Assembly (NCBI GenBank): GCA_030615605.1
Contig: JAUWYY010000005.1
Coordinates: 43,682 to 107,681 of the forward strand
Length of the DNA: 64,000 bases
Direction of reading: 5' to 3'
Source: a bacterium
GTDB lineage: Bacteria > Armatimonadota > Zipacnadia > Zipacnadales > Zipacnadaceae
Of this stretch, positions 1-64,000 are shown piece after piece; positions within the stretch are counted from its first letter, which is position 1, and each line of letters opens with the position of its first letter. Position numbers and translations under genes: made by a program. Below the pieces are notes generated by a model. The model ran no database searches and had not been told where the DNA came from. It was given only the letters and a program-made list of their open reading frames with translations.

Positions 1-537
1 GCTCCCCTTATGACACGTTTTCGCGAAACGGATCAGTCACGGTATGCTCGCAGGGTGGCGGCGGTCAATCTCATGAAGTCCCCTAGATGGAATCCAATCT
101 ATGGGATTGGTTGGCTTAACTTTAGTAACTTTAACCGAGGATTTGGCACTGAAGAAGAGATTGTTGCTTGGGGAAGATACTCCACAACAGTCGAAGCAGC
201 TGCTAGCGGCTCTGCATTACACAATGTGTGGTGGGCTATTCCGGTGGAATATGGGGTAGTGGGAACGCTAATGTTCCTGGGAATACTGGCCGGACTCGGG
301 CACGGGACACTGCGCATTTGGCGTAATGCTCGAACTGGTGCCAAAGTAGATGACGGCTTGTTGATCGCCATGTTAGGCAGTCTCGTTGCTTTAGGGATGG
401 TTGGATACTACCACAACATCTATTCATTTGACGCTTGCATGTGTATATTCTGGGCTTTCTATGCGCTATTGACAAGCCACCCCGATTCATTTCTGGAACC
501 GGAGGCAAGACAAACAGCCTCCGAATCCGCGAGGTGA
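1..537 (+). CDS. O-antigen ligase / Wzy-like polymerase family membrane protein, C-terminal part (gene starts upstream of window)
   Basis: Open frame from position 1. Motif ALHNVWWAIPVEYGVVG fits the Wzy_C pattern H-N-x-W...E-x-G-x-x-G, followed by hydrophobic TM helices. Confidence 0.5.
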   Translation, partial: APLMTRFRETDQSRYARRVAAVNLMKSPRWNPIYGIGWLNFSNFNRGFGTEEEIVAWGRYSTTVEAAASGSALHNVWWAIPVEYGVVGTLMFLGILAGLGHGTLRIWRNARTGAKVDDGLLIAMLGSLVALGMVGYYHNIYSFDACMCIFWAFYALLTSHPDSFLEPEARQTASESAR

Positions 538-612
538 ATGTGCATGCCGGTAGCATACGCCGGTGCAACAAGACTTGGCTGGCGAGCTATAGGTTTGGAA
601 TTCTGAAAGGCA

Positions 613-1785
613 TTGCGGACCCAGAGAATGACAAAGCGACGCTGCGAGCTAGGGGCCAAACCATCCATTTGTTTCGTGGAAACTAGCAAACCGATGGTCG
701 ATATCCTTACGTCGGGTGGCGAAGTGGCCATGGGTGGTGGGGAGCTGCAATTGTTTATGCTAGCTCACGCTCTTCGCAAGGAGGGATGGTCGGTATTATT
801 CTTGGTAGGAGACTATGGGCAACCCAAGGCCCTGCGAACAGCAGACGGCTTCCCGGTAGTTCGAGCATATTGCCGGAACGATCGGCCAGCCTTCTTGCCT
901 CTATTTATTGGATCCGTACGTCAATTCTGGCGATCATTGGGTCAGGTCAATGCTGATGTTTATATGTCCCGTGGGCTTTGGGGACAGGCAGGCGTCATTG
1001 CTGCCTTCGCTCGGCGGTATCGGCGCAAATACGTATTATGGTTCGCTCGCAACTGGGACGCTCAATACGGGGTGCCGTGGCTTTCTTCTCAGCCGCTCAT
1101 TGAACGATTGCCGGCTTGGTATGCTGTGCATCATGCTGATGCCGTTGTTGCACAGAGTAACGACCAGAACAAGCTGCTAAGAAAGCATACTGGACGCGAT
1201 GGCGTGGTAATACCCAATGTTTCTCCCTGGGAAGACAGCACGGCTCCCCACGTGACAAGGGAGCACGTGCTTTGGATTGGCTCGATTCGTCCCGTCAAGA
1301 GACCACATATGTTTCTGGATGTAGCCGAACGGCTCCCACGTATGCGATTTGTTATGGCGGGGGGAGAAATGCGTGGGCATTCGGAGTTGTACGATGCCGT
1401 CGCCGGTCGAGCGGACAAGTTGTCTAACGTAGACTTTCTGGGCTTTGTGCCTTATGATGAAACCATGGAACTCTTTCAACGAGCGCACGTCGTGGTTAGC
1501 ACATCCGAATCCGAGGGCTTCCCCAATGTCTTCTTACAGGCGTGGAGCACTGGCACGCCAGTGGTAGCTACAGTTGATCCAGACGGAGTCATATCTGCAA
1601 ACGGCTTGGGGTACTACTGCCGGAATGCAACGCAAATGGTGGAACGAATAAGGGAGATAGCGGAAGATGATACTTCACGAGGCGAGATAGGTCGGCGAGG
1701 CCGCGCATATGTCTCCAAGCGCCATTCCCCAGACCGGATTGGTAGTCAGCTTGATAGTCTTCTGCGGGAGCTTATTGATGATTGA
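613..1785 (+). CDS. Glycosyltransferase family 4 (GT-B, retaining)
   Basis: C-terminal E-x7-E type motif SESEGFPNVFLQAWSTGTPVV. Paralogous to the next ORF. Confidence 0.85.
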   Translation: MRTQRMTKRRCELGAKPSICFVETSKPMVDILTSGGEVAMGGGELQLFMLAHALRKEGWSVLFLVGDYGQPKALRTADGFPVVRAYCRNDRPAFLPLFIGSVRQFWRSLGQVNADVYMSRGLWGQAGVIAAFARRYRRKYVLWFARNWDAQYGVPWLSSQPLIERLPAWYAVHHADAVVAQSNDQNKLLRKHTGRDGVVIPNVSPWEDSTAPHVTREHVLWIGSIRPVKRPHMFLDVAERLPRMRFVMAGGEMRGHSELYDAVAGRADKLSNVDFLGFVPYDETMELFQRAHVVVSTSESEGFPNVFLQAWSTGTPVVATVDPDGVISANGLGYYCRNATQMVERIREIAEDDTSRGEIGRRGRAYVSKRHSPDRIGSQLDSLLRELIDD

Positions 1786-2944
1786 AACAGTGTCAACCGA
1801 GTCCCCTCAGACCGAAGCACCCACGGACGCGAAGCCCGAAGTGTGCATATTCCATACGGGGCCTGCGGTGCCGCAGATGTTGTTGGGCGAAGAAGTGGTT
1901 GGTGTTGGGGGGGCCGAACTTCAGCTTGCTGCCATAGTGCGTGGCTTGCGCGAGCGGGGATGGTCAATAAGCTTTGCGTTACGCGGCAGCAAGCCGGGCG
2001 AGACGCCCACTTGTGTAAATGGTATTAGGCTGATAAGAGCACAATCTACGAGGCGGGGCGTTCCAATTCTTCGTTTCTTTACTCACACACTACCCTCTAA
2101 TCTGAATCTAATCAGACAAGCTGGCGCGGATGTGTACGTGATGAGGGGAGTGGGATGGCAGAGCGGCCTGCTGGCGTGGGCTTGCCGGAGGTATGCTCAC
2201 CGTTTCATATTGTGGTTAGCCTCTATTACTGATCCTACGTGCGGTACACGGCGGCATTCGAGGCTGGCAGTTCAGGAGCGCTGGCTTGCCCGCTACGGAC
2301 TCAGGCACGCTGATGTTATTGTAGCTCAAACTCGCGACCAGCAGCGATTGCTCCGCGAACATCAAGGGCTGGATTCCGTACTCATCCGCAACATTTGGCC
2401 AATGGACGAAAGCGAGTACGTGGCACCAGCTGATCCACCTGAAGTATTCTGGGCAGCCTCTGTCCAAGAGCTGAAGAGGCCCGAGCTTTTCTTAGAAATC
2501 GCTCAGAGACTGGAGGATATTCGGTTCTGCATGGCGGCTGCCCCGGCCCCCGGCAAGGCCGAGCTCTATCAGGACATCAGGGCAGAGGCTGCAAAGATAC
2601 CCAACGTGGATTTCCTGGGCTTTGTGCCGTTTCGAGAAATAGACAAGTACTATGCCCGGGCGTCGGCGTATCTGTGCACTTCGACCATTGAAGGTTTCCC
2701 TAACACATTCTTGCAGGCGTGGAGTCATGGCCGGCCAGTTGTTTCTACGTTTGATCCAGATGAAGTTATCTGTGAACATAACCTTGGGTTTCATTGCCAG
2801 GATCTTGATGAGCTGGTAAGTGCTGTGCGGACAGCGTGTGAGAACAGTTCAGACTATGCAGAACGAGTGCGCACGTATTTGCGTAAGTATCACTCGCCTG
2901 AGGTGATAATGCCTCAGATCGAGAGGGTTCTATTAGGAGAATGA
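1778..2944 (+). CDS. Glycosyltransferase family 4 (paralog of upstream GT4)
   Basis: TIEGFPNTFLQAWSHGRPVV motif. Its N-terminus aligns with the upstream GT (VCIFHTG...GGAELQL vs ICFVETS...GGGELQL). Start chosen at the internal ATG 1778, which overlaps the upstream stop (ATGATTGA) and suggests translational coupling. The longest ORF starts at 1709. Confidence 0.8.
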   Translation: MIETVSTESPQTEAPTDAKPEVCIFHTGPAVPQMLLGEEVVGVGGAELQLAAIVRGLRERGWSISFALRGSKPGETPTCVNGIRLIRAQSTRRGVPILRFFTHTLPSNLNLIRQAGADVYVMRGVGWQSGLLAWACRRYAHRFILWLASITDPTCGTRRHSRLAVQERWLARYGLRHADVIVAQTRDQQRLLREHQGLDSVLIRNIWPMDESEYVAPADPPEVFWAASVQELKRPELFLEIAQRLEDIRFCMAAAPAPGKAELYQDIRAEAAKIPNVDFLGFVPFREIDKYYARASAYLCTSTIEGFPNTFLQAWSHGRPVVSTFDPDEVICEHNLGFHCQDLDELVSAVRTACENSSDYAERVRTYLRKYHSPEVIMPQIERVLLGE

Positions 2945-3025
2945 ATCTATCTATGACCCTGGCTGGGGCCGGTGATTCACCGGCTGCTTGGAGACGAGGA
3001 GGTGATCCTGGTGCCGCAGGAGACG

Positions 3026-5704
3026 ATGTTTTCGATTATCCTCGCGGGGGGACGAGGAACACGGATGCGATCAGATTCCACCCATAAGGTCTGTTTTGAG
3101 GTGGGAGGCGTCCCAGTTATCTTACGAGCACTCCAGACCTATGAAGAGTGTGGAATAGACCACCACATAATCGTGGTGGGTGAGCTTGGTGAACAGGTTG
3201 TTTCCACTGTGGGAGACCATTTCACCAATGTGTCATTTGTCTACCAGCCAGTGCCTCTGGGTACGGGAGATGCCGCCAGGTGTGGAGCGCGTGGGCTGGC
3301 GGCGGCCGGCTACGAGGGCCTGGTTCTCGTGGTAGCGGGAGACCGGTTGCTTGCTCCGCGTGCTGTGAAAAAGTTGGTAGAAACGTGGCGCGAGTCCGGA
3401 AGCGACGGGGCATTCCTTGTTAGTCACAAGGAAGACAATCCCTTTTCTGGGAGGGTTGTATGCGACGACTCGGGGCGAGTTGCCGGTATTGTTGAAGCCA
3501 GCGAGATTGCGCTTTCGGAGGTTGTCAGCGCTCTGCAGAGGCACAGATACGGAAACGGCCAACACCTGGCATGCACTCCACTTCTGGAAGAGATTCACGC
3601 ACGTTTTCCGAACCCGGACAAGGCTGCTACGGCTTGCGGCAAACTGTACTCTGCCTTGGCAAGCCAGGATAGTGTCGCCAGTGCGGACTTGGGCGACCTC
3701 ATTGAACCTCTACGCGAAATGACCAGTCTGCAACTGTGGCTGAACAACGAGCCAACGCTTCTGCCCGCCTACGAGGCGGAGGAAATGACTTCTGAGGTGA
3801 ACCTCTCAGCCTATCTGTTTCCTGCTCCAGTATTGTTTGAAGGGCTTCGGGGTTTGACGACGGACAACGCACAGGGCGAAGAATTCCTGACCGACTGCGT
3901 AAACAGTCTTGCTGCAGCCCGCGACGATGGCGGACACCCCAGATACAGAATAACTACTGTGCTGGTAGATGAGCCTGACGATGCCCTGGCGTACAACACT
4001 CCTGGGGAACTGGCGGCAGTCGAGCGAAGGCTGCGTGCAGAACAGAGCGAGACCATTAAGATAGTCGAACGGCCCAAGTTCCTGCACGAACGGAGCCTGC
4101 GATCGGTCGCCCAGTGGCATACCTTGTTCGCCACCAATGCGCCAGAAGTCGAGGAGTTCATGAGCGATACTTATGGCCCCTCCGAAGAGGTACGGGAGAA
4201 GAAGCGGCAGGAGTATCTGGAGGCTCTGGAATGCTATGGTCGCCATCATGACTTCGATGAGCAGGTCTTCATTGTGCGGTCCCCCGGGCGCATTAATCTG
4301 TTGGGACGGCACGTTGACCACCGCGGAGGGCGGATTAACGTAGTAGCCATCAATGACGAGATTATCATGGTTGCTTCGCCCCGCGAGGATGACGTGATTG
4401 AGCTTCGTAACAGTGATGCGGAGGCCTTCCGGCCGGCTTCATTTTCTATCAGTCAAGAGGTCGCGAATCTAGACTGGGGGGACTGGCTGACCTGTGTCAA
4501 CAGCCCTAAGACCCTGGCTATGGTCAGTAATGGCCACTGGGAGAACTATGTGAAGGCAGCCGTGCTCCGCCTCCAGGAACGTTTCCGCGAGGTGCCTCTG
4601 CAGGGCCTGAAGGCGGTCACGCATGGTAGTATTCCCATAGGCTCGGGGCTCAGTTCCTCCTCGGCAGTGGTCGTGGCAGCTGCCGAAGCCATGGTCGCTC
4701 GCAACAACCTGCCTGTCCATGCCAATCTCCTGGTAGACCTATGCGGCGAGGGCGAATGGTTCGTGGGAACCCGAGGAGGCAGCGGGGACCACGCAGCCAT
4801 CAAGTTTGGGCGGCGCAGTCAGGTGGCTCACGTCGGCTTCTTCCCCTTTGAAGTCAAGGAATTCCTACCCTTCTTTGATGACCATTGTGTGGTGGTGTGT
4901 AACTCAGGCATAGAAGCCAGGAAGAGCGAACAAGCCAGGGCAACCTTTAACCGAAAAGTCCTGGGGTATGTGGCTGGCGAGATAATATTCAAGCAGCTCT
5001 TTCCCGCCTTTGCTCCGTCCATTCATCACTTGCGCGATATCTCTTGCCAAAACCTGGGCATCGAACTCGAAGACCTATACCGAATGCTCAAGCAACTGCC
5101 TCTTCGACTGACTCGGCAGGAACTGTTTGAGCAGTACGGGCCCTTTGATCCCTCCAGTAGCGAAAAACTTCGGAACCTCCTGTCTGGTATTCCCGAAGGT
5201 GACGACGCCTTTGAGGTCCGGGGTGTGATGCTTTTCGGCATAGCCGAATGCGACCGAAGCCGCAGGTGCGTGGAATACCTCCGACGCGGAGACGCTGAGG
5301 GCTTTGGCGAGTTATGGTACATATCGCATGATGGCGACCGAGTTGTGGCATACGATTCACAACTGCAGCCGCAGCCGTGGGACTATGAAGTGGATGATAG
5401 TTATCTGGATGCACTCATCGCCGACCTACAGAGCGGCGAGGCGGGCCGGGTGCAGAGGGCTCAGCTTCATAGACAGCCCGGTAAGTACGCCTGCAGCACC
5501 CCAGAAACTGACATGATTGTGGACATAGCCCGCAGGATACCGGGAGTCAAGGGGGCGCAGCTAGCCGGTGCGGGTCTGGGCGGATGCGTGATGGTGCTGG
5601 TGGAGGAACAAAGCTGTGACGAGTTGTTAGAGGCCCTTGAGTCTCATGACTTCGAGACAAAGCGATACTATCCTCCTGAAGGAGCTGGGCTCGTCATTGT
5701 GTAG
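3026..5704 (+). CDS. Bifunctional sugar-1-phosphate nucleotidylyltransferase (N-terminal) / galactokinase-like GHMP sugar-1-kinase (C-terminal)
   Basis: N-terminus MFSIILAGGRGTRM is the G-G-x-G-T-R NTP-transferase signature. C-terminal half carries the galactokinase signature GRINLLGRHVDHRGG and GHMP ATP-binding motif PIGSGLSSSSAVVVA. Start set at the ATG preceding the GGRGTR motif, with AGGAG 4 nt upstream. The longest ORF starts at 2972. Confidence 0.7.
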   Translation: MFSIILAGGRGTRMRSDSTHKVCFEVGGVPVILRALQTYEECGIDHHIIVVGELGEQVVSTVGDHFTNVSFVYQPVPLGTGDAARCGARGLAAAGYEGLVLVVAGDRLLAPRAVKKLVETWRESGSDGAFLVSHKEDNPFSGRVVCDDSGRVAGIVEASEIALSEVVSALQRHRYGNGQHLACTPLLEEIHARFPNPDKAATACGKLYSALASQDSVASADLGDLIEPLREMTSLQLWLNNEPTLLPAYEAEEMTSEVNLSAYLFPAPVLFEGLRGLTTDNAQGEEFLTDCVNSLAAARDDGGHPRYRITTVLVDEPDDALAYNTPGELAAVERRLRAEQSETIKIVERPKFLHERSLRSVAQWHTLFATNAPEVEEFMSDTYGPSEEVREKKRQEYLEALECYGRHHDFDEQVFIVRSPGRINLLGRHVDHRGGRINVVAINDEIIMVASPREDDVIELRNSDAEAFRPASFSISQEVANLDWGDWLTCVNSPKTLAMVSNGHWENYVKAAVLRLQERFREVPLQGLKAVTHGSIPIGSGLSSSSAVVVAAAEAMVARNNLPVHANLLVDLCGEGEWFVGTRGGSGDHAAIKFGRRSQVAHVGFFPFEVKEFLPFFDDHCVVVCNSGIEARKSEQARATFNRKVLGYVAGEIIFKQLFPAFAPSIHHLRDISCQNLGIELEDLYRMLKQLPLRLTRQELFEQYGPFDPSSSEKLRNLLSGIPEGDDAFEVRGVMLFGIAECDRSRRCVEYLRRGDAEGFGELWYISHDGDRVVAYDSQLQPQPWDYEVDDSYLDALIADLQSGEAGRVQRAQLHRQPGKYACSTPETDMIVDIARRIPGVKGAQLAGAGLGGCVMVLVEEQSCDELLEALESHDFETKRYYPPEGAGLVIV

Positions 5705-5783
5705 GCTGATTTCAATGTTACACAGTAATGGACGCCTGATCAAGTCAGGAGCGATGTCGCCAGAGAAAGGAACCGTGTAAGCG

Positions 5784-6716
5784 ATGGCAGTGTACTTGGT
5801 CACGGGCGGCGCGGGATTCATTGGTAGCAACATTGCTGCAGCATTGGTCAAACAAGGCGAAGAAGTACGAGTGCTGGACAACCTCTCCACCGGCAAACGC
5901 GAGAATATTGCTGGTTGGGAGGACGATATCTGGCTTGTTGAGCAAGATATCACAGACCTGGAAGCAATCAGGCCCGCGTTTGAGGGCGTGGATTATGTGT
6001 TGCATCAGGCGGCCTTGCCCTCGGTGCCCCGGTCTGTCGAGGACCCTATCGCTACCACCCAGGCCAACGTCAACGGCACATTGAATGTCTTGCTGGCTGC
6101 CCGCGATGCTGGAGTGGAGCGGGTGGTATACGCCTCATCTTCTTCGGTCTATGGTCAGAATCCTGACTTGCCTAAGCACGAGAGCATGCGTCCTGAGCCC
6201 ATCTCGCCATATGCAGCGTCCAAGTTGGCGGGAGAAACCTACACAGCCGCCTTCTACGAAGTCTACGGACTGGAGACCGTCTCTTTGCGCTATTTCAACG
6301 TGTTCGGGCCGCATCAGGATCCGGAGTCGCAGTACGCCGCAGTCCTTCCCATATTTGTCTCGCGGATGTTGGACGGTAAGCCACCTATGATCTTCGGAGA
6401 CGGCGAACAATCACGAGATTTCTCCTATGTCGCCAACGTGGTGTACGCCAACCTTTGCGCTGCTCAGGCGGAGGGGGCAGCAGGCCAAGTCTTCAACATC
6501 GCCTGCGGCCAGCGTAGCACGCTCAACCAACTGGTTGAGTATCTGAACGAAATACTGGGAACCGACTTCGAGCCGGAATATGCTTCCGAACGCCCCGGCG
6601 ACGTCAGACATTCATTGGCAGATATCTCCGCGGCCCGGGGAGTCCTCGGGTATGAACCACAGGTGGACTTCCGAGAAGGTCTTGACTTGGCGGCACAGTG
6701 GTATCAAGAAGGCTGA
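5784..6716 (+). CDS. NAD-dependent SDR epimerase, WbpP/TviC-like (UDP-GlcNAc / UDP-GlcNAcA 4-epimerase family)
   Basis: VTGGAGFIGSN Rossmann motif, LDNLSTGKRENI (cf. LDNFSTGHQYNL of WbpP/TviC), YASSSSVYG and YAASK (YxxxK). Confidence 0.75.
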   Translation: MAVYLVTGGAGFIGSNIAAALVKQGEEVRVLDNLSTGKRENIAGWEDDIWLVEQDITDLEAIRPAFEGVDYVLHQAALPSVPRSVEDPIATTQANVNGTLNVLLAARDAGVERVVYASSSSVYGQNPDLPKHESMRPEPISPYAASKLAGETYTAAFYEVYGLETVSLRYFNVFGPHQDPESQYAAVLPIFVSRMLDGKPPMIFGDGEQSRDFSYVANVVYANLCAAQAEGAAGQVFNIACGQRSTLNQLVEYLNEILGTDFEPEYASERPGDVRHSLADISAARGVLGYEPQVDFREGLDLAAQWYQEG

Positions 6717-6917
6717 GCAAACAGTGCAGAACCTGTGAGATTGGCGAACCGTTAAGTAGCACACTACTGGAATACTGATACTCGGAGCAGCCAAGATGAC
6801 CACAGATGAAGTGGATACCCGGGGGATAATTGCACTTGAGGCAGAGGGGGAGTGCGCGTACAGCAGCAGGTCGGAGGACTTCTTGCGTGACCTCAAATAT
6901 GGTATGCTTGAGCTATC

Positions 6918-7110
6918 ATGACAAGATTCAAAGAGTATAATCCAGAGCAACTGTTGCTTTTGCCGCCTGATCTTAGTGAGTGGCTGGCAGATGGCCGTCT
7001 GGCCATTCCATTCGCGATGTCGTCGGCGAACTGGACCTTTGTGAGATCTGCGCCGACTACGACTCCAGTGGTGATGGTCAATGCGGAATAAGAATCGAAA
7101 CAAGAAGAAA
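6918..7110 (+). pseudogene. Decayed remnant of an IS1182/IS5-family (DUF772-type) transposase N-terminus
   Basis: Short frame reads MTRFKEYNPEQLLLLPPDLSEWLADGRLA and then shifts frame into IRDVVGELDLCEICADYDSSGDGQCG. Together these resemble the conserved IS1182/IS5 N-terminus (YNPNQ.LLLPPSL.DWLPEDH.ARFI.EVVD.LDLS.I...Y...GRG). The remainder is degenerate, with a frameshift and stops. Confidence 0.35.
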
Positions 7111-7318
7111 GGCAGAGGAGGTCTTGGTCGTAGACCTCGGGCAAATTCCGCAACGTCAACCCAGGGCCGTCGAAGCAGACACGATAGGCCCACATCGTTG
7201 TGAAATGTCTCCTGGCTTGGCGAGCAGGCTAGGTTAGATTGAGGGGATGAATCAATGAGAATATTTCGACAGTAATATGGCGTAGTTCACCGAAAGTTGA
7301 AGAATTGGGAGAAGGCAC

Positions 7319-7347
7319 TTGACAAACAGAGAAGATTTTGCTATACT
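7319..7347 (+). promoter_or_regulatory. Consensus sigma70 promoter TTGACA-17-TATACT
   Basis: TTGACA at 7319-7324, exact 17-nt spacer, TATACT at 7342-7347. Lies in non-coding DNA. Confidence 0.5.
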
Positions 7348-7469
7348 ACAGACAAATTAGGCACCGGAGTTACAGCATTATGGCCGACCGCAGGCGACGG
7401 GGGGAGCTTGCTATCGAAGAGAAGACCTGACGATTCACGTTGATGTGTTTGATCGAGTAACAGACACAG

Positions 7470-7520
7470 CCACCGGTGTATTGACCGCAGAAGTTTGTGC
7501 GGACCGGTGGTTGTTTTGAT
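7470..7520 (+). terminator. Intrinsic terminator-like hairpin + T-tract
   Basis: CCACCGGTG...GACCGCA-gaagttt-TGCGGACCGGTGG stem followed by TTGTTTTGATT. About 125 nt downstream of the predicted TSS of the 7319 promoter. Confidence 0.45.
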
Positions 7521-7546
7521 TGGGGGGGTAAGACAAGGAGAGGGCG

Positions 7547-7591
7547 AAACCAAAAACAGGAAAGGGCCGAGGAGGTGTCGCTCCTCGGCCC
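7547..7591 (-). terminator. Intrinsic terminator (minus strand)
   Basis: Perfect 10-bp stem GGCCGAGGAG/CTCCTCGGCC with a 6-nt loop. On the minus strand it is followed by TTTCCTGTTTTTGGTTTC. Confidence 0.45.
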
Positions 7592-8018
7592 CAGGACAGA
7601 CTAAAACCCTGGCTCGGGCTTAGTGCTGCCGCTTGGTTAGCATTATAGCATATCGCCGCCACCGTTGTCAAGCCAGTCTCTCGGCGGCATGCAGCACCCC
7701 CGAGTACCCAACGGTTCACTTCTGTCTTACCCCCCTTATGGGTTCGCCAAACGCATAGGTGGCTCTGGCGGATCAATACCTGAAGACTTCGGTGGCTTGC
7801 ATCTTAACTGGAAGACACGCGCCGTACATTGGGGGAGAGAGGTTGCTGCACGAAAACATCCAGGAGGTGCCGCTCCTCTGTCCAGGATGTATCCAAGGCC
7901 CTGGTTCGGGGGGATACAGTGAACCGGACTCTCTCCCCCAATACTCATACATATCGCGGTGTCACGGACTGTCCGAAGTGACTTTGGGCACATCACCGGG
8001 GGTTGTGCTGGGAGGTGA

Positions 8019-9101
8019 ATGAAGATGGTGATCCAGAAGTGGGTTGGGGCACGGGTTGGCTTGATGGGCAACCCCTCAGACGGCTTCGGTGGCAAGACGA
8101 TTGCCTGTATGGTCCGCAACTTCGGGGCGCAGGCAATCTTGAGAGAAAGCAGTACCGTGGAGATTGTGCGGCATCCCATATACGATCCACTCTCTTTCAG
8201 CAGCTTGGAGCATCTGGAGGAGACGGCCGCGCACGATGGCTATTACGGCGGAATACGGTTGCTCTACGCCACTTGCAGCAAGTTTCATCACTACTGCCGA
8301 GAGCGCGGAATACATGTGCCTGACCGCAACTTCGCGCTGCAGTATGACACGAACATTCCTCGTCAAGTTGGCCTGGGAGGCTCGAGTGCCATTATTGCCG
8401 CGGTCCTTAAGGCACTAATGGAGTTTTATGAGCTCTCTGAGGATGACATTCCCAGGCCGGAGCAACCCAACTTGATTCTAGCGGTGGAGACCGACCAACT
8501 CGGCATTGCGGCGGGCTTGCAGGATCGTGTAGCCCAGACCTACGGCGGCCTTGTATACATGGATTTCGCTCCAGAATACATGGAAACGCACGGGCACGGT
8601 TATTATGAATACCTGGACATGGCTGAGCTACCCCCCATGTATCTCGCTTACAGTTGGGAGCCTTCCTATTCGGGGAAGATGCACAACATAGCGCGGCACC
8701 GTTTTAACCAGGGCGACAAGGAGGTCATCGAGGCAGTTCGACGCTGGGCTGCCTATACAGATCAGGCCCGAGAGGCCATTGCGGACAAAGACTGGCGCAC
8801 ATTTTCCGTGTTGATGGATATGAACTTCGATCTGCGCCAGCGGGTGTACGGAGCCGAACACTTGGGCCGGGGCAACCTGGAAATGATCAACCTGGCCCGG
8901 AAACATGGCCTGCCCGCGAAGTTCGCAGGCTCGGGCGGAGCCGTCGTCGGCTTCTGCGAGGACCGTAGCTCGCTACGCAAGGCCGAGCAATCATTCTCTG
9001 AGCATGGGTACGGATTTGCGGTGCTGGAACCGGCTGATTACGAAAGTATCAATGACGCAGTGGAAGCTGGCGTCCCAAACGGCTCGCGAGTCTACGTTTG
9101 A
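8019..9101 (+). CDS. Glucuronokinase-like GHMP sugar-1-kinase (plant GlcAK homolog)
   Basis: ARVGLMGNPSDGFGGKTIA, DGYYGGIRLLYATCSKF, YDTNIPRQVGLGGSSAIIAAVLKAL, GIAAGLQDRVAQTYGGLVYMDF and FAGSGGAVVGFC closely track remembered Arabidopsis glucuronokinase motifs. Strong RBS GGGAGGTGA upstream. Confidence 0.8.
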   Translation: MKMVIQKWVGARVGLMGNPSDGFGGKTIACMVRNFGAQAILRESSTVEIVRHPIYDPLSFSSLEHLEETAAHDGYYGGIRLLYATCSKFHHYCRERGIHVPDRNFALQYDTNIPRQVGLGGSSAIIAAVLKALMEFYELSEDDIPRPEQPNLILAVETDQLGIAAGLQDRVAQTYGGLVYMDFAPEYMETHGHGYYEYLDMAELPPMYLAYSWEPSYSGKMHNIARHRFNQGDKEVIEAVRRWAAYTDQAREAIADKDWRTFSVLMDMNFDLRQRVYGAEHLGRGNLEMINLARKHGLPAKFAGSGGAVVGFCEDRSSLRKAEQSFSEHGYGFAVLEPADYESINDAVEAGVPNGSRVYV

Positions 9102-9260
9102 GAGCCGGTATGCTGGTGACCGTATGCGAGCGTGAGATATGCCGTGTACAGCTTATGACGAACACGCGCAGAGTCAACCTGCTACCGAGCCCAACGGAGC
9201 AGCAATATCGCTATCGGCTGTCCGACAAAGCCTGCCCTGCGGGGGGGAGGCGTCACAGAC

Positions 9261-9962
9261 ATGGCCCAAACAGTAGTCGTTGAAAGAACCGAAGAAGATT
9301 CACGGGTAAGCGTCCAAGACGCGGCTGTCCAGCCTATCATTGCAGCCGACGATGTCATCGCACGGCCTCGAGGGTACGGAAGGGCCAAGCGAGTGACGGA
9401 TGTGTTCGCAGCAGCAGCAGGACTCATTGTAACTCTACCCTTGTGGGTGCTTACTGCCCTCCTCATAAAGCTCAGCAGCCGCGGGCCCGTTCTGTTCCGC
9501 CAAGAAAGGCCAGGCAAAGACGGTAAGCCATTCCGGATGCTCAAATTCCGTACTATGGTGCACGATGCAGAAAAAAGACTGCACGAAGTCATTGATATTG
9601 AGGACACTGCTGATCCGCTGATAAGGCTGAAAGACGACCCCAGGGTCACGGGAGTAGGACATCTGCTGCGGGTAACCAGTATTGACGAGCTACCGCAACT
9701 CATCAATGTCTTGCGAGGCGAAATGAGTCTCGTCGGGCCCCGCCCAATCTCCCGACCCTTGCGGGACCCGCGCAATGCGCTTCGGCTCAAAGTCACACCA
9801 GGGATAACTGGCCTCTGGCAGATCTCGGGACGAAAGAACCACAACACAGATTATATGCTCGAGAAAGATATGGAGTACTTGCAGCGGCGTTCGCTCGGCT
9901 TTGACCTACTATTGCTGTTGAAGACTGTGGTCGCCGTCATCAAGGCTGATGGCGCCAGATAG
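9261..9962 (+). CDS. Polyprenyl-phosphate sugar-1-phosphate transferase (bacterial sugar transferase, PglC/WbaP C-terminal domain type)
   Basis: KRVTDVFAAAAGLIVTLPLWVLTALLI TM helix, RPGKDGKPFRMLKFRTM, LPQLINVLRGEMSLVGPRP. These are classic PF02397 motifs. Confidence 0.9.
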   Translation: MAQTVVVERTEEDSRVSVQDAAVQPIIAADDVIARPRGYGRAKRVTDVFAAAAGLIVTLPLWVLTALLIKLSSRGPVLFRQERPGKDGKPFRMLKFRTMVHDAEKRLHEVIDIEDTADPLIRLKDDPRVTGVGHLLRVTSIDELPQLINVLRGEMSLVGPRPISRPLRDPRNALRLKVTPGITGLWQISGRKNHNTDYMLEKDMEYLQRRSLGFDLLLLLKTVVAVIKADGAR

Positions 9963-10623
9963 AAGACATACTGTGAAGACTGAAGAGACCAAAGCTATAA
10001 TTTCAAAACGGCGATGGATGCAAGCCGTAGTGTTGGTAGCCTTGATTGCCACAATGAGCATCGGCTGGCATGAACGGAGAGAGGTATCTGCGGCAGATAT
10101 TCCTCTGGCGCAATTGCCGCAGGAGCTTAGGGGATGGCAGACCGTGCAGGAAGAAGTAAGTCTGTCGGAGGGTGGCGCTTACAGACTGCTCGAGCGCACG
10201 TACGAAAATGGTGACGGATACAGGCTGCACATGACAGTTCAGGCTACGCATACCCGTCTCGGGAGTTTGCGCGATTGGTCGCTGTCGAGTATGGCGGAGG
10301 GTTGGTCAGTCGAGGACGAATCCATTTGGAGCAGCGCTCGGGAATCTGCTGTACGGGCACGGATACAGAGATTGGTCAAGGGCGCGCGTTCCCGGGTAGC
10401 TCTGACCTGGTACACTTCAGCTGAATCTCACGCACCGACCTTGCAGTCGGCTACCTTGAAGGCCTGGCGCGACCGGCTGCTCGGTGGCAAGAAGCCGTGG
10501 GCAAGCTTGTACATGGTAGCGGAGACGACGTCGGACACTGCGGCCGAAGACTCCGTAACGGACTTAGCACAACAGTTGGGGCCTGAGCTGCAACAATTGA
10601 TGTCCGAACTGGGACCGCAGTGA
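9949..10623 (+). CDS. epsI: Exosortase-associated EpsI-family protein
   Basis: N-terminal TM helix followed by LPQELRGW...YRLLERTYENGDGYRLHMTVQ...AEGWSV...RVALTWYTSAES, matching the EpsI pattern (L.GW...L..dyl.RtY.n..g..v.l.vaY......GW.....valYWY). Overlaps the upstream stop by 14 nt. Confidence 0.7.
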   Translation: MAPDRRHTVKTEETKAIISKRRWMQAVVLVALIATMSIGWHERREVSAADIPLAQLPQELRGWQTVQEEVSLSEGGAYRLLERTYENGDGYRLHMTVQATHTRLGSLRDWSLSSMAEGWSVEDESIWSSARESAVRARIQRLVKGARSRVALTWYTSAESHAPTLQSATLKAWRDRLLGGKKPWASLYMVAETTSDTAAEDSVTDLAQQLGPELQQLMSELGPQ

Positions 10624-10685
10624 TAAGGACAGCAAAGTCTTGGGCCGGTTAGCAGCAAGAGTTTCGCACAAGTGAGGCACACCAG

Positions 10686-12392
10686 ATGGCTGTAGACGAG
10701 ACGTCTCAGACCGCACAAAACGCTCGCAGGTCGCACCAGGCGCGAGCCCGCGCTCGGCATCGGGACTTGACTGAAAGGCTCAACGTGTTCGCCAAGGCGG
10801 TTGGCCTGGGCGTGTTGATCGTTCTCATAGGCATAGGCGCCTTTGGGCGATTCTATTCCATTCGGTTTAATGGCCTGGCATCCGCAGACGCTATGGATGC
10901 TGGCCAGATAGCTGAACAGCTACGATATGGGCGCGGTCTATCAACCCGAGTGATCCGTCCTCTTGCACTATCATATGCTGGAGTAAACGAGGACGGCGTA
11001 ATGCCGGAGATGCTGCACGCGCCTTTGTATCCGTTGTTACTGTCCTGGCTATTCAAGGTCCGGGGGGGGGGAGACGCCTCAGTAGTCATGTTTAATGGCC
11101 TGGCCTTCTTACTCACTGGTTGGGTGCTGTATGCCATAGCAAGAAGACTCTGGGAAAAGACCACAGGAGTAGTGGTCGTAATCTTATATTTCGTCAGTGT
11201 GGAGGCATTGGGTAACGTCTTGACTGCCTCCGGAGCATCACTGACTGGGTTGTTGATCACGCTCGCAATATGGGCGGCCTTGCGCCAGCGCGAGACATTG
11301 GAGGCTATCCAAGAACAGAGTCAAGGGCTTACAGACCGTCGGTGGTTTATCGGGCCGGCAATAGTAGGGGGCCTATTTGGGCTAACTTATCTGGCTGGTC
11401 TCGCTTCTTTACTGTTGGTGCTCCCCTTAGCTTTCCTGGCCATCACCCGGGCCCGCCGCCTGCAACAAGCTGCAGTCATGGCAATTGTCGCGCTCGTGGT
11501 GATGGTGCCGTGGTTTGTACACAACTTAGCGGCAACTCACACCCTGTTCCCGGCTTTGTCCACCTACAAACTTCTGACGTACACCGACACTTATCCCGAT
11601 AATTCGGTGTTTCAACAGCTACCCGGCCAGGTGCCATCACCGGCTTCATTCATAGTTGCTCACCCCGGAGAGTTGGTGAAGAAAGTAGCGTGGGGCCTCA
11701 CTCGCCTGTACCGTCCGGTTGCTCGATTGGTTAGCCCATACCTGTTTCCCTTCTTTCTGCTTGGCGGATTGTGGTTCGGGGCCGCCAGTCCAAGGCGAGC
11801 CCTATGGCGAACGGTAATGGCAATGTTGGCCATTCAGGTTCTCACTATCTGCCTATATGAACACAACCTAGAGGCAATTATGCTCTTCACGCCCATAGTG
11901 CTATGCTTGGCCGCTGGAGGTGGTCTGCAAGCCTTGCGGGGCACCGGGGCTTCCCGGCTCTCTCAGGGTCTGGTAATAGGAGCCGTTTTCGCTGTGGTCC
12001 TATTCCCTACTGTAGGCTCCATGGTACTGGGAGGAAGAGTGGAGATAGACCGGTCGGCTGCCAGCCTGGGCCTACTCCGCAAGGGTCTGACGAGCGATGC
12101 GGTGATCGCTACGGACAAAGCGCCGGCAGTGGCTTGGTCCGCAAGTAAGCAAGCAGTGCTACTGCCTAGCAAACCTGAGGACCTGAGAGTGCTGGAAGAG
12201 CAAGGCATCACGGTCGACTACGTCTACTTCTCTCACAAAGTTTTAGGGCCAGAAATTCGGCCCTACTTCCAGCCCTGGCGAAGCGAAAAGGCCGCCGAGT
12301 ATCTGGGCAAACCGTTAGCCATTGGCTACGGAGAAATGCTTTTCGAGCGAAATGACAAGAGAGCCGTAGGAGATGTTGGCTCAACTGGCTAG
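10686..12392 (+). CDS. GT-C fold membrane glycosyltransferase, ArnT/PMT (GT39/GT83)-like
   Basis: About 11 predicted TM helices in the N-terminal two-thirds. A D/E-containing first periplasmic loop (SADAMDAGQIAEQLRYGRG) resembles ArnT/PMT. The C-terminal soluble domain is about 130 aa. Contains a G10 tract. Confidence 0.5.
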   Translation: MAVDETSQTAQNARRSHQARARARHRDLTERLNVFAKAVGLGVLIVLIGIGAFGRFYSIRFNGLASADAMDAGQIAEQLRYGRGLSTRVIRPLALSYAGVNEDGVMPEMLHAPLYPLLLSWLFKVRGGGDASVVMFNGLAFLLTGWVLYAIARRLWEKTTGVVVVILYFVSVEALGNVLTASGASLTGLLITLAIWAALRQRETLEAIQEQSQGLTDRRWFIGPAIVGGLFGLTYLAGLASLLLVLPLAFLAITRARRLQQAAVMAIVALVVMVPWFVHNLAATHTLFPALSTYKLLTYTDTYPDNSVFQQLPGQVPSPASFIVAHPGELVKKVAWGLTRLYRPVARLVSPYLFPFFLLGGLWFGAASPRRALWRTVMAMLAIQVLTICLYEHNLEAIMLFTPIVLCLAAGGGLQALRGTGASRLSQGLVIGAVFAVVLFPTVGSMVLGGRVEIDRSAASLGLLRKGLTSDAVIATDKAPAVAWSASKQAVLLPSKPEDLRVLEEQGITVDYVYFSHKVLGPEIRPYFQPWRSEKAAEYLGKPLAIGYGEMLFERNDKRAVGDVGSTG

Positions 12393-12516
12393 GGTTGCAA
12401 TGAGAGCTACACAAAGGCCGTACGGTTCTTCTCGCGGCGTTGTATGTCGCGGGAGCAACCTTCATCACCGCGGTGAGCAAAGTTGTGCACAACTGACAGA
12501 AAGGAGGTGAGGACTT

Positions 12517-13131
12517 ATGAGACGGTTTAGTATAATGAGCTTCGCCTGCGTAGTCGTACTAGTTGCGCTGGCGGCGGGTACGGGGTACCCCATTATCATC
12601 GAGAACGACACGTACTACTGGCCCCCGGGGACCGTTGAGGGTACCTGTGACCTGAAGGTCGAGGAGGACGTCTACTACATCGACTACGAGCTCTCCGACC
12701 CGGCTGATGCCCTAAATTGGGTGTACTTGACGCCGGGTGACCCAGACGGCAAGTACCTGTACCGATACACCGTTACTCGGGTGAATTGGACCGAGGGTGT
12801 TACGGAGTGGGGCTACGCCATGCCCGGAATTGGGTTTGAGTACGCCAATTCGCCGGTGGGCTGGGCCCCCGGTGGCCCCGCAGGTACTGACGTGGGCTGG
12901 TATGACACGGATGTCGACCCAAACGGGCCCATCGTCGACGCCCTGGATAGCTTCATGATCTGGTCTGACGCCGCGCCGTTCGTCCTGTACGCCGGCACGG
13001 CCACAGGCACCGATGAAGGCACCGTGACTGGAGAGGTCTCCGGGCCGACGCCGGAGCCGATCACCATGGCTCTGCTGGCGCTCGGTCTGCCGCTGGGGCT
13101 CCTCGCTAGCCGACGCAGGAAAGAAGACTGA
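12517..13131 (+). CDS. PEP-CTERM sorting-signal protein (exosortase substrate)
   Basis: N-terminal signal peptide MRRFSIMSFACVVVLVALAAG. C-terminus is PTPEPITMALLALGLPLGLLASRRRKED, i.e. PEP + TM helix + Arg-rich tail. Strong RBS AAGGAGGTGA. Confidence 0.8.
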   Translation: MRRFSIMSFACVVVLVALAAGTGYPIIIENDTYYWPPGTVEGTCDLKVEEDVYYIDYELSDPADALNWVYLTPGDPDGKYLYRYTVTRVNWTEGVTEWGYAMPGIGFEYANSPVGWAPGGPAGTDVGWYDTDVDPNGPIVDALDSFMIWSDAAPFVLYAGTATGTDEGTVTGEVSGPTPEPITMALLALGLPLGLLASRRRKED

Positions 13132-13196
13132 TCTCTTAGCTGAGATATAGTCTTGGGTGCCGTCTGGTTGCCCCGGCGGCACCCAACGTATTCTAC

Positions 13197-14282
13197 ATGT
13201 GCGATGTTGCATGGGAGCACAGACTGTTCGAGTTCTGTAAGCTGTATACGATGAAGATACCCGATTATATCAAGCAAAACCGCCTGGCAATTGCCTGGGC
13301 AGGCGCAGTGGCAGTACTGCTCGTGGGGATGTACTGGGAAGCCGGCTCAGTGTTTGTCAGACGCTGGCTCGGCGAATCCGCATACTACCACTGCATGGCG
13401 GTGCCCGCCATTGCCGGCTGGCTGCTGTGGCGGCGCTGGGAGCGTGTGGTGGACGCCGAGCGAAAGACGTGGTTGCTAGGTTTCGTGCTGCTGGGCTTTG
13501 GGTTGCTTATGTACCTGGGATACGCACGAACCGGTGTGCGTATGGCCGCCGGGGTAGCGTTTCCTGTCATCCTGGCGGGCATCGTGGGCGCCGTCTATGG
13601 TCGCCGGCTGTTGAAGATTACGGCTGTGCCTATTGGCTTGCTGATCTTCGCAGTTCCCTTTCCGGAGCACGCTATTGGCATGGTTGCCATGCCCATGCAG
13701 AAGATTTCGGCTGTTATTACGGGAAAAGTAGCGCCTCTGCTGGGCCTGCAGGTGGTGCAACAGGGCATCAACCTGGATCTGCATGGATTTAGTTTCGTGG
13801 TCGCCGAGGAATGCAGTGGCATGCATTCTCTGGTGGCTTTGCTACTTACTGGAGTGGTGCTGGTCGAACTGTCGCAACTTCACAAATACCGTAAAGTCAT
13901 CTCTATTGCAGTCATTCTGCCTATCGTATTGCTGGCGAACGTAGTGCGACTCACTGTAGTGCTCTTGCTCGCCGAGTACTTTGGTCCCGAGCTAGCCCTG
14001 GGTGCGATGGTGCATGGCTTCTCGGACATCATAGTCTACCTTGCAGCGATGCTCGGTTTCATTCTGTTTATTGGCTGGCTGTATGAACATCAGACCAAGC
14101 CACAATCTGGAGACATGCCGTCGTCACCCCCTAGGGCTCCAGGGGGACTTGTGGTTCATGTTCCCGACGAACTGCTGGGTTACTACGAAGTAGCGAAAGC
14201 TGGCGCTTCTCAGCTCGGCGAAGAGCTGGTAGGGAGTAGCCGGTCGGGCGCGAAGAGTCAGACCGAGGAGGCCCGGCAATGA
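13197..14282 (+). CDS. Exosortase (Xrt/EpsH family transmembrane transpeptidase)
   Basis: Polytopic membrane protein with the exosortase active-site motif VVAEECSGMHSL (conserved Cys). Alternative start at 13251 (MKIPDY). Sits next to a PEP-CTERM gene and near EpsI. Confidence 0.85.
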   Translation: MCDVAWEHRLFEFCKLYTMKIPDYIKQNRLAIAWAGAVAVLLVGMYWEAGSVFVRRWLGESAYYHCMAVPAIAGWLLWRRWERVVDAERKTWLLGFVLLGFGLLMYLGYARTGVRMAAGVAFPVILAGIVGAVYGRRLLKITAVPIGLLIFAVPFPEHAIGMVAMPMQKISAVITGKVAPLLGLQVVQQGINLDLHGFSFVVAEECSGMHSLVALLLTGVVLVELSQLHKYRKVISIAVILPIVLLANVVRLTVVLLLAEYFGPELALGAMVHGFSDIIVYLAAMLGFILFIGWLYEHQTKPQSGDMPSSPPRAPGGLVVHVPDELLGYYEVAKAGASQLGEELVGSSRSGAKSQTEEARQ

Positions 14283-15442
14283 AGATCGCCATGCTGGGTG
14301 TCAAGGCAGTCCCTTGTGCGGGTGGGATCGCAGCGTATGCCGAGCAACTCGGCAAGCGACTTGTGGAGCGAGGCCATGAGGTAACGGTCTACTGCCGCCG
14401 CCAGTATCTTGACGGCGACGCTGGTTCTTCAGCTCTTCGGCCACATAACGGACTGAGGCGCAGAGCCACACCGGGACTACGCGGCAAGTACCTGGATGCC
14501 GTCACCCACACTTTCACCGCCGCGCTCGATTCACTGTGGCAGGACTACGATATCATTCATATTCACGGCTCTGCCCCAGCAGTGGTGGCACCGTTGCTGC
14601 GATTGCGTCCCGGCCGCCGCTTGGTTGTCACGATTCATGGTGTGGACTGGCAGGGAGGCAAATGGGGTCCCTTGGCGACGGGGGGCATGAGAATTGCAGC
14701 AAACACGCCAGTTCGGTTTGCCCACGAACTCACTGTAGTCTCCCAGGGTCTGCAACAATTCTACCGGGACAACTTCGGACGAGAGACGACCTACATACCG
14801 ACCGGGGTTGAGCTGCCCGAAATCCTGCCCCCGCGTGAGATCAGGGACACGTGGAATCTGGATACTGACGACTACTTGCTCTTTGTAGGCCGCCTCACGC
14901 CGGAAAAAGGCCTGCAATACCTGCTATCAGCCTATGAGACCCTTGATACTGAGAAGAAACTGGTGATAGTTGGAGACGCTAACTTCAAGGATTCCTATGT
15001 AGACGATTTGAGAAAGCTCGCGACGGATGATGTGATATTCACTGGCTATCGCAAGGGTCGTACTCTTACGGAGCTTTTCTCGAACGCATATCTGTACGTA
15101 CAGCCCTCAACATTGGAGGGCATATCGGTGGCTGTGCTTGAGGCCCTCAGTTACGGCCGTTGTGTGTTGGCCAGTGATATTCCGGGCAACCAGGAAGTCC
15201 TAGGAGAATGCGGCCATACCTTCCAGGCGGGCAATGTAGACGACCTGCGCCGCAAGCTAGCGATGCTCGTGGATGATCCGGACTTAGTCGCAGCTCAGTA
15301 CGGCGCAGCCAGAGACTATGTACGCTACGAGCACAACTGGGAGACGACCACTGACCAATTTGAGGGGCTCTACCGTCGGGTAGTAGGCGAAGACCTAAGG
15401 GATGTGACGAGTAAGAGTGCCGTAACAGCGAAGGTAGAATAG
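14279..15442 (+). CDS. Glycosyltransferase family 4
   Basis: MKIAMLG...GGIAAYAEQLGKRL N-terminal GT-B domain. EGISVAVLEALSYGRCVLASDIPGNQEV motif. ATGA overlap with the exosortase stop. Confidence 0.85.
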   Translation: MKIAMLGVKAVPCAGGIAAYAEQLGKRLVERGHEVTVYCRRQYLDGDAGSSALRPHNGLRRRATPGLRGKYLDAVTHTFTAALDSLWQDYDIIHIHGSAPAVVAPLLRLRPGRRLVVTIHGVDWQGGKWGPLATGGMRIAANTPVRFAHELTVVSQGLQQFYRDNFGRETTYIPTGVELPEILPPREIRDTWNLDTDDYLLFVGRLTPEKGLQYLLSAYETLDTEKKLVIVGDANFKDSYVDDLRKLATDDVIFTGYRKGRTLTELFSNAYLYVQPSTLEGISVAVLEALSYGRCVLASDIPGNQEVLGECGHTFQAGNVDDLRRKLAMLVDDPDLVAAQYGAARDYVRYEHNWETTTDQFEGLYRRVVGEDLRDVTSKSAVTAKVE

Positions 15443-15489
15443 GATCAAACGCTGCCCGGACGGGGACCGGGATCCGGAGGTGTTCAGTC

Positions 15490-16860
15490 GTGAGAATATC
15501 GGTCATAGGCGCGGGGTACGTAGGTTTAGTGCTGGGAAGCTGTATGGCAGAGAGCGGGGTGGATGTCGAGCTGATAGATATTGACCACGGTCGCGTCCGC
15601 CTTCTGAACAAGGGAATGGTCCCCCTGCACGAGCCTGGACTAAAGGAATTGCTTGTATCCAACCTGGAGGCGGGCGGTATTGCGTTTACTGCCTCTTATC
15701 CCAAAGGACTGCGTGGTGCGCAGGTCGCCTTTGTGGCGGTGGGCACTCCTCCGTTGCAAGACGGAGGTGCAGACCTCAGCGGTGTCAAGGCAGCCGCCGC
15801 AGAAGTTGCCCGCTATGCTGCTGCTGATTTAGTTTTGGCGATTAAGAGCACAGTCCCGGTGGGGACTGCATCGCAAGTTCGACAGCTACTCGCCGATGAG
15901 GGGCGCACCGACATCGAAGTCATCTCTAACCCCGAATTTCTCCGCGAAGGCCGAGCAGTTGAAGACTTCCTCCATCCTGACCGTGTGGTAATCGGGACCA
16001 ACTCCGCAGAAGCTGCCCGGCTTATGAAGTCTCTATATCGGCGCTTCTTGGATTCTGACATCCCTGTTATGGTCATGGACAATGCCTCGGCCGAGATGAC
16101 CAAATATGCCTCCAACGCTTTTCTGGCTACCCGGATATCATTTGTCAATGAAATAGCCAACATTTGCGAGCACGTGGAGGCAAATGTTGACGATGTGGTT
16201 CGAGCCATGGGCGCAGACCGGCGCATAGGTAGCCATTATCTATATCCTGGTTGTGGCTACGGCGGATCGTGTTTCCCTAAGGACGTACAAGCCCTTATCA
16301 ATATGGCCAATGGTAACCGATATGCAGCCAGTCTGCTTTCTTCTGTTCACCAGACCAATATTAACCAGAAGCGGCGGTTGGGTGAGAAGATCGCTGACTA
16401 CTTTGCCGGTACGCTGCGGGGCCGGATGATCGGCGTGTGGGGACTGTCGTTCAAAGAAAACACTGATGATGTTCGTGAATCGCCGAGTTTAACACTAATA
16501 GACTACCTAGTTGGAAAAGGTGCTCGTGTTCAGGTATTTGATCCTGCCTCGCTGCACCGCGTACCCGATATCTTCCCCGATGGCGTGACTGCATGCCGCG
16601 ATCAATATGACGCCGTACGCGATGCGGACGCCCTTGCAGTGGTAACGCCGTGGGAACAGTTCCGCAGCCCCGATTGGGAACGAGTGAAATCGCTGCTGAA
16701 ACATCCTGCAGTGTTCGACGGCCGCAACCTCTATGATCCTGATCAGTTGATGGATATGGGCTTCGCTTACGATGGCTTCGGTCGCCCCAATGGACATCAA
16801 ATTCGACCTGTGTTACAGGATAGCGATCTCGTAGATACTCAGCTCATCACTCAAGGATAG
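15490..16860 (+). CDS. ugd: UDP-glucose 6-dehydrogenase
   Basis: GTG start after GGAGGTG. MRISVIGAGYVGLV Rossmann motif. Catalytic GYGGSCFPKD motif. Confidence 0.9.
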   Translation: MRISVIGAGYVGLVLGSCMAESGVDVELIDIDHGRVRLLNKGMVPLHEPGLKELLVSNLEAGGIAFTASYPKGLRGAQVAFVAVGTPPLQDGGADLSGVKAAAAEVARYAAADLVLAIKSTVPVGTASQVRQLLADEGRTDIEVISNPEFLREGRAVEDFLHPDRVVIGTNSAEAARLMKSLYRRFLDSDIPVMVMDNASAEMTKYASNAFLATRISFVNEIANICEHVEANVDDVVRAMGADRRIGSHYLYPGCGYGGSCFPKDVQALINMANGNRYAASLLSSVHQTNINQKRRLGEKIADYFAGTLRGRMIGVWGLSFKENTDDVRESPSLTLIDYLVGKGARVQVFDPASLHRVPDIFPDGVTACRDQYDAVRDADALAVVTPWEQFRSPDWERVKSLLKHPAVFDGRNLYDPDQLMDMGFAYDGFGRPNGHQIRPVLQDSDLVDTQLITQG

Positions 16861-17037
16861 TCGGGGCATCTATGCGAGTGCCGTGTTTGGATGGTAAAAC
16901 TAATGCTAAGAGTCGTCAGAAGAAGAATACTGTCAGACTTGGGGGAGTACTGACGAGGCTATCGTGACTTGGTGAGTTAGCACCTTTTGGAATGTGGGAA
17001 CCAAGTCCCAATAGCCGAGAATGGAGGATATGGTGCG

Positions 17038-18369
17038 ATGAAATTGATTTCGAGATTGAAGAATCGGGACGCGCAGATCGGTGTCATTGGCCTCGGTTAC
17101 GTGGGACTCCCCCTGGCCATGGAGTTTGCCAAAGCGGGATTCCAGGTGCACGGAGTGGACACCAGTGAAGAAGTCGTAAGACGAGTTAAGGAGTGCTGCC
17201 CCGCGTGCAAGGATGTCTCTCCGGAACTGCTAGCCAAACTGATTGCAGCCGGGCGTTTTGAACCTACGACTGACTACGATGCATTGCGGGATTGCGACGC
17301 AATATGCATTTGTGTGCCGACACCTCTTGCCGCCGATCGAGAACCGGATCTCTCGTTCGTGGAGTCCGCCTCGCGGGAAATTGCGGCCCGTCTCCGCGCT
17401 GACCAACTGGTAGTGCTGGAGAGTACAAGTTACCCTGGGACGACTGCCGAGGTTGTGCTGCCCATCCTGAGTAGCAATGGTCTCGCTGTCGGACAGGACT
17501 TTTTCCTGGGCTACTCGCCGGAGCGTGTGGACCCCGGTAATAAGACGTACACGGTCAAGAATACACCCAGATTGGTTGCCGGCATAACGCCCCCATGCTT
17601 GGAGGCTACCGTCACCCTTTACTCCCAAATAGTAGACCAGGTGGTGGAGGTCTCCAGCCCGGCGGCTGCCGAGATGGCCAAGCTCTTGGAGAACACGTTC
17701 CGTGCTGTGAATATTGCCCTGGTAAACGAAGTAGCGTTGCTCTGCGACCGGCTCGGCTTGAACGTGTGGGAGATCATTGAGGCAGCGGCGACTAAGCCCT
17801 TTGGCTTCATGAAATTCACTCCTGGTCCTGGTGTCGGCGGCCATTGCATCCCCGTGGACCCGCACTACCTGTCCTGGAAGGCCCGGCAGCACGGCTTTAA
17901 TACCAGGCTTGTGGACGTAGCGACTCAGGTAAACGCACAAATGCCAGAGCATGTTACACATAAGGTGGCCGCGGCTCTCAGCGAGCACGGAATACCCATT
18001 GACCAGGCCAGCGTCCTGATACTAGGAGTGGCCTATAAGCCTGATGTCGGGGATGTCCGGGAAACGCCGGCTGCCGGCATAATCGAGGGATTGGCACAAA
18101 AGGGTGCAAAAGTGACCTACCATGATCCCTTCGTGCCTGAGTTTTCGGCGAATGGCTACAGAATGCACTCTCAACAGATGACCGAGGAATTGTTGGCCAG
18201 TTCGGATTGTGTTGTTTTGGTGACCAACCACTCAGCATATTCCCACGGGAGGATAGCTGAGAAAGCGAAAATACTGATCGACACACGAAACTCGGTCAAG
18301 AGCTGCAATGGGCGGACGACCGAGAACGTCATCTCGATGTATGAGGTAACTGGGCAAGGGCAGGGGTAA
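17038..18369 (+). CDS. UDP-N-acetyl-D-glucosamine / -mannosamine 6-dehydrogenase (WbpA/WecC/TviB family)
   Basis: IGVIGLGYVGLPLA Rossmann motif. GVGGHCIPVDP catalytic-Cys motif typical of UDP-HexNAc dehydrogenases. Start at MKLISRLK after GGAGGA. The longest ORF starts at 16987. Confidence 0.85.
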   Translation: MKLISRLKNRDAQIGVIGLGYVGLPLAMEFAKAGFQVHGVDTSEEVVRRVKECCPACKDVSPELLAKLIAAGRFEPTTDYDALRDCDAICICVPTPLAADREPDLSFVESASREIAARLRADQLVVLESTSYPGTTAEVVLPILSSNGLAVGQDFFLGYSPERVDPGNKTYTVKNTPRLVAGITPPCLEATVTLYSQIVDQVVEVSSPAAAEMAKLLENTFRAVNIALVNEVALLCDRLGLNVWEIIEAAATKPFGFMKFTPGPGVGGHCIPVDPHYLSWKARQHGFNTRLVDVATQVNAQMPEHVTHKVAAALSEHGIPIDQASVLILGVAYKPDVGDVRETPAAGIIEGLAQKGAKVTYHDPFVPEFSANGYRMHSQQMTEELLASSDCVVLVTNHSAYSHGRIAEKAKILIDTRNSVKSCNGRTTENVISMYEVTGQGQG

Positions 18370-19227
18370 GGAGAATGGCGCACTCGCAGGCTGTATCTGC
18401 GGCGCTGGCGGTGGAGGCTGCATGACGATGTTCTGCAGGCCCGGAGCCCAGCGCGCCGTCATCGCCGCCTTAGAAGATCTTGGCGCCGAGCACATCCCCT
18501 ACAGCGTTGACACGGATGGCCTGAACGTCCGGGTGAGGGAGAAGTCCACTCACGCCCTGCGGACGACCCTGGCAGGTGCGCCCATTGATAGCAGTGCTTG
18601 GCAGCCTGTTCCACACTAGGCTAAGCCTCTGACGCAATTGTGTGTCCTCGACAGATTCTCCCCCGTTAACTGTCAATGTAGCATTCTACGACAGCAACTA
18701 CCATGCCTCTGGCACATATTGCACATCTTTGCGGTGTACTATTGGTAACGAAGACCCCCTGGCTTGCGTATCCTCTTCTATATCCCATTAACTGTCTTAC
18801 TGTCTGAACCAGACCGCTGGTGAGCAGCAGCAGCCTCACTTGCGCTAACCTCGTTACGTCGCGCGCCATTATCGCTCTTAGATCGCAATAATCTCCTGCA
18901 CCGTGGCCTCACGGCTGCGCCTTATGTTTTCCTGAGAATAACACGAAGTAAAGTTTAGCTATCTAAGTAAAGGGTAAAATACACTCGCCGATACATGTTG
19001 ATAGACGAACATGTGAAGTCGCTGCGAGCAGGAACCTTGTGATAGGACCTTGCGGAACCAGGGACGAGCATACTATCAACAAGTTGCAACAGCACAGTAA
19101 ACTGTCCCTCAAATTCCGCAGGCCGGCCTTAAGAAGCTTCGGTTGGTGCCCTATACAAATAGTGACAAACACCGGGGGAAATCAATATGTTACCGAACAC
19201 ACATTGATAAGGCGATGAATGAGATAA

Positions 19228-22200
19228 ATGAGAAGACCCCTCCCGCACCGAAATGATAGCTACTTGTTAATCCTTGTCTTAGCAACTGCTTGCTTCCTTA
19301 TCCCCACAGCCCTCGCCGACGCCGCCACATACTACGTCGCCACTGATGGTGACAATCTCAATCCGGGCACCATTGAGCTGCCTTGGGCTGATCTTTACAA
19401 GCCGAGGGAGGTTGTGGGACCGGGTGATACCATCTTCTTGCGCGGTGGTACTTATAGCCCCGAGCTGGACAGAGCGTGGAGCTTTCACCACGTCTCCGGT
19501 ACTGCAGCACTCCCCATAACGCTGCGCAACTACCCGGGCGAGCATGTGGTTTTTGACAACAAAGTGGGCGAGGACTACATGACCCGCACTATACTGGAGA
19601 CTCGTAGCCACTACGTTGTTCAAGGCTTTGAGTTCGTGCACAATGACGTGTACGGGATAGCCGCAGCCGACGCCCAAAACGTTGTGATCCGCAACTGTGT
19701 CTTTCATGATGGAAACCCGGCCATAGCGGGCGACTTCATAAAGTTCCAGAGGTCCCACAATATGCTTGTTGAACACTGTGAGTTCTATGGAGTATGTGCA
19801 GGCAATGCCTTGGACACGACTCATTCTCAGGTTGAGTTTAGATACAACTATATCCATGACTGGGTACCCGTCATTAGCGGACAAGCCACGACTATCTACA
19901 ACAAGGGCGAATCCTATGACAGCAAGTTCCACCACAACGTCTGGAAGAATTGCCCGGCACCAGGTACTAGTGGCTGGGCGAATTATTCAGGCTATACAGT
20001 TGTATTGGGGGAATCGGTCGGTGCAGGGAACCCAGACACCTATGACTGTAATCGACCTGAGTTCTACAACAATATCATCTATGGGAGTGACTGGTGGGCA
20101 GTTTGCATGTGGGATTGTGTCGATGCTAAGATTTACAATAATACGTTTGTCGTTGAGGATACACAGTCAAGCTGGACTCGAGGGGTTATACTGGTAAGGA
20201 GCAATTCCCACAACACAACTATCAAGAACAACATCATGATCAGCAGGCGGCCAGGCTGGGCTGTCTTTATCTGCATGGCCAACGACACCAGTGACCAGGG
20301 CTTTGTGTCTGACAATAATCTGTTTTATGCTACAGCAGGCACTCCGTGTTTCGCCTGGAAGCCGCTCATAGCCAAGTATCCGCATCAGGACCCACTGCCC
20401 ATCACTCTTGAGGAGTGGCAAGCGATCAGTGGGCAGGATGAACACAGTACAGTGGCCGACCCCCTGTTTCTGAGTCTCCCCGGCAACGACTTCCACTTGA
20501 CTCAGGACTCGCCCGCCATTGACGCTGGCGTATACGAGCTTGGTGTGCCATCAGATGATTTTGACGGTAATCCTAGGCCTTACGGCGACGCCATAGACAT
20601 TGGGGCTTATGAGTATACGGGTGCGGGTGGTGGCAATGAGGCGCCGGTATTGGCCTGGGCCGGGGAAAGTGGCTATGAATCAGATGGGCTGGACCCGGAG
20701 ACCGGCACTGCGGCCACCGACTTCACCTGGAAGATTGAATATTCGGATCCTGACGACGATGCGCCATATGGTGTCTATCTGCACGTACTTGAGGACGGCA
20801 CAGAACTGGGCGATAGCCCACACGACATGACGGCTGAAGAGAGCGGTGATTGGTCGGCTGGAGTGGTCTTTGCAAAGGCGCTGACGCTGCCCAAGGGCAA
20901 CGACTATACCTACTACTTCTCCGCCGCTGATGAGCACGGTGCCCAGACGTCTTATCCTGCAACACCGCTGGCCGGGCCCCAGGTCAATAACTCGCCTCCC
21001 AGTACGCCGACTGTTACCATATCGCCGGAATCTCCCACTGATCAGGATGAGCTGCAGGCGACCGCAGAAGGCAGCATTGACATTGACGAGGGCGACGAGA
21101 TTTCCTATCAGTATCAGTGGTATTGTGATGACGTGCTCCAAGAGGACTTGACCGAAGCCACTGTCCTCGCCACCCGTACCTCCGTTGGCGAGGCGTGGGG
21201 CTGCGAAGTTGTCGCTACAGACGGGCAGGATGATAGTGAGGCCGGGAGCGCGGAGGTAACAGTTACTACTGCGTACTCCATCTCTGGCACAATGCTGGGC
21301 ACTGACGGCAATCCTGTTGCTGATGTCAATGTGACAGCCGGGGGCGATTCGGCGACCACTGCTGCAGATGGTACCTATACGATACAGGGCCTCCCGGCTG
21401 GCACTTATACAGTCACCCCAAGCCTGGCCGAGTATGGCTTTGATCCAGGCAGCCAGGAGGTCACCGTAAACGAGACTCAGGGCGATGCCAGCGCAGTCGA
21501 CTTCACCGCTAGCCAGGAGATCTACTCGATCTCGGGTATTGTGACCAGCGGAGGGAGTGGCCTGCAAGGAGTGCAAGTAGCCGCTAATGGGCATTCGACC
21601 GCTACCGCTGCGGATGGAAGGTACACTATACAGGGCCTGATCGCTGGCACCTATACGGTGACACCAGCACTGGCTGGATACGGATTTGCCCCCGAGAGTG
21701 CCGAGATAAGCGTGGGGTCAGGTGAGGGCAGTGCCACGGGAGTTGACTTCGTCGGAGGCAGCATATTCACACTGACAGTTCCCGCTGGCCTGTCCCTGAT
21801 TGGAGTGCCGTGCACCCCGCTGGGTGATAGCAGCCCAGGCTCTCTGTTCGGTGATGCTCCGGTGGTCGTGCGGTGGGATCCGATCGCACTGCAGTATGTG
21901 GCCTCCGACCCGGGTGCTGGTCCTACCACCGAGGAGTTTCTTGCAGTAGCACCCAGCAAGGGCTATTTCGTGTACATGAGCGAGGCACAAGAACTGCGCA
22001 TCGCCGGAGAGCCGGCGGGCACTGCGACCCCCTTCGCAGGCGTGGCACTATCGCCAGGTTGGAATATGGTGGCCAATCCATTTAATGAGGAACTACCGTT
22101 TGCCAATTTCCTCACTCACACTACGAACATCCGGCCCTACGGTTTCGCCTACGATTGGGAAGCCAATTCCTACCGCGTAGTGATTGCGGAGGCAGGAATA

Positions 22201-23049
22201 AGCGGGGTGGGGACCTCGCTCTTGCCCGGGGAGGGCATCTGGGTGTGCGCCGTGGAAAGCGGGACCTTGATCGTTGAGCCACCCATGGGCACCTCAGCAC
22301 AAGCTGCCCAGCAGCAGGAAGAGCCACAGCATGACGGTTGGACGATTCCGATAGTGGCACGGGCCGCTGGCTGCGCTGACTTGTCATCTCTGGCTGGCGT
22401 TACCGGGACCGAAGTGAGCTGGCAAGTATACAATCCTCCTTCGGTGCCGGATAGCGTGGATGTCTATTTCGTGAGTACTGGCGATCGCCGGTTGGCGCAC
22501 GATCTCAGGCCGGGCATCAGCGGCAGCTTTAGCTGGGACTTCGTGGTATCTACTGATATTCGTGATGCTGAGGTTGCTGTGTCACTGCCTGATTTGAGCC
22601 GGGTTCCGGCTGATCTGTCGCTCATACTCGAGGATAGAGACGTCTCACGGGCGATGTACGCCCGCACGATGACCAGTTACATGTTTCGGAGCAACAACGA
22701 TGGTCCCACCGAGCGACATTTCCGGCTCAGCGTTGCTCCTCCCAACGACCGGGGCTTGGTGATCTCTACGGCCTCGGCCCACGCAGCAGGTAGCGTAGTG
22801 AGATTGGCCTATTCAGTCAGCAGGCCCTGCAGCGTAAGTATAATAGTCCTCAACATAGCAGGGAGGTTGATCGACAGACTCTGCACCGACCGAGTGGTGT
22901 CGGAGGGGACCAACATGCATACTTGGGACCTGCGCAGCCAAGGCGGGAGCCGGGTACCCGGTGGCTTCTACCTGGTATCAATTGAGGCCAAAGCCGAGAA
23001 CGGCCAGCGCGTACGCAGTATCGTTCCCGCTACAGTCATGCTGCGATAG
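19228..23049 (+). CDS. Large secreted multi-domain protein: right-handed beta-helix (pectate-lyase-like) N-terminal region, three CarboxypepD_reg-like repeats, FlgD-Ig/T9SS-type C-terminal domain
   Basis: Signal peptide. DGDNLNPGT...GDTIFLRGGTYS and repeated NN/NC/HD beta-helix turns. Three repeats GTYTIQGLPAGTYTVTPxLAxYGF. C-terminal ~90 aa (VSIIVLNIAGRLIDRL...HTWDLRSQGGSRVPGGFYLVSIEAKAENGQRVRSIVPATVMLR) matches the Por/T9SS CTD / FlgD-Ig pattern. Confidence 0.7.
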   Translation: MRRPLPHRNDSYLLILVLATACFLIPTALADAATYYVATDGDNLNPGTIELPWADLYKPREVVGPGDTIFLRGGTYSPELDRAWSFHHVSGTAALPITLRNYPGEHVVFDNKVGEDYMTRTILETRSHYVVQGFEFVHNDVYGIAAADAQNVVIRNCVFHDGNPAIAGDFIKFQRSHNMLVEHCEFYGVCAGNALDTTHSQVEFRYNYIHDWVPVISGQATTIYNKGESYDSKFHHNVWKNCPAPGTSGWANYSGYTVVLGESVGAGNPDTYDCNRPEFYNNIIYGSDWWAVCMWDCVDAKIYNNTFVVEDTQSSWTRGVILVRSNSHNTTIKNNIMISRRPGWAVFICMANDTSDQGFVSDNNLFYATAGTPCFAWKPLIAKYPHQDPLPITLEEWQAISGQDEHSTVADPLFLSLPGNDFHLTQDSPAIDAGVYELGVPSDDFDGNPRPYGDAIDIGAYEYTGAGGGNEAPVLAWAGESGYESDGLDPETGTAATDFTWKIEYSDPDDDAPYGVYLHVLEDGTELGDSPHDMTAEESGDWSAGVVFAKALTLPKGNDYTYYFSAADEHGAQTSYPATPLAGPQVNNSPPSTPTVTISPESPTDQDELQATAEGSIDIDEGDEISYQYQWYCDDVLQEDLTEATVLATRTSVGEAWGCEVVATDGQDDSEAGSAEVTVTTAYSISGTMLGTDGNPVADVNVTAGGDSATTAADGTYTIQGLPAGTYTVTPSLAEYGFDPGSQEVTVNETQGDASAVDFTASQEIYSISGIVTSGGSGLQGVQVAANGHSTATAADGRYTIQGLIAGTYTVTPALAGYGFAPESAEISVGSGEGSATGVDFVGGSIFTLTVPAGLSLIGVPCTPLGDSSPGSLFGDAPVVVRWDPIALQYVASDPGAGPTTEEFLAVAPSKGYFVYMSEAQELRIAGEPAGTATPFAGVALSPGWNMVANPFNEELPFANFLTHTTNIRPYGFAYDWEANSYRVVIAEAGISGVGTSLLPGEGIWVCAVESGTLIVEPPMGTSAQAAQQQEEPQHDGWTIPIVARAAGCADLSSLAGVTGTEVSWQVYNPPSVPDSVDVYFVSTGDRRLAHDLRPGISGSFSWDFVVSTDIRDAEVAVSLPDLSRVPADLSLILEDRDVSRAMYARTMTSYMFRSNNDGPTERHFRLSVAPPNDRGLVISTASAHAAGSVVRLAYSVSRPCSVSIIVLNIAGRLIDRLCTDRVVSEGTNMHTWDLRSQGGSRVPGGFYLVSIEAKAENGQRVRSIVPATVMLR

Positions 23050-23117
23050 CTGGTGTGGCGGGCGTGCTAGCGCTGTTCGCGGTTTGCAACGTATTGGGGG
23101 TGAAAAGGAGAATACAG

Positions 23118-23531
23118 ATGAAATCTACGACTGATCGAGCTGTGCTTATAATTATGTTAGGAATGGCCTTGGTTGGGTTCGCGGGCTGTGGTGGTGGCGG
23201 CGGTTCACCAGCAGAACCCGGTCAATCCGGCACAGTCACCGGGTTTGTAGTGTCATTGGACACCGACAGTGGTGATGTCGAGGGATTGGCAGGTGCGGAA
23301 GTGAGCATAGCCACTCTGGCAGGCACGTCCGATGCGGAGGGATACTTCTCAGTCACCGGCGTTCCGGCTGGCCAGCAGCAGCTCGTCGCCGTGACGCTGC
23401 CCGAGTTCTTCGTCCTGCTTAGCAGCGAACCGATTTACTGTGATACAGTCTCGGGGCAAACAACGCAACTGCCGGAGCCAATCATGGCAGTTCCCGAAGA
23501 CATGGGCGTCCCTGATCCGCCTTCGCTCTGA
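23118..23531 (+). CDS. Lipoprotein with CarboxypepD_reg-like domain
   Basis: RBS AAAAGGAG. Lipobox LVGFAGC. GTVTGFVVSLDTD...AEVSIATLAGTSDAEGYFSVTGVPAG. The longest ORF starts at 23055. Confidence 0.55.
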   Translation: MKSTTDRAVLIIMLGMALVGFAGCGGGGGSPAEPGQSGTVTGFVVSLDTDSGDVEGLAGAEVSIATLAGTSDAEGYFSVTGVPAGQQQLVAVTLPEFFVLLSSEPIYCDTVSGQTTQLPEPIMAVPEDMGVPDPPSL

Positions 23532-23918
23532 GCACAGTGGGGGCCCCGCCAAGCCTGCACACACTGTGCACGCGGATCTGCGCAACGAACGCGCAGCCCC
23601 GCCGGTGTTGGCTTGTACCTGATGCGGCTTACAGCTCACAGACGAAGGGATCAACCAAGCCACGCCCCAACTGGGTGCAATACCTCGCGGCGACGAGACC
23701 CCCCCGCTGAAGGGCACTGTCTCATAAGCCCGCCCGGATCACCAAGTGATTTGCGCACTCCTTGCACGTTAGCGGCCGACAGTCGCGGTGTTTGCCCATT
23801 TCGGCTGTGTTCTTGTGGCGTCGTTGGATCGCGGTCGCCAGGTCCGCATGACCGTGGGAGGGATTATTGGCTCCCGCGGTCAATGTTCGTGGGAGATAGT
23901 GTTCCCACACCGGACCTG

Positions 23919-24908
23919 ATGACAACTCGAGGTGACCCAATGACGATTGACCCAGTCCTGGTGACCGGCGCTGCTGGCTTCATCGGCTCCCACACAGCGG
24001 AGGCGCTCCTGCGGCGGGGAACTTCGGTGGTAGGGATAGACAACTTCGATCCCTATTACGATGTAGCAATAAAGCGCCGCAATGTCCAGGAGATCGAGAC
24101 CACTGCTGAGCAAGCCGGTACCAGCTTCGCGATGGCCGAGGGTGATATCTGCAATCGTGACTTGATACAGGAGCTCCTGGCTGGGCACGATGTGCAGGCC
24201 ATCATCCACCTCGCTGCTAAGGCGGGAGTGCGCCCGTCACTGGAGGATCCAGTGGGGTACGCACGTACTAATATTGAAGGCACAATCAACCTTCTCGAAG
24301 CTGCCCGCGGCGCGAAGATAGTCCGCTTCATTTTTGGTTCCTCTTCTTCGGTGTATGGTGACGCTGCTCAAGTGCCTTTCTCCGAGGATCAGCCCGTAGC
24401 CATGCCGATTTCCCCATACGGCGCCTCCAAAGTCGCCGGAGAAACCTATTGCTATGCTTACCACAGCTTGTATGAGGTGTCTGTAGTGTGTCTTCGCTTC
24501 TTCACTGTGTATGGTCCTCGCCAACGCCCTGACTTGGCCATAAACAAGTTCGTTCGCTTGCTATCGACAGACGAGGCCATTCCCAAGTATGGCGACGGCA
24601 CCTCTATGCGCGACTACACCTACATCGCAGACATCGTTCGGGGGATTCTGATGGCTCTGGACAGCGATATACAGTGGGACATCATCAACCTGGGCAGCGA
24701 TAATCCGATTATGCTCAACCAACTAATCGCCGCCATAGAAGAGGTCCTGGATAAGCGGGGGACTATTGACCAGCTTCCTCCCCAATCTGGCGATATGCGC
24801 CAGACCCACGCGGACATAAGCAAAGCCGAACAGCTACTTAACTGGCAGCCCCAGATCCCGCTACACGAGGGCCTACGGGAGTTTGTCCAGTGGTGGCAGT
24901 CAACATGA
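23919..24908 (+). CDS. NAD-dependent SDR epimerase, UDP-glucuronate 4-epimerase-like
   Basis: LVTGAAGFIGSH, GIDNFDPYYDVAIKRRN (cf. the DNxNDYYDVxLK motif of UDP-GlcA 4-epimerases), SSSSVYG, YGASK. The longest ORF (from 23613) has an implausible non-homologous N-terminal extension. Confidence 0.75.
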   Translation: MTTRGDPMTIDPVLVTGAAGFIGSHTAEALLRRGTSVVGIDNFDPYYDVAIKRRNVQEIETTAEQAGTSFAMAEGDICNRDLIQELLAGHDVQAIIHLAAKAGVRPSLEDPVGYARTNIEGTINLLEAARGAKIVRFIFGSSSSVYGDAAQVPFSEDQPVAMPISPYGASKVAGETYCYAYHSLYEVSVVCLRFFTVYGPRQRPDLAINKFVRLLSTDEAIPKYGDGTSMRDYTYIADIVRGILMALDSDIQWDIINLGSDNPIMLNQLIAAIEEVLDKRGTIDQLPPQSGDMRQTHADISKAEQLLNWQPQIPLHEGLREFVQWWQST

Positions 24909-25453
24909 CACTCGTAAGCAGCGGCCTGTGGGGGTAAGTCATTACAAATCGGCGAAGATACGTCGCAGCGCCAGGAACGCCTCCAGGAACTCCTGTTTGG
25001 ATTTTGGATACATGACCCGGCGTACATCCTTCCGGCAGTGGAGCAGAACCGAGATTGGCGAATATAGTGCATCTGCTTAGTTGATTGCCCTCGTGGCTGT
25101 GCCACGTGCACACGCGCGGGCGCAGAGAGGCAGGAGGTGCTGGACGTTGGCAAGAAGATTAACTTACATCTAGTGCCCAAAGCAAAGGGCTGATTGAGTT
25201 GCTAATGCTTCGCGGACCAGATTAGGTCGTGGGCTTATATTCCCTTGGTGCATGGGGTGGAGGGTAGGAGGTCACATGACCAGTGTATAAGTGGCATATA
25301 AGCGTTGCCGCAGAGACAGTCAATATGCGATTATTCAGAAATATAGCTGGGCAAAGGTCATATAAGCCCGAGTGGGTACATAACTCAGGAAACAACACTG
25401 GTAAAGCGCGCAACCTGGCGGCTCAAATGCTGCCCACCGTGGCCCGAAGGGAT

Positions 25454-25481
25454 ATAACTCGGCTTATAGATTCACTTTCCG
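25454..25481 (+). repeat. 28-bp motif ATAACTCGGCTTATAGATTCACTTTCCG (copy 1), ~135 nt upstream of integrase
   Basis: Second copy at 36328-36355 differs at one position (T to C). Both precede paralogous integrase genes in the same orientation. Confidence 0.7.
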
Positions 25482-25616
25482 GCATTTTGGGCTATTTCGC
25501 CAGTATTATGGCCTCACTGTGAGGGGACATAATCCAGACTTATAGCCCGGTTAGCTCTTCCTCGCTGCAACCTCGTATCGAGCCAAAACACTAACCGAAA
25601 GGATGTGTGATGGCGC

Positions 25617-26510
25617 ATGCGTATCGAGGAAGCGGCACAGTTGTTCCTGACGTATCTTCAGCACGAACGAGGTTGCAGCGCCGCCACGTCGACAGCCTAC
25701 GGCTCCGACGTGGTGGCGCTGCTTCGGTATCTGGCGGAGGAGGGCATCGAGCCGTGCGTCGAGTGTGTTACGGCGCAGGTGCTACGGCGGTATGTAAGCT
25801 GGCTGTCGATGTTGGGGTACAGCGCGGGGACTATCGCGCGGCGGGTGTACGCGATTTCGTCGCTCTACAAGTATCTGGTCAACTACGGGTACGCGGAAAG
25901 GAACCCTTGCGGCCAGGTGGTGCTGCCGAAGAAGGTGAAGCGGATGCCGGCGGTGCTGACTCTGGAGGAGGCGCGGCGGGTGCTGCGGGCGGCTGATGAC
26001 CACCGGTGTCCGTGGATGGGCTTCCGCAATCGGGCGATGGTGGCCGTGCTTCTGTTCTGCGGTCTGCGTCGGCAGGAGCTGGCCGACCTGAAGCTCTCCG
26101 ATGTGGATGTGCGCTCGCGGTGGTTGAAGGTGCGGCGGGGGAAGGGTGGCAAAGGTCGGTCAATCCCCTTGGCGCCGGAGGTAGCGGAAGCGATCAATGA
26201 CTGGCTGGAGTTCAGGCCGCAGGTAGATCATGAGTACCTGCTGACGGGTCTGGGTGGTAGGCGGTTGGAGAAGAATGGGCTGGTGGGAGTGTTCCGCAGG
26301 GTAGCGAAGCGGGCAGGGGTGTACCGTAAGGGGGTAAGCCTGCACACACTGCGGCATACCTTCGCTTCGCTGCTGCTACAGGAGGGGTGCGATCTGGTGT
26401 CTATACAGGAACTGCTGGGGCACGCCGACCTCTCCACGACGGCGATCTACTTGCACCTGGACGCAGCGCACCTGCAGGGGGCGATGGAACGCCATCCGTT
26501 AAGTGGATAA
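25617..26510 (+). CDS. Tyrosine recombinase / phage-type integrase (XerC/D-like)
   Basis: N-terminal SAM-like core-binding domain. C-terminal HTLRHTFASLLLQEGCDLVSIQELLGHADLSTTAIYLHL (R...HxxR...Y catalytic signature). Confidence 0.9.
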   Translation: MRIEEAAQLFLTYLQHERGCSAATSTAYGSDVVALLRYLAEEGIEPCVECVTAQVLRRYVSWLSMLGYSAGTIARRVYAISSLYKYLVNYGYAERNPCGQVVLPKKVKRMPAVLTLEEARRVLRAADDHRCPWMGFRNRAMVAVLLFCGLRRQELADLKLSDVDVRSRWLKVRRGKGGKGRSIPLAPEVAEAINDWLEFRPQVDHEYLLTGLGGRRLEKNGLVGVFRRVAKRAGVYRKGVSLHTLRHTFASLLLQEGCDLVSIQELLGHADLSTTAIYLHLDAAHLQGAMERHPLSG

Positions 26511-26683
26511 TGGGTCAATGAGAGTAGTGGTGCTGATGGGAATAGGTGAGCTGAAAGAGAAGATGGGCAGAGCCGGTGCGTGGTGTCAATGCGCCTTGGG
26601 CTACGATGCAGGAGACTACCCCATGTGTGAAGCCAATGTAACCGATTATTGTTGCGGTCTGCTGGGCGTATACGATTGCAGTT

Positions 26684-27082
26684 TCAGAGACTCTGGTGCA
26701 GGATATGGGAGAAACGGTCGAACATATGGGGGAGATAGAAAACGAGGAACAGGATAGAAAAAGTTAGGAGCAGCCAGATCATACAACCGCAAATGGATAT
26801 AAGAATGCCCTTTAGCGCCAACCTACTATTTTCGCCGGTACGGTGGGATTTAACACCGGTCCATATCGCAAATGGTGCGACAAGCGGGCAGAGCAGAGAT
26901 ATGAAAGCCAGCACTACGGACCAGATGGCCCAGGTTTCCCGTTGTACAGGTGGAGCAGAGTAGGGAGGCTGGGCGTGGGTGGGTTGCTGTCCAGCAATGA
27001 CAGATGGGCCGTGTGAGATGCCAGGCTCATTGGTAATGTAGACTTCAGCGCCACAGTGCGGACAATTGTGTGACTCGACCAT
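26684..27082 (-). CDS. Small membrane protein with N-terminal zinc-ribbon (CPHCG) and DUF4190-like TM region
   Basis: CPHCGAEV zinc-ribbon start. Pro/Gln-rich linker. Two TM helices. Confidence 0.45.
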   Translation of the reverse strand: MVESHNCPHCGAEVYITNEPGISHGPSVIAGQQPTHAQPPYSAPPVQRETWAIWSVVLAFISLLCPLVAPFAIWTGVKSHRTGENSRLALKGILISICGCMIWLLLTFSILFLVFYLPHMFDRFSHILHQSL

Positions 27083-27286
27083 GAACCTTCACCATTCGAT
27101 CAACAGAGATAGGTATTGTGCATGTTAACAGCTACGTCCTGGTTACTTCTCTTAAGTATAGCCATTTGGCTATGCGCGTGAAACACGGGCAGCGGAAATG
27201 ATTGATGCAGGGCAAGAATATCAGATGATAAATGCAGTAGCAAAAGACACGAGGAATCTCAGTCCGCGGTTCCTTCCAGATGGGTT

Positions 27287-28219
27287 CTAGGTTGTGGCGG
27301 CAGGTGGGCGCAAGCAAAAGTCAACCGCGACTGCGGCTCGTTGTATCTCATCGAGATCATAGTTGAGGTACAGGATGGTGGTTTGCAGCTGCTCGTGACC
27401 GAGAAGTATTTGGACCTGGCGGATGTTGAGGCCGCTCTCCAGCCAGCGTTTGGCGGCGAAGCGGCGCAGGCTGTGGAGGGTATAGTGAGAATCGGTGAGG
27501 CAGGCGGCTTCTGTCCAGTGTCGGAACCAGCGGTTAAGTGTGCTGAGACACAATGATCCTCCCTGGCGGCCTCGAAACAGTGGGCCGGTGTGGGGGAAGT
27601 GTTGCTCGGCATGGAGAGCGTAGATGGCCGGGAGAAGGTCGTCGAAGATCAGTACCTCGCGTTGCTTGTCACCCTTGCCATGGATACGCAGGCGGCGGTT
27701 GGGAAGATCTGCGTCATTCCAGGTGAGGCCAAGAAGCTCAGCGCGGCGCAGGCCGCTAGTGGCAAGGGTGAGCAGAACAGCTCGTTCGGTGAGGTTGCGC
27801 GTCGCGTCAAGCATGGTCTGGACCTCCTGGGGGGACGGGCAGGTAGCGATGCGGCGGCGCTTCTTGGGGCGGTGTACGAGGTCAATGGGATTGCTGGAGG
27901 CATGGCCGAAGCGAATGGCCCACTTGAAGAGACCTGATAGTGAGTTGAGGGCGCGGCGCACCGTGGCGTCGGAGAGATGGTGCACGGTGGCGATCCAGTT
28001 CTCGACCGTCGGGGTGTCGATGGTGGCGAGTGGACGCTGGGGGTCGCTGTCGAGAAAGCGGGCGAAGCGCGCGAGGTCCAGACGATAGGCCGCGATGGTG
28101 CGGGGTGAGCGCCGCGCGACCTTCTGCAGGTAGTCAAGATACAGGCTGATCGCCTCAGTCATCCTCACGGTGATCACCTCGCTCGTGGGCTTGGGCAGGC
28201 CAAGTCCCAAGAGTATCAC
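27287..28219 (-). CDS. Tyrosine recombinase / integrase
   Basis: HSLRRFAAKRWLESGLNIRQVQILLGHEQLQTTILYLNY catalytic C-terminus. Last gene of a three-gene minus-strand operon. Confidence 0.9.
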   Translation of the reverse strand: MILLGLGLPKPTSEVITVRMTEAISLYLDYLQKVARRSPRTIAAYRLDLARFARFLDSDPQRPLATIDTPTVENWIATVHHLSDATVRRALNSLSGLFKWAIRFGHASSNPIDLVHRPKKRRRIATCPSPQEVQTMLDATRNLTERAVLLTLATSGLRRAELLGLTWNDADLPNRRLRIHGKGDKQREVLIFDDLLPAIYALHAEQHFPHTGPLFRGRQGGSLCLSTLNRWFRHWTEAACLTDSHYTLHSLRRFAAKRWLESGLNIRQVQILLGHEQLQTTILYLNYDLDEIQRAAVAVDFCLRPPAATT

Positions 28220-29300
28220 CGGGACTTGGGTACAGTTTTGAGTGGTTTTGTTGTGATTGGGTTTCGTTGTGCTTAGCGATTAGGTCGACAACGGATTCGG
28301 CTCTCTTGTGTGGAATGAGTCTCCCTGGGGGTGTGAAACGCGGGTCGGGAGGCCAGGCTATTTCGAGCGGAGGGAGGTCTTCTATGTCGGCGAGGGCGCG
28401 GGCGAGGCCTGCCTGGGCGGCTTCGCGGAAGTAGCGGTTGACGGTATGACGTGAGAGATCAGCCTCGTGAGCGATGGTCTGTTTGTCGCGTTCCTGGTTG
28501 GCGCACAGGGCACCATAGATTTTCATGACTTTGGCGGGTTTGTAGTAGAGGCCGAGTTGCCGGAGGGAGCTATCCCTGGTGGCAAAGCGGCAATTGAAGA
28601 TGCCAAGGTGTTGCATGTCACGGCGTAGGATGTCGAGCACTGGCTCGCGAGCAAGATCGCCTAGTCTGACGGGTTTTGGAGCGCGAAGAGCTGCGGCTGT
28701 GGTGTCGGTTTTGTTGTAGTTACTCTCGTGGCGGAGGGTTCCAGGAGGGGGAGAGACTTCGCGAGGGAGGCGGTGGTGTTTGGCCTCCTGGAACTTGTCG
28801 TAATACTTGGTCTTGGAGGAGACGGAGCGGTATTCGACGCCAGTACCCATGAATGGTACGGTCTGGCGGCGGGGGTATTCGAGTGTGTTGAGGGCGCGCA
28901 GGTAGTGGGGAAGTGCGTCGCCCACGAAGTAATTGTAGCAAGCGTCGATGCGCATGAGCTGTCCGTCCGCGGCAGTGGGGATGTATGGGAGGGCCGGGCA
29001 GTCGTGGAAGAGGGCGTCGAGCGCGGCAATGGCCGTGGGGATGTCAGGTATCATCGGCCAGTTGTATCCGTAGAGAACTCTGGGCAAGGACAGCTCAATC
29101 CAGAAAAGCGGGTTGCCTTGCCAATCTATGGGGCGGTAGGTGGCTTTGAGGGGGATGCGGTATATTTTGTCTGGATTGTAGACGAAGAAGCTCTCGATGT
29201 CGCCGGATGCGAGGTAGGTAGTGCCCTTCTGTTCCCATCCAGCACGGAAGTGGTCGTCAGTGGGCTGCACGTCGAACTTGAGTCGGACTGAGTCTATCAT
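28155..29300 (-). CDS. Hypothetical protein (element-associated; possible replication-initiation-like function, unverified)
   Basis: 381-aa ORF with coding-like composition. Its 3' end overlaps the integrase start by 65 nt. No motif I can assign with confidence. Confidence 0.5.
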   Translation of the reverse strand: MIDSVRLKFDVQPTDDHFRAGWEQKGTTYLASGDIESFFVYNPDKIYRIPLKATYRPIDWQGNPLFWIELSLPRVLYGYNWPMIPDIPTAIAALDALFHDCPALPYIPTAADGQLMRIDACYNYFVGDALPHYLRALNTLEYPRRQTVPFMGTGVEYRSVSSKTKYYDKFQEAKHHRLPREVSPPPGTLRHESNYNKTDTTAAALRAPKPVRLGDLAREPVLDILRRDMQHLGIFNCRFATRDSSLRQLGLYYKPAKVMKIYGALCANQERDKQTIAHEADLSRHTVNRYFREAAQAGLARALADIEDLPPLEIAWPPDPRFTPPGRLIPHKRAESVVDLIAKHNETQSQQNHSKLYPSPGDTLGTWPAQAHERGDHREDD

Positions 29301-29399
29301 CTTCTTCTCCTTGTTATGGGGCGGAGCACAGGGTGCTCTTTGGTGTTGCGGTTGAGCATATCAGGAGAAGAAGTGAGCGGGGTGTAACTTAAGGAGCGG

Positions 29400-30260
29400 C
29401 TATGTTTCCGGGTTGTTTTCGGGGGTGTTTTCGGCGGGTATGGTGCGGCGGAGCCAGTCTCGGTAGTTCTGGAGGTTTTTCCGAATGGTGTCGGCGTCCG
29501 TGCGAAGAGCAGCCTCGTACTCGGGCGAGACGGTGTCGAAGTCTGGGCGAGGGCGAAATCCTAGTTCATAGGAGATGTCGGCGAGGTGCATGTGAATGTT
29601 GTGTCTGGCGTGGTCTGAGAGCCGGAGAATGCGGTCGCAGGCGTCCAGCCAGCCGGTCTCGGTGATCAGGTCGGGGCCGCGGCGGCGCTGGGGTAAGTCA
29701 AACGTCTCTTTGCAGGTATCGCGGAACTCTGTGAGAAGCGTGTCGAGGTCGGTGGCGGCGGAAGCAACGGCTATTACCATCAGCTCGCCGTCGATATCGG
29801 AGACGCAAACGCCTCCAAAGATCATGGGGATTGGGGCGGGGACCTCAAGGAAGCCGGTGACGATGTGACGCGAGAGGGCCCGGCCGACTGCGATGGGGAA
29901 GTTGTCAAAGTCTAGGGCGGGGCGAAGAGCCTCGATGATGGAGGGGATAGTGTCCTGGGGGCCCGTGGGCGGCGGCGGGGATGGCTGTGAGAGGAAATCG
30001 GGAAGGCCAGGCGAGTCCTGGTCGAGGTCTTCGGTCAAGGTACGAAAAGCGAAGTCACAGGCTTCGGCCTCGAAGTTCTCGGGCGGGTGGTGTTCCAGGT
30101 TATAGCGAAGACCATCGAGGGTCTCGGCTGGGACGATATCCTCCCGGTCGCGAATGGATTCGACGAAGCGTTGGTATTTCTCGCTGGATATGAGGCGCCA
30201 GGTGATGGCGTCGGCGAGTTTGTCGGGCGCGCCTATGAGTTCGGTGTCGAAGTCGCTCAT
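29400..30260 (-). CDS. Hypothetical protein (acidic, Pro-rich linker), first gene of integrase operon
   Basis: 286-aa ORF co-directional with and upstream of 28155-29300. No recognisable domain. Confidence 0.45.
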   Translation of the reverse strand: MSDFDTELIGAPDKLADAITWRLISSEKYQRFVESIRDREDIVPAETLDGLRYNLEHHPPENFEAEACDFAFRTLTEDLDQDSPGLPDFLSQPSPPPPTGPQDTIPSIIEALRPALDFDNFPIAVGRALSRHIVTGFLEVPAPIPMIFGGVCVSDIDGELMVIAVASAATDLDTLLTEFRDTCKETFDLPQRRRGPDLITETGWLDACDRILRLSDHARHNIHMHLADISYELGFRPRPDFDTVSPEYEAALRTDADTIRKNLQNYRDWLRRTIPAENTPENNPET

Positions 30261-30663
30261 GATAGGTAAGAGAAAAGGTCCTCGATGTAGTGGGGCAGCA
30301 GTCGCCGATATATTCTTCGCGGCGGGTAGGATTCCTTTGGTGTGGTTGGGAGAAGGTTAATGGTGAAGGTGTCGAGGGGGTTATTCATGGCCGATGTTCT
30401 GCACTTTCTGCACCTCAGGTGAGTGCTGGTGTGATCGAATTTGCTGTGACAAGCTCTTGGACAGGTTAAGTGGAGAGGAGGTTCTCAGCAGGCGGCGAAA
30501 GTGGAGAACAGCGGCGGGCCGGGACAATTGACAGGAACCGGGGGACCAGCGTACACTGGGGGTAAGTAGCGGTGACGTTGAACGCTGCCATAGTGGCACC
30601 CGCCGAAGGCAGAGGTCCGACGGCGAAGGAATAAACGTAGTCGACGGAACGGGAGCCCGGCCT

Positions 30664-31806
30664 ATGTCATACGAGTCCGTTGATGCTCTGCAAAAGTTGC
30701 TATCCGAAGAAGTGTTTCACTATGCCAGCGACAAGAAAAAGGCCGCCGGTAGGGCACTAGGGACCATTGTTGAAATTATTACCTACTATATCTTGCGCAG
30801 TTGGGGGCTTCGAGATTGTGTAGCCATAGAGACGCGACTTCCCGAGTTCGCAAATCCTGAGATCAGTCATAATGTTGAATTTTCTCTCCACCCAATCATT
30901 GCGACCCGCTCCGTCGAGTTTGATGCAGTACCTCCGATCACTGCGAAGAAGATTTGCAGGCAAACGTGTATCACTGCCGATGATCAGCTGAGCAGTAGCA
31001 AGAGTACTCAGCTGCTGAGCACAGATGGACTGCTAAGGAATTCCTGCTCTGTTCTAGATGTACCGATAGGTTCGTACGTTGCGCATTTGGATTCATTCTT
31101 GGATGGGAAATGCTGTATTACGCTTTGTCTTCACGATGCGCACCCTTACGCAGTTGTTGAGTGCAAGCGCGTGGGGGTGGAAGAGGGTATGAAGAAGGGA
31201 CCTCAGACTATCGAGAAGGCGAAGCAGGGCGCATATGTGGCAAGTAGGGTGTCGAGCGTTCAGAAAATCAGATTGAGAGACGGCACTCTGGGCGGTGTCG
31301 TTGAGAAGGTGAATGGAACACTTCTCTACGAAAAGAGATACGACGACCTTCGAAAAAGGATCATGGACTCAGATGTGTCGGAACTGCTGAGGGGGTTCAT
31401 TCTTACAGTAGGTGTTGTGAGCAATCACGGAAATTGGTTTACTTCTGGCGATCAAAATAAGGAGCTCAAAGTCCTATCCCAGTCGTATGATTGGTTGATC
31501 TTCTTGACAGATACAGGACTGGTGCAGTTCATCAATGACCTATTGATGGACACGGTGGCAGAGCTAGAGTCAGCCCGAGATGCTTTCCAGCGAAGCTATT
31601 CGGAGGGTAAAACGAAGAACAGGTTTACAAAGGTCAGAATCGACTGTGAAGCTGATGAGGGAATGCAGGCATATTTTGCCCGGAACTCAGAAAAGGTTGA
31701 GACATGGTTCAATGTGATCGCGCCAGAATCACAAACACTTGAAGTACTGCGAACAGAACTTGATGCATTGAGTAGAAAGGATTGGAGGCGGATTCATTCG
31801 TTATGA
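30664..31806 (+). CDS. Putative type II restriction endonuclease (PD-(D/E)xK candidate), cognate of the downstream MTase
   Basis: GC clearly lower than flanks. Candidate catalytic motif LHDAHPYAVVECK (D...E-x-K). 25-nt overlap with the downstream adenine MTase gene. Confidence 0.4.
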   Translation: MSYESVDALQKLLSEEVFHYASDKKKAAGRALGTIVEIITYYILRSWGLRDCVAIETRLPEFANPEISHNVEFSLHPIIATRSVEFDAVPPITAKKICRQTCITADDQLSSSKSTQLLSTDGLLRNSCSVLDVPIGSYVAHLDSFLDGKCCITLCLHDAHPYAVVECKRVGVEEGMKKGPQTIEKAKQGAYVASRVSSVQKIRLRDGTLGGVVEKVNGTLLYEKRYDDLRKRIMDSDVSELLRGFILTVGVVSNHGNWFTSGDQNKELKVLSQSYDWLIFLTDTGLVQFINDLLMDTVAELESARDAFQRSYSEGKTKNRFTKVRIDCEADEGMQAYFARNSEKVETWFNVIAPESQTLEVLRTELDALSRKDWRRIHSL

Positions 31807-32390
31807 CAGCTGGGCGAAGCGCGAACTCATTGAGCCAAGATTGGGGCACTCCTAAGAAATATGTGGATGCCGTGAAGAAAGTTTTCGGGGGAGTGATTGA
31901 CTTAGACCCGTGCTCTAATGAGCATTCGGTCGTTGGAGCACAAACAGAGTATTGCCTCCCAGAAAAGGACGGACTTTGCGAATCGTGGTGCTTTGGGCGG
32001 ATATACGTTAATCCTCCTTATGGAGCGGACCGTGAAAGAGGGACAAGGATCAGTAACTGGTTGTCTAAGTGTGCGGAGGCCTACAGAGCACATGGGTCAG
32101 AAGTTCTGGCGCTAGTCCCAGTGGCCGCCAATACTACTCACTGGAAGAAATATGTGTGGGGGTGCGCAACAGCGGTCGCCTTTCTCTATGACACGAGATT
32201 GAAATTCTTGATAGGTGGGGTAGAGAACGGGAAGGGAGCACCGATGGCTTGTGCAATGGTTTACTGGGGAGGTAATTACGATAGATTCTTCGATGTCTTC
32301 ACTATGTTTGGGGCGGTCGCTGACTTGCGACCACTGAAGGGAAAGAGGATTGGTGGACGTGACTTGGCTCTTCCGGCGCTGGCGCAATAA
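31782..32390 (+). CDS. DNA N6-adenine methyltransferase, phage-type Dam (PF05869-like)
   Basis: DWGTPKKYVDAVKKVFGGVIDLDPCS...GRIYVNPPYG. The DxWxTP...LDPcs...NPPY family signature. Confidence 0.8.
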   Translation: MEADSFVMTAGRSANSLSQDWGTPKKYVDAVKKVFGGVIDLDPCSNEHSVVGAQTEYCLPEKDGLCESWCFGRIYVNPPYGADRERGTRISNWLSKCAEAYRAHGSEVLALVPVAANTTHWKKYVWGCATAVAFLYDTRLKFLIGGVENGKGAPMACAMVYWGGNYDRFFDVFTMFGAVADLRPLKGKRIGGRDLALPALAQ

Positions 32391-32719
32391 CGCACGAAGT
32401 GCAACATCCAGTGTAGTGTGGTTATTGGGGAGGACTTCCAGTGGCGAGCAAGGATGACTACGAGCAGGTGGGTGGTTGGGTAGGGGCGGGGGTGAGGGGT
32501 AGAAGCGAGGCCTCGGGGGTAGTGCGGCAGCAGTGGGTGGTGTATTCGTTGCGGGGCGTAGGATTCCGTTGGCGTGCCGGGGAGAAGATTAGTGGTAGTC
32601 GGTGGGGAAATGTCGTGGCCTAGTCTATGAGGGGGAGGCTCGTCGGGATGATGCAAGAGGTAAAGCGCTGGTTAGGGTGTCCGTTGCGCCGATGAGGGGG
32701 AATATAGATTGGGTATGGG

Positions 32720-32935
32720 TTAGGCAATCCTCGCATATGGGTAACCGGCCTTCTTGATGTGCTGGTCGAGGTAAGTGCCTTTAGAGGAGGCGCTTAGAAG
32801 ACCTAAGTGGTGGGCTTCGGGGACGCCAATATATTGGTAGACAGCTCCCGTTAGGAACATGATCTCCAGAGTCTGGGTTTGAGGATCGTAGCCGACTTCA
32901 GCTAGGTTAGAGGAAGAGACAGGCATGCGGTCCAT
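32720..32935 (-). CDS. KTSC domain protein
   Basis: VSSSNLAEVGYDPQTQTLEIMFLTGAVYQYIGVPEAHHLGLLSASSKGTYLDQHIK matches the KTSC pattern. Confidence 0.6.
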   Translation of the reverse strand: MDRMPVSSSNLAEVGYDPQTQTLEIMFLTGAVYQYIGVPEAHHLGLLSASSKGTYLDQHIKKAGYPYARIA

Positions 32936-32947
32936 TTTCTGTTCTCC

Positions 32948-34711
32948 TTAGGATGTGGACTGGGTACGCCAGGCTGTGACAGCTTGGTCATAAGGGGTTG
33001 ATGCCTCCGGGTTGGTGGCCCACGCCGCGATGACATCAGGATCAGTGCTCTGGGGGCGTGGTTCAACGAGCGGGAAGCGGACTCTTGTTGGAATCTGAAT
33101 GGCTTCGCCGCTGACGACGGCCTCTCCGGTGCGGAGGGCCGGGAGGAGGTCGACGAGGGCGGTCAGACCCTCGGGAAGAGTGGATCGAATTCTGGCTCGG
33201 TCATCGGAGTTGGATAGACGTAGGGCGAAGAATGTGCCGCACTGCGAGAGAAGGGTTTCGTCGATCTCTGCGGGGCGTTGAGTGACCAGTATTGCGCCGA
33301 CGCCATACTTGCGACCCTCCTTTAGGACGCGCTGAACTGCGCGCCTTGCATAGCCTGTGACTGACTGGACATCTGATCGTGGGAGATACGAGTGGGCCTC
33401 CTCGTAGACTAGGACGATGGGTCGCTGGCGGCCGATGCCCGGCAGATTTCGGCCCCAGAACATGCCCTCAAAGAGTATGCGGGTTAGTGTGCTCACTACG
33501 AGGTCGATAACCTCAAAGGGGACGCCAGCGAGGTCGAAGACGGTGATAGGGTGAGTATGTCCTATCCAGTCTTGGAGAAGGTGATGGAGGTCTTTGTTGT
33601 GACCATCGTACTGCGTGGGGTTGAGAAGGAAGTCGAAGCGACGGTCTTTCAGGCGGCCAAGTATCTTGCTGACATATGATGACATGGGAGTCTGGATGGC
33701 TGGCTTGTACGGGGCTGCAGAGCCTGCTCCTGGGGGAGTAAACGTGGCCGAAATCAGAGTGGTGGCATCTCCCTCGCTGACTAAGGCTTCTTGCGAGCGT
33801 GGCATGTCGAGGTACGTGACGCGCTCTGCTCGGTCTAAAGCGTACCAAAGCTCGCGGATATCAAAGGGGATAGGTGAATCAACAGTGATCTCGTCTGGGC
33901 TTACGGCACCGGCTGATAGGGAGTCGGCGCGGGCGCGCTTGGCCTGGAATATGTGCTCCCGAAGGATGACGTCCTGTAGCGATTCTGAAGTAGTCTTCCG
34001 TTCAACGAGGAACCAGGAGAGTTCGTCAAAGGATAGTGCCCAGTAGGGGATGAGCAAAGGGTGTTGAGGGTCACGGATGCGATAGACGCGACTGTAGCCT
34101 TGGAAAGCACTCGCATACTCGCCATGCGGGTCGATGACGAGGAAGCGGGCGTTGGGGTAGGTAGCGGGGTTGACGGCTGTCAGAAGGTTGGCGACGGCGT
34201 TGGACTTTCCAGCGCCGGTTGCGCCCACGATACATAGATGTCGTGTCACAATCTTGTTCAGGTCAACTCTCGCTGGTAGGGATTGCGAGGCAGCATGGGT
34301 GCCTACGATGATGTGGGATGGTCCCTGCGGGGGATAGATGGTTGCTGTGTCTTCTTCGGTGACGACGTGCACCTCGTCATCAATGGTGGGAAAGATGCTG
34401 ATTCCTCTTTGGAAGGGGTCGCCGGAGTAGGATTCGCCAACTAGCTGGACCTCTATCCAGCGTTGGCCGGTTGGGGGAAGAGGCGGCGCGCTTTCGAGCA
34501 CGTCAAGTTCGGAGGCGCCGACCATGGATACAATGCCATAGAGGTTGAGGTAGCCTATGGGGATCCGAACGAAGGAGCCGATTTGGCCGAGGCGGTGGAG
34601 TCTTCCGCCAATGATGGGGCTGGCTGAGGGAATCTGCGGTGACAGTTCGATGAAGATTCTCGCTCCGACGACACGACGAACGATCCCTAGGAAGGTTGGG
34701 TCAGTCTTCAT
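32948..34711 (-). CDS. herA: HerA-like (DUF87) ATPase of SIR2-HerA antiphage system
   Basis: Walker A HLCIVGATGAGKSNAVANLL. Walker B IVLVYEEAHSYLP. 4-nt overlap (ATGA) with the upstream SIR2 gene. Confidence 0.8.
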   Translation of the reverse strand: MKTDPTFLGIVRRVVGARIFIELSPQIPSASPIIGGRLHRLGQIGSFVRIPIGYLNLYGIVSMVGASELDVLESAPPLPPTGQRWIEVQLVGESYSGDPFQRGISIFPTIDDEVHVVTEEDTATIYPPQGPSHIIVGTHAASQSLPARVDLNKIVTRHLCIVGATGAGKSNAVANLLTAVNPATYPNARFLVIDPHGEYASAFQGYSRVYRIRDPQHPLLIPYWALSFDELSWFLVERKTTSESLQDVILREHIFQAKRARADSLSAGAVSPDEITVDSPIPFDIRELWYALDRAERVTYLDMPRSQEALVSEGDATTLISATFTPPGAGSAAPYKPAIQTPMSSYVSKILGRLKDRRFDFLLNPTQYDGHNKDLHHLLQDWIGHTHPITVFDLAGVPFEVIDLVVSTLTRILFEGMFWGRNLPGIGRQRPIVLVYEEAHSYLPRSDVQSVTGYARRAVQRVLKEGRKYGVGAILVTQRPAEIDETLLSQCGTFFALRLSNSDDRARIRSTLPEGLTALVDLLPALRTGEAVVSGEAIQIPTRVRFPLVEPRPQSTDPDVIAAWATNPEASTPYDQAVTAWRTQSTS

Positions 34712-36075
34712 TTGGGTGCCTCGTCATCTCCTGGTGGTGGGGGAGTCGGGGGCATTGGTGGCTCTGGTGGAGACGAGTGGACAGTGACTGACGAGCCGAG
34801 AAAAGAGGCCAGGTACTGCGCGAACTCCGAGAAGTGGCCAAGGGTGAAGACACCGGATGGGGGGCCTTCGGCAGCGGGGGGAGCGTTCAACGGGGGTTCC
34901 TGGGGGGAGTGCCAATCTCCTTTTACGGTGCCGACGTAAGCGTTGATTGGATCATACACGGTGAGGTTCCGATGCTGTGAGGCGTGGCGGGCGAGGGTGG
35001 GGGTAGCTGGGTCGTGGAGCAGGACCGTAACTGCAAGGCTGGAGTTCGCGCGTAGGCATTGGAGTATGATCTCGTTGATGTGCTGATCAGCAAAGCTATA
35101 TCCAGCGACGATGAGAAGGACGTCTGGGATCAAGAGCAAGGTGCGGAGACGGTCGTGGTATGCCACGAATGGCAGTTTGCGTGAGTCGGAGTACTTCTCG
35201 TGGGACGGAAATATGATGTATTCGTCGGCTTCAGTGACAGTGTCAAGGGGAGCTCGGGCAATGCGATGGGAGTCGTCGAGCTGGGTCTTGACGCGTCGCC
35301 AGCCGATTGAGCCATGGAGCTTCCACAGACGAACCCAGGTGCGGGGCACCGCAGATATATCTGTGCCGAGTCTGGCGTCAGCTTCCACGGTGGAGGGGGC
35401 GAAGAATGGCTCGACGGAGCCAACGAAACCGTCGAAGAAGTAGGTACCAACGTCTTCCATGGCCATTTCGAGCAGAAGGTCGTAATTGGTGGTAAAGACC
35501 TCGATAGGGTAGTCTCTGGGGATGGTACGTAGCCATTGTGCGAAGATTCGCTGGGGGAGGGAATCTTTGGGAGGGGGCTCACTGAGGATCTTAGCGATTG
35601 ACCTGCATATCTGGCGGTCGAGGGGGCAAGCATGCGGACAGGCCAGGGCGGTGTCTGTGGCAGACATTCCAGGGTCGCCATGAGCGGCGCAGATTCGCCC
35701 GCTATCGAGAGAATCGGGAGTCATTGGCGAGACGATCTCGCGGCAAAGACGGATGCGGGTCAGTGCGGCCTCTATGTTGGCATCCGGTCCAAGGCGTTGG
35801 AGCAGATCGGAATAGATGGCAAGCCAGGGAGGGGAAAGCTCCTGTGGAAGCCTTTGGGTGAGTTGGGCCATTCCTGGCATTCCGACGGCCATGGAGGTTC
35901 CGGCGCCGAGCAGGAAGGCGATTCGCCGCTTGTCGGAGGCAAGCTGTTCTCTGAGTTCGGACCTCTCGCGCGCAGGGTCATAGATGAGCCGGTTGGTCAA
36001 TGGAGGCCTCCCCGTCGGATGAGGTACGGGACGTTGGGCTGGGGTGTAGGCCGAATGGATGTGACGCAGTGTCAA
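34708..36075 (-). CDS. SIR2-family (SIR2_2/DHS-like NAD-binding) protein of SIR2-HerA antiphage system
   Basis: IAFLLGAGTSMAVGMPGMAQL (GAGxS...G.P motif) and VFTTNYDLLLE (TTNYD motif of SIR2_2). Confidence 0.75.
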   Translation of the reverse strand: MTLRHIHSAYTPAQRPVPHPTGRPPLTNRLIYDPARERSELREQLASDKRRIAFLLGAGTSMAVGMPGMAQLTQRLPQELSPPWLAIYSDLLQRLGPDANIEAALTRIRLCREIVSPMTPDSLDSGRICAAHGDPGMSATDTALACPHACPLDRQICRSIAKILSEPPPKDSLPQRIFAQWLRTIPRDYPIEVFTTNYDLLLEMAMEDVGTYFFDGFVGSVEPFFAPSTVEADARLGTDISAVPRTWVRLWKLHGSIGWRRVKTQLDDSHRIARAPLDTVTEADEYIIFPSHEKYSDSRKLPFVAYHDRLRTLLLIPDVLLIVAGYSFADQHINEIILQCLRANSSLAVTVLLHDPATPTLARHASQHRNLTVYDPINAYVGTVKGDWHSPQEPPLNAPPAAEGPPSGVFTLGHFSEFAQYLASFLGSSVTVHSSPPEPPMPPTPPPPGDDEAPK

Positions 36076-36327
36076 CCAGCATTTGATTTAGTATACAGAT
36101 TCGCGGTCACTAGTGCAAGTTCTCCAATGTGGAGAACAGGGGACGAGGAATGGCGGCGTAACGAGTTTTTGGGTTAGAGGGGCAAGGAGGTGGCAGGCTC
36201 GGTTTGGTCGAACTATGCACCAGCTCGGTGTGGTGGTGGCGGGGAAGGGCAATAGTGGAACCTTTGGCCGATATTATGTATTCACTGGGAAGCCTGAAAA
36301 GGCCGAAGAAGGGGCATTTCTGAATAC

Positions 36328-36355
36328 ATAACTCGGCTTATAGACTCACTTTCCG
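36328..36355 (+). repeat. 28-bp motif ATAACTCGGCTTATAGACTCACTTTCCG (copy 2), ~170 nt upstream of integrase
   Basis: See copy 1 at 25454-25481. Confidence 0.7.
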
Positions 36356-36523
36356 TGGACAAATCGGGGCCGGATGTTCACAAGTAGCCAGAAAAAGCGG
36401 GCCATAACCTCTCTTATCGTGCCTACTTGTGGCAGGCTTGTGAATTCCGGCAGACAAATGTAACTCCTGAGCGCAGTAAGGTTCGCTTCGCGCTTCTGGT
36501 GCACAGAAAGGATGTGCACATAA

Positions 36524-37468
36524 GTGCAAAGCATTATAGACACACTTGCTCAGGAATTCCTGCTCTACCTGCAGGCCGAGAGGGGCTGCAGCCCCCTTAC
36601 CGCCACGTCTTACCGCTCCGATCTGACACAATTGTTCACACATTTGCAAGAAAGCTACGGGGTGGATGAGCCTGCGGAAATCACTGTGGAAATGGTCCGG
36701 TCGTGGATCGTTGCCATGTACGAACGCGGGCTGTGCAGCAACAGTGTGGCCCGTAGGGTCTGTTCGCTGAAGAGCTTCTGGAAGTATCTGTGCGAACGGG
36801 ATCTGGCTGCACCAGAGGTCGTAGCGAGAGTCAGCACGCCGCGACGGGAGAAGACGCTTCCGACTTATCTCAGCAAAGAGTCGTTGCAGAAGCTGCTAGA
36901 TGCAACTCTGCAACAACGCACTGAGTATTGCGCTTTCCGTGACTATGCGATAATGGCCACGTTCATCTACGCGGGCCTACGGCGGGGCGAGCTGCTCAAT
37001 CTTAAAATGGGCGATGTTGATCTAGGCGCTCGGACACTGCGTGTTGTGCGCGGAAAGGGGAACAAGACGCGTATTATTCCGCTGGTCGAGGAGCTGGAGG
37101 AGGCGATTGCTGATTGGCTAGAGTACCGCCGCACCAAGGGGCACGATTACCTGTTCACCACCAACCGGGGCAACCGCATCTACCCAAGCCGCCTGCAGAT
37201 CATCTGGAAGAACATCCTTAACCGGAGTGGCATCAACCGGTCCGGCGTGAGCATGCATACGTTGCGGCATTCTTTTGCGACGCTCCTGCTGCAAACTGGT
37301 AACGCTGATCTGGTCTCCATCCAGCATCTGCTTGGCCACAGCCGACTGGACACGACGGCCATCTATCTGCATGTCGATGCCCAGCAACTGCGTGAGGCAA
37401 TCACGGCGCATCCGCTGTCTAGCGCAAGCGGAGGCGCACAGCCAAGTCGCTCAGTACAGAGCTTATGA
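36524..37468 (+). CDS. Tyrosine recombinase / integrase (paralog of 25617-26510)
   Basis: LYLQAERGCS, RVVRGKGNKTRIIPL, HTLRHSFATLLLQTGNADLVSIQHLLGHSRLDTTAIYLHV. Collinear similarity to the 25617 integrase. Confidence 0.9.
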   Translation: MQSIIDTLAQEFLLYLQAERGCSPLTATSYRSDLTQLFTHLQESYGVDEPAEITVEMVRSWIVAMYERGLCSNSVARRVCSLKSFWKYLCERDLAAPEVVARVSTPRREKTLPTYLSKESLQKLLDATLQQRTEYCAFRDYAIMATFIYAGLRRGELLNLKMGDVDLGARTLRVVRGKGNKTRIIPLVEELEEAIADWLEYRRTKGHDYLFTTNRGNRIYPSRLQIIWKNILNRSGINRSGVSMHTLRHSFATLLLQTGNADLVSIQHLLGHSRLDTTAIYLHVDAQQLREAITAHPLSSASGGAQPSRSVQSL

Positions 37469-37573
37469 CCTCCGGGGGAAGAATAGAAGATAGTCGCGGC
37501 GTGCCTGGTGAGGGAAGGACGCTGCAGCGGCTGCATCCTCCGCGGACGCCAGCATCCTGGGTCCCGCCAACAG

Positions 37574-38149
37574 TCACTCCATCTTCCTAATGCAAGCGGT
37601 ACACCTTTCCTCGCCATCAATGAACCATCGCTGGCAGGGCACGTCGGTCGCCGTGTCGCCAAAGATGAGTAAGAGCCCGTAGCGGTATCCGAACTGTCCA
37701 CAGCGGCTGGTGAAGCGCTTGAGTTTGTCCTCATCTATTGACATGCTATCGGGGTGGCACCGTTTCTTGGCCTCGATCACCAGCAGGTTGTGGCTGGTGC
37801 ACCTGCGGTGGACGATGATATCAGGATAAACCGTCTTGGCCTCTACGTCATCTGGCTCCAGACATTTGTACTTGGCTTGCGAGCATTCGTATTCTCGGCG
37901 CAAGCGCTTAATCTGATCGCCGTCCCTATTGTACTCGCAGTCTACATCCCAGTCGGGGAAGACCTTCTGCAGATGCTCGCCAAGTTTGTGGGTGATAGAC
38001 CGCTCGTTCGCGTCGACGTGGATCAGGTCTTGGTCATTATTGAGGAACCGCCCGAGTGCTTCGTCAACGCGTTCCGCCACCTCTTCACCCGATGGATACT
38101 GTGGGTCTGCTTGCTCCCGATTTGCCATGCGCGTCGCCTCCGGTGCCAC
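37574..38149 (-). CDS. Small PD-(D/E)xK nuclease-fold protein (putative)
   Basis: VYPDIIVHRRCTSHNLLVIEAKK (PD-x13-E-A-K) preceded by an acidic helix. Confidence 0.45.
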   Translation of the reverse strand: MAPEATRMANREQADPQYPSGEEVAERVDEALGRFLNNDQDLIHVDANERSITHKLGEHLQKVFPDWDVDCEYNRDGDQIKRLRREYECSQAKYKCLEPDDVEAKTVYPDIIVHRRCTSHNLLVIEAKKRCHPDSMSIDEDKLKRFTSRCGQFGYRYGLLLIFGDTATDVPCQRWFIDGEERCTACIRKME

Positions 38150-38159
38150 AAGAGTGCCT

Positions 38160-38262
38160 ACTTCGTCTTTGCCGCGTCTCCCATCCGGTACTTGATGTCG
38201 TAGTTGATGATGAAGTCCAGCTCCTCAATGGCGTGGTCGGTGGCGCTTATCTGCCGCTACGT
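38160..38262 (-). repeat. Degenerate copy (DR-A) of the 3' end of the type IIG R-M gene
   Basis: Directly after the TAG stop of the 467-aa ORF, in the same frame, it encodes RQISATDHAIEELD..., cf. QIAATDQAIDKL at the C-terminus of the 40921-44022 gene. About 36 nt of nucleotide similarity (TCAATGGCNTGGTCGGTGGCG). Confidence 0.5.
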
Positions 38263-39660
38263 GCGTGTCAATTGAGTGTAGACGTGCGCAAGTAAGCCAA
38301 CAAGCCGTGTGAGAAGGTACCGCTGCAGCTTCCGATAGTCGCCAGGCCCATGAGGCATGGCCTTGCCAATGCACTGGCTAAAGAACTGAGTGAGCCTAAC
38401 CATCTTCTCCTCAGCACCACTATCATGCTCCACATCGTGGCGATAGAAGTTGTCACGTAGCAGCCTGACTTCATCGTTGACAAAGTCTTGATGTTGAGCA
38501 TCCAGCAAGCTCCATAGAAGACCTTCCTTCTTGCCCCCATCTTCCCACAGCAGGAAATATAAATAATCTACTACCTCGCCAAGAAGCTTCTCTGTCGCCG
38601 CTATAATGCCAGGGAAAGCTGCGATTATACTCATGAACTTCGAGCTGGCACCGAATATGGGTTTCTCCCCGGCAAATCTGGAAGCTCTGTCACAGTCGAG
38701 GATCAATGCACGCACTTGTAGCCCCAATGCCAACTCTGTTTCGTACGGGAGATCTGCCAAGAGTTCTTCTGCATCGATCTGAATACCACGTTCGGCGATT
38801 CGATCGTGTATCTCGGTCCGCTGGACTTGCAGGATGTTATAAGTAGGCAAGGCTCCCACAAAAGGTCCGGAAATGCCCGTTTCTGGATCGTACAGAGTCA
38901 GTGCTTCAAGGTTGCTCGCGCATACTATGCTCGTTGCAGAAGAACTAGCGACTATTCCTGCGCTCGCCCGAACAGTCGCGATCTCATCACCTTCGGCTTC
39001 TTCCTCTTCTATGCGGTAGCGGTTAGCAGTCTGCTCGAACATTCTTGGGGGCTGCAGCAGAACCTCGTGAAGTAAGTCACTCCGCGGAATGTCAAACTGG
39101 GCCAATGAGGCCCTAACTGCAGGGCCCATTGCGAGAGCAGCCTGCGCTGCTTCGGCAATCGCTAGGCTCTGCCCTAGCGCTGCGGCCCGTGTCTTATCCA
39201 TTCGCGCCGACCAAGACAGCAGCGGCGCCATGGACGCCGACACCGCTGCAGATTGCGTTATGGCCGTCTGCATGATCGAGGCCGATTGTTCTTCCAGTCG
39301 CTGGAGGTGCTGAAGATATGATCCTGACACGACGGACGCCAATGATATGGACAACATTACAGATTGGCCTATGGTCACCTCCATCATCCGGTTAGACTGT
39401 TCTTCCATATGCTGAAGGTGCACACCCCATGATTGTGAGAACAACGAGGTTCGATCAATGGCAGCCACAATGGATGATAGGTGGTCCTGCCGCGCTGCCC
39501 ACGCCGCCGTGCGCGCCTCCATTAACGAGTATATATGTGACGGCGAGTAGCCACCCAGCACCCGACTCAGCCCTTCGAAAGATGCCATCCGGGCTTGGAG
39601 TCCTTCGATCGCCTCAAGCTCGTCCTGGTCATCATCTGTCTCGTTGCTCATATCTATCAC
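38257..39660 (-). CDS. Hypothetical protein with internal Gln/Ser-rich helical repeats
   Basis: 467-aa ORF. Tandem approximate repeats HLQHMEEQSNRMMEVTIGQSVMLSISLASVVSGS / YLQHLQRLEEQSASIMQTAITQSAAVSASMAPLLS. No assignable domain. Confidence 0.55.
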   Translation of the reverse strand: MIDMSNETDDDQDELEAIEGLQARMASFEGLSRVLGGYSPSHIYSLMEARTAAWAARQDHLSSIVAAIDRTSLFSQSWGVHLQHMEEQSNRMMEVTIGQSVMLSISLASVVSGSYLQHLQRLEEQSASIMQTAITQSAAVSASMAPLLSWSARMDKTRAAALGQSLAIAEAAQAALAMGPAVRASLAQFDIPRSDLLHEVLLQPPRMFEQTANRYRIEEEEAEGDEIATVRASAGIVASSSATSIVCASNLEALTLYDPETGISGPFVGALPTYNILQVQRTEIHDRIAERGIQIDAEELLADLPYETELALGLQVRALILDCDRASRFAGEKPIFGASSKFMSIIAAFPGIIAATEKLLGEVVDYLYFLLWEDGGKKEGLLWSLLDAQHQDFVNDEVRLLRDNFYRHDVEHDSGAEEKMVRLTQFFSQCIGKAMPHGPGDYRKLQRYLLTRLVGLLAHVYTQLTRT

Positions 39661-39747
39661 ACCGCCTTAGGAACAATGCTTTCACCCTCTTATGATATGA
39701 TTTTGATAAACATCCGCCTGCGTCGCTTCCCATGTAGGTAGGTGACT

Positions 39748-39843
39748 TCATGTTTCCGCTGCTTGGACCATCGCGATCTCCTCGTCGGTCAGCTCGTACA
39801 GCTCATGGATTAGCTCATCAATGGCCTGGTCGGTGGCGGTTTA
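39748..39843 (-). repeat. Partial copy (DR-B, ~88% nt identity over ~70 nt) of the 3' end of the type IIG R-M gene
   Basis: Encodes TATDQAIDELIHELYELTDEEIAMVQAAET* immediately after a TAA, cf. ATDQAIDKLVYELYELSDEEIAIVEGQT*. Overlaps the last 8 codons of the FGE-domain gene in another frame. Confidence 0.6.
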
Positions 39844-40885
39844 CAGACTCAGGCTTGGGCGTGTAGACGCAGCGAAACCCGACGGAGTTGTTGCTATATT
39901 TGGGTGGGGGATGGTGTTCGCGGTTTGTCGTGCGGCACTCATCTTCTCCGTAGAAACAGTTGCCGCCCCGGACGACGCGGCCCTCGCCCTGGAGACGTCC
40001 CCGAGGGTCTTGCACGGTGGCTTCGCTGTCGGGGTAGTCGCCAAACCAGTCTTCGCACCATTCCATGAGGTTTCCGGCCATGCCCAAGGCTCCGCGCCAG
40101 CTTGCACTGTCTGGGAAGGAACCGACAGGACTTGTATACGTAACCTCCGTTTCGTCCCAAGAGTCACCCTCCTCTACGTACTGCTTCCTTTCCCAGTGCC
40201 ATGCTCGGCCTTGATTCTCGCTGCAGCAACACCGAGTCGCGTCCCAACAGTCGCCCCACGGGTATATTCTTCTCTCCGGCCCACGAGCGGCCCACTCCCA
40301 TTCCGCCTCTGTGGGCAGACGCAGGCCATAGTACTCGGCGTAGTCGTGGGCCGCCTGCCAGGTCGCTCCGACAACGGGGTACTTGTCGCGGTCTTCCAGC
40401 GTTCGGTAGTGCCCGCTTTCTAGCACAATATCGGACGGTTCGCACATCACAACGGGGTCAATTCTGGCTCGGTTGTGACCGCTCTCAATGAGCTTGTTCA
40501 GATACTGTGCGTACTGCGTGTTAGTAACGAGACACTTCATAAGCCAGAAGCCATTGGAGATGCATACCTTTTGAGTCGGTCCACCCCCGGGCTTGTCGTC
40601 TCCCATTAGGAACTCGCCATCTGGCACCCAGACCATGGACGCAAGCGTCGGGCCAGCAATTACCTGACCCAGCTCCCCTGGGGTGCGCCAGAGGTGGCCC
40701 GACGGCCCATTCGCTGCGCCAAGGCCTCGCCGCAAAGCCTGGCCCGCTCTGCGTCTCGCTCGGCGCGCATTCCACCATCTGCTGAGCCGTGTCTCGACTG
40801 GCCCCGACACCCGACGCTTGAAATCGCTCCACAGCACTACCAATAGACTGTTGTCCTTTATTTCCACCTGATCCCCCTCCTTCAA
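39818..40885 (-). CDS. Formylglycine-generating enzyme (FGE/SUMF1)-sulfatase domain protein
   Basis: GATWQAAHDYAEYYGLRLPTEAEWEWAARG...GNLMEWCEDW...RVVRGGNCF. Matches the PF03781 pattern. Confidence 0.75.
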   Translation of the reverse strand: MKEGDQVEIKDNSLLVVLWSDFKRRVSGPVETRLSRWWNARRARRRAGQALRRGLGAANGPSGHLWRTPGELGQVIAGPTLASMVWVPDGEFLMGDDKPGGGPTQKVCISNGFWLMKCLVTNTQYAQYLNKLIESGHNRARIDPVVMCEPSDIVLESGHYRTLEDRDKYPVVGATWQAAHDYAEYYGLRLPTEAEWEWAARGPERRIYPWGDCWDATRCCCSENQGRAWHWERKQYVEEGDSWDETEVTYTSPVGSFPDSASWRGALGMAGNLMEWCEDWFGDYPDSEATVQDPRGRLQGEGRVVRGGNCFYGEDECRTTNREHHPPPKYSNNSVGFRCVYTPKPESVNRHRPGH

Positions 40886-40920
40886 CTAAGCATAAGAGTG
40901 TCTGGCTCCTGGCTGACCTC

Positions 40921-43900
40921 CTACGTCTGTCCCTCCACTATCGCAATCTCCTCGTCGCTCAGCTCGTACAACTCATAGACCAGCTTATCAATGGCCTGGT
41001 CGGTGGCGGCTATCTGGCGCTGGAGGCGCTCGCGGCTGCGCGGCGTCTTGACCTGGGCCAGGCGCTTGTGCAGCTCCAGCATCGTCTCCACCAGCTCAAC
41101 CATCTTATCGTGCCGCGCCACATCCGCCGGGTCATCAAAATCAATCGTGCGGATGGGAAGGCGCTTAACGTATCGCGGCTCATATGCAAACCAACCGCCC
41201 TGAAACCGCGAGCTGATCTTCTGGAGATAGAAGGTAAGAACACGTGAATTAAGGACACCGAGAACGTACATTGTGAGCGCCTTGTCGGCGATGACGATCC
41301 CCATTCCACCACCAGCCCCCTGCGGGAAATAGAGCCCAGAGTCGTCGAGCGCGAACGCATTGGCTGGTGCGAGTGTCGGAGTTACGATTTTCGTAGATTC
41401 GAACATCATCATAGACGAACTGAAACTCAAGCCATACCAAGCAGGCCCCTTCATCTTGCCTTTTTCTCGTCGTTGGAGTTTGGATTGATTGTCACGGAGG
41501 CGCTGCCAAATCTCTGGCGCACTTGCCTTGACGGTCGCTTCCGGCAGTAAGGTAGTGGCACCACCCTCAAGTGCATACGGATAGATCAAGTGCCTAGCAC
41601 TAGGACCGACATAATAGCGTTTAAGGCTTTCAGCCTTAAGGTATTTCTTGAGACAGCTACTACCTTCTTCACGTGTGGCCATTATTCCAATTCCGTTCGG
41701 AATCTCTCCCGCCTCTAACACGAACACGTCATTGGCGCCTGTCTTAACACCCGTGATCATTTCCGAAGCGAGAGCAGGCAGTGGCTGGCCAATCTGATCC
41801 AGCTTCTGGCAGAGGTCTTGTTCGTCCCTATACCCGAGCGTCCATGGCCCAGTGCCCAATCGCCCGACGTCTATCTCCTCTATACGCCCGCCGCCGAGTA
41901 GTGTCTGCGGTGTCTCGTCTCTCGGATTGAACTGTGCTAGGAAAGAGTCTTGAGGAGAAGGCGTTGCAAATACGAGGCATGTGTATGATGTTGCGCCCTC
42001 GAAGACCTGTGCTGCTTGGAAGTCAACTATGCGCTGCAGGCCGCACTTTTTGGTCAAGAGTTGACGCAGACCCACACCATAATCAGCCTGTAGGAATTTA
42101 TTGGGGACGATGAAACCCATTTGGCCATTGGACCTGAGGACCTGCAGGGCTAATTCAATGAATGCAACGTAGATGTCAACCTTGCCAAATATAGCCGATC
42201 TGAAGTGCGTTTGAATGTAGCGAACCTCGGTTGGGTAGAAGTCGACAAGTCTGTGTATACGAATATACGGCGGATTACCGATGACGCAGTCGAAGCCGCC
42301 GGCGGACATTATCTCGGGGAACTCCGCGTCCCAGTCAAAGGCGTTGACGCGGCGGGCCTCCTCCTCGTCAATCAGTGCAAGCTGCCTCCCCTCATAATAG
42401 TCCGGCCCGATGAGACTGTTGCCACACTTGATATTATCGTCAATATTGGGCAGCACCCGCTCCTGGGCCAGTTGCAACTGCCCGCTGAGCGTCTCCTCGG
42501 TCTCCCCCTCCATACATTTGAGCAGCAGGTTGAGCTTGGTGACCTCCACGGCCTGCGAGTCAATATCCACACCAAAGATGTTGTTGAGCAGGATGCGCTT
42601 GCGCTCGAAGGTGGACAGCCGCCATTCGTTCTCGAGCACCTGGATAATGGCCGGCTGCGGGCCACGGGCATGCTTCCTGGGGCTATGGTTGGTGTAGTAG
42701 TCCAGGTGCCAGTTGAGCAGATACTGGTACGCACCCAGCAAAAATGAACCGGAGCCACAGGCCGGGTCGAGAATGCGCAGCTTGCTGGCCGCTTCCGGCG
42801 TCTCGGCCTCTTCCAGCGCCGGGCCGACGGTGTGCTCGACGATGTAGTCCACGATGTAGGTGGGTGTGTAGTAGACGCCACCGGCCTTCTTGACCTCGGG
42901 CTTCTCCTCGACTTTGGCGCGGTGGCTGGGGGTCAGGCGAATTACCTTGCCCAGGAACTGCTCGTAGACAGCCCCGAGGATATCGGCACCCAGCACGGAG
43001 AACTCATAGGGGCACTGCGGATAGTAAAGCTCGGCCAGAATAGACTGCAGAGCCTTGTCGGAGACCTCCAGTTCGGGCGTCAACTGATCCCCGCTGGAGC
43101 TGAAGTCAAACAGCCCGGCGTTATACTTGGTATCGGCCTGCTGGTAGAGCTGGCACAGACGCGGGTAGAGACCCGTGCCGTCCAGCAGGTCGCGCAGGCG
43201 ACCGTACGGCTCAACGCCCCGGTCTTCGGCAATGCGAAAGAACAGGATGCGGTCAATAGTGGTCTGGACGGCGAAGTTCAGGTCGTGCACGGACAGGTCA
43301 AGGTTGTGGCGGGCGATGTCTTTGGCCAGCATCTCCCGCCACTGCTCAATCTCCTGGAGGAACTCCGAGTCAACCTCGGTGGTGCCACGCTTGCGGCGTG
43401 TGCCTTCGGCATAGCGGTCAAAGGACCCCTTCAGTATCGCCTCTTTGGCGAAGATCGAGTAGATGTCGTCCAGGCGATCGACGTATTCATCATAGGTTAT
43501 GAAGTCAACCCGAGCCACGCTGGGCCCATCTGCCTCCTGAGGCCGCTTGCTGCAGTCGTAAACCGCGAATTCCTCAAAGTCAGTCAGGATGGACCGGGGC
43601 AGCTTCGCACTCCAGCCGTAACGGCGAAGCTGGTAGGCCGGCGAGGGATCGGTCTTTATGTGCACCGAGGGCTTCTTTGCTTCCAGGAAGAACTTGCGCT
43701 GGCCGCCGATGCGGAAGCAGTAATCCGGCGCTTTGGTGGCACCCCGGACCTTGATGGCGTCCTCGTGGATAACTTCCTTGTAGGGCTCGGCATAGCCCTG
43801 CTCGTTGGCAATATCCCAGCCCAGCGCCTCAAAGAAGGGGTCAATGAACTCCTGCCTCAGTTGCGCTTCACGGTACGAGACAGCAGCATACTGGTCAGCG

Positions 43901-44022
43901 TTACGCCGGTACCGTTCCACCAGCTCCGCTACAACGTCGCGTGTATCATCCGGCGCGTTGATTGAGCGTGGCTCGTAAGCTTCAGGCATTTTCAGAACCC
44001 CTCCACCAATACAGTTCCACAC
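40921..44022 (-). CDS. Type IIG/IIL restriction-modification enzyme: fused PD-ExK endonuclease + N6-adenine MTase (MmeI/PglX-like)
   Basis: N-terminal EAQLRQEFIDPFFEALGWDI...APDYCFRIGGQRKFFLEAKKP (PD...EAK). MTase motif I LRILDPACGSGSFLLGAY and motif IV VIGNPPYIRI. C-terminal ...IDKLVYELYELSDEEIAIVEGQT. No BREX partners nearby. Confidence 0.8.
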   Translation of the reverse strand: MWNCIGGGVLKMPEAYEPRSINAPDDTRDVVAELVERYRRNADQYAAVSYREAQLRQEFIDPFFEALGWDIANEQGYAEPYKEVIHEDAIKVRGATKAPDYCFRIGGQRKFFLEAKKPSVHIKTDPSPAYQLRRYGWSAKLPRSILTDFEEFAVYDCSKRPQEADGPSVARVDFITYDEYVDRLDDIYSIFAKEAILKGSFDRYAEGTRRKRGTTEVDSEFLQEIEQWREMLAKDIARHNLDLSVHDLNFAVQTTIDRILFFRIAEDRGVEPYGRLRDLLDGTGLYPRLCQLYQQADTKYNAGLFDFSSSGDQLTPELEVSDKALQSILAELYYPQCPYEFSVLGADILGAVYEQFLGKVIRLTPSHRAKVEEKPEVKKAGGVYYTPTYIVDYIVEHTVGPALEEAETPEAASKLRILDPACGSGSFLLGAYQYLLNWHLDYYTNHSPRKHARGPQPAIIQVLENEWRLSTFERKRILLNNIFGVDIDSQAVEVTKLNLLLKCMEGETEETLSGQLQLAQERVLPNIDDNIKCGNSLIGPDYYEGRQLALIDEEEARRVNAFDWDAEFPEIMSAGGFDCVIGNPPYIRIHRLVDFYPTEVRYIQTHFRSAIFGKVDIYVAFIELALQVLRSNGQMGFIVPNKFLQADYGVGLRQLLTKKCGLQRIVDFQAAQVFEGATSYTCLVFATPSPQDSFLAQFNPRDETPQTLLGGGRIEEIDVGRLGTGPWTLGYRDEQDLCQKLDQIGQPLPALASEMITGVKTGANDVFVLEAGEIPNGIGIMATREEGSSCLKKYLKAESLKRYYVGPSARHLIYPYALEGGATTLLPEATVKASAPEIWQRLRDNQSKLQRREKGKMKGPAWYGLSFSSSMMMFESTKIVTPTLAPANAFALDDSGLYFPQGAGGGMGIVIADKALTMYVLGVLNSRVLTFYLQKISSRFQGGWFAYEPRYVKRLPIRTIDFDDPADVARHDKMVELVETMLELHKRLAQVKTPRSRERLQRQIAATDQAIDKLVYELYELSDEEIAIVEGQT

Positions 44023-44336
44023 GTGCAGACGGAATCCTTGCTGTTATGTGTCCGTAACGTGTGGGGAAGACTTCGCGGGCCGAAAGGTTGGGCCGTCTCC
44101 CAAGAGGGCTCGGGCACGTGATGACGAAAAGGATGGGCATAGAGAGGCGGTGCGGATGCCAACCGACGAACCGTGCGAGGAGGATCTTCCCAACGCCCGG
44201 AGAGCCGCGAACTCGGCTTGGCACGACGTGTGCGAGCAACTGGGGCGCTTTCCGCTGCCCCGGCCTATCGCTACTCATCCTTGGCAGCGGGCATCTCTCC
44301 GTCTTTAGCCCATTTGTAAACCGCCAAGGGCCTTAC

Positions 44337-45185
44337 CTACAGGTATTCCGCGACCTCCTGTGCCACATCAGCCTGCTCTGTGCTCTCGGAGGACACGGTC
44401 GTTTCCGCGAGCGGCCGCCGTACAGAAGGCACGGCAACGCCCGCCTGCAATGCCGTCATTACACCAACTGCCTCAAGATAGTTGTCTACAATAAACAGCT
44501 TTCCTGGCGCAAATGGGAAGGCTTCGAGATCGTTCCTCATGCGGTTGCGGTTTTCTCGCACGGCTACTACCGGTATGCCCTGCTCCAGAGCTGCAAGGGT
44601 TGGCAGTCCTACGCAACCGTCAGGAATCACCAGGCACGATACGTCAGCCGCAGTTAACACACCAGGGCGCTTCCAGACCGCCGCGCCTCGGACAATGCGC
44701 GGGCTCCGATGCAGCCCCTTCAGGACTGAGTAAAGGAAAGAAGTCGATATGACCTCGGCTGACATGCGGGGGTCAACTGCCCCAACATCCAGGTTCAGAA
44801 TCTCCATGGACTCTGCCATAGGGGCATGCGCAGATGGCATGTTGAAGATCATCGATATCGCATGAGTCAGCATCGCCTCAACACCGCCCCATGGATTGAC
44901 AATCTCGCCGCGGCTCTCGTAGTAGTCGTGATGAAAGCGCTCAGGCACATCAATTATCGAACCGAGGGCGATAGCATCGAATTCCGTCCGGCGGCGCGAG
45001 AGCACCTCACATAGCCGTTCGAGCCCTTCAACCCGTCCGACGGCTCTGCCAGACGACGAATACTCGCCCCACATGTGGATCGGTGGGTCCAGCTTAACAA
45101 CAACCGGACAGTCCAAGCCTAACGTGGCCCGTGCGCTGTGATAGCATCCAGCTTCTGCATCTCGTAGTAAGCCACCTGTCACCAA
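44337..45185 (-). CDS. Hypothetical protein
   Basis: 282-aa ORF, 15 nt downstream of the interrupted HD-ATPase gene. No assignable domain. Confidence 0.5.
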   Translation of the reverse strand: MVTGGLLRDAEAGCYHSARATLGLDCPVVVKLDPPIHMWGEYSSSGRAVGRVEGLERLCEVLSRRRTEFDAIALGSIIDVPERFHHDYYESRGEIVNPWGGVEAMLTHAISMIFNMPSAHAPMAESMEILNLDVGAVDPRMSAEVISTSFLYSVLKGLHRSPRIVRGAAVWKRPGVLTAADVSCLVIPDGCVGLPTLAALEQGIPVVAVRENRNRMRNDLEAFPFAPGKLFIVDNYLEAVGVMTALQAGVAVPSVRRPLAETTVSSESTEQADVAQEVAEYL

Positions 45186-45199
45186 CGAACGATGGTCAG

Positions 45200-47845
45200 T
45201 CAGCAGTCCTGGCGGCGCAACACGTACACAGGAGCCTCGACCTCCTCATTCGCTGCGGTGCCTATTGGCCGCTGTTCCCAAGGCGGCGGTTGTCGCTCAA
45301 TGCCGGAAGCTGCAACAAGGGTGGAAACAGGACACTGCCATGCGGCGGCAATGGCGGAGAGCACGATTCCTACAAGGGTGCGTGAGTGGTGGGTAACGGG
45401 ATCTCCCCGCATTTCGCGCGGCACCGGCCACAATGCAGGCGTTAGCTCCCACCCTATGCCGACAAGGTTAGCAACGTGCGTGTGTGTCGCCACAACATGA
45501 TCCTCGACGACAATATCATGCGCTTCTTCGCGTTTCTTGTTGAACACGCCGATAGCCATGATGAGCACCTCATCACTCCACTCAATGGTTGACAGCTCTG
45601 TTGCAGCGCGCGGTCGACCACCGACATATGCCACGGGGAGCGGGCCCGTATCACCACCCACTGCACGAACAGAAGCGGCAAGTTTCATCGCGTTCTCCGC
45701 TGCGAGCGTCGACCCCAAGAGCTGCGCCTGTTCGGTCGCCCATCGCGCGAGTTCCTCATCGTTGACGATGGGCCTGGCAGCCCCTCGGGATGCGGTGACG
45801 GGCATCCCGAACAGCACGCCAGCAACACCATCGAGCCGGGTGGCGTGGAGCCCTCCCACGACCACAGCCCCCGGACCCGGTCGGCCGCCTCTCGGTCCAC
45901 CCACGACGGCGACCGGGGGAATGAGCCATGCACGTCCGATCACGCGGCCAGACCGGTCATGCAGAGCACGGCAATTGCTCGCGAGTGCAAGCATCGTCTC
46001 CGCATTGTGGGTTGATTCCCAGTAAGGTGTAATCCTCTGTAGACGCGCGACAAGTTCGGTCGGGTTCATTTCCATCCAGTCGTTGACCCTGACTGGACAC
46101 CGCGTATCTCTCCCCTCATACTGCGTCTCAAGCGTCACGTCAAGGCATGGGTATGCAGCCTCGCAGAACTCGGCGAGCGGGTCCTCCCGAAATGCGATGT
46201 GCCCAATGAGGCCATCTTCGGCGCGTGGCGGCTGATCGAGCCAGACACGCACCACTGTACCCCCGTCTTCGAGCCTCTGGTCAGTGCTCGCTGGGCGAAC
46301 CACGGGTCGCCGCTGCAGGGAGTTGAACTCCAGTACGAGGGTGCTGTCCAGGCCCCTATCGCAGCGCCTCGTCGTAACGCGGACACGTTCGCCAAGCATG
46401 AAGACTGAGAAGAAGCCAATCCCGAAGCGACCGATCGGCCGAAAGCCGCTCGACAGCAGGCCCGGGGATTCGCGCTGCAGGAGAGGGCTGTCCCAGTAGC
46501 ATGTGCCAAAATCGAGGAGAGGCCCTGTGAGGACCTCCTAGGACATGCCCACACCATTGTCCTCGACCTCAAGCCAGTGGGTGTCCCCGTCGCTGCCGAT
46601 TCTGACACGAATGGTGCCCCAGCCATCACCGCGCTCTTCGAGGGCTCTGCGAGCACGCACGGCGTCTGCCGCATTCTGCACGAGTTCGCGCAGTGCCACG
46701 CTTGGATCGTCGCCATACAGAGCCCTGCCCCCCAACTTCTCGATCACCGCGAGTGGCTCGGATACCCCTACTCTCGCATCGACGGGCACCCATCCCACGA
46801 CAGGAACGAGTTGCGCGAGCCGGCGCGGGCTTTCGATACCGGCCACGCCGCGCACGGCAAATCGCTGCCGGCCCGTATCGGCGAGAAGCTGATCAACGCG
46901 ATGTAACTCGTCGTCAACCGTGACGAGTGTGTCGTGACACAGCCACCACGCATCTGCCAGATCCTCGCCGAACGGTGCTCCGGCAGTGAACATGAGGCGG
47001 TCGACGTGAAGGTACGGACGGTGAAGGTGCTCCTGGAACCGCCAGTGATCCCGAGAGAGCCCCTCCGGCTTTCGGAGCACTCTCAGGAGAACCGGAGCCC
47101 GGCTCGCGTCGATGTGAGCCGCGTCAGCAGCCCTCAAGAGGCACGCCACCTTCAGCGGGTCCATCTGCCACTGCCGAGGGAAGAGGCTTGGCGCCCCAAG
47201 GCCAGACCCGAACTCATGTTCGAGTTGCTCCACTGACCACCAGTGGCTGTGACCCAACCGGCCTATGGTGGGCCCGAGGTGCGAGCGGAGAGTGGAGTCC
47301 TCGAGCAAGAAGATCTGCTCACCTGTATCGGGATCATCCCAGTACATTGCAGGCAACTCCTCTGCCCTTAGAGCATGAAGTTCTCTAAGCGTGATTGCGT
47401 CCGCGCGCCGCTTGATGTCTTCAGGGGCGTTATCGATTTCCTCCTCACCTGGATATTGGCCCGTGTGCTCACGCAACTCCGCCACAACCGTGTCTCGCCA
47501 GATGGGATGCTGTCGCAACTGATCGGCGCCTCCGGGGTAGACGGCCAGGCTCAGTCCCAGATCATGGAGAAGGAAGGCCGCGCCCAAGACGAAGGCCTCG
47601 CACGGGGTCATTTTGTAGTCCTCGCCGGCGACCAGATCAGCGCTCTTCCAGAGCCCATCCAGGTGGCTGACGTCGTGCAACGTGTAGTCGGGAAGATCAC
47701 GGGCTATCTCGCCAGCAAGTAGCGCCGCCCTGGCCCGCATGCGCCGGAACGAGGTCCTGAGGCGCTCTCGCGGTTCCTCATGCTTGTCATCTGGTATTGA
47801 CGCGAGCGTGGCCCTCCATAGAGTGGTAGACTCATACTCAGGCAT
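45200..47845 (-). pseudogene. HD-domain + HSP90-like (GHKL/Bergerat) ATPase gene interrupted by one in-frame TAG at 46538-46540
   Basis: Upstream ORF ends ...ELVQNAADAV (N-box)...EVEDNGVGMS (G1 box) then TAG. The same frame continues EVLTGPLLDF...GRFGIGFFSVFMLGERV (G2 box, cf. HSP90 IGQFGVGFYSAF) into ORF 45200-46399. N-terminal region has HD motifs TLHDVSH...AAFLLHDLG. Confidence 0.7.
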
Positions 47846-47875
47846 GTGACATCTCCCGTGCTGCCTTTGTCACTG

Positions 47876-48067
47876 TCAACTCAGCCCAGTCGCACTGGAT
47901 TCGTCGCAAAGCCCCATGGCAATACTGCGCAGAAGCGTTGTATTGCCATTCCCGTTGTCCCCGACCAGCACCGTCCACATCGTGGTCTCCCCTTCTTCAG
48001 ATTCAAGATTCAGGGTGACATCATCAAAACACCGGACGTTTTCCAGGACGACCTTCGTTATGTACAT
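47876..48067 (-). pseudogene. Truncated N-terminus of an ABC/OLD-type (AAA_15/21, PtuA/GajA-like) ATPase
   Basis: MYITKVVLENVRCFDDVTLNLE...WTVLVGDNGNGNTTLLRSIAMGL is the typical N-terminal strand plus Walker A region of this ATPase family. The ORF stops after 63 aa. Confidence 0.45.
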
Positions 48068-48452
48068 TGCCGATTACCTCCCAGCTCTAATACTCCCACG
48101 GATCTTGCCAGCACCTGACCTGGCCGCATAATGGTACCACCTGCTGTGTTAGTCCTAGTGCGCCTGTACAGCCATGGCACCTGGAACCGGTGGCCGATAG
48201 TGAAGCGCACTGTGTCGCCCCCAGTTTTGTAGTATCTTCGCCATCGCGCGCTCGATCCCTTGCGCATCTCCACAAGTGCCTCGTTGGACCACTATTCCTC
48301 GGCCAGCGCGGCAATCTGCTCCTGCAATTCCGTAAGCTGCTGCTGCAACTCGACGATCTGCTATTGCCGTCTGTTGTGTGGTCAGCTCAAGGTCTGGCAC
48401 GATCCCTGCTGCAATTCGCCGCTGTGTGTCTGCCACCTGCTCGACGGTCAGC

Positions 48453-48776
48453 TCATTCTGCCAATAGCGCTGCGGCACCTTTTTCGATAGCCTCGGCAAA
48501 CAATCGCAGTCTCTCGTCGAGTCCCTTTCCTGCGAACAGTCTGCACAACTGCTGCTCCACGCCTGGGAGCAGGATCGGATTATGGATCATCTCTTCATGG
48601 CACCAGTAACACAGAACAATCAGCTCCTCCCGCATCTCCTCAGGGAAGCTGCCAGTCCATTCGCTCAGCCGCAAGGGGAGGCGATGGTGCCGGCTACGGT
48701 CAGTCAGGTTGCGGCCATAGTCGGTATTGGTCAGCTCACAGTCGCATAGTGTGCATCGGTCGGTCAATGTGTTCAC
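48453..48776 (-). CDS. Small HNH-like endonuclease ORF (possibly decayed)
   Basis: CTLCDC...RHHRLP...LCYWCHEEMIH spacing resembles an HNH/zinc-finger nuclease. Surrounded by short degenerate direct repeats. Confidence 0.3.
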   Translation of the reverse strand: MNTLTDRCTLCDCELTNTDYGRNLTDRSRHHRLPLRLSEWTGSFPEEMREELIVLCYWCHEEMIHNPILLPGVEQQLCRLFAGKGLDERLRLFAEAIEKGAAALLAE

Positions 48777-48799
48777 CTCCTATCTGCTCGACGGTCAGC

Positions 48800-49525
48800 T
48801 CAAGGTCGGCATCGGCTTTCTCCTATTATTGCCGAGGCAGCCTTCAGCGCACGTATTCTCTGCCTCAGCAACTTCAGAGAGTCCTTTGTCCATTCCCTCC
48901 CGTCGTCGTCTAATTCCCCTTGCCGAAGGTGCCAGCGCAGCTCTCTCGCGCTGTCCTGTAGACAGGCGATGAGCCTGCTACCAAAACCCCATTCGGCTGC
49001 CAACTGGTCGGCCTCCATCTGTAGCCGTTGCTCCTCGGCCTCTGACCACTCGTCAACCTTATGACTGCACTGATGACCGGCGACAACGTGGCCTATCTCA
49101 TGCGCGAGCGTGGCAGCCAAATCTGGCGAAGAAAAGCCGATATCACCATCGGGCAGTGGGCACCAACCTATGTGTACCTCGTATGTCCTGCCATAAGGAC
49201 CTCTAACTTCGGTGTCCAGTGAGTCCCCGAAGCCCTCCGGGTCTACCATGCTGAAATAGAGCGCTGGTCTGCCGCGCCGGATACGGTCCCAGACCTTTGC
49301 GGGTAAAGCCTCCATGATCTCAACGATATCCGGCTCAACGATTGGCCGGATTACTCTCGCCCACGCCCTTGTGTTCCGGTTCCTGGCCAAACGATGCTGT
49401 TTCTGGCTTGCCTCCTCAGGGCCTACCCACGCAGGAAGCGGAGGTTCTAGTTCTAATGGCTTGAAGTGATGGCGAACCCACTCACGTCTACTCAAGTTGT
49501 CTTCAGCGTCTGTCTGATCGCTCAT
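48800..49525 (-). CDS. Putative HEXXH zinc metallopeptidase (ImmA/IrrE / DUF955-like)
   Basis: ATLAHEIGHVVAGH motif. Adjacent to an integrase, as is common for ImmA-type anti-repressor proteases. Confidence 0.45.
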   Translation of the reverse strand: MSDQTDAEDNLSRREWVRHHFKPLELEPPLPAWVGPEEASQKQHRLARNRNTRAWARVIRPIVEPDIVEIMEALPAKVWDRIRRGRPALYFSMVDPEGFGDSLDTEVRGPYGRTYEVHIGWCPLPDGDIGFSSPDLAATLAHEIGHVVAGHQCSHKVDEWSEAEEQRLQMEADQLAAEWGFGSRLIACLQDSARELRWHLRQGELDDDGREWTKDSLKLLRQRIRALKAASAIIGESRCRP

Positions 49526-49645
49526 CGCTCTCCCATTCGGTACGGTCAGACCGGCAATCGCTTCCGCTTCTTTCCGCTTAAGAGCCCCGCCCTACCCCAT
49601 GCTATGGGTCAGATCGAGTCCTAGCTTTTGCTCAGAGGCCCCCTG

Positions 49646-50359
49646 CTATACGTCCTTATCTGGCTGATTCGGTACGCCGCGCGCCTGGGCCACCATTGCA
49701 AGCATTTCGTTGGCCGCTGCCTCCATCTGGTCTAGTTTCAGGTCAGACTCTTCGGCGGTCGGCGCACTTTGTACCTTCTGGCGCAGGTCCTTGGGGTTGA
49801 CGTGTAAGTACACGCTGGTCGTGATGATATTCGAATGACCGAGAAGCTGCTGCACCTCCGCCAGCGAGAAGCCGCTGTCCAACAAGCTGCTTGCGTATGT
49901 GTGCCGGAGTGCGTGGGGCTTAATACGGTACTGCCTCTGCCCGCTTTCCTGCACTTCAAACTCCTGAATACCCGTCTCCTTAGCATACCTCTTCACCATT
50001 TGGTCAGGATATCGTGAGTTGATCTGTTTGCCTGGCTTCGCGCCGCTAATAGTTGTGAAGAAGTACCGGCTATGCTTTGGCCTCTTCTCATTCCATAGGT
50101 GCAGCCAGTCCATTGTGCTGCGGTGCAGGGGAATCACCCTCTCCCGGCCGCCTTTGCCATTATGGATTTCCACCTCGCCAGTATCCCATCGGATATCACC
50201 AGGCTTGAGGTTTATAATCTCCCCGACTCGCAGGCCACCATGCGCCATAAGTTCGAGTACGCACCTGTTTCGCAGGCCGGTTATCGTCCTCACATTCGGC
50301 TGATCAAGTAGTACTGTGAGTTCACTTTGGGTTAGAATCTGTGGCAGTTTCTTTGCCAT
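49646..50359 (-). CDS. Tyrosine recombinase, short form (catalytic domain only)
   Basis: HALRHTYASSLLDSGFSLAEVQQLLGHSNIITTSVYLHV. Only 237 aa; the N-terminal core-binding domain is largely absent. Confidence 0.85.
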   Translation of the reverse strand: MAKKLPQILTQSELTVLLDQPNVRTITGLRNRCVLELMAHGGLRVGEIINLKPGDIRWDTGEVEIHNGKGGRERVIPLHRSTMDWLHLWNEKRPKHSRYFFTTISGAKPGKQINSRYPDQMVKRYAKETGIQEFEVQESGQRQYRIKPHALRHTYASSLLDSGFSLAEVQQLLGHSNIITTSVYLHVNPKDLRQKVQSAPTAEESDLKLDQMEAAANEMLAMVAQARGVPNQPDKDV

Positions 50360-50555
50360 GATGACTCCTTTGGGTATAACTATTGTACTTCACTCTATGT
50401 ATTATATAGGATTGCTTAATCTATGTCAAATAGTTATTAGATATAGTGATTCGGTAGGTAGGCACAGGCCCAGACTGCACCTGTCCGGCAAGCGGGGGCC
50501 TATTGTCCGGCCACCTGCTCCTGCCCTGCCCCTGGGCCGCGCCCTGCCCTGGCCT

Positions 50556-51524
50556 TCACCTCCGTGCCACCTCCTGCTCGACCGCCGCTGTAATCCTGTG
50601 CCCGACTGCCGCAAGCACCTGCGCCTGTGACTGCACGGCCCGCAACTGATCGCCGGTTAGCTGACAAAGCTGCTCCACGTGCTCCATTGCCCAGGTGTCA
50701 AGCCGCCCGATAGCCTCAAGCCGCCGCTCAAACTCACTCTTCGCCCGCACAACCTCCTCACTCAACTGGTGGTCAGAGAATCCAAGTGAGGTCTGAACCG
50801 GCGTTTCACTGAGTCCATACCCGCCCTTGACCTTCTCAATTATGGTGATCACCGCTGCAACTGGCCGGTTTCGCGCAGCAGAGGTGGCTTCTTCTTGGGG
50901 ATTGCCCACAACCCAAGCTTCCGGCAGGTCATACTGGCAAGCTTCGCAACGTACTATGCCCTCCGCGTTGATCTTATGACAGCGCGGGCAACGCACTGGC
51001 GACAGGTTAGCGCAAGGCAGCTTGCTCAATTCCTGCAACGCTACTAACCCCACCTTCCCGTCAATGTATGCTTGCTTGAGTTTGTCGCCTGCGTTATCGG
51101 CGAGATCAATTCTCCCGTCAATGAATGCCACTGATCGGCCCGCCTTCTGCCCTACAGCCGCTGCGCTGAGACCGTGTTTCTCGATCAGCTCTGCGAAACC
51201 GGCCCCCTCCTCCCAAGGCCAAATATCCTCTCGGTTAAGATTGTCCAGGAGAACATATTCCCGCGCCGCCTGGTCGTCTAGGTCAACAACAATCGCAGGC
51301 AACTCGTGCAAGCCCGCCTTGATCGCGGCAAGCCGCCGCCGGTGACCGGCCAGTAACTCAAACGACCCGTTCGACCGTCTCACCGTGACTTGCCCAATGA
51401 ACCCCTGCGCCCGAATGCTATCGGCAAGCTGATCAATGCCTTCGGTGCCGAAATGCTGCCGAGGTTGATCCTCACGCGGCTTGATCTGCGCTATCGGAAT
51501 TGTCGTTATGCTCGTCATCATCAT
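50556..51524 (-). CDS. ParB/Spo0J-like N-terminal (ParB nuclease) domain protein with C-terminal Cys-rich zinc-ribbon region
   Basis: IPIAQIKPREDQPR...FELLAGHRRRLAA (GHRR box). CPRCHKINAEGIVRCEAC. Confidence 0.75.
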   Translation of the reverse strand: MMMTSITTIPIAQIKPREDQPRQHFGTEGIDQLADSIRAQGFIGQVTVRRSNGSFELLAGHRRRLAAIKAGLHELPAIVVDLDDQAAREYVLLDNLNREDIWPWEEGAGFAELIEKHGLSAAAVGQKAGRSVAFIDGRIDLADNAGDKLKQAYIDGKVGLVALQELSKLPCANLSPVRCPRCHKINAEGIVRCEACQYDLPEAWVVGNPQEEATSAARNRPVAAVITIIEKVKGGYGLSETPVQTSLGFSDHQLSEEVVRAKSEFERRLEAIGRLDTWAMEHVEQLCQLTGDQLRAVQSQAQVLAAVGHRITAAVEQEVARR

Positions 51525-52167
51525 TCTCCTCTTCTGCTACAGGGAATGCCTCTCGCGGCACCCAACTTTTCTTAAACACCTTTGGCAGTCCGCATTCCTT
51601 CTGAGAATACACAAACTGCTGCCCGTCAATCTCTCGGGTTCGCGGCTGCCCTTCGGCGTCAAGCACTGGCACCCAGGGCCGCCCAGGATAGTAAACACGC
51701 CGGACATAATGCCAATACCCACCCCACCATATAAGCACGGCTAATAAGCTTGCTATCGGTGCAGAGTTAGGTGCGCTAAACACTAACCCGATCCACACTG
51801 CCGGCCCGATTATGAATTGACCAACACCCCACGCTAACCCGAAGAATACAACACAACACCCAGCCATTGTTGACCAGAAACTCGCAGGTTCCTGTGGTAG
51901 AATCTCCACGGCCTCCTCGTCAACCGCCTCGCTGTCGTTGTCGTTTGCTGTCGTTGTATTCTCTGAGGCCGTTCGTGGCTCTGGCTCTACCTCCACGCCT
52001 AGGGCCTCCTGCTGCACCGCCGCCTCCCCGCTGCCCGTCAACCTGTCCGGTGGCACCCAGGACTCGTTACCGAATTCGTCCACGGCAAGCACCCTCTCCT
52101 CCTGCCCGCCAGCAACCTCCTGCATCCGACTGACCGTTTGACCTTCTCTGCGTATAGGTATAAGCAT
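51472..52167 (-). CDS. Hypothetical membrane protein (two TM helices, acidic C-terminal tail)
   Basis: ORF overlaps the parB-like start. Hydrophobic core CCVVFFGLAWGVGQFIIGPAVWIGLVF. Confidence 0.4.
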   Translation of the reverse strand: MLIPIRREGQTVSRMQEVAGGQEERVLAVDEFGNESWVPPDRLTGSGEAAVQQEALGVEVEPEPRTASENTTTANDNDSEAVDEEAVEILPQEPASFWSTMAGCCVVFFGLAWGVGQFIIGPAVWIGLVFSAPNSAPIASLLAVLIWWGGYWHYVRRVYYPGRPWVPVLDAEGQPRTREIDGQQFVYSQKECGLPKVFKKSWVPREAFPVAEEENDDDEHNDNSDSADQAA

Positions 52168-53134
52168 TACAACTCACCTCCTCTTTACAAGCCCAGAATG
52201 ACCTTGATTAGCCGCGCCACCACCCCGCCGCCAAACAATTCTTTACTGAAGATTCGCCCAAGCTTCCTGTGTACTGCGCGTCGAAGAATTTTTCTCGGGG
52301 CCTTCGGATCTAGCATGAATAATTCTGCCCAGGGTTGCACGTTCCCCTGCCATCGGGCAAGCCGATAACAACCCTGCCGAACTCGTTTCCAACTCCTCAG
52401 TCTCACTGTCCTCGGCATTTTGACCACCTCCTCCTGCTCAGTTTATATTGATGAACACTATTATTATACTCTTTCTAGGCACGTTTGTCAAGTGTTTTAG
52501 CTTGTATTTCAATTCTTTTTTTTGGACCTGCCCTCTTCGCCACCTCAGAAACGCCCCTCTAAGCCCCTGCCCTCCTACCATTCACTTCTCCCGTGTCCAC
52601 CCCCGCCGTCGCCCCTGCTCGCCCTGCTTGCCCTGCTCTACCCCCCTACAATCTGCATTGTGGTATTCTCACCGGCACCACCACCCTCCCCTCCTATATT
52701 GAAGATAAAGAGAGAACGGTAGCGGAGTGCAACTGAAAACACACTTGCCGGGGGCTTGCGAGCCCCTAGGGATCTACTGGAGGGGGCAGCCAGCCCAGGT
52801 CCAGCCAGCGGCCAAATCACCGCCGGCAACAGCGCGGCAATGGCGCCGGAGCCATCTACTTTGCGAGTATCGTTCCTATTATACATTAAGCGACTGATAT
52901 ACGCCTTCTTAACTACATCTTCTGTATAGAATATGTAGTATATCCTGTTTTGCCTGTCTGTACGATAATTAGAATATATGTCCAAAACCCGCACGCTCGG
53001 GGTCAGCCGAAATTGAGATTGCCAGAGCAACGGGGGCTGCACGAGAAGTTGCGGGGCGTTGCGAGTTGTGTATGTTATATTGGGCGATTTGGGTGATACA
53101 TTCGTGATGTTTTGTTACAAATTTGATGTGAAAA

Positions 53135-53230
53135 GGGGGTAAAATGGCTGGCCGTGGGGGTAAAACTGGCGTCTGTGGGGCCGAAAATGGCTAGACGGGA
53201 GGGCGAGAGGGGGTAAAATGGCTAGACGGA
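53135..53230 (+). repeat. Iteron-like array: four ~22-bp direct repeats, consensus GGGGGTAAAATGGCTRGNCG
   Basis: Copies start near 53135, 53157, 53178 and 53209. Immediately flanked by an AT-rich, gene-free stretch (52400-53100). Candidate replication origin. Confidence 0.5.
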
Positions 53231-53235
53231 GGCTA

Positions 53236-53733
53236 CTAGAAGCCCGAATACTTGCTCTGGTGGATTCGTGATGTGGCGAGACAGCCTAAGATTTTATCGT
53301 GTTCTTCCTCGCGTTCGCGGTCTGCCTGGCGGCTGTCGCGGACTTTGGCGCGGATCTGCTCGACGTCGGCGCGCTGTTCGTCAGACCAATCGGCTTCGGC
53401 AATGTCCCACCAATCAAGCTCCTCGGAGTCCGGGTTCCCAGTATCTACCGCACCGACCGCGGATACCAGCCAAATACGGATGATATGCCTGCGTCGGAGG
53501 GTGCCCTCTCGCCCGCGCTCGAAGTCAATGCCGGCGGCAAGGAGTTCTGGCGTCCAGTTCCGAAGGTAGCGGATAAGCCAGGAGGCATTTGCAGGCCAAC
53601 CTTTTTGAGCGACGTCAATCTCATTCTCTTCGGCACACTGAGTCAACTCCTCAAAGAGCATCTCAGCAGTCCCCAGCCACTGCTCGCCCGGTTCCGAGAA
53701 CAGGAAATCACGAATGGCTTCAACCAGGATCAT
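53236..53733 (-). CDS. Hypothetical acidic protein (replication-module associated)
   Basis: 165-aa ORF with 4-nt overlap to the upstream HTH ORF. No assignable domain. Confidence 0.45.
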   Translation of the reverse strand: MILVEAIRDFLFSEPGEQWLGTAEMLFEELTQCAEENEIDVAQKGWPANASWLIRYLRNWTPELLAAGIDFERGREGTLRRRHIIRIWLVSAVGAVDTGNPDSEELDWWDIAEADWSDEQRADVEQIRAKVRDSRQADREREEEHDKILGCLATSRIHQSKYSGF

Positions 53734-53960
53734 AACAACACCTCCAAAGAATTAAACGACAGCACTACAACGTCAACGGCGTACAGTGGCGGCTCCCAGT
53801 CCGGCTCTTGGTAGAGAGCGAGGGGTTTATCGGATTTCGGAAAACTTTCCAATTTCCGACGTTCCTTCAAGTTCTCCGTGATTGTATCCTTGTGAACCCC
53901 CACCTCGTCGGCTATCTGCTGCTGGCTATAGCACGTCAACGCCGTCACCGCCTTCGTCAA
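53730..53960 (-). CDS. Small HTH DNA-binding protein
   Basis: QQQIADEVGVHKDTITENL helix-turn-helix-like segment. Confidence 0.45.
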   Translation of the reverse strand: MTKAVTALTCYSQQQIADEVGVHKDTITENLKERRKLESFPKSDKPLALYQEPDWEPPLYAVDVVVLSFNSLEVLL

Positions 53961-54189
53961 AATGAAGCTCTCTCACGGCGTCATCATCGCCTCCTTCCTT
54001 TGCCGTGGTCGTCGTGCTGTTCTATGTTTTCTGGTTGTCGTTTCTCTGCTTTGCTCACTGACGGTTATCCAAAGCAAGTCCGAGAGCAGTTTGGCCTTGA
54101 GTCTGCTAGGCAGGCTAAACTCGTGGCCTCGACCATTCGCTCGTTGAGTCGACTCAACGAGTTAACCTTAGGTCTCTGCAAAGGCGGCT

Positions 54190-54332
54190 TTCCTGTGTAA
54201 AATTCCTGTGTAACCCCCTTAAGGATATTACACAGGTTACACAGAGAGGACATTGCTCCATGTTTGGGGGCTTTGAGACCCCCCAAAACGTTGGTAGCTC
54301 GTCCTTTGTCCTGCTGTGTAATTACACAGCAT
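54190..54332. promoter_or_regulatory. Cluster of TGTGTAA / TTACACA half-sites forming palindromes (e.g. CTGTGTAATTACACAG)
   Basis: CCTGTGTAA x2, TTACACAG x4 within 140 bp, between the repA-like helicase 3' end and the HTH gene. Likely an operator array. Confidence 0.5.
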
Positions 54333-54340
54333 TACACAGG

Positions 54341-55501
54341 CTATTGACTCTGATCCATTAGCCGGATTTCAAATCGCTGTCTCGGCTGCCTATCCGTGGG
54401 CCTAACTGAGACAATCCCTGCTGCTGTCAATTTGTCAATATGATTGAATACGGTTTTACTCGTGACGTTGGCTGCTGCCTCTACCGCAACCTTCACTTCA
54501 TTTGACCAATGCCACTCGCCGCCCTTGAGTTCGCTAGTTATTGCGCTGTCCGTGGCGTCGAGTTGGACTGGCTCCAGCCCGTGTTCCACCTCGCCTATGC
54601 GCTCGAACCGCAAACTGCCATCGGTGAAGATCATTCGCGTGTTGAACCGAACTGGCGACCCCATGCGGTTTTTGTCCTGCATAATTTGCAAAATACCCGA
54701 ATTGTCTGATCGCCGGATTTGACATACCACATCCACGCCGCCCATAAGTGCCGACGCGCCCCTTGCAGTCTGTTGGGCGGTGCCTGAGGTACTCTTCGCG
54801 ACATGATGAATAACGATCACTGAGGCCCCAGTCGCCTCGGATACTTGCCGCAACCGCCCTGCTGCTGCACCCATCTGCGAATTGCTGTTCTCGTCGGTGT
54901 CGCCGAGGAAGTCTGATAGTGAGTCCAAGATGATGAGGCGGGCCTCTGCGTCTATTGCCAAACCACTTAGCTCCTGCACAAACTTGTCGGCGTCTAGGTC
55001 AAACTCCATATCCGTTACTATGGTGATCGGCAAGTTGGCCTTGGCTGCCAGCTTCTTGAATCGTTCCCTCAAGCGGACTGGGCGGTTTTCCTTATCCACT
55101 AACAACACGCCACCCTGGTGGACGGCGAGGCCTTGCCAAGGCTTGTCACCGGCCAGCGTAACGGCGAGCTCAAGTAGCAAATAGCTTTTGCCCACCCCCT
55201 CTTTACCTGCTAGTACAACCACGCTCTCTCCAGGCACGAACCCCTGCACGACATCCGGGGGCACGGGCCGCTTGTCTGCCAGCAGGTCGGCAAGGGTGAA
55301 GATATTTCGCTGCCGCCAGGCCTGCTTTCGCGCATGGTGCAGAATATCTTCGTAGCTGTGTCCGCCGAGGGTGGCCCAAGTCAAGCAAAATTGTTCGGCT
55401 GCTTGCTTCTCTGGGCTTGCGACAAGAAGCTCTGCGAGGTCTACTACTAGTTCCTCAAATGTCGGGCTTTTTGTGTCTAAGACGAAACTGTCCTTTTTCA
55501 T
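54341..55501 (-). CDS. RecA-fold AAA_25 ATPase, RepA-like replicative helicase with C-terminal winged-helix
   Basis: Walker A VVVLAGKEGVGKSYLLLELA. Walker B ARLIILDSLSDF. IVIHHVAKS. C-terminal KTVFNHIDKLTAAGIVSV HTH. Confidence 0.75.
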   Translation of the reverse strand: MKKDSFVLDTKSPTFEELVVDLAELLVASPEKQAAEQFCLTWATLGGHSYEDILHHARKQAWRQRNIFTLADLLADKRPVPPDVVQGFVPGESVVVLAGKEGVGKSYLLLELAVTLAGDKPWQGLAVHQGGVLLVDKENRPVRLRERFKKLAAKANLPITIVTDMEFDLDADKFVQELSGLAIDAEARLIILDSLSDFLGDTDENSNSQMGAAAGRLRQVSEATGASVIVIHHVAKSTSGTAQQTARGASALMGGVDVVCQIRRSDNSGILQIMQDKNRMGSPVRFNTRMIFTDGSLRFERIGEVEHGLEPVQLDATDSAITSELKGGEWHWSNEVKVAVEAAANVTSKTVFNHIDKLTAAGIVSVRPTDRQPRQRFEIRLMDQSQ

Positions 55502-56003
55502 TTCTACGCCTCCTGACTAAAGTTTGCGGCAACGGGCGGTCTTTAGGCCCGAGGCTTGGGCAGTGGTAAAGCCACACCGCCCGCTGCCGCTGGGATGAGG
55601 GGCCTCCTGATCAAAGATGCCCCGGCTGACTGTGCTTTACAAGGTTCAATGTGCCGCTGGCCTCGTGCGGGCTATGCAGACCGTAAGGACACCGAGGGCA
55701 CCAGCGAGCCCCCGTCGCGAGAGGGCTGATGTCTAGCATTGGCTGAGGTTCGGCGGTCATTGCCAAACCGGCATGCTGCAACTGGCCGACATGGGCCACG
55801 CCGCCCAGACTATTTGTGAACCCGGCGGCCCTGCCCGACTGACTGACCTTTGCCGCAGCAGGCCCCCCAGGCTGGTAAGCGTCTTCGGAAAGGATGGCAT
55901 AGGCTGGCACTCTGACTATCAAGAATTGCCGGCTCTATCGAGCTCTGTGTGTCTTCAGCGGGGTTGGCGCTTGCCGGCAGCAATGTGCCCCGGGAACTAC
56001 TAC

Positions 56004-56032
56004 TTGACAAACTAGTGATAGTACTCTATACT
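56004..56032 (+). promoter_or_regulatory. Consensus sigma70 promoter TTGACA-17-TATACT with overlapping inverted repeats (operator)
   Basis: TTGACA 56004-56009, 17-nt spacer, TATACT 56027-56032. AGGAGG RBS and ATG at 56070. TTGACA/TGTCAA and AGTAC/GTACT inverted pairs flank it. Confidence 0.5.
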
Positions 56033-56069
56033 TTGTACTCGTAGATGTCAAGCTACTACTTATAGGAGG

Positions 56070-56354
56070 ATGATGACTGTGACAAAGAGCAGCACGAACG
56101 AGGCACCGCTGCGCAGGATTCGGCGGGAGCTGGATCTGAGCCAAACGGACCTGGCGACCCTCTGCCAGATCAGCTCGCACAGCGTTACGCTTGCTGAGCA
56201 AGGCGGCACGCAGCGCCTACCCGGCAAGATTCTCGGCGTCCTCGCGGATCTGGGCTACGACCCGGATGCCCTCGCTGCAGAGCACGAGAAGTTCATGGCA
56301 GACCGCCGAGAGCAACTGCTCAAGCAGGTGAAGGCAAGGCGTCGCAACGGATAA
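56070..56354 (+). CDS. XRE-family HTH transcriptional regulator
   Basis: IRRELDLSQTDLATLCQISSHSVTLAEQG helix-turn-helix. Confidence 0.7.
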   Translation: MMTVTKSSTNEAPLRRIRRELDLSQTDLATLCQISSHSVTLAEQGGTQRLPGKILGVLADLGYDPDALAAEHEKFMADRREQLLKQVKARRRNG

Positions 56355-56650
56355 GGATCAAGCGAGCTCAGAACGCTGCTAAGTAGTTGACACAAGACCG
56401 GCCCGCGCGAACCTGGCGAGGCAGACGCGGGCCGAATAGCAGACCCGTGGGGCACCATCAAGACCAAGGCGGTTATGACGCTGTCCACGAGCTATCTGAT
56501 GAGTATACCGAAACCAGGTCCCAAGTGCAAGGCTCGACGACGTATGGAAGTGGCGATTCGTTATGAATCTGATTCAATGTATGCGAGGTCGGCCGTGAGA
56601 AAGGCAGACACGGAGAGCAGATTTGGTGCAAGCGGTTGTAAGCTCGCGGA

Positions 56651-56875
56651 GTGGCATCCATGGTCAGTGTGACAGCAGACAAGATCAAGACAATCGCGAA
56701 GACTGATCCACAGAGCGCCTACCGGCGCGCAGGCTTCAGTGGACAGCTCAAGAAGCAGGGCAAGAACTTCGTCGGTCTATGCCCATTTCATCAGAACACC
56801 AAGCCGAGTTTCACTATTACGCTGAGCGGCGACGACGCTCAATGCTTTCACTCGGGCAACCGCGTATTGACGTGA
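56651..56875 (+). pseudogene. Truncated DnaG-type primase N-terminal CHC2 zinc-finger fragment
   Basis: [37 protein letters not shown]...C-F pattern of zf-CHC2. The ORF terminates inside the finger, about 50 nt before the integrase gene. Confidence 0.45.
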
Positions 56876-56925
56876 CGCAAGTGGTGTCGTGATGCCCCCG
56901 CCGGACACCAGTTAGGGATAGATAT

Positions 56926-57921
56926 ATGAGAAGCACTGTAGCTGAACATCAAAGCGAGACAACAACAATAAGCCCCGGCTGCCAGCCGGGAGCAGCCGTT
57001 GTCGCTGACAATGAGCAGGGAATCTACGACTTCCAGTACTTGGTGGATTCTTTTCTGACCTATCTTGGCCAGTACCGCCAAGCTTCTCCGCTTACCCTAC
57101 AAGCCTACGGCCGGGATCTGAGGCGGCTGCATGGCTTCCTGATGTCTCATGGCCTAACGACGGATGCCCACAAGATCAGCAGCCGCCACCTCCAAGCCTT
57201 TGCCATCTCGATGAGTGGACTATCCGCAGCCACGATCACGCGGGCACTGAATGCCACCAGCTCGTTCTTCAGTTATCTAATGAGGAGCGGACTGGTAGAC
57301 TCCAATCCGGTGGCCGGCGTGATCAAGCCTAAGCAGAAGTCGAGTCTGCCCCAGGGGCCGACAATTCAGCAATGCCATCGGTTGGTCCAGGCCACTTGCG
57401 ATATTCGCGACCGAGCCATGATCATGATGCTTTTGACCGCCGGCGTGCGACGCTCCGAGCTGCTGAATTCGCGAACCAGCGATTTGACAGCCGATCTCAG
57501 TCGCATTCGCATTACTGGCAAAGGCGGCAAGGAACGGGTAATCCCCCTGCCGGGACAGACCCGGCGAATACTCAAGCAATACCTGGATGAGCGAGAGTCA
57601 ACATCAGAGCTTCTCTTCCCTAACACGTGCGCTAAGCGCATGGGCAACTCGACGTTCTATCGAATCTTCAAGCGCATTGTGAAGAAAGCCGGGCTTGACC
57701 AAGCAGGCATCACGGCCCATAGTCTGCGTCACGCCTATGCCACAATGCTGCTGCACTCGGCAGTGGATGTGAAGACAGTCCAGGAGCTGCTGGGCCATGC
57801 TGACCTGAGCACCACTTCCCGCTACCTGCACTCGGATGGCGCCACCAAGCAGGCTGCCGCTGAGGCTTTGCCTGAGTTTCTGGATGTGAGCGACGAAGGG
57901 GAAGAAACCAACGAGTCCTAG
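56926..57921 (+). CDS. Tyrosine recombinase / integrase
   Basis: FLTYLGQYRQASPLTLQAYGRDL N-terminal domain. HSLRHAYATMLLHSAVDVKTVQELLGHADLSTTSRYLH catalytic domain. Confidence 0.9.
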   Translation: MRSTVAEHQSETTTISPGCQPGAAVVADNEQGIYDFQYLVDSFLTYLGQYRQASPLTLQAYGRDLRRLHGFLMSHGLTTDAHKISSRHLQAFAISMSGLSAATITRALNATSSFFSYLMRSGLVDSNPVAGVIKPKQKSSLPQGPTIQQCHRLVQATCDIRDRAMIMMLLTAGVRRSELLNSRTSDLTADLSRIRITGKGGKERVIPLPGQTRRILKQYLDERESTSELLFPNTCAKRMGNSTFYRIFKRIVKKAGLDQAGITAHSLRHAYATMLLHSAVDVKTVQELLGHADLSTTSRYLHSDGATKQAAAEALPEFLDVSDEGEETNES

Positions 57922-60135
57922 AATGGTAAACTGACACCAGTAGGGGATGCCGGAGATGCGCGAGGAGCTCAGCGTCGTGGCCCAAGTCGAGAGGTTGATC
58001 TAGGTCGTCAAGGACTTCTTCCACCACGGCGGCGAGGCGTACCACGAACTGGGTCTCTACTCACTTATGACCTTTGCCGAGGGTCCACATCTCTACAGGC
58101 AACGTAAGGCGTCCAGCAGCGAACGAGGTCGGCCTATTGGGGTGGTGGACTAGCTGTGGGACCGAGAGTGATACACAACTTGCTGTAGACAGACGGAGAA
58201 CTGATGTGCGCGTGCCTGACTGGACGAGCGCACGAGTCGAAGGTCCCCGCTGAATGGCCCTTGATGGGCAACTGTAAAGGTTCGGGGGGCCATTCTTGTA
58301 CAACGCTTGACAAGACCCGCACATTGTGGTATTATTTTTCAGCAAAATGACGTGAATGGTGGTGGTCCAACGGATGCTTTTCCGGGTTCCCACGACCTCA
58401 GGAATCGGCAACGCGGGCCAGGCTGCATCGCACACAGAGGGCGGCCCGGACGAACTCCATGGGTGAGCCTGAGGGAGGAGGCCGGGGACTTCCACGAAGG
58501 GTGCACGTCGTTCGGAGGACAAGGGGGAGGTGATTACCAGGTTGGCGTCGAAATGCACAACCTGTGTGAAGTTGTAGCTAAGAACAATGTGACTTGTTCA
58601 TTCGGTGCCGTCAGGGCAGGGATAGGGGCGGCGCATGAAGAGGAACACGGTATTGCACGATTCGCGGGATACAGAGTTCAGATAATGAGTTGGCCAACGC
58701 CTGGCCCGAGGGGGCGTAACACTAAGCCGAGCGGAGCATCAAGGCTCGTTGACAAACTCACATACCAGGGCCTCGAAGCTACCAGGCGGGTGTGGCTTGC
58801 GAAGGCTAGGGACAGACAGCACGGTGTAGCCGATCAGAGATAGCTTGCCGGATGGATAGCTCATGAAGGCAGGTGTCCCGTTAGATACAAGCGCGACCCG
58901 GGCAAGGCCGAATCAGGCGGCGGGGATAGCAGGGCAGGTACGCCAGAGCGCAGATCAGGACGTTACGCATCAGGCAACGTATTCGTACGTGCGCAGGGCG
59001 TGGTTCATCTGTAATACCTGAATTGGCGGTCAGGAAGTTCACTTTCGCAAGCACATCACGGTATAATTGGGTGGCTTCAGCGGCCGAGCCCAACGAGCAG
59101 TTGTTGACAAAGTGTGGCGATCCCTGTATGATGAGTGCAGCAATCCAGCCACATGTGTTATGTAGGGGGCTTTCTGGGCAGTCTGTCACCCGAGACTACC
59201 CGGTGAGCCAAATGTCTATTCAAGCCCGTGCGGCACCACGAGTGCGCGCGGGCTTTTGGTTCTTATATATGAGGATGTGTCTTGTGTGGAGCCCGCCTTG
59301 ACAACGGCGCCCTCAGCGTGTCGCTAGGCCGAGAGTGAGCACCTTGATACGGAAGTAGTCTGGTTGGGTGTCCCGAACTGAGCTAGGGGTTTGTCTGGAC
59401 AGGCAGGTGTGGGGCAGGTCGACCAGGAAATGGCACATGATGCCCCAAGTAGAACCTACATGCAAATCTCGGATTAGGAGCAGAAGAAACACTGGGGTGT
59501 GGCCGGGTACGGCACTGGGGCTTGGCGAAGACTGCTATTTGAGACTCGCTGACTTGTATTGGGGTCAGCGGCGAGCAACTGATGCAACTGCTTGATAGTC
59601 CGCCTTACGAGCCAGGGTAGGCTATGGCAGGGCGAAACAGTGCGGGGAGGAGGTAATTAGCTAAAGGGCGCGAACATAAGCAGCGGGCAAGGGAGTAATC
59701 ATGCTCCGAAGCTCTAAGAGTGTCGACAGCCCTGATCGTCTCCAAAACTATGTATGGTAGATCCATTGTCAACGGTTGCCTACTGTTCTAGCCGGTCAAG
59801 AGGCCTGTGCACAGGTACAATTGAGTTGGCGAATCATCCTAAGCAGGCATAGGAACGGATGTGGCCGGGGAGAGGGCGAGGGGGCGACACAGTATGCGAG
59901 ACGTGGTGAGCCGCAGGCTGGGCAAGAGGTTGGTCATCACTGATGTGTGAGAGTATAGGTCCCGCCGGGATCAGGGTCGTGACGGTCGAGACGCGAGTGA
60001 GTGCAGACAGCGTGGACACCTCGATGAAGTAGGCTGAGACCGTTGATCTGACGGAGGCAAGTACCAAAGTAGCCAGAGAGGCGAATTTAGGCTAGCAACG
60101 AGTACTAGCTAATTGGGAAAGAGTGGGTCGAATTC

Positions 60136-61080
60136 ATGGATCCTGTTTACGTGTGGTCAGTTGGGGTGGTTCTTGCTGTCGCAGCTTGCGTTGAACCGAT
60201 ACGCTTGTTCTGCCGTAACATGCGCATAGCCGCTCAAACCGGCAGTGATCTCATTCTGGGCATCATAGAGCAATTGGATGATCCCGCGGATAGAGCGTTG
60301 GTGGCAGGCTGGGTGCATGGGCGGGGCAAAGGAGCCCGCGCCAGCCAACCGAACCATACAGCAAAGTGGATACTTCTAATCGCGGGTTGCGTGGCCTTGA
60401 GTCTCTGTTTGGTGGGTTTGCCATACCTACTTGAAAAGTTAGTGACTCAAGGGCCAAATGTGGGCTACAACGTCGTGGTATTCCCGCTTGTTCTGACAGG
60501 GGTATGTTGTTTCTCGAGCATTTACTTTAGGCAAGTGGTCCGTGCATACACGGGTTGCCCCTATGAAGAGGCTCGCCACAGGTGGGTGACCCTACTGTTG
60601 CCGCTGGTGCCGAATGGTGGGCACGTATGGGTGTCAGCAGGTGCCATGGATCCGGCACTGTACCACGACGACGTTTTATTGGGCGCACTGGGGTGGGTGA
60701 AGCGAGAGAAGGGTGCGAAGATTCGAATCCTGACATGCAACCCGTTCAAGGAGCTTGTCGAGAACGAGCAGAACAAAGAGAAACTTGGTGACTGGGAGGA
60801 GACCATTAGGATGCTGGCAAACCACGGACTGTTCGAAGATTTGTGGATAATAGATGAAACGCCGCTCGTGGGATTTGCGGTGTCCGAACGGTTTGTGTGG
60901 ATGCAGGGGGGACACGAATCTTGGATAACGCGGGATGCCGATATTAAGGTAGAGAGCCACATCCGCATTAGTGACAGAAGGCTACGGGACAAACTGCGGA
61001 GCACGTTTCAGAAAATGGCGGCCGATGCGAATCCAGCCGAACATATTCCAGAACTTCACAATCTGATCACAGGAGGCTAA
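60136..61080 (+). CDS. Hypothetical membrane protein (N-terminal TM segments + soluble domain)
   Basis: 314-aa ORF with several hydrophobic helices. No assignable domain. Confidence 0.45.
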   Translation: MDPVYVWSVGVVLAVAACVEPIRLFCRNMRIAAQTGSDLILGIIEQLDDPADRALVAGWVHGRGKGARASQPNHTAKWILLIAGCVALSLCLVGLPYLLEKLVTQGPNVGYNVVVFPLVLTGVCCFSSIYFRQVVRAYTGCPYEEARHRWVTLLLPLVPNGGHVWVSAGAMDPALYHDDVLLGALGWVKREKGAKIRILTCNPFKELVENEQNKEKLGDWEETIRMLANHGLFEDLWIIDETPLVGFAVSERFVWMQGGHESWITRDADIKVESHIRISDRRLRDKLRSTFQKMAADANPAEHIPELHNLITGG

Positions 61081-61081
61081 C

Positions 61082-61432
61082 ATGCCCACTGACGGATCAT
61101 TGTTCCTACTTAGCATTACCGGGCTTCTGTTCGCACTAGTCGAGACTGACGCTGCCTCAACGTTGGCAGTGGTGCAACGCATTAAGGATCAGCAGGCACG
61201 GATGGGGAACTTTGAATGGATGTTCCATCTAACTCACTGCCTCTTGTTGTTGTTTGTCGGTGTGTGTTTTGCTTATTCTGTGACTCACCTCACCCTACCC
61301 TCCTCTGGCATGATTCCTGCCCTGTGTGTACTGGCAGTAGGCTTGATGGTAGTTACTTATATTAGCTACCGCAACCTCGCGAGCGAAGTAGATGAGTTAT
61401 ATATGTGGCGGGCATCCCCAGGATGTCAATAG
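61082..61432 (+). CDS. Hypothetical small membrane protein
   Basis: Starts 2 nt after the previous stop. Three hydrophobic helices. Confidence 0.35.
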   Translation: MPTDGSLFLLSITGLLFALVETDAASTLAVVQRIKDQQARMGNFEWMFHLTHCLLLLFVGVCFAYSVTHLTLPSSGMIPALCVLAVGLMVVTYISYRNLASEVDELYMWRASPGCQ

Positions 61433-62410
61433 CGAGGTTAGCAGACCTTCTCCGGTTGCCGCGTCCAGCTTCAAGTGTTCCATCTGCTATCTGGTAGGCG
61501 GCGTCTGTAAGGAGATAGTAGCCGGGCAAGGATAAGCCAGGGCTAGAGTAGGTTTCCGCGAAGCCTATCAAGGCGATCGCAGCGGTTCCCTTTAACACAG
61601 GATACAAGTCGAATACGAGCGCGTCAGGCATGTTGTTACTACGCGTATGCGGCTCTTTGAACCATCGCGGGAGAAGCTCACTGTAGAGTACGGCGGGCAG
61701 AGTCTGTTGTGTGAAGTCTATGAGATACCGGCCCGTGGTGGCAAGTGACTTACACATGCAGGACACTGCTTCTTCAAGTGATCGCATCTGGAAGCGAACT
61801 CGATTACTTGTGTTGTGTGTCATCTTCATCATGGTACTTCTATACTTGGGAACCCCATGTAATGTGTATCAGTTGTCAGAATGCAAACCTTAAATATCTT
61901 TCGGTTTTGCTCATATAATGCTTACCCGTTCCCGAGCTAGTTAAACGCGTGCTCATGTTCGGAGGCTGGGGCAGAGGACGTTCGCAGAGCAGATCCAAAG
62001 GTGCGGCGAATGAACACGGAGGAGTACTACAGTGAGAAGGACGGATGGTAGGACATAAGACGAAGTGCTTGCTAGGAAATCAATAGATTCGAGCGGAAGG
62101 GGCAGTATAGGGGTTACATTGGGCTGGCATTGCGCGTAGCTTCTGCGTTGTTCGGAGTCGACGCTTAGTTCCCGTCCTGCACTCTCGATTGGTGCATATT
62201 GCAGAGCACGACTGCTGGATTACCCTGAGGCCAAGTCTTCAGATCCGCAAGTTCGTCTGTTAGGGAACACTGGAAGAGAAGACCGACTGCATCAACGAGC
62301 GGAAGAGGGAGGTCGCCGATGAACAGTAGTGTCACTTGTGCCTAAGGTGCACGGTTCCTGCTATTTGCCCGAAAGCCGTCAAGGCTGCACAATGCGGTAA
62401 TAGATTCGTA

Positions 62411-63151
62411 TCATCCGGGCTGCGCGAGATGCGGCCGGATATCAGAGTGTGTCACGAGCAATGCTAGCAAATCGGCGGGCTCCAAGTCTTGGTTCTTGTG
62501 GCCCACATCCAATCGAACCGCAGCGAGCAGTTCCCCAAAACGTTCCAGTTGCTCGGGCTGGGCATGAGTCGGCTGCGTCTCGGAGGAGGCAAAGCTCTTC
62601 GCGAATTGGGCGCACTTGCGGACGACATCGTCGGCCCCCCAAAGGATTAACTTCTGCGTGAAGGTGGTTTGAAAGTCGAGCGTCTCCTTCTCAGAGACTT
62701 CGGCCACTCCGGTCTTGTCTCCCACTACGACACGAAGCCAGAACTCCAAGAATTCCTTGTAGAGGCGCAGCTTGTGCTCGCGCTGTTCCTGCTGGACCTG
62801 GCGTCTGCGTTCCCACTGCTTTGATACCACGGGGGTCAGAACCGATGCAAGGACAGTGGTAATGCCTGCAACAAGTGCCGCCGCTACTTGTGGGGCAAGG
62901 CCGGCAAAAGCCCGCCAAATGCTCACGCCAATTAGCACGATTAGCACCAGTAGTAGGACCAGCAGTACATGCGGGACAGGATCTTCCTTCCAAGAGCTGG
63001 GTGGCCTACGACTACTTGGTCGGTGATCTACCATTGGTTCGCTGCCCCCAATCTGTGCGGCAGGTTGGCTCGTGTTGGTCGAACAAGATAGGTGGTCTGG
63101 TGAAGTCAAGTATACTTTGGCATATATGTGCTTGTCAAGTGGACTCCGCAC
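62411..63151 (-). CDS. Hypothetical membrane-anchored protein
   Basis: 246-aa ORF. TM helix HVLLVLLLVLIVLIGVSIW. Probable start at MVDHRPSS. Confidence 0.4.
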   Translation of the reverse strand: MRSPLDKHIYAKVYLTSPDHLSCSTNTSQPAAQIGGSEPMVDHRPSSRRPPSSWKEDPVPHVLLVLLLVLIVLIGVSIWRAFAGLAPQVAAALVAGITTVLASVLTPVVSKQWERRRQVQQEQREHKLRLYKEFLEFWLRVVVGDKTGVAEVSEKETLDFQTTFTQKLILWGADDVVRKCAQFAKSFASSETQPTHAQPEQLERFGELLAAVRLDVGHKNQDLEPADLLALLVTHSDIRPHLAQPG

Positions 63152-64000
63152 GGGATCGATGCCTCAAAAGAAGGACAACCACCCTGGAAAGAATGCTGAG
63201 CACAATGAGGTGCTTGTCGTGGCGACATCCACCTCTGGATGGGCCGGTTGCCGGCTAACCATCAACACGGGTGTGACGCAGCAGATGAAGACCCGGCGGG
63301 TAGCGGTCGAAAAGTGAAGCACCCGTAGAACTGCAGCCCGCTTAGACGCGGTTGCCAGTCCTGACAGAGTCTCCGTCTACTCAACTGGCACCCTCAGCCA
63401 GGACGCTCCAGGATGAGTTTCCAGTGTTAGCAGGATGTAGCTGCCTTTCATGGCGCCAGCGGGGGGACTTGCTAATTGTTGAAGCATCCAGCATAGCATT
63501 CGCGCTTGAGTGCCCCAACACCTGTATTCGGACACTGACCCCTGGCGGGGCGAAAAGCATAAATGGTCGCTTGCTGTGGCAAGCGACTTGCCCTGCGGGC
63601 AACTGTGTGACCTCAGGGAAGTCGTCCATTTCACGAACTGTCGGTCCTAGATGACCAGAGGGTGGCAGGGATGCTCTCCCAAGCGTCGGACGATGCGTGA
63701 TCACGTGGCGGCAGTGCTTGACCTAATCTTCGTGCTGGTTTGGAGGCGGCGGGACAGAACACGGTTGCATCCGCATGGGAGGCTTGCCGTGAGGGCAAAC
63801 GAACAAACTCACAACAAAGGAACTCGACGGGTGCCCTGATGCGATGAGTAGCAATGGCTCAGGGCAACGATACGACCCATTTTGAGCGATATCCTTCATT
63901 TGGGCTGTGTCAAGCGAGCTCATATCGGGGGACTTGGCCGGGTGGAAGTGCCATTCACCCAGGTAGTACTCACGCTTCTCGCCTCGCCAGAGCCGAGCCA

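Follow-up and report, generated by a model that had tools for sequence, protein, structure and literature searches.

Organization of the locus

Does an exopolysaccharide (EPS) locus that encodes both a homologue of plant glucuronokinase (GlcAK) and a nucleotidyltransferase-kinase fusion hold a single uronic-acid salvage system, as an earlier note on this DNA proposed? The window, the whole 64,000 bp stretch analysed here, comes from an uncultured Armatimonadota bacterium, and its first ~25 kb form a PEP-CTERM/exosortase exopolysaccharide locus. Both ORFs lie where the earlier note had placed them, and for both the domain architecture, family membership, intact catalytic residues and synteny are directly observed. 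The two sugar-salvage modules are independent and do not make up one "uronic-acid salvage" system. Taken as a whole, a GlcA kinase module beside a HexNAc-type fusion/epimerase module is the best explanation, and one that we hold to be somewhat probable. The genes concerned, all on the + strand, are:

613 to 2944, +, two GT4 glycosyltransferases (Pfam), 5' of the fusion gene
3011 to 5704, +, fusion: predicted bifunctional protein with an N-terminal GlmU-type sugar-1-phosphate uridylyltransferase and a C-terminal GalK/GALK2-type anomeric sugar kinase, 897 aa from GTG 3011
5784 to 6716, +, putative SDR 4-epimerase, WbpP/WbgU/TviC type (UDP-HexNAc or UDP-HexNAcA); PDB matches WbpP 284, WbgU 268 and B. 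cereus UDP-GlcA 4-epimerase 140 bits
8025 to 9101, +, GHMP kinase of the glucuronokinase family, 358 aa when read from ATG 8025 and 360 aa from the alternative ATG 8019
9261 to 9962, +, small phosphoglycosyl transferase (Pfam)
9949 to 10623, +, EpsI/DUF3485 (Pfam)
10686 to 12392, +, PMT_2-like membrane protein (Pfam)
12517 to 13131, +, PEP-CTERM-type protein (Pfam)
13197 to 14282, +, exosortase (Pfam)
14279 to 15442, +, GT4 (Pfam), end of the GlcAK-led block (9261 to 15442 after the kinase)
15490 to 16860, +, Ugd-like UDP-glucose 6-dehydrogenase (NCBIfam TuaD, 438 bits)
16987 to 18369, +, WecC/TviB-like UDP-HexNAc dehydrogenase (NCBIfam archaeal UDP-ManNAc dehydrogenase 296 bits, TviB 233 bits)
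23613 to 24908, +, SDR (Pfam) most similar to the UDP-glucuronate 4-epimerases BcUGAepi (PDB 6zl6, 220 bits) and MoeE5 (182 bits), with an N-terminal extension of ~114 aa if its TTG start is right

Both dehydrogenases (15490 to 18369) score below the equivalog cut-offs and above the NDP-sugar dehydrogenase subfamily cut-off; TviC is the best NCBIfam match of the SDR at 5784-6716, below its cut-off. The Ugd-like gene confirms that the fusion and GlcAK genes sit in an EPS locus with Ugd. Together with the SDR at 23613-24908 it also supports the de novo route to UDP-GlcA and its 4-epimer that had been proposed, but the SDR adjoining the fusion is of the WbpP/WbgU type.

The fusion and GlcAK genes belong to two blocks, each conserved separately. 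The GT4-GT4-fusion-epimerase block is syntenic with three loci (L001, L011 and L016), and the epimerase lies directly 3' of the fusion gene in four other Armatimonadota loci, these three and L017. Among the relatives examined, the order GlcAK-phosphoglycosyl transferase-EpsI-PMT_2-...-exosortase-GT4 is kept in L006, L007/8 and L009/10, at 65-84% identity for the block and with pairwise identities of 47-81% for the part that follows the kinase. In the fusion loci of other phyla no neighbouring gene is conserved, the 64 and 130 neighbours there representing 101 and 137 different Pfam families, so that contextual support for the fusion comes from one phylum and one further locus (L094).

A fusion of GlmU-like and GalK-like domains

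The public gene call for the fusion (P0121) is 100% identical to the 897-aa product and starts at GTG 3011, 7 nt downstream of a ribosome-binding site. Alternative starts are GTG 2972 (910 aa, the maximal ORF, 2972-5704) and ATG 3026 (892 aa). The earlier description of a nucleotidylyltransferase joined to a GalK-type kinase is upheld by Pfam; its pairing of 910 aa with position 3026 is a minor mismatch, because ATG 3026 gives 892 aa. More than 200 database proteins share this ~900-aa architecture, and at least 441 species-representative genomes encode it, mostly those of PVC bacteria, Chloroflexota and Armatimonadota, so it is not an assembly artefact. No described member of the family was found in the literature. 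The parts of the gene are:

7 nt upstream of GTG 3011, +, ribosome-binding site GAGGAGGTGA
3011 to 4045, +, nucleotidyltransferase domain (aa 1-345): LAGGRGTRM...HK26, Q79/G84/T85, G110-D111, E162, N264/Y268, DNAQGEEFLTD, N329
3506 to 3772, +, family-specific helical insertion of ~90 aa (aa 166-254), placed between the positions that match GlmU 157 and 160
4046 to 4261, +, linker (aa 346-417): in the model a low-confidence loop (346-358), then four helices (355-412) joining the catalytic domains
4262 to 5704, +, GalK-type GHMP kinase domain (aa 418-897): motif II IPIGSGLSSSSA, motif III GAGLGGC
4277 to 4330, +, variant galactokinase signature RSPGRINLLGRHVDHRGG, with Arg433 (codon 4307-4309) where the canonical G-R-x-N-[LIV]-I-G-E-H-x-D-Y has Glu
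4766 to 4792, +, catalytic loop GTRGGSGDH, in which Asp593 corresponds to the general base Asp186 of GALK1 and Arg588 stands where GALK2 has Glu (GTEGGGMDQ)

Pfam finds NTP_transf_3 (2.4e-15) and NTP_transferase (PF00483, 2.9e-11), both at ~aa 20-175, followed by GalKase_gal_bdg (1.3e-11), GHMP_kinases_N (1.3e-14) and GHMP_kinases_C (4.1e-7). The same scan gives no match to the Fkp-type family PF07959. The suggestion of an Fkp-like logic with a PF00483-type N-terminus is upheld. An AlphaFold model (pLDDT 86) predicts an Fkp-like layout of pyrophosphorylase, helical linker and GHMP kinase.

The nucleotidyltransferase site is intact: G14/G16/R18 and the other residues listed are all present, and the catalytic lysine and aspartate of pyrophosphorylases are found on alignment as K26 and D111. 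By sequence comparison the domain is specifically GlmU-like. GlmU models are its best NCBIfam nucleotidyltransferase matches, with up to 116 bits, although all scores are far below the GlmU equivalog cut-offs; MurU is a far weaker match at 32 bits. The motifs EVNLSAYLF and DNAQGEEFLTD align to EINTGTYVF and NNAQGEYYITD of GlmU, and the equivalents of its GlcNAc-binding residues E154 and N169 are kept. Unlike GlmU, the fusion has no left-handed beta-helix acetyltransferase domain, carries one additional residue ahead of its catalytic Lys and has the helical insertion after the GIVE motif. The insertion has no counterpart in GlmU in the phmmer alignment, forms helices at 163-237 in the model and is poorly conserved across the family alignment.

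The kinase site is also intact (R427, D593, motifs II and III). The kinase domain scores best against GALK2 (96.7 bits), then GALK1 (82.8 bits) and prokaryotic GalK (60-68 bits), GALK2 being only modestly ahead of GALK1 and identity only ~20-25%. The signature aligns to GRVNLIGEHTDYN of GALK1 and GRVNIIGEHIDYC of GALK2. The fusion differs from human GALK2 and the GalK family in several insertions, in the fused uridylyltransferase and in the two arginines. At position 433, 112 of the 119 family members have Arg and the other 7 have Ser; R588 is kept in 117/119 and D593 in 118/119.

Substrate of the fusion

The substrates, the specificity for UTP and the passage of products into the EPS are predictions from sequence. 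The fusion probably converts a free N-acetylhexosamine-type sugar to its UDP-activated form, carrying out two consecutive steps in one protein. The kinase domain would phosphorylate the anomeric hydroxyl of the free sugar, most likely GalNAc, GlcNAc or a close derivative, and the GlmU-type domain would then form the UDP-sugar from the sugar-1-phosphate and UTP. The adjoining WbpP/WbgU-type epimerase could interconvert the C4 epimers, and oxidation of the product by the WecC/TviB-like dehydrogenase of the locus could yield a UDP-HexNAc-uronic acid. IMG assigns the name N-acetylgalactosamine kinase to many members of the fusion family. In one locus (L094), a stand-alone homologue of the N-terminal domain sits between a ceramidase gene and a gene for GH123, a beta-N-acetylgalactosaminidase family.

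Arg433 and Arg588 are left unexplained if the substrate is an unmodified, neutral HexNAc, and they hint at an anionic substituent. In GalK structures the O6 of the sugar is contacted by the signature Glu, whose place is taken by Ala in plant GalA kinase. Since a conserved Arg replaces this Glu, an anionic sugar is possible: the fusion may act on an anionic HexNAc derivative (GalNAcA/GlcNAcA, sulfated HexNAc or MurNAc) whose acidic group is bound by the two arginines, and here it would recycle a HexNAc-uronic acid made de novo by the TviB/TviC-like genes. The presence of both the WecC/TviB-like dehydrogenase and the TviC/WbpP-like epimerase is consistent with this, WbpP/TviC-type enzymes acting on UDP-HexNAc(A). 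So is the concentration of the family in PVC bacteria and Chloroflexota, many of which degrade sulfated or acidic glycans. However, retention of the E154 and N169 equivalents speaks against large groups at 3-O, the lactyl of MurNAc among them, and uronic-acid genes are absent near most fusion loci. We regard an anionic HexNAc derivative as a rather unlikely substrate.

A glucuronokinase-family kinase at the head of an exosortase operon

The public gene call for the GlcAK homologue matches exactly the 358 aa from ATG 8025, and a ribosome-binding site (GGGAGGTGA, + strand) lies 8 nt upstream. The protein has the GHMP N and C domains (Pfam) and aligns near full length with the plant glucuronokinase P0005 of Ambrosia, with 48% of residues identical and 66% positives in a 308-aa alignment (E = 1e-97). 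All motifs for which a match to plant GlcAK had been claimed are found (GNPSD, YYGG[IV]RLL, YDTNIPRQ.GL.GSSAI, GLQDRVAQ.YGGL.YMDF and F.GSGGAVV.FC). The next-best known families, heptose kinases and mevalonate kinase, reach only ~40 bits. IMG names its homologues glucuronokinase. On sequence evidence the protein truly belongs to the plant/animal glucuronokinase family and is an orthologue (EC 2.7.1.43).

Bacterial GlcAK homologues were already reported in 2010 in the original GlcAK paper (PMC2823444) and appear in IMG automatic annotation, so that the view of uronic-acid salvage as rarely described in bacteria holds for its biochemistry only. What is new is that, in one clade of Armatimonadota, the gene comes first in a conserved exosortase-EPS operon. 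From its family, the enzyme most likely phosphorylates free D-glucuronic acid at C1 in an ATP-dependent reaction. The GlcA-1-phosphate would then need uridylylation by a separate pyrophosphorylase, for which no candidate was identified; the window has no counterpart of the GalU-like gene present in a related locus (L009). As the gene heads an operon encoding a priming transferase and an exosortase, salvaged GlcA would feed EPS synthesis beside the de novo Ugd route.

It is quite unlikely that in this clade the kinase has another role, acting for example on another sugar acid or on an EPS precursor for the priming transferase. Such a role would fit its invariable place directly 5' of the phosphoglycosyl transferase gene, the Ugd route already present in the locus, and the failure to find a cognate pyrophosphorylase or a source of free GlcA; nor does 48% identity guarantee identical specificity. 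Against it, of the 87 positions that 95% or more of the bacterial homologues (n = 117) have in common, 77 carry the same residue in the plant enzyme, and the plant and zebrafish enzymes are highly GlcA-specific despite their ancient split (PMC2823444, PMC3938481). More distant homologues (52-57% identity) sit outside EPS loci, so the function of the family is not tied to this operon.

Two modules rather than one

That the fusion is instead a hexuronic-acid (GalA/GlcA) or pentose/deoxyhexose 1-kinase and NDP-sugar pyrophosphorylase, forming one salvage system with GlcAK and possibly uridylylating its GlcA-1-phosphate, would suit the 2.3 kb between the genes, the Ugd and UDP-GlcA-epimerase-like SDR genes, the Glu-to-Arg change (for a C6 carboxylate) and the fusion's being the source of the sole nucleotidyltransferase domain that Pfam scans found in the window, but is very improbable, as HexNAc-specific enzymes are nearest to both halves, the IMG family name and the epimerase scores point the same way, and in L009 an AsnB-like gene replaces fusion and epimerase while the GlcAK block is unchanged. 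At none of the 83 other fusion loci is a GlcAK homologue encoded within 10 kb, and the two genes are therefore not a conserved pair. The earlier assignment of both proteins to uronic-acid salvage is thus not sustained for the fusion.

Comparison with known systems

For UDP-GalNAcA synthesis by TviB/TviC and WbpO/WbpP, the locus has counterparts of both enzymes, although these score below equivalog cut-offs, are encoded 10 kb apart and have putative specificity. The predicted chemistry of the fusion is that of NahK with GlmU/AGX1 and of AmgK with MurU, in which an anomeric kinase and then a uridylyltransferase yield a UDP-amino sugar, bypassing de novo synthesis. NahK and AmgK, however, are APH-type and not GHMP kinases, and in these systems kinase and uridylyltransferase are separate proteins.

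The L-fucokinase/GDP-fucose pyrophosphorylases (Fkp/FKGP/AFKP80) share with the fusion an N-terminal nucleotidyltransferase, a helical linker, a C-terminal GHMP anomeric kinase and a length of ~900-950 aa; the three-helix linker of Fkp (PMC11982464) is comparable. The fusion was nevertheless assembled independently from other domain families: its N-terminal domain is GlmU-type, its kinase is GalK/GALK2-type and not fucokinase-type, and its predicted nucleotide is UTP, not GTP. Fkp is absent from its top structural matches.

The GlcAK homologue is of the same GHMP family and size (~360 aa) as Arabidopsis GlcAK1 (At3g01640, EC 2.7.1.43) and the kinase domain of zebrafish GKUP. It has in common with plant glucuronokinase all family motifs and nearly all conserved positions, the comparison being with the Ambrosia orthologue and not the characterised Arabidopsis protein. 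It is instead bacterial and stand-alone, with its gene at the start of an exosortase/PEP-CTERM EPS operon and no USP-type or fused pyrophosphorylase beside it. Zebrafish GKUP is an example of a glucuronokinase-family enzyme coupled to a nucleotidyltransferase of bacterial type (PMC3938481).

Organization of the locus

An exopolysaccharide (EPS) locus on the plus strand occupies the first 25 kb of the window, as judged from ORF prediction and from Pfam and NCBIfam scans.

Features of the EPS locus (coordinates, strand, description)
10-537, +, Wzy-like protein, C-terminus
613-1785 and 1709-2944, +, two GT4 glycosyltransferases
2972/3011/3026-5704, +, long fusion ORF
5784-6716, +, SDR epimerase
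6717-8018, ORF-poor stretch of 1.3 kb
8019/8025-9101, +, GHMP kinase
9261-9962, +, small phosphoglycosyl transferase
9949-10623, +, EpsI/DUF3485
10686-12392, +, PMT_2-like membrane protein
12517-13131, +, PEP-CTERM-type protein
13197-14282, +, exosortase
14279-15442, +, GT4 glycosyltransferase
15490-16860 and 16987-18369, +, two NDP-sugar dehydrogenases
19228-23049, +, beta-helix protein, 1273 aa
23613-24908, +, second SDR

Public calls on a single 184-kb NCBI contig give 897 aa for the fusion (GTG 3011) and 358 aa for the GHMP kinase (ATG 8025), starts that agree with the ribosome-binding sites; residues of the fusion are numbered here from GTG 3011. Relatives come nearly all from Armatimonadota MAGs. 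As listed, the first two GT4 ORFs overlap by 77 nt (1709-1785), and the second probably starts downstream of ATG 1709. The 1273-aa protein encoded within the locus combines a right-handed beta-helix (Pel9A-like) with CarboxypepD_reg and FlgD-Ig domains, and might act on the polymer as a secreted glycanase or lyase.

The epimerase encoded at 5784-6716 is of the WbpP/WbgU type (284 bits to WbpP and 268 to WbgU, against 140 and 150 to the UDP-glucuronate (UDP-GlcA) 4-epimerases BcUGAepi of B. cereus and MoeE5), and its homologues carry only generic names in IMG, such as UDP-glucose 4-epimerase. The name UDP-GlcA 4-epimerase used in the earlier note therefore does not fit this protein; the second SDR, at 23613-24908, does resemble such enzymes, and most of all BcUGAepi and MoeE5. 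As an ORF with a TTG start, this SDR has about 114 extra N-terminal residues, which recall the membrane-anchored GAE enzymes of plants and may simply reflect an over-extended ORF.

The remainder of the window (25617-64000) is a mobile and defence island rich in integrases. It contains five tyrosine recombinases (at 25617, 27287, 36524, 49646 and 56926), a SIR2_2 protein adjoining a HerA-like ATPase (32948-36075), an FGE-sulfatase-domain gene (39818-40885), a restriction-modification fusion of the Eco57I/MmeI type (40921-44022), and genes for an HD-CE protein, Dam, ParB and AAA_25. GC skew is strongly raised across about 26-36 kb of the window.

A bacterial member of the glucuronokinase family

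The GHMP kinase at 8025-9101 carries both GHMP domains (PF00288, 7.6e-12; PF08544, 4.7e-7) and phosphate-binding motif II (P-x-x-x-G-L-x-S-S-A), which reads NIPRQVGLGGSSAI. The plant reference was P0005, an Ambrosia gene model with two tandem copies that is named glucuronokinase (GlcAK); the assayed members of the family come from Arabidopsis and zebrafish. BLASTP aligned the two over 308 residues with 48% identity and 66% positives (E = 1e-97), and the alignment covers GNPSD, YYGG[IV]RLL, YDTNIPRQxGLxGSSAI, GLQDRVAQxYGGLxYMDF and FxGSGGAVVxFC, so that the motif-for-motif match to the plant enzyme, proposed in the earlier note, is borne out throughout. An alignment of 117 bacterial homologues has 87 positions conserved at 95% or more, and the plant protein is identical at 77 of these. 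Other GHMP families are far off: mevalonate kinase scores 44 bits in NCBIfam (cut-off 163), and the heptose kinases, a best match to which would have spoken against this assignment, reach only about 43 bits among PDB sequences. On sequence grounds, membership of the GlcAK family is well supported, because the plant alignment, the shared conserved positions and the distance of the other GHMP families all point the same way; the predicted activity is that of glucuronokinase (EC 2.7.1.43), an ATP-dependent phosphorylation at C1 that is specific for D-glucuronic acid.

Homologues in "a few bacteria" (Dyadobacter, Verrucomicrobium) were already mentioned when the Arabidopsis GlcAK was cloned (PMC2823444). 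Many homologues bear the label "glucuronokinase" in IMG, and our literature search found no paper assaying a bacterial member. The protein thus adds one more bacterial sequence to a known family, one that homology had already revealed, and what is noteworthy is its position in the operon. In the relatives that we examined at 65-84% identity (database loci L006, L007/L008 and L009/L010) the GlcAK homologue heads the same block of genes, in the order kinase, phosphoglycosyl transferase, EpsI, PMT_2-like protein, small proteins, exosortase and GT4. Homologues at 52-57% identity lie in unrelated contexts, and the link to EPS is therefore a trait of one Armatimonadota clade. With the homologue leading an exosortase-EPS operon, GlcA salvage of the plant type may also feed the synthesis of bacterial exopolysaccharide. 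No GlcA-1-phosphate pyrophosphorylase is evident in the window, where the N-domain of the fusion is the sole nucleotidyltransferase found; the L009/L010 block includes a GalU-like gene after the exosortase (L009:16292-17215) that has no counterpart here.

A candidate small RNA gene in the leader

The ORF-poor leader upstream of the GlcAK homologue (6717-8018) is 76% identical at the DNA level to L006 over 1061 nt and 70% identical to L009 over 372 nt, and an Rfam scan of the 1.3 kb returned no match. On its minus strand lies an element that looks like a small RNA gene.

The candidate small RNA element and its copies
7550-7671, -, candidate small RNA gene of about 80 nt (promoter, hairpins, fold z-score)
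about 7850-7915, second, degenerate copy
L006:1135-1245, L007:9590-9690, L102:92-207, L108:1107-1235, copies in other loci
L009:6897-6990, 9001-9092 and 9513-9605, copies in a multi-copy locus (3-4 copies)

The candidate has a perfect sigma-70 promoter (TTGACA-18-TATAAT with TG, 7671->7642), a conserved hairpin some 40 nt long (GCAGCACUAAGCCC-GAGCCA-GGGUUUUAGUCUGU) and a terminator formed by a GC-rich 12-bp hairpin (7592->7563) followed by a U-tail; its fold z-score is -4.17. Across copies the -35 and -10 boxes are kept while the spacers vary, and the terminator stem shows four compensatory pairs in L007. A metagenome scan with an 18-mer of the element retrieved 56 loci, of which a profile of the element (E <= 1e-3) was significant in five: four with the full element of about 130 nt and one, L096, with a match that was partial and marginal. 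We rejected the remaining 51, which had the look of chance matches. We found the full element nowhere but 350-450 nt upstream of GlcAK-like genes. The leader also holds a near-consensus promoter on the plus strand (TTGACA-17-TATACT, 7319-7347), from which transcription would yield a 5' UTR of about 670 nt running antisense through the candidate small RNA locus.

Between the fusion/epimerase module and the leader, a short ORF at 6918-7091 (MTRFKEYNPEQLLLLPPDLSEWL...) has the appearance of an IS-type transposase reduced to its N-terminus. The equivalent place in L009/L010 holds DDE_Tnp_1 fragments, and together these suggest a hot spot of rearrangement where the two gene blocks meet.

A widespread nucleotidyltransferase-kinase fusion

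In Pfam, the fusion shows NTP_transf_3/NTP_transferase at residues 20-175 and GalKase_gal_bdg with GHMP N and C domains at 428-891. An AlphaFold model built from 49 family members is confident (pLDDT 86); in it an alpha/beta domain with a helical insertion (1-345) is joined through a helical linker (355-412) to a kinase of two lobes (418-897). The architecture of about 900 aa recurs in more than 200 database proteins, and a scan of one genome per species found it encoded in at least 441 species, including Armatimonadota, Planctomycetota, Verrucomicrobiota, Lentisphaeria (among them Victivallis vadensis), Chloroflexota, Spirochaetes, Latescibacterota and Omnitrophota. Because a single ORF is kept in hundreds of genomes, we rejected mis-assembly or a frameshift as the origin of the fusion. 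An exhaustive HMMER search with the N-domain and linker gave 143 clusters (50% identity) at E <= 1e-30, some of which appear to be true stand-alone N-domains, about 345 aa long.

The top-scoring nucleotidyltransferase models for the N-domain in NCBIfam are those of GlmU, at no more than 116 bits where the equivalog cut-offs are at least 367. With phmmer, residues 6-165 and 255-301 align with residues 3-157 and 160-206 of S. pneumoniae GlmU, pairing EVNLSAYLF with EINTGTYVF and DNAQGEEFLTD with NNAQGEYYITD and exposing a family-specific insertion of about 90 residues. The GlmU loop L-x2-G-x-G-T-x-M-x4-P-K is present as LAGGRGTRMRSDSTHK, one residue longer than in GlmU. Within the family, K26, Q79, G84, T85, G110-D111 and E162 are invariant, R18 is nearly so (90% or more), N264 occurs in at least 90% of members, and N329, the presumed equivalent of GlmU N227, is invariant or nearly so. 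The uridine-binding Q/G/T, the metal-binding Asp (GD), the sugar-binding Glu/Asn and the NAQGEYY[LI]TD motif are thus all found. To judge by these similarities, the domain is specifically GlmU-like rather than a generic nucleotidyltransferase. It is followed in the model by the helical linker and kinase, and Pfam gave no Hexapep match to the left-handed beta-helix acetyltransferase domain of GlmU. The earlier note held that its salvage reading would fall if the pyrophosphorylase catalytic residues were lacking; they are present, invariant or nearly so in the family, and that objection therefore does not apply. A degenerate N-domain was likewise rejected, the catalytic residues being all conserved.

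The kinase domain belongs to the GalK family, with the PF10509 signature domain, GHMP N and C domains and the GalK fold. Galactokinase TIGR00131 is the top NCBIfam match of the whole fusion, at 129 bits and below its cut-off of 226.65. Human GalNAc kinase (GALK2) scores highest at 96.7 bits, ahead of GALK1 and yeast Gal1 (about 82) and prokaryotic GalK (60-68), and many members are named N-acetylgalactosamine kinase in IMG. The ATP motifs are conserved in the family, as are the catalytic residues aligned with GALK1 and GALK2: R427 (GALK1 R37) is invariant and D593 (GALK1 D186) is found in 118 of 119 members. The canonical signature G-R-x-N-[LIV]-I-G-E-H-x-D-Y, with its sugar-binding Glu, is absent; the fusion reads GRINLLGRHVDH, and the family R-S-P-G-R-x-N-x-x-G-R-H-x-D-H-[QR]-G-G, which keeps the His and Asp and has Arg433 in place of the Glu in 112 of 119 members. 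Ahead of the catalytic Asp the family has the loop GTRGGxxDH, with Arg588 in the place of a Glu in GALK2 (GTEGGGMDQ). In GalK structures the signature Glu contacts the sugar O6, and plant galacturonic acid kinase has Ala at this position; our literature search retrieved no support for the role of GALK1 Glu43. Two changes from acid to Arg near the sugar site suggest an anionic substituent on the substrate. The conserved Glu-to-Arg switch is a candidate determinant of specificity among GHMP sugar kinases.

Two modules side by side

In Armatimonadota (L001, L011, L016 and L017) the fusion sits in a conserved block GT4-GT4-fusion-SDR epimerase. Outside this phylum it has no conserved neighbour: no cluster of the roughly 1000 crude ORFs in its surroundings was common to more than six loci, and Pfam assigned 101 different families to 64 adjacent same-strand neighbours and 137 to 130 more within 4.5 kb. 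The largest family count was five (Epimerase), and there is thus no enrichment. Such a lack of conserved neighbours is what one would expect if the gene served salvage in general. One stand-alone homologue of the N-domain (350 aa, including the helical insertion) lies in L094:1985-6508 between genes for alkaline ceramidase and GH123, a beta-N-acetylgalactosaminidase family, a context that suggests glycosphingolipid/GalNAc breakdown.

In tblastn searches of 83 fusion loci with flanks of ±10 kb, using the GlcAK, Ugd, phosphoglycosyl transferase and other proteins of the window, only the epimerase and the GT4s recurred, in Armatimonadota only, and a GlcAK homologue was found in none. In L009 the GlcAK block is unchanged and an AsnB-like amidotransferase (L009:4823-6784) fills the slot taken in the window by the fusion and epimerase (2972-6716). 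The two modules therefore stand side by side in this genome rather than forming a conserved pair. The AsnB-like replacement and the extra GalU-like gene of L009 also make the genes of nucleotide-sugar supply appear to be swappable cassettes. What the earlier note observed is confirmed, and its reading, uronic-acid salvage enzymes within an EPS locus with the substrate of the fusion left open, holds in part: the GlcAK family and a fusion with intact catalytic residues stand, the pairing of the genes does not, and an NDP-uronic acid is the less likely product of the fusion.

Predicted function and comparison with known systems

From the GlmU-like and GALK2-like domains we infer the substrates of the fusion, and its product is most likely a UDP-N-acetylhexosamine-type sugar rather than an NDP-uronic acid. 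With regard to the sugar itself, a live alternative to GalNAc or GlcNAc is a HexNAc derivative with an acidic group, for example the GalNAcA or GlcNAcA that the TviB/TviC-like genes of the locus would make de novo. A bolder and rather improbable extension would have the whole family dedicated to salvaging an amino sugar that is acidic, GalNAcA/GlcNAcA being the most attractive candidate, with Arg433 and Arg588 clamping the acid and the GlmU-type domain forming UDP-HexNAcA directly, so that, with the GlcAK homologue, both uronic acids of the EPS would be recycled. If that were true, a family of at least 441 species would represent a route of nucleotide-sugar salvage not known in any organism. 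Should the fusion work as predicted with a UDP-N-acetylhexosamine as product, it would provide, on one polypeptide, a route from a free amino sugar to a UDP-activated donor, and such enzymes are sought for one-pot UDP-sugar synthesis.

The family, which hundreds of species encode among PVC bacteria, Chloroflexota and Armatimonadota, is without a functional name; literature searches found no description of it and nothing on PDB 9ulx 'AbGHMP'. In design it parallels Bacteroides Fkp, in which a three-helix linker connects a pyrophosphorylase to a GHMP kinase (PMC11982464). Pfam gave no match to the Fkp-type PF07959 in the fusion, the PF07959-type domain with beta-helix and the fucokinase-type GHMP domain of Fkp/FKGP are absent, and Fkp does not appear among the PDB sequence matches or the top structural matches. 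The fusion is thus widespread and uncharacterised, and it varies the bifunctional sugar-1-kinase/pyrophosphorylase design in a new way: it resembles Fkp in domain order and helical linker only and differs from it in a domain pair that stems from other families.

Follow-up and report, generated by a model that had tools for sequence, protein, structure and literature searches.

In a polysaccharide locus of an Armatimonadota bacterium, we identified a polytopic GT-C glycosyltransferase that is a dedicated and conserved partner of the exosortase-EpsI pair, as seen in its genomic linkage. Positions 9949-14282 of the 64-kb stretch of DNA analysed here (the window) hold four co-directional genes on the + strand, of which the first encodes EpsI, the second a polytopic membrane protein of 568 aa, the third a single PEP-CTERM protein and the fourth an exosortase. 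This cassette is flanked by a priming sugar transferase (PGT) upstream of EpsI and by a GT4 glycosyltransferase downstream of the exosortase (Table 1). A preliminary description of this DNA had given the order as EpsI, GT-C, PEP-CTERM protein, exosortase and GT4 in one direction, and all five genes indeed follow one another on the + strand at the coordinates listed in Table 1. No convincing internal terminator was found within the cassette. The hexamers and the transcript start of the predicted promoter upstream are kept in three related loci (L005, L016 and L006), and, judged from its sequence, this promoter would give rise to a leader of ~660 nt ahead of the cassette. A candidate small RNA lies at 7552-7638 on the - strand.

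Table 1. Features of the exosortase cassette and its surroundings in the window.
Feature	Position	Strand	Evidence or spacing
Predicted sigma-70-type promoter, conserved	7319..7347	+	11/12 consensus positions and TG motif
GHMP-family sugar kinase, first cassette gene	8019..9101	+	Pfam GHMP_kinases_N and GHMP_kinases_C match
Small polyprenyl-phosphate glycosylphosphotransferase (PGT, Bac_transf)	9261..9962	+	PF02397, 209 bits; position conserved
PGT/EpsI junction			overlap of 14 nt
EpsI-family exosortase partner, one N-terminal TM helix	9949..10623	+	PF11984/DUF3485, 50.2 vs cutoff 26.1
EpsI/GT-C junction			gap of 62 nt
GT-C fold (ArnT/PMT/STT3-like) polytopic glycosyltransferase, 568 aa	10686..12392	+	PMT_2, 28.8 vs 26.1, marginal
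GT-C/PEP-CTERM junction			gap of 124 nt
PEP-CTERM cargo, 204 aa	12517..13131	+	TIGR02595, 21.5 vs 16
PEP-CTERM/exosortase junction			gap of 65 nt
Exosortase (EpsH 8-TM family), unnamed subtype	13197..14282	+	TIGR02602, 122.4 vs 105.55; PF09721, 169.3 vs 25.7
Exosortase/GT4 junction			overlap of 4 nt
GT4 glycosyltransferase, translationally coupled to exosortase gene	14279..15442	+	Pfam Glycos_transf_1 and Glyco_transf_4
Two nucleotide-sugar dehydrogenases (UDP-Glc 6-DH-like; UDP-ManNAc/TviB-like)	15490..18369	+	TIGR03026, 438 and 448 bits

The phylogenomic link between GT-C and the exosortase is well supported: the association, on which the preliminary description had staked its reading, proved strong. 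In Armatimonadota-type loci with enough flank, the order EpsI-GT-C-PEP-CTERM-exosortase is constant, with an exosortase in 9/9, a PEP-CTERM gene in 10/10 and EpsI in 15/15 distinct loci, in each of which it lies directly upstream of GT-C; GT-C identity among these linked loci is 35-66%. The GT-C gene had been described as inserted between EpsI and the cargo gene, which is misleading. The order PGT-EpsI-GT-C-PEP-CTERM-exosortase is the same in every related Armatimonadota locus with sufficient flank, and the arrangement is ancestral to the clade and no local insertion. Moreover, GT-C relatives of only 23-29% identity have an exosortase or an exosortase-EpsI fusion as their direct neighbour in three further gene orders, namely an exosortase-EpsI fusion followed by GT-C (L029, L030, L034, L035 and L048), PGT-GT-C-exosortase (L031, L032 and L038-40) and a divergent GT-C/exosortase pair (L028). 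PGT is absent from the available sequence of L028, L030 and L048 (in L028 and L048, the full 10 kb to either side), the loci in which its absence could be judged, L029 and L034/35 being too short. Thus, the exosortase is the invariant neighbour of GT-C in the fusion-type and divergent loci.

A word-indexed profile search recovered only a 26-member GT-C clade, and the wider family became visible by exhaustive HMMER search. A metagenome scan with a single distant GT-C relative (P0091) as query yielded 80 loci with 12 exosortase matches, all of which belong to the linked half of the tree, whereas the ~55 distal loci gave none. No exosortase was detected within 10 kb of GT-C in the whole distal branch, nor in three sub-branches of the linked half (L026/27, L033 and L036/43/44/56/78/103). 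Distal GT-C genes have a sigma-54 two-component system on one side and dxs on the other. The regulators beside them were considered as PrsK/PrsR and turned out to be of the generic NtrC/AtoC type (395, below the PrsR cutoff of 502.6); therefore, no PEP-CTERM link is claimed for the distal branch. Fusions of GT-C with an exosortase were not present among the 250 proteins collected.

Subtype classification, a check proposed in the preliminary description, placed the window exosortase in no named subtype. It reaches no curated cutoff of XrtA, XrtB, XrtD, XrtW or the other Xrt models, the best scores being those for XrtA (144.6, cutoff 208) and XrtW (134.8, cutoff 425), and eight other GT-C-linked exosortases miss these cutoffs as well (0/9 tested pass, the window's included). 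Window-type exosortases form a sharply separate clade, in which identity falls from at least 55% to at most 37% at the boundary, and neither this clade nor the GT-C clade defined here bears a name in the curated models (NCBIfam release 20). In an alignment of 18 sequences including outgroups, the catalytic residues are conserved: Cys206 and Arg251 are invariant and His273 is nearly so. Orthologues with a length of 343 aa suggest that translation likely starts at M19 (13251). A hydrophilic C-terminal extension of ~60 aa, noted earlier, does exist (~65 aa, residues ~296-361), but it varies from 0 to ~90 aa among orthologues and its sequence is not conserved, so we rejected it as a meaningful feature. 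The partner protein EpsI scores 32 bits against TIGR02914, below the cutoff of 42.8.

The window GT-C has the transmembrane fold of the ArnT/PMT/STT3 class, followed by a small C-terminal alpha/beta periplasmic domain with its own conserved D-x-P-x3-AW motif. Its structure was modelled from 108 sequences, in place of a 23-sequence model of low quality (pLDDT 55.8). The protein shares only 10-14% identity with solved structures, and a profile search of PDB sequences with GT-C gave no sequence match. PMT_2 matches 62/80 wider-family members at E <= 0.001, and the window protein matches neither the ArnT equivalog model nor the PMT (PF02366) model. No STT3 or TIGR04154 match and no WWD were found in its sequence, so that its resemblance to STT3 is structural only. 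The possibility that it is a Wzy/O-antigen polymerase, raised in the preliminary description, was not borne out by HMM search, which gave no Wzy_C or TIGR03097 match, and its fold is not WaaL-like. An Asp or Glu occupies position 71, ~19 residues past TM1, in 83/86 sequences (22/23 exosortase-linked members and 61/63 unlinked relatives); by its conservation, this residue of the first extracytoplasmic loop is a candidate catalytic-type acidic residue. Several family members bear C-terminal TPR arrays, a layout known from the TMTC protein O-mannosyltransferases, and by analogy these relatives hint at a protein acceptor. The GT-C_A fold class, however, also includes enzymes whose acceptors are lipids (ArnT) or glycans (ALG, Aft and Emb), and thus the fold does not by itself decide the acceptor.

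The cargo protein carries a signal peptide, a YxYxYTV motif and a GPTPEP-TM-RRRKED tail, and ends in ...GPTPEPITMALLALGLPLGLLASRRRKED. A pattern scan found no other credible PEP-CTERM tail in the window. A 90-aa antisense ORF (4546-4818) also came up; it lies inside the gene at 2972-5704, lacks the motif-TM-basic layout and was rejected as a chance match. The GPTPEP...RRRKED tail is kept in all neighbouring small genes, and one or two PEP-CTERM genes occupy the same position in all ten Armatimonadota-type loci that extend far enough. In L030, up to three PEP-CTERM genes adjoin the exosortase-EpsI fusion.

Genes for sugar metabolism surround the module. The GHMP kinase gene lies directly 5' of PGT in all window-clade and L020 loci with a long enough upstream flank; in the sister locus L024, the nearby GHMP kinase gene is divergent, on the opposite strand. 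PGT, which scores 252 bits against TIGR03025 (below the curated cutoff), is the sole lipid-sugar-forming enzyme at the locus, and its product would be a lipid-PP-linked first sugar. A GT4 gene also lies 3' of the exosortase gene in L002, L005, L006, L010 and L020. The dehydrogenase pair, which L005 carries as well, would supply uronic-acid precursors. The family scan, which covered the window except for ~20 ORFs of at least 150 aa beyond 44 kb, found no GT2 polyprenyl-phosphate sugar synthase; no flippase candidate was found in the window either, where no third protein reaches five predicted TM helices. As far as the locus shows, the donor pathway thus lacks components.

Since 2006, exosortases have been proposed to pass their PEP-CTERM cargo on to the polysaccharide matrix, and this cargo has been proposed to be glycosylated. 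To our knowledge, neither an acceptor of the exosortase reaction nor any cargo-glycosylating enzyme has been identified so far. The preliminary description called the link between glycosylation and exosortase processing long hypothesised and unproven, and the literature still treats PEP-CTERM glycosylation as a hypothesis (PMC12188702, PMC9850573, bioRxiv 10.1101/2023.06.07.544157). The presence of GT-C beside the exosortase through four gene orders provides a concrete candidate for the glycosylating enzyme. Our tentative but preferred reading is that GT-C glycosylates the PEP-CTERM cargo and replaces the Wzy_C-type “O-glycosylation ligase” of XrtA systems.

We infer a scheme for the glycan donor, its acceptor and the sequence of steps. 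In it, PGT and the GT4s would assemble a polyprenyl-phosphate-linked sugar or oligosaccharide at the cytoplasmic face, which would then be flipped across the membrane. The PEP-CTERM protein would be exported by Sec and remain tethered to the inner membrane through its C-terminal helix. GT-C, whose active site with the acidic residue 71 of the first loop is predicted to face the periplasm, would transfer the glycan from the lipid carrier to the tethered protein, and the exosortase with EpsI would finally cut at GPTPEP, such that the glycoprotein is released or re-anchored into the polysaccharide matrix. Ser and Thr make up 7-27% of the 30 residues before PEP in cassette-type PEP-CTERM proteins, and thus the classic Ser/Thr-rich linker behind the glycosylation hypothesis is absent here. 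Of the cargo-glycosylation reading in the preliminary description, the exosortase linkage of GT-C stands, whereas the specific chemistry, with the PEP-CTERM protein as the acceptor, finds no support here.

A wider proposal, which is possible although we lean against it, is that the GT-C clade is the missing glycan-transfer part of a sortase-like pathway. Together with exosortase-EpsI, it would attach PEP-CTERM proteins by a covalent bond to exopolysaccharide or a lipid-linked glycan, acting either as a new kind of protein O-oligosaccharyltransferase in bacteria, with the ArnT/PMT fold, or as the maker of the acceptor for transpeptidation by the exosortase. If this is true, the cassette is a compact machine producing matrix glycoconjugates. 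The conservation of GT-C in exosortase modules makes the old idea of glycosylated exosortase cargo directly testable, with a minimal module of ~6 kb that comprises PGT, EpsI, GT-C, one cargo protein and the exosortase.

Alternatively, GT-C may serve the pathway by polymerising or ligating the polysaccharide: it would replace Wzy in function and extend or transfer the lipid-linked repeat made by PGT and GT4s, so that its proximity to the exosortase reflects only a shared EPS operon. Besides GT-C and the exosortase, no protein in the window has at least five predicted TM helices, which leaves no Wzy or Wzx candidate there, and related loci show the same pattern in their ±10 kb flanks, with one extra such protein in L016. 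PGT lies immediately 5' of GT-C in two different gene orders, genes for Wza, a chain-length determinant and a Tyr-kinase lie upstream in L011 and L020, and a Wzy_C protein takes the place of GT-C in the outgroup XrtA locus. We nevertheless consider a polymerase role rather unlikely, because GT-C still abuts exosortase-EpsI in the PGT-less loci L028, L030 and L048 and because the TPR-fused relatives point toward protein partners. Additionally, the repeat-unit polymerases known to us belong to a structural class different from that of ArnT, PMT and STT3.

It is also conceivable, if distinctly improbable, that GT-C builds the acceptor of the exosortase by placing a sugar, possibly with a nucleophile, on a lipid or polysaccharide, and that the exosortase attaches the PEP-CTERM protein to this site after cleavage. 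We know of no acceptor for transpeptidation by an exosortase. Parallels exist in ArnT, which decorates lipid A, and in sortase, which uses lipid II, and exosortase and EpsI, but not the cargo genes, are the invariant neighbours of GT-C in some gene orders (no adjacent PEP-CTERM gene was detected in L031 and L038). Archaeosortase cargo becomes lipid-linked (PMC6098224). However, no amino-sugar pathway (aminotransferase) was seen at the window locus, the ArnT equivalog model does not match the window GT-C, and the proposal is wholly inferential. Finally, the absence of an exosortase from the distal branch and from three sub-branches of the linked half would fit a general envelope glycosyltransferase that hitch-hikes, without functional coupling, in EPS islands that also house exosortases, but this is very unlikely given that immediate adjacency is kept through four gene orders, down to 23% identity and in PGT-less loci, and that all exosortase matches from the P0091 scan (12/12) fall in the linked half.

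The cassette has its closest counterpart in the XrtA/PEP-CTERM exopolysaccharide system (Haft 2006, PMC1569441), of which it is a divergent relative. Both contain an exosortase with Cys/Arg/His, an EpsI-family protein, GT4s, a priming sugar transferase and cargo with a PEP-CTERM tail, and in both a polytopic enzyme that uses a lipid-linked glycan is embedded in the module. Related loci also encode Wza, a Tyr-kinase, a chain-length determinant and an amidotransferase of the Asn-synthase-like type, for which XrtA-system models are the best matches; the locus genes that best match the XrtA-system families TIGR03007, TIGR03018 and TIGR03108 all score under the cutoff. The XrtA system includes TIGR03097, which belongs to the Wzy_C family and is named [quoted passage not shown]. 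The nearest outgroup exosortase locus (L022) encodes a true XrtA (231, cutoff 208) together with a Wzy_C protein whose best match is TIGR03097, and has no GT-C. Unlike the XrtA system, the window has an exosortase that stays below the XrtA cutoff and belongs to a clade of its own, a separate EpsI gene upstream, and a polytopic enzyme of the GT-C_A fold (PMT_2/ArnT-like) with no Wzy_C protein in the window. The oligosaccharyl transferase associated with archaeosortase A (TIGR04154, STT3/AglB) is archaeal and contains a WWDYG motif, neither of which holds for the window GT-C, and the signal in that system is PGF-CTERM whereas that of the window cargo is PEP-CTERM. In contrast to ArnT (GT83) and to PMT/TMTC (GT39/GT105), the window GT-C has its place in an exosortase module and not in lipid A modification.

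A co-directional run of genes lies on the plus strand (8019-18369), and family scans agree with the call for every gene. From the priming transferase (PGT) to the GT4 gene the spacing is tight: PGT overlaps EpsI by 14 nt, the next three junctions leave 62, 124 and 65 nt, and the exosortase gene overlaps GT4 by 4 nt. No convincing internal terminator was found within the cassette. Together with the scans, these features confirm that the preliminary description was correct at its coordinates (9949-14282). EpsI scored above the Pfam PF11984 cutoff (50.2 versus 26.1) and under that of TIGR02914 (32 versus 42.8). The PEP-CTERM domain (TIGR02595, 21.5 versus 16) and the exosortase (TIGR02602, 122.4 versus 105.55) exceeded their cutoffs, and the 568-aa protein barely exceeded that of Pfam PMT_2 (28.8 versus 26.1).

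Features of the window, with strand and basis where available
Feature	Position	Strand	Basis
GHMP kinase	8019-9101	+	family scan
Small Bac_transf priming transferase (PGT)	9261-9962	+	family scan
EpsI	9949-10623	+	PF11984
568-aa polytopic membrane protein (GT-C)	10686-12392	+	PMT_2
204-aa PEP-CTERM protein	12517-13131	+	TIGR02595
Exosortase	13197-14282	+	TIGR02602
GT4	14279-15442	+	family scan
Two nucleotide-sugar dehydrogenases	15490-18369	+	family scan
Sugar-1-phosphate nucleotidyltransferase/galactokinase-like GHMP kinase fusion (910 aa)	2972-5704		
Conserved promoter, transcript start and predicted leader	7319-8018	+	
Candidate small RNA gene	7552-7638	-	
Promoter of the candidate small RNA gene	7671-7642	-	
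Secreted-type protein (1273 aa)	19228-23049		
Island	25617-37468		
Tyrosine-integrase genes	25617-26510, 36524-37468		
HerA-like	32948-34711	-	
SIR2-like	34708-36075	-	
Type IIG enzyme (1033 aa) and adjoining FGE-sulfatase-domain protein	39818-44022	-	

A word-indexed search returned 26 GT-C homologues (41-63% identity); those with a named source were all labelled Armatimonadota, the closest belonging to class Candidatus Zipacnadia. All fetched neighbourhoods read GHMP kinase-PGT-EpsI-GT-C, then one or two small genes, then the exosortase, and each small gene carries a near-identical C-terminal sorting signal (GPTPEPxxxALLxLGLPxxxxxRRRRKED). This order is kept in the sister-clade locus L024 (35% identity) and in L020 (labelled WS1), the locus of the most distant exosortase-clade member, which has genes for Wza, a chain-length determinant and a Tyr-kinase immediately upstream. 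In L023, EpsI lies upstream of GT-C and the contig ends thereafter. EpsI is directly upstream of GT-C in 15/15 distinct loci, and the exosortase is downstream in 9/9 loci with a long enough contig; the remaining six contigs stop no more than about 0.9 kb from GT-C. The GT-C was therefore not "inserted" into an exosortase module, as had been proposed, but belongs to a conserved one.

The linkage extends beyond this clade. A scan of metagenome contigs with P0091, a distant homologue 28% identical to the window GT-C, gave 80 loci (up to 10 kb each side; G+C 48 to 71%), in which exosortase, EpsI, PGT and GT-C genes were sought with local HMMs. An exosortase immediately adjoins GT-C in 12 of them; these GT-Cs share 23-29% identity with that of the window. 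Three other gene orders were seen: an exosortase-EpsI fusion followed by GT-C (L029, L030, L034, L035, L048), with PEP-CTERM genes adjacent wherever the contig is long enough; PGT-GT-C-exosortase...EpsI (L031, L032, L038-40); and a divergent pair (L028). No PGT was found in the available sequence of L028, L030 or L048 (L029 and L034/35 do not extend far enough to tell), and the invariant neighbour is thus the exosortase-EpsI pair rather than the priming enzyme. With 9/9 Armatimonadota-type loci and these three orders, the phylogenomic association is strong. In a neighbour-joining tree the exosortase-linked GT-Cs all fall in one half; no exosortase was found in the flanks of the other half (about 55 loci), nor within 10 kb in three branches of the linked half (L026/27, L033, L036/43/44/56/78/103). 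This distal unlinked branch (L036-L105; e.g. L037 7955-11303, L098 655-4654) has its own conserved context, namely a PAS histidine kinase, a sigma-54 response regulator, GT-C and DXP synthase (dxs), in that order. The regulator is upstream in 31/69 unlinked loci and dxs downstream in 27/69; these regulators score below the PrsR cutoff.

The 568-aa protein matched no PDB sequence and no NCBIfam equivalog. An exhaustive HMMER search gave 1941 cluster representatives at E ≤ 1e-3 (261 at E ≤ 1e-30). With 23 close homologues as input, AlphaFold gave a poor model (pLDDT 55.8); one on 108 family sequences drawn from that search reached pLDDT 93.4 and pTM 0.91. Its best 21 structure matches were all GT-C-type membrane proteins, including ArnT (24.1; 429 residues aligned), ALG12 (23.7), Pmt4 (23.5), AglB (21.1), STT3B (21.0), ALG9 (20.9) and AftA (19.8), with no WaaL or Wzy structure among them. 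Moreover, 62 of 80 family members scanned matched PMT_2 and none matched Wzy_C. HMM search therefore does not identify the protein as a Wzy/O-antigen polymerase, the result that would have counted against the preliminary interpretation. Of 86 aligned relatives, 83 retain an acidic residue at position 71, which lies in the first periplasmic loop, following a positively charged N-terminus and TM1. In the wider family, P0115, P0128, P0217, P0146 and P0179 carry long C-terminal TPR arrays behind the GT-C domain.

The window exosortase belongs to a clade of 31 proteins (≥55% identity, dropping sharply to ≤37% outside), with Cys and Arg invariant and His nearly so. Subtyping with Xrt models, a check proposed earlier, yielded no named subtype for any GT-C-linked exosortase scored, the window's best score being XrtA (144.6 versus a cutoff of 208). 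The hydrophilic C-terminal extension noted previously is present (~65 aa) and not conserved, ranging from 0 to ~90 residues among orthologues. The existence of 343-aa orthologues points to M19 (13251) as the probable real start.

Several other features were observed. The candidate small RNA gene (~85 nt) lies between a perfect TTGACA-18-TATAAT promoter and a strong intrinsic terminator. It occurs in ten copies across the window and the related loci L005, L006, L016 and L017 (2-3 per related locus), which keep both hexamers, transcript core and terminator, with a variable promoter spacer. No Rfam match appeared even at E ≤ 1, and the copies are too similar to one another to show compensatory pairs. 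A conserved plus-strand promoter (11/12 matches) would give the cassette mRNA a ~660-nt leader, itself without an Rfam match; as this leader runs antisense through the small RNA gene, the exosortase operon may be under cis-antisense or sibling-sRNA control. The 1273-aa protein has beta-helix, CarboxypepD_reg, choice-of-anchor Q and FlgD_ig-like domains and lacks a PEP-CTERM tail; since a homologue follows the cassette in L005, it may serve this locus as a matrix lyase or adhesin. The island between the integrases holds the SIR2-like/HerA-like pair and several ORFs without Pfam match, and over 26-36 kb the GC skew is positive and of unusual strength (0.21-0.29). The type IIG restriction-modification enzyme is Eco57I/MmeI-like.

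Five or more TM helices are predicted for just two proteins of the 64-kb window, the GT-C and the exosortase; the window thus contains no Wzx flippase or Wzy polymerase candidate. No GT2 polyprenyl-phosphate sugar synthase was seen among its family-scanned ORFs either; all three could lie upstream of its start. The 910-aa fusion and the second GHMP kinase suggest that an unusual NDP-sugar is made by salvage for the polymer.

PEP-CTERM glycosylation is still presented as a suggestion (PMC12188702, PMC9850573, bioRxiv 10.1101/2023.06.07.544157), and exosortase biochemistry is described as largely uncharacterised (PMC6098224). Within a partial set of the literature, no paper was found that connects PEP-CTERM systems with ArnT/GT-C enzymes, or Armatimonadota with exosortases.

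Taken together, the data show that exosortase-EpsI has a conserved partner of GT-C_A fold, whose candidate catalytic loop is intact. We tentatively prefer the reading that the GT-C would use a lipid-linked donor to glycosylate PEP-CTERM cargo still tethered to the membrane, either prior to cleavage by the exosortase or in the course of it. In its favour, the TPR-fused relatives share the architecture of TMTCs, which are eukaryotic protein O-mannosyltransferases, and curated models offer a single precedent for a GT-C linked to the sorting superfamily, the archaeosortase-associated oligosaccharyl transferase TIGR04154. Counting against it are the pre-PEP segments, which at 7-27% are not rich in Ser/Thr, and the fold, which cannot discriminate among protein, lipid and glycan acceptors. 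That the GT-C replaces Wzy as polymerase or ligase is rather unlikely. It is improbable that the GT-C constructs an acceptor that the exosortase uses. Functional uncoupling of the two, as the unlinked branches might suggest, is very improbable beside their recurrent adjacency. The interpretation first offered is partly supported: the association is strong, while the chemistry it implies is only putative. The cassette is a compact module open to testing.

The cassette and the XrtA EPS system are divergent relatives: other locus genes best match TIGR03007, TIGR03018 and TIGR03108, all under cutoffs. The nearest outgroup locus examined, L022, encodes a true XrtA (231 > 208) and a Wzy_C protein best matching TIGR03097, 'putative O-glycosylation ligase, exosortase A system-associated', and lacks a GT-C. 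In XrtA loci, a Wzy_C-type 'O-glycosylation ligase' holds the place taken here by the GT-C. Within a known kind of system, it includes an exosortase clade and an exosortase-associated GT-C clade, neither of which has been named.

Follow-up and report, generated by a model that had tools for sequence, protein, structure and literature searches.

AICEs of the pSAM2 type, known from actinomycetes, are integrating rolling-circle plasmids. The genes for tRNA and tmRNA are known to host genomic islands and prophages in their 3′ ends (Williams 2002; Islander, PMC4383910), and the attB of phage phiEf11, located in the 4.5S RNA gene ffs, was described in 2025 as a new RNA-gene target (PMC12540744). The CTXphi-type IMEX of Vibrio encode the Rep_trans initiator RstA and integrate at dif via the host XerCD recombinases (PMC5357621). 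A search of the accessible literature returned no report of rnpB, the gene for RNase P RNA, as an attB or integration target. Here we analyzed a 64,000-nucleotide stretch of bacterial DNA (hereafter, the window) and consider it likely that a 28-bp repeat within it is the rnpB 3′ end used as att core by Xer-like tyrosine integrases, and that a 10,874-bp element recombined there and is stacked on a sister island encoding the integrase IntC.

The 28-mer ATAACTCGGCTTATAGA(T/C)TCACTTTCCG is present at positions 25454–25481 and 36328–36355, in both cases on the + strand and with one mismatch between the copies. The initial annotation had reported the motif twice in identical orientation, and a search of the window indeed returned exactly these two copies; no other match with up to three mismatches was detected in the window (0 expected from shuffled sequences), and the 16-nt core of the motif is confined to the same two positions. 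The sole candidate for a third site or a distal attR in the window, at 48575, carries six mismatches and was judged to be a chance match. As had also been noted, both copies lie upstream of integrase genes, with 135 nt separating the end of the motif from the start of IntA (25617) and 168 nt separating it from the start of IntC (36524), and the two integrases, which had been called collinearly similar, are 44% identical over a collinear full-length alignment. The nearby repeat cluster of two copies of CATATAAGC together with CTTATAG was recovered as well: CATATAAGC is found at 25295 and 25359 and has three matches in the window compared with 0.22 expected, and GCTTATAK has seven compared with two expected, five of the seven being located at the two att regions.

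In 13 related loci (L007, L008, L013, L133, L138, L149, L156, L142, L152, L163, L181, L189, and L204), full-length matches to RF00010 (202–305 bits) terminate 1 nt past the motif, and the 28-mer aligns to the last 28 nt of these matches. Judged from this alignment, the 28-bp repeat is the 3′ terminus (28 nt) of an rnpB gene encoding class-A RNase P RNA. The motif spans the universally conserved 3′ strand of P4 (ACAGAAyyCGGCUUA) and the 3′ strands of P2/P1, and its identity as the rnpB 3′ end accounts for the fact that the repeat extends for exactly 28 bp and then stops. Ten of the 13 rnpB loci have a Xer-like gene, resembling those of IntC or IntA, ~130–240 nt downstream, and the Xer-like protein of L181 is 73% identical to IntC. 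The three tested among the motif loci lacking an integrase (L133, L138, and L156) are plain rnpB genes, which, in L138 and L156, lie between housekeeping genes read from their translations as nadB and ilvC. An intact rnpB is found at one end of the island in related loci (e.g. L007, L008, L013, L181, and L163) and is absent from the window, in which no match to RF00010 reached the gathering score. The window instead holds an ~80-nt, internally deleted RNase P RNA-like remnant at 25403–25482 (+ strand), the 3′ end of which is attL (local RF00010 match of 10.5 bits, E = 0.46, covering the model ends only), and a local match at attR (36252–36356; 20.1 bits, E = 0.005). Because only such weak remnants and no intact copy are present, the tandem array in the window is not located at a working target gene.

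The initial annotation had suggested, as one of two readings, that the motif copies are att direct repeats delimiting a single element of ~10.9 kb, and the comparison with related genomes that it proposed revealed an empty site that bears this out. In L001, a related metagenome contig that is 93–94% identical, the left flank of the window is joined directly to the second motif copy and IntC: positions 4–76 of L001 correspond to 25409–25481 of the window (93%), positions 49–1135 correspond to 36328–37414 (94%), and both matches overlap in one single motif copy, to the left of which L001 retains only 48 nt. The IntC homologue of L001 is 92% identical. Because one motif suffices to join the two flanks in L001, the intervening 10,874 bp of the window represent an insertion with flanking att direct repeats. 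Further, homology to the window begins exactly at the motif in L002–L005. A 61-nt match between L002 and 48187–48247 of the window was considered as a point at which synteny might resume and was rejected, as it resembled an unrelated repeat. An independent change-point analysis of GC skew placed the best two points at 25709 and 36314, with a skew of 0.25 inside the element, 0.07 to its left, and −0.08 to its right; at third codon positions, the skew ranges from +0.18 to +0.57 inside, for genes of both strands, and from −0.16 to +0.12 outside. The GC-skew domain of the element coincides with the interval between the motifs.

The other reading, namely that two related elements had been inserted in tandem and that the motif represents a conserved int promoter or arm site, holds in part. 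IntC lies outside the 10.9-kb insertion and very probably serves a related, resident island next to it, since the same site-plus-integrase module bears different cargo in every related locus; the motif, however, is a recombination site and not merely a promoter. Together with its own downstream defense genes, IntC would form a sister island, and the locus would therefore be a tandem array. A search over 27 kb yielded no distal attR for this sister island.

In attL (25454–25481, + strand), whose left flank matches L001, the overlap CTCGGC is bordered by a chromosome-side left arm, AAGGGATATAA, and an element-side right arm, TTATAGATTCAC. The second copy, attR (36328–36355, + strand; located by the motif search, L001, and RF00010), doubles as the att site of the IntC module, and its element-side left arm is CTGAATACATAA (36320–36331). 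The crossover maps within the 17 identical bp at 25454–25470, around the CTCGGC overlap, and the T at 25471 is private to attL, with both attR and L001 having C. The arms of attL and attR are the exact reciprocal products expected of attP × attB, and rejoining the element ends predicts an attP of GAATACATAA-CTCGGC-TTATAGATTC with good inverted arms (8 of 10 positions symmetric). The site consensus has a left arm of GnGyACAkAA, an overlap of YTCGGC, and a right arm of TTATAGACnCAC.

Alignment of the two int-upstream regions with MAFFT revealed secondary sites. Arm-like accessory sites are present in the IntA leader (25506–25548, + strand), comprising TTATGGCCTCAC at 25506–25517 and CATAA-N7-TTATAGCCC at 25528–25548, and an arm-word search located another, TTATGTATTCAC, at the right end of the element (36274–36285, + strand), 64 nt before the right arm of the core, a counterpart of which precedes the core in L146, L162, and L004. 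The arm word TTATRKAYTCAC has seven matches with at most one mismatch compared with 0.84 expected (an 8-fold enrichment), and these are found only at the two att regions. The IntC leader contains a hairpin, CACAAGTAG / CTACTTGTG (36379–36431, + strand), which encloses a core-like ATAA-N6-TTAT (36404–36417) and the stem of which is changed on both sides in L002 (CACAAGTGAG / CTCACTTGTG).

Three Xer-like tyrosine recombinases are encoded at the locus. IntA (25617–26510, + strand; Pfam Phage_integrase, 1.3e-37, and SAM_1), the presumed integrase of the element, begins 135 nt inside attL, which places a tyrosine integrase gene at one end of the element; its catalytic residues (R, K, H-x-x-R, H, and Y) are conserved without exception across an alignment of 32 sequences including IntA itself. 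IntB (27287–28219, − strand; Pfam, 7e-26) is convergent with IntA and is 29% identical to IntC, the recombinase of the neighboring resident island (36524–37468, + strand; Pfam, 2.7e-38). All three score below the NCBIfam equivalog cut-offs for XerC (335), XerD (329.6), and XerA (220), with respective scores of 230.6, 211.7, and 181.1 for IntA, 165, 140, and 143 for IntB, and 250.1, 230.8, and 199.2 for IntC. The same site precedes orthologues of IntA (53–72% identity) in L146, L162, L180, and L193, and orthologues of IntB (58–65% identity) adjoin IntA-like genes in L146, L162, and L193. The order site-IntA-IntB recurs in these last three loci, and L146 also has a homologue of the replication gene described below; on this sequence comparison, IntB is part of the backbone that the element family shares. 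Homologues of IntC (42–92% identity) are always preceded by the same site. We infer that IntA, possibly with IntB, would catalyze integration.

The initial annotation had placed a restriction-modification pair, SIR2-HerA, and a second integrase operon in the interval, in which a REase-like gene with a Dam-like methyltransferase, SIR2-HerA, and a second recombinase (IntB) beside further genes were identified. Between IntA and IntB lies the gene for a small membrane protein of 132 amino acids (26684–27082, − strand), which has a weak, below-cut-off match to DUF4190. The gene at 28155–29300 (− strand) encodes p381, a putative Rep_trans/phage G2P-like rolling-circle replication initiator. This assignment rests on homologues, 6 of 10 of which match PF05144, weakly (best E = 1.8e-5), and on the predicted fold of the catalytic domain, which agrees with Rep_trans and phage G2P initiators; the window sequence of p381 itself matched no Pfam family at threshold, and a tblastn search of plasmid and phage collections with Rep gave no match. 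Tyrosines Y122, Y157, and Y167 are invariant. The Rep gene is paired with that of p286, a 286-amino acid protein without a family match (29400–30260, − strand); in L129, a 27%-identical homologue of p286 immediately precedes the Rep homologue. Two copies of a 78-nt direct repeat (family D1, 78% identity; 30287–30364 and 32519–32596, both + strand) surround a putative, low-GC restriction-modification (R-M) cassette (30664–32390, + strand; GC 0.48–0.51), which consists of a putative restriction endonuclease (30664–31806; 380 amino acids), with a weak match to REase_II (0.0013) over 21 residues, and a Dam-like N6-adenine methyltransferase (31782–32390; Pfam Dam, 1.1e-14; PHROG 111, 6.4e-28). The SIR2-HerA anti-phage system (32948–36075, − strand) comprises adjacent genes for HerA (32948–34711) and SIR2 (34708–36075) that overlap by 4 nt and match the system profiles (PADLOC, 6.1e-156 for HerA and 9.3e-103 for SIR2; Pfam, DUF87 and SIR2_2).

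We note that the initial annotation missed the strand skew of the element and its probable rolling-circle nature. The + strand of the element is G-rich whatever the strand of the genes, which replication by a rolling-circle, single-strand mechanism would explain, and L146 shows the same G-rich skew. The element probably replicates, or once replicated, in this manner, even if the skew could have another cause.

The linkage of site and integrase extends to relatives, the nearest of which are MAGs of Armatimonadota, Zipacnadia, and WS1. Among homologous loci selected by protein, all nine that retain upstream sequence have the site 150–240 nt upstream. In a metagenome set selected by the motif, a same-strand Xer-like gene is located 127–225 nt downstream in 26 of the 43 informative loci. 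Right of int, the flanking sequences of different loci bear no relation to one another. When viral contigs were scanned with a 15-mer core, the result was 41 loci, none of which has the extended motif and only one of which (L121) has a recombinase, a distant one, ~100 nt away and on the opposite strand; the 41 loci were judged to be chance matches rather than true sites.

Other explanations of the locus were weighed against integration at an rnpB-derived site. The repeat could be chromosomal dif, served by a single Xer recombinase (IntC, as in XerS/difSL or XerA/dif), with the 10.9-kb segment as an IMEX-like element inserted at dif. The top scores of IntA and IntC are against the XerC, XerD, and XerA models, the motif core has the form ATAA-N6-TTAT with inverted arms, 18 of 28 positions agree, by our own count, with the Pyrococcus abyssi dif oligonucleotide ATTGGATATAATCGGCCTTATATCTAAA (PMC2958812), and the coding strand is + up to 25 kb and − between 37.5 and 55.5 kb, with the sign of the skew flipping at the locus. 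We abandoned this explanation, which had drawn on the core shape, the likeness to P. abyssi dif, and the gene convergence, once Rfam showed that the motif is the 3′ end of rnpB, full-length in 13 loci, and we now regard it as highly improbable. Every Xer equivalog cut-off is missed, the element, unlike IMEX, encodes its own recombinases IntA and IntB, and the site occurs in several copies or remnants per locus (two copies plus remnants in the window) and so is not unique as dif would be. Tests for a replication terminus in related loci had inconsistent outcomes, and L008 and L013 display no switch of skew or gene orientation at the site; the convergence around the site in the window does not settle the matter.

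The motif has a fixed position upstream of both int genes, and the leaders hold additional conserved stretches and arm-like words, one of these overlapping the start of IntC, as would fit autoregulation. On this view, the motif is no more than a conserved promoter or operator that the two paralogous integrase genes have in common, with ordinary chromosome between the copies. This we find the hardest to credit, given that the breakpoints of the L001 empty site fall inside the motif, that the homology of L002–L005 starts there exactly, that the skew domain matches the interval, and that rnpB genes with no integrase nearby end in the same motif. It is also very unlikely that a free circular plasmid with an rnpB-like attP was stitched into a chromosomal contig at the shared repeat during assembly. 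The window does derive from a contig of metagenome type (a single 184-kb NCBI contig lists its proteins), the element has a replicon-like gene set and foreign strand composition, and contigs of the family often break at the site. Yet the exact shared stretch is just 17 bp, or 28 bp with a mismatch, and assemblers usually employ longer k-mers; moreover, an artefact would require two false junctions that happen to agree in orientation, and the attL and attR arms are the precise reciprocal products of attP × attB.

We therefore favor integration at the rnpB 3′ end, for which we propose the following model. The family module would consist of the rnpB 3′ end, a leader of ~130–240 nt with extra arm-like sites, the int gene, and variable cargo. 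The 10,874-bp element, loaded with IntA, the small membrane protein, IntB, the Rep_trans/G2P-like initiator, p286, the REase-like protein and Dam-like methyltransferase, and SIR2-HerA, has recombined into the rnpB-3′-type site preceding IntC, and recombination inside 25454–25470 has yielded attL (25454) and attR (36328). The element would presumably excise as a circle, and the 3′ end that it carries may restore the RNA in genomes whose module adjoins an intact rnpB. A wider proposal, which we put forward tentatively and do not hold to be the likelier case, is that a widespread family of Xer-like integrases, represented in many metagenome contigs and in MAGs of Armatimonadota type, has the universally conserved P4/3′-terminal segment of RNase P RNA as its att site, and that detached 28-nt copies in resident islands act as portable landing pads on which rolling-circle, two-recombinase defense plasmids stack at loci without the essential gene. 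New elements could stack in this way because the resident islands would carry the detached 28-nt pad.

If this wider proposal is true, rnpB would take its place beside tRNA, tmRNA, and ffs among the stable-RNA targets, and its integrases would have an insertion site that can be predicted in uncultivated phyla. The model itself extends to RNase P RNA the rule by which integrases go to the 3′ ends of conserved structured RNA genes. Because the crossover adjoins one of the most conserved sequences of bacteria, the integrase family could give predictable engineering sites in poorly studied phyla. Further, the locus would illustrate how defense systems (SIR2-HerA, R-M, PD-Lambda-3, and type IIG R-M) pile up in tandem at one att site, and it offers a clear case in which the limits of an integrated element, probably a former rolling-circle replicon, can be drawn from strand composition alone.

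Compared with known systems, the recombinases resemble the XerC/XerD, XerA, XerS, and XerH resolvases in domain architecture, catalytic residues, and best-scoring profile families but differ from these dimer resolvases in falling below all equivalog cut-offs, in being encoded at island ends beside an RNA-gene fragment, and in having several paralogues within 64 kb. The element shares with CTXphi-type IMEX its small size, an initiator of the rolling-circle superfamily, an Xer-type core (ATAA-N6-TTAT), and tandem arrays with sister elements; unlike them, it has two recombinases of its own, targets the rnpB 3′ end instead of dif, lacks filamentous-phage morphogenesis genes, and has genes on both strands. 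From what is generally known of pSAM2-type AICEs, these are similar in size (~11 kb), in the combination of a tyrosine integrase with a rolling-circle initiator, and in insertion at the 3′ end of a stable-RNA gene, whereas the element described here belongs to another phylum, has another Rep family and two recombinases, and has no recognizable transfer gene, its HerA pairing with SIR2 as a defense system. The likeness to tRNA/tmRNA islands comprises an integrase gene of the tyrosine family adjoining the att site, a direct repeat that equals the 3′ part of a gene for a conserved structured RNA and extends no further than the gene end, an intact gene at one end (here, in related loci), and tandem arrays with displaced gene fragments between islands. 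The target here, in contrast to tRNA, tmRNA, and ffs, is rnpB, with the crossover beside the P4 strand; and, unlike in tRNA/tmRNA islands, the integrases are Xer-like proteins of ~300 amino acids with an N-terminal SAM_1 domain, and the array in the window is detached from any intact target gene. Overall, the locus is most likely a variant of the tRNA/tmRNA-type islands that has rnpB as its target, a target for which the searchable literature gave no report.

The initial annotation had noted a 28-bp motif lying in the same orientation ahead of two integrase genes, and this was borne out: ATAACTCGGCTTATAGA(T/C)TCACTTTCCG occurs on the + strand at 25454-25481 (copy 1, attL) and 36328-36355 (copy 2, attR), with no further copy in the window even when up to 3 mismatches are allowed and 0 matches in shuffled sequence, and a search of the window with the 16-nt core returned the same two sites. 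Copy 1 ends 135 nt before the ORF of the recombinase IntA (25617-26510) and copy 2 ends 168 nt before that of IntC (36524-37468); the two proteins are 44% identical over their full length. The - strand gene at 27287-28219 encodes a third recombinase, IntB, which shares 29% identity with IntC. All three share a Phage_integrase and SAM_1 architecture and have XerC, XerD, and XerA as top profiles, with all scores under the curated cut-offs, and an alignment including IntA and IntC shows no variation in the catalytic R, K, HxxR, H, and Y columns.

Comparison with a relative points to the motif copies as the att direct repeats of one element of ~10.9 kb, one of two readings offered by the initial annotation. 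The JGI metagenome contig L001, which encodes an IntC homologue (92% identical), matches window 25409-25481 at its positions 4-76 (93%) and window 36328-37414 at its positions 49-1135 (94%), and the two matches overlap within one motif copy. On the left side of the L001 motif, 45 nt agree with the flank of copy 1 rather than with that of copy 2, and on its right side the sequence follows the flank of copy 2; L001 thus corresponds to an empty site, joining the left flank to copy 2 and IntC via a single motif. Because the single T/C difference groups L001 with copy 2, these flank matches place the exchange within the 17 identical bp at 25454-25470. The interval between the copies is therefore an insertion, and its length is 10,874 bp. 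Independent support comes from strand composition: a marked G excess on the + strand is confined to the interval, where the GC skew is 0.25, compared with 0.07 on its left and -0.08 on its right, and a two-change-point fit of strand skew gave 25709 and 36314. Further, genes inside have a third-codon + strand skew of +0.18 to +0.57 whichever strand they lie on, and flanking genes one of -0.16 to +0.12. We note that the G-rich domain (25700-36320) stops ~15 nt or less from attR.

The identity of the motif came from an Rfam scan, in which a local RNase P class A match (RF00010; 20.1 bits, E 0.005) ended at copy 2 (36252-36356) and a weaker one (10.5 bits) at copy 1 (25403-25482). Full-length RF00010 matches of 202-305 bits end 1 nt past the motif in 13 related loci, comprising Armatimonadota-type MAG contigs (L007, L008, and L013), metagenome contigs (L133, L138, L149, and L156), and six others (L142, L152, L163, L181, L189, and L204). 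These matches leave no ambiguity: the motif is the last 28 nt of rnpB, made up of the conserved ACAGAAyyCGGCUUA strand and, after it, the 3' strands of the terminal helices, and the repeat stops where it does because its right edge is the gene end and its left edge the crossover. The RF00010 search detected no intact rnpB in the window, where only a remnant of ~80 nt, plus arm-like debris, lies left of attL; a functional rnpB must be located elsewhere.

We had first read the motif as a dif-like site, which would make the interval an IMEX, until the RNase P RNA match displaced this reading. The site does have the form ATAA-N6-TTAT (4 matches to the pattern in the window versus 0.22 expected) and resembles the Pyrococcus abyssi dif oligonucleotide (PMC2958812), and gene orientation and skew converge here: the + strand carries every large ORF at 1-25000 and the - strand every one at 37500-55500, and GC skew flips sign at the locus, a terminus-like switch. 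However, this switch is not reproduced at the equivalent site in L008 and L013, the recombinases miss the Xer cut-offs, the element carries recombinases of its own, and the motif itself is the rnpB 3' end, all of which contradicts a dif site. A purely regulatory motif ahead of the integrase genes is contradicted by the empty site in L001, and an assembly mis-join at the 17/28-bp repeat is unlikely.

The rnpB 3' end is also linked to integrase genes in related loci. Among loci selected by protein similarity to IntC (42-92% identity), the site lies 150-240 nt upstream of the int gene in all nine that retain upstream sequence. A metagenome scan for TCGGCTTATAGAYNCRCTYTC gave 75 loci, 43 of them with at least 1.2 kb downstream, and in 26 of these 43 an Xer-like gene on the same strand begins 127-225 nt downstream, with IntC (19) or IntA (7) as its nearest relative. 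Three of the 17 loci lacking such a gene were examined (L133, L138, and L156), and all three are plain rnpB genes, flanked in L138 and L156 by what we take from translations to be nadB and ilvC. Intact rnpB and an adjacent integrase occur together in 10 loci, among them L181, where the integrase shares 73% identity with IntC. Homology between the window and loci L002-L005 starts exactly at the motif and stops at the IntC 3' end, and the right flanks are rich in defence genes and unrelated between loci. This indicates that IntC belongs, as integrase, to a resident island and that the window contains a tandem array, in keeping with the tandem sister elements considered initially; the distal attR of the IntC island was not found in the window. 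The att fragment on this island would have been the target for the incoming element. In the related locus L004, site copies at 9647 and 9792, 145 nt apart, precede an IntC-like gene, and IntA-like and IntB-like gene fragments beside an rve-family IS (13900-15700) are remains of a related element. Contig L006 starts exactly at the site, and L001, L005, L132, L145, L157, L171, L185, and L186 likewise start at or within ~100 nt of it, suggesting that differences between populations in the sequence to its left cause the assemblies to break at this point.

The consensus of 62 distinct sites has GnGyACAkAA as left arm, YTCGGC as overlap, and TTATAGACnCAC as right arm. The search pattern preset the right half, but this half is just as conserved in the loci selected by protein similarity; left arms fall into an rnpB-type (ACAGAAY) and an element-type (CATAAY) class. 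Joining the element ends predicts an attP of GAATACATAA-CTCGGC-TTATAGATTC, in which the arms are symmetric at 8 of 10 positions. Seven matches to the arm word TTATRKAYTCAC occur at up to 1 mismatch (0.84 expected), all in the two att regions: at 25372 (-; a half-site remnant left of attL), 25464 (+; right arm of attL), 25506 (+; IntA leader), 36274 (+; right end of the element), 36320 (-; left arm of attR), 36338 (+; right arm of attR), and 36534 (+; first codons of IntC). These look like candidate accessory binding sites of a higher-order att. The sequence left of attL (25230-25400) is debris of earlier att sites; it contains GCTTATAT at 25233, a half-site GTGGGTACATAA-CTCAGG (25372-25389) in which TACATAACTC matches the attR left junction exactly, and the previously noted CATATAAGC direct repeats, present at 25295 and 25359 as members of the arm-like remnant set. 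In the IntC leader (36379-36431), a 9-bp stem, CACAAGTAG/CTACTTGTG, also found in the L001 and L002 leaders and altered on both sides in L002 (CACAAGTGAG/CTCACTTGTG), encloses a core-like ATAA-N6-TTAT site at 36404 and may be a structure with a regulatory role or else an accessory site. The arm-like word TTATAGACACAC (36534-36545) overlaps IntC codons 4-7 and is conserved as TTATGGACACAC in L001 and L002; the integrase may possibly bind at its own gene start.

The element encodes, in order, IntA, a small membrane protein, IntB, the predicted rolling-circle initiator p381 (Rep), p286, a REase-like and Dam-like MTase cassette, and SIR2-HerA (PADLOC: SIR2 9.3e-103, HerA 6.1e-156). The cassette has a GC content of 0.48-0.51 versus 0.58-0.63 in the rest of the element, suggesting separate acquisition; 78-nt direct repeats (78% identical; 30287-30364 and 32519-32596) bracket it. 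L146, L162, and L193 repeat the arrangement of site, IntA(+), and IntB(-), in that order, and L146 also has Rep(-); in L146, a distant relative of the element, G-rich skew like that in the window extends over ~5 kb along the IntA-IntB-Rep backbone. Rep had no match in plasmid or phage collections, and its family also occurs outside the IntA-IntB context, in L127, a 10-kb contig from the same ENA sample as L004, which encodes a NACHT-domain protein, a DDE transposase, and, in two copies, a Rep homologue (44% identical to p381). From gene content and skew, we infer an integrative plasmid-like replicon that is at times an asymmetrically replicated, single-strand-exposed circle.

The array adjoins an EPS/exosortase cluster syntenic with L002 and L183. 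Right of IntC, a dense defence and mobile zone (37574-57921) holds PD-Lambda-3_A (37574-38149), an MmeI/Eco57I-type type IIG R-M gene (40921-44022), an HD-CE/HATPase protein (46538-47845), a truncated tyrosine recombinase (49646-50359), ParB-like (50556-51524) and AAA_25 (54341-55501) genes, and a full tyrosine recombinase (56926-57921), bringing the tyrosine recombinases in the 64-kb window to five.

In the literature searched, rnpB was nowhere reported as an attB, and such reports may exist beyond it or in island databases; a different novel RNA-gene target, ffs, was reported in 2025 (PMC12540744). The mechanism is like that of tDNA-type islands (PMC4383910), but the RNA target differs. With CTXphi-like IMEX elements (PMC5357621), the window element has in common a rolling-circle initiator and an Xer-type core, and, unlike them, it brings its own recombinases.

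Follow-up and report, generated by a model that had tools for sequence, protein, structure and literature searches.

Phage protection with NAD+ depletion and a supramolecular complex is known only for the SIR2-HerA homologues of Paenibacillus and E. coli (PMC11472057, PMC13434337), and such lineages are treated as separate subtypes (PMC13434337). The Paenibacillus sp. 453MF system (PDB 8w9l, 8wiv, 8wj3, 8wld and 8wof; Liao et al. 2024, PMC11472057) is described as a two-gene system. N163 and D165 of its SIR2 were named putative catalytic residues, and residues 576-696 of its HerA form a C-terminal "arm domain" that reaches in trans around the RecA-like domain next to it and keeps the split-spiral hexamer stable. 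[quoted passage not shown]

Stand-alone KTSC proteins (PF13619) include Yersinia pestis YPO2434 (PDB 4rgi) and a Methanolobus vulcani protein (PDB 7x8c), both without an assigned partner or function; we found no function assigned to the domain, and our literature search did not find a paper on 7x8c. The same search found no link between KTSC and SIR2-HerA, and the sole HerA link was one sentence in Iyer et al. 2022 (PMC9503650), credited to "LA, unpublished observations", which couples a HerA-like ATPase with a KTSC gene in a conflict system. As we read it, an endoDNase replaces the sirtuin in that variant, and no data are given. Here, we analyzed a SIR2-HerA locus with an adjoining KTSC gene in a 64,000-nucleotide stretch of an Armatimonadota genome (hereafter, the window).

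Genes and layout of the operon

The locus consists of three co-directional genes on the minus strand (32720-36075), encoding a SIR2 protein (455 aa), a HerA protein (587 aa) and a KTSC-domain protein (71 aa; Table 1). A sequence-only reading had proposed a SIR2-HerA defence pair, and the Pfam and PADLOC matches together with intact catalytic residues bore this out; the positions of the three genes, the 4-nt SIR2/HerA overlap, the 12-nt gap to the 71-aa gene and the quoted motifs (GAGTS, TTNYD, Walker A GATGAGKS and Walker B VLVYEEAH) were likewise as it had read them. The SIR2 protein matched Pfam SIR2_2 (1.7e-15; 57.8 bits vs a cut-off of 24.5) and PADLOC profile PDLC04093 (9.3e-103), with GAGTS at residues 57-61. 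Its residues 31-423 aligned with residues 9-369 of the Paenibacillus SIR2 chain (PDB 8w9l, 3.1e-46), placing N197, D199 and H254 on N163, D165 and H212, and it differs from that chain by an extra insertion of ~45 residues (about 104-150) and by a proline-rich tail at the C-terminus. Although the open reading frame starts at TTG 36075, TTG 36000 is probably the likelier start, giving 430 aa, because GGGGAGG lies 6 nt before it and homology to the solved SIR2 begins there.

HerA matched Pfam DUF87 (4.3e-35, 122 bits) and HerA_C (3.8e-07), as well as PADLOC PDLC04105 (6.1e-156 over residues 3-586). Its residues 5-584 aligned with residues 11-603 of the PDB 8wiv chain (1e-134) and no farther along that 696-aa chain, and its C-terminal end (...AVTAWRTQSTS) lies just past the proximal arm helix (H574-582 in the AF2 model; pLDDT 76). 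Of the arm of the Paenibacillus type, the window HerA has the proximal helix, and the KTSC part is encoded separately.

All components of the two-gene SIR2-HerA definition of PADLOC and DefenseFinder are present, namely a SIR2_2 protein, a HerA/DUF87 ATPase that has both Walker motifs, the catalytic Asn, Asp and His, and adjacency in the same direction through the ATGA overlap. The locus is an ordinary SIR2-HerA anti-phage operon, and the system as such is already known. The label "Nezha-type" given to it earlier was wrong. The Nezha proteins are distant, with a SIR2 match of 1.8e-13 limited to the core and a HerA match of 2e-33 limited to the C-terminal half, whereas the Paenibacillus proteins are close, and the NCBIfam cut-offs were widely missed (SIR2_antiphage, 81.5 vs 500; HerA_antiphage, 162.9 vs 800; HerA_antiphage_2, 266.2 vs 850; models taken by name). 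The HerA motors of 8xau, 8ziq and 9c1m matched at about 1e-58 to 1e-61. With Paenibacillus, its closest solved relative, the locus has in common the SIR2 and HerA clade, the catalytic N/D/H, the Walker motifs, overlapping SIR2/HerA genes and a KTSC-fold module ending the HerA unit.

The operon is carried in a cassette bracketed by two direct repeats, a pair of which the chance expectation is none. The right copy lies 253 nt past the SIR2 start and 169 nt ahead of an integrase gene (36524-37468). No tRNA genes were found in the window, and a promoter and terminator scan gave sites no more numerous than in shuffles, with none adjoining the operon ends.

Table 1 Coordinates of the operon and associated features in the window
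Feature	Position	Strand	Remarks
28-nt direct repeat, left copy	25454..25481	+	Brackets 10.9-kb integrase-bearing cassette carrying the operon
KTSC-domain gene, 71 aa	32720..32935	-	Stand-alone equivalent of Paenibacillus HerA residues 630-696 (distal arm domain)
HerA TAA stop and 12-nt spacer	32936..32950	-	Spacer itself 32936-32947
HerA-family hexameric ATPase/helicase gene, 587 aa (predicted)	32948..34711	-	Pfam, PADLOC, PDB 8wiv
HerA Walker B VLVYEEAH, residues 433-440	33392..33415	-	E437, E438, A439 and H440 invariant in alignment A1
HerA Walker A GATGAGKS, residues 163-170	34202..34225	-	G163, T165, G166, G168, K169 and S170 invariant in alignment A1
ATGA overlap, SIR2 stop and HerA start	34708..34711	-	Read from sequence; translational coupling
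SIR2-family NADase effector gene (predicted)	34708..36075	-	455-aa ORF from TTG 36075; Pfam, PADLOC, PDB 8w9l
SIR2 putative catalytic His254 codon, within KLHGS	35314..35316	-	Aligns with H212 of Paenibacillus SIR2
SIR2 TTNYD motif, residues 195-199	35479..35493	-	Contains putative catalytic N197 and D199
28-nt direct repeat, right copy	36328..36355	+	27/28 identical

The KTSC protein corresponds to the distal arm of HerA

We further compared the 71-aa protein with known sequences and structures. It matched Pfam KTSC over profile positions 1-57 of 58 (3.7e-23; 81.5 bits vs a cut-off of 25), and sequence matches were obtained to PDB 4rgi (1.4e-14), 7x8c (5.3e-11) and residues 630-696 of HerA in 8wiv (1.1e-10). 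Foldseek comparison of its AF2 model (pLDDT 95.9) revealed TM scores of 0.92-0.94 to the KTSC crystal structures 4rgi and 7x8c, with which it has the same fold, size and YxY and S-x-G motifs, and TMq of 0.85-0.88 to the HerA C-terminal domain in 8wof, 8wld, 8wiv and 8wj3 (rmsd 1.2-1.4 A over ~70 columns, 44-45% identity). The KTSC protein is thus the counterpart of HerA residues 630-696 in both sequence and fold. Because the model superposes on the built C-terminal domain of the cryo-EM HerA chains, this part of HerA is ordered within the complex. In contrast to 4rgi and 7x8c, the window KTSC has an operonic partner and a structural counterpart in a solved complex.

In Paenibacillus, the module is fused within the 696-aa HerA through a 26-residue linker, whereas in the window it is a separate 71-aa product. 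The earlier view that KTSC is not a described component holds in part: the same domain, the last 67 residues of the Paenibacillus HerA, has been published as part of the arm, but it was never identified as KTSC by the authors (PMC11472057). Judging by the number of helices in an AF2 model of HerA, the contact helices called alpha19-20 in that paper may be the KTSC helices. A sequence search of the PDB gave no KTSC match in the Nezha 8j4u chains, and none was found in the solved chains of 8xau, 8ziq and 9c1m.

KTSC is conserved across related SIR2-HerA loci

The proposal that KTSC genes might recur beside SIR2-HerA pairs was examined in 80 HerA-related loci (41-63% identity, many phyla). A separate KTSC gene (68-81 aa) lay directly 3' of HerA on the same strand in 76 of them; the remaining four comprised one fusion (L075) and three loci cut by contig ends, so that KTSC was retained beside or within HerA in 77/77 informative loci. 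HerA-KTSC gaps spanned -29 to +30 nt, with a median of 8 nt. The L075 fusion is 714 aa long, with the junction ...WRRQSPIVSKQLNTDKMEHF..., and the KTSC domain is likewise fused into HerA in L150. Ten long HerA representatives, including P0216 (642 aa) and P0232 (684 aa), were also considered as fusions and rejected, having no KTSC match. HerA-KTSC fusion is rare. The SIR2-HerA-KTSC triad is annotated in E. coli PA45B, a Sulfitobacter plasmid and Nonlabens.

Mean pairwise identity was 44% for KTSC vs 42% for SIR2, and the distances among KTSC proteins were correlated with those among the HerA proteins (Mantel r = 0.60, p <= 5e-4). KTSC thus appears to be under purifying selection and co-inherited with HerA, which we count in support of its role as a component. 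A sirtuin gene was found in every informative locus, in contrast to the variant of PMC9503650. Two loci (L083 and L084) were considered as HerA-KTSC systems with a non-SIR2 effector, since their gene calls (269 aa and 151 aa) had no Pfam match; their ORFs show a frameshifted SIR2 with TPSYD replacing TTNYD, and they therefore represent decaying SIR2 and no new effector. KTSC is a conserved component of the clade and most likely a HerA-bound subunit. Given its presence beside nearly every related HerA, systems of this kind that are catalogued as two-gene are normally three-gene.

Proposed mechanism

We consider it probable that the locus is a three-gene SIR2-HerA-KTSC operon of the Paenibacillus sp. 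453MF type, in which KTSC is a detached distal arm bound to HerA. By homology to the Paenibacillus system, HerA would form a hexameric ATPase/helicase and dock onto a ring of SIR2. Assembly of this complex would activate the NADase and nuclease of SIR2 and the ATPase and helicase of HerA; the resulting NAD+ depletion would block phage replication through abortive infection. KTSC would be translated on its own, from a ribosome-binding site that belongs to its gene, and may bind in trans at the periphery of the HerA ring, contacting the RecA-like domain of a subunit via its helix-linker-helix face. This docking site is proposed because the fused domain sits there in the cryo-EM structures. Once bound, KTSC might stabilise or gate HerA assembly.

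KTSC beside other defence genes

We also followed KTSC itself through metagenomic loci. A 46-sequence alignment (A2) had no sufficiently conserved stretch, and an alignment of 12 closer sequences (A3) was used instead; A3 biases the set from other contexts to the DxxIKKAG subtype, and context-specific residues and nearest-neighbour assortativity were therefore left unused. In this A3 scan, close KTSC relatives (49-68% identical) adjoined HerA in 24/71 informative loci, and others lay beside genes for Old-type ATPase-TOPRIM nucleases, for PDC-S06 or for SMODS, or beside unrelated genes. KTSC directly follows Old-type genes in L155, L156, L157 and L160 (PADLOC Old, 1e-55 to 7e-67), follows PDC-S06 in L085/L086 (5.7e-264) and directly precedes SMODS genes in L087 and L088. 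In SIR2-HerA and in Old contexts alike, a 342-aa protein of no known identity lies 3' of KTSC. The nearest relatives of the window KTSC are a mix of HerA-linked and other contexts, and are cyanobacterial or from Chloroflexales.

Since HerA is the neighbour in 24/71 loci, one HerA-specific docking surface cannot explain everything. A broader and tentative reading is that KTSC is a general, as yet unrecognised partner subunit of several unrelated ATPase- or nucleotidyltransferase-based anti-phage systems (SIR2-HerA, Old, PDC-S06 and SMODS, sometimes with the 342-aa nuclease-like protein), with a shared role in assembly, gating or trigger sensing. Old and PDC-S06 are single-gene catalogue entries. 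If this reading is true, many catalogued systems (two-gene SIR2-HerA, Old, PDC-S06) would be incomplete as defined and cloned.

The same neighbourhoods, including the 342-aa protein shared by SIR2-HerA and Old contexts, favour a generic sensor or adaptor of several defence ATPases over a mainly structural clamp on HerA; such a module would bind a phage cue (a protein or nucleic-acid end) and relay it to the neighbouring ATPase; Iyer et al. also call KTSC nucleic-acid binding, with no data given (PMC9503650, PMC7824862). However, the structures available show the domain ordered within the HerA ring with no added ligand, and the KTSC proteins linked to HerA have an average net charge of -3.1 and a median pI of 5.0, an acidity unlike that of typical DNA or RNA binders. 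Their character appears to be protein-binding over nucleic-acid-binding, which is counted in support of a subunit role. We regard the sensor as rather unlikely, and it overlaps with the explanation of KTSC as a HerA subunit without excluding it.

A small gene ending a toxic-effector operon could also be an antitoxin-like or anti-defence brake that holds SIR2-HerA off, as the sequence-only reading had suggested, and a few phages do carry KTSC (Providencia phage PSTNGR2lys, 59% identity; a Flavonifractor phage, whose copy adjoins a Lar-like gene). Such matches were found in only 16/50,697 phage records, however, and the window KTSC drew neither a PADLOC nor an anti-defence annotation. Fusion of the domain into the HerA of the defence-competent Paenibacillus system (PMC11472057), together with conservation of the domain in the operon across phyla, indicates a component, not an inhibitor; the L075 and L150 fusions and retention in all informative loci also stand against a brake, which we judge improbable.

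That the split came from a nonsense mutation in a once-fused herA-KTSC gene, or is bridged by programmed stop-codon read-through, is very improbable. In the window, HerA and the KTSC ATG share a reading frame, with a single TAA between them (...WRTQSTS*GEQKMDRMP...), and one substitution would restore an L075-like fusion. But the split form is the rule (76 split vs 1 fused), the window KTSC has its own ATG with a Shine-Dalgarno AAGGAG 8 nt upstream (32944-32949), GGAG-type ribosome-binding sites precede many KTSC copies, and the 120 best-scoring HerA homologues, which the length check covered, were all 587-623 aa. Frame statistics refuted both readings (frames 0/1/2 relative to HerA, 29/17/31), and read-through is impossible for copies in which HerA and KTSC overlap by 1-29 nt. 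Finally, KTSC genes are common in many contexts, but an unrelated passenger gene is refuted by KTSC conservation in related loci, at a fixed position across phyla with a short median gap, divergence correlated with that of HerA and natural fusions, and has next to no likelihood.

Implications

Three genes are the usual state in the clade of the Paenibacillus system, and the model system itself departs from it, its third gene being concealed by fusion to HerA. The split three-gene architecture was found to be close to unrecognised, anticipated only by the "unpublished observations" sentence of PMC9503650. Catalogues, cloning and modelling have all treated SIR2-HerA as having two genes, and an unfused member rebuilt from SIR2 and HerA alone may miss a subunit; PADLOC and DefenseFinder detection rules could list KTSC as an accessory gene. 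For the KTSC domain, these findings offer a first concrete setting at the molecular level, namely an ordered place on the HerA ring in deposited cryo-EM maps, and its function is thus directly testable. The recurrence of KTSC by Old, PDC-S06 and SMODS hints at a wider role in bacterial immunity.

A SIR2-HerA pair of the Paenibacillus clade

The operon consists of three tightly packed minus-strand ORFs (32720-36075) encoding SIR2, HerA and KTSC. SIR2 ends and HerA begins within a shared ATGA, and 12 nt including AAGGAG lie between the HerA TAA stop and the KTSC ATG. Judging from sequence context, SIR2 more likely starts at TTG 36000, which follows GGGGAGG. A convergent Dam-like methyltransferase pair flanks the operon on one side and a divergent integrase on the other.

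Features of the SIR2-HerA-KTSC operon and the surrounding island
Feature	Position	Strand	Evidence
SIR2 ORF	34708-36075	minus	455 aa; Pfam SIR2_2 1.7e-15; PADLOC defence profile 9.3e-103
HerA ORF	32948-34711	minus	587 aa; Pfam DUF87/HerA 4.3e-35 + HerA_C; PADLOC 6.1e-156, end to end
KTSC ORF	32720-32935	minus	71 aa; Pfam KTSC 3.7e-23, almost whole profile
Tyrosine recombinase/integrase	25617-26510	plus	Phage_integrase 1.3e-37
Tyrosine recombinase/integrase	27287-28219	minus	Phage_integrase 7e-26
Tyrosine recombinase/integrase	36524-37468	plus	Phage_integrase 2.7e-38
28-nt direct repeat, two copies	25454-25481; 36328-36355		27/28 identical
380-aa ORF	30664-31806	plus	REase_II 0.0013, marginal
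Dam-family N6-adenine methyltransferase	31782-32390	plus	Pfam Dam 1.1e-14; PADLOC orphan MTase; overlaps 380-aa ORF
PD-Lambda-3_A homologue	37574-38149	minus	PADLOC 1.3e-37
467-aa ORF	38257-39660	minus	
Repeats of type IIG 3' end (families D1, D2)	39767-39851; 38214-38258		45-73 nt
FGE-sulfatase-domain protein	39818-40885	minus	3.9e-47; right side of island
Type IIG restriction-modification enzyme	40921-44022	minus	PADLOC REase_MTase_IIG 8.9e-243
HD-CE domain protein	46538-47845	minus	2.4e-47; right side of island

We compared the SIR2, HerA and KTSC proteins with all PDB sequences and found that the closest solved system is that of Paenibacillus sp. 453MF, for both SIR2 (8w9l, 3.1e-46, nearly full length) and HerA (8wiv, 1e-134, residues 5-584 versus 11-603). 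The E. coli Nezha pair (8j4u) matched only distantly (1.8e-13 for SIR2 and 2e-33 for HerA), and scores against the NCBIfam anti-phage equivalog models fell far below cut-off; the 'Nezha-type' label of the sequence-only reading is therefore wrong. [quoted passage not shown] Such diverged lineages are given separate subtypes in a 2026 classification paper (PMC13434337). The pair in the window adds a member to a clade that is already known and structurally characterised.

KTSC as the detached C-terminal domain of HerA

The window KTSC protein, which had no match among the PADLOC profiles, matched two stand-alone KTSC crystal structures in the PDB sequence search (4rgi, 1.4e-14; 7x8c, 5.3e-11) and also residues 630-696 of Paenibacillus HerA (1.1e-10); the solved Nezha and DUF4297-HerA chains gave no KTSC match. 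Paenibacillus HerA is 696 aa long and the window HerA ends at the equivalent of ~603; the C-terminal domain of the model system is therefore a separate gene in the window. The AlphaFold model of the window KTSC (46 homologues, pLDDT 95.9) aligned by Foldseek with KTSC crystal structures (TM 0.92-0.94) and with the C-terminal domain of the HerA chains in 8wof, 8wld, 8wiv and 8wj3 (TMq 0.85-0.88, rmsd 1.2-1.4 A, 44-45% identity). These chains include the KTSC-like domain as a modelled C-terminal part, so it is ordered in the cryo-EM maps, both for HerA and for its complex with SIR2. Thus, the domain forms the HerA C-terminus in the Paenibacillus system, whereas it has its own gene in the window.

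Residues 576-696 of Paenibacillus HerA have been named the 'C-terminal arm domain' (PMC11472057). According to its authors, this arm folds around the adjacent RecA-like domain in trans, 'especially the alpha19-20 helices and their linker', and stabilises the unusual split-spiral HerA hexamer; the word KTSC appears nowhere in that paper. We counted helices consecutively along an AF2 model of the window HerA; set against the published numbering, this recovered the long alpha7-alpha8 loop (298-343) and assigned alpha12, 13 and 15 to the RecA-like domain. As the HerA core stops at alpha17 in this model, alpha19-20 probably correspond to the helix pair of the KTSC fold (helix-linker-helix, window KTSC residues 40-61), in which the linker carries the invariant S51 and G53.

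By homology to the Paenibacillus system, HerA would hexamerise and dock onto the SIR2 ring, and complex formation would activate the NADase and nuclease of SIR2 together with the ATPase and helicase of HerA, leading to NAD+ depletion and abortive infection (PMC11472057). KTSC, made as a separate polypeptide from its own ribosome-binding site, would then take the site on the HerA ring that residues 630-696 fill in the fused protein, where it might stabilise or gate the hexamer. On this structural analogy, it seems fairly likely that KTSC acts as a HerA-bound subunit at the 630-696 site. A nucleic-acid-binding role has been suggested without data (PMC9503650, PMC7824862); a protein-binding module would better fit the acidity of the KTSC proteins linked to HerA, which have a mean net charge of -3.1 and a median pI of 5.0.

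KTSC genes beside HerA and in other defence contexts

The best 120 HerA homologues in a collection of 5.8 billion proteins are all 587-623 aa long and therefore unfused. We scanned genomes with a 25-sequence HerA alignment and examined the best 80 loci (41-63% identity; a subset of HerA clades), which came from Proteobacteria, Bacteroidota, Bacillota, Acidobacteriota, Chloroflexota, Omnitrophota, Patescibacteria, Spirochaetota and others. The sequence-only reading had proposed looking for KTSC beside other SIR2-HerA pairs, and the recurrence was clear: searching by phmmer with the window KTSC, we detected a same-strand KTSC ORF directly downstream of HerA in 77 of the 80 loci, and in the other three (L011, L055 and L078) the sequence stops <40 nt past the HerA end. 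A SIR2 homologue preceded HerA in all 78 loci having upstream sequence. The triad genes are annotated, without a system name, in a Sulfitobacter plasmid, Nonlabens and E. coli PA45B (NZ_CP021288.1 2861792-2865079).

A reverse metagenome scan from KTSC yielded 80 loci (49-68% identity), 71 of them with enough upstream sequence. HerA lay directly upstream in 24 of the 71, including a 699-aa DUF87 + KTSC fusion (L150). Taken together, the two scans show a KTSC with practically every HerA of this clade, but KTSC is not exclusive to HerA. The 47 other contexts were enriched for defence genes: Old-type ATPase-TOPRIM genes directly precede KTSC in four loci (L155, L156, L157 and L160; PADLOC Old, ~1e-55 to 7e-67). 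Close KTSC relatives also occur directly after a PDC-S06 (AAA_13) gene (L085/L086, PADLOC 5.7e-264) and directly before SMODS nucleotidyltransferase genes (L087/L088), and one further neighbour is a type IIG-like methyltransferase. These neighbourhoods suggest that KTSC is a small partner that recurs across several defence systems. In the main rival explanation, KTSC serves defence ATPases in common as a generic sensor or adaptor, which is compatible with its being a HerA subunit.

Over 58 complete triads KTSC is as conserved as SIR2 (mean identity 44% for KTSC, 42% for SIR2 and 52% for HerA), and KTSC divergence follows that of HerA (Mantel r = 0.60, p <= 5e-4; SIR2-HerA r = 0.95). KTSC is very probably a genuine component of these operons, conserved with them. 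A separate KTSC gene (68-81 aa) was found in 76 loci, where its distance from HerA ranges from -29 to +30 nt around a median of 8, and in L075 KTSC is fused to give a HerA of 714 aa. With the window counted, KTSC occupies frames 0, 1 and 2 relative to HerA in 29, 17 and 31 cases, and GGAG-type ribosome-binding sites precede many copies, so the split cannot in general be explained by read-through or by a nonsense mutation of recent date. In-frame arrangements like that of the window would need one substitution for fusion. Other explanations of KTSC fare less well: a pseudogene origin of the split is unlikely, and so is an anti-defence factor, which the sequence-only reading had entertained, or an antitoxin. 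A passenger gene is likewise an improbable reading of an ORF so regularly placed after HerA.

In L083/L084 (1787-3096), a frameshift divides the SIR2 upstream of intact HerA and KTSC genes into two ORFs, and TPSYD replaces TTNYD; this SIR2 is apparently a decaying effector. A Geobacter MAG (L005, 5233-6309) carries, right after the first KTSC gene, a second KTSC ORF of ~358 aa with the domain C-terminal. A 342-aa protein family is encoded directly after KTSC, both in about ten of the SIR2-HerA-KTSC loci and in each of the four Old-KTSC loci (L082, 5212-6240; L157, 5222-6253; L014, L015, L019, L022, L027, L065, L071, L150, L163, L155, L156 and L160), with 63% identity between the two contexts. 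Its members had no Pfam or PADLOC match, and the motif GDIVC...IVIECKFDK suggests that they are possibly PD-(D/E)xK-like; the family is absent from the window. Only 16 of 50,697 phage records had any KTSC match. In Providencia phage PSTNGR2lys (L168, 4001-4213; MW145137.1 25064-25276), an unannotated KTSC ORF 59% identical to that of the window separates the lysis module from the terminase module; an annotated hypothetical gene lies on the other strand.

A mobile defence island around the operon

The region is a mobile defence island, because three tyrosine recombinase/integrase genes lie within 12 kb. The 28-nt direct repeat ATAACTCGGCTTATAGA(T/C)TCACTTTCCG, of which none is expected by chance, encloses a 10.9-kb cassette containing the operon; each copy lies ~135-170 nt upstream of a plus-strand integrase gene, and the flanks of the two copies are unrelated. 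The repeats resemble the att-type ends of a mobile cassette, integrated or in tandem. Plus-strand GC skew is very strongly positive over ~25000-36000 (0.16-0.34 per kb, irrespective of gene strand), coinciding with the repeat-bounded cassette, and is about zero or negative right of ~37 kb. The 380-aa ORF and the Dam-family methyltransferase, which converge on the KTSC gene, may form a small type II R-M pair. The 467-aa ORF, which had no match in Pfam, PADLOC, NCBIfam or PHROGs, could be a partner of the PD-Lambda-3_A homologue. Each copy of the D1/D2 repeats overlaps the 3' end of the adjoining minus-strand ORF.

KTSC as a third component of the clade

To our knowledge, the DefenseFinder SIR2-HerA definition does not include KTSC. 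As a third component it is also absent from PADLOC, PMC11472057 and PMC13434337, and the only earlier mention of HerA-KTSC coupling that we found is one 'unpublished observations' sentence, on sirtuin-less variants, which anticipated it (PMC9503650). Across the best 80 genome loci, a separate KTSC gene is a near-universal third component of this SIR2-HerA clade.
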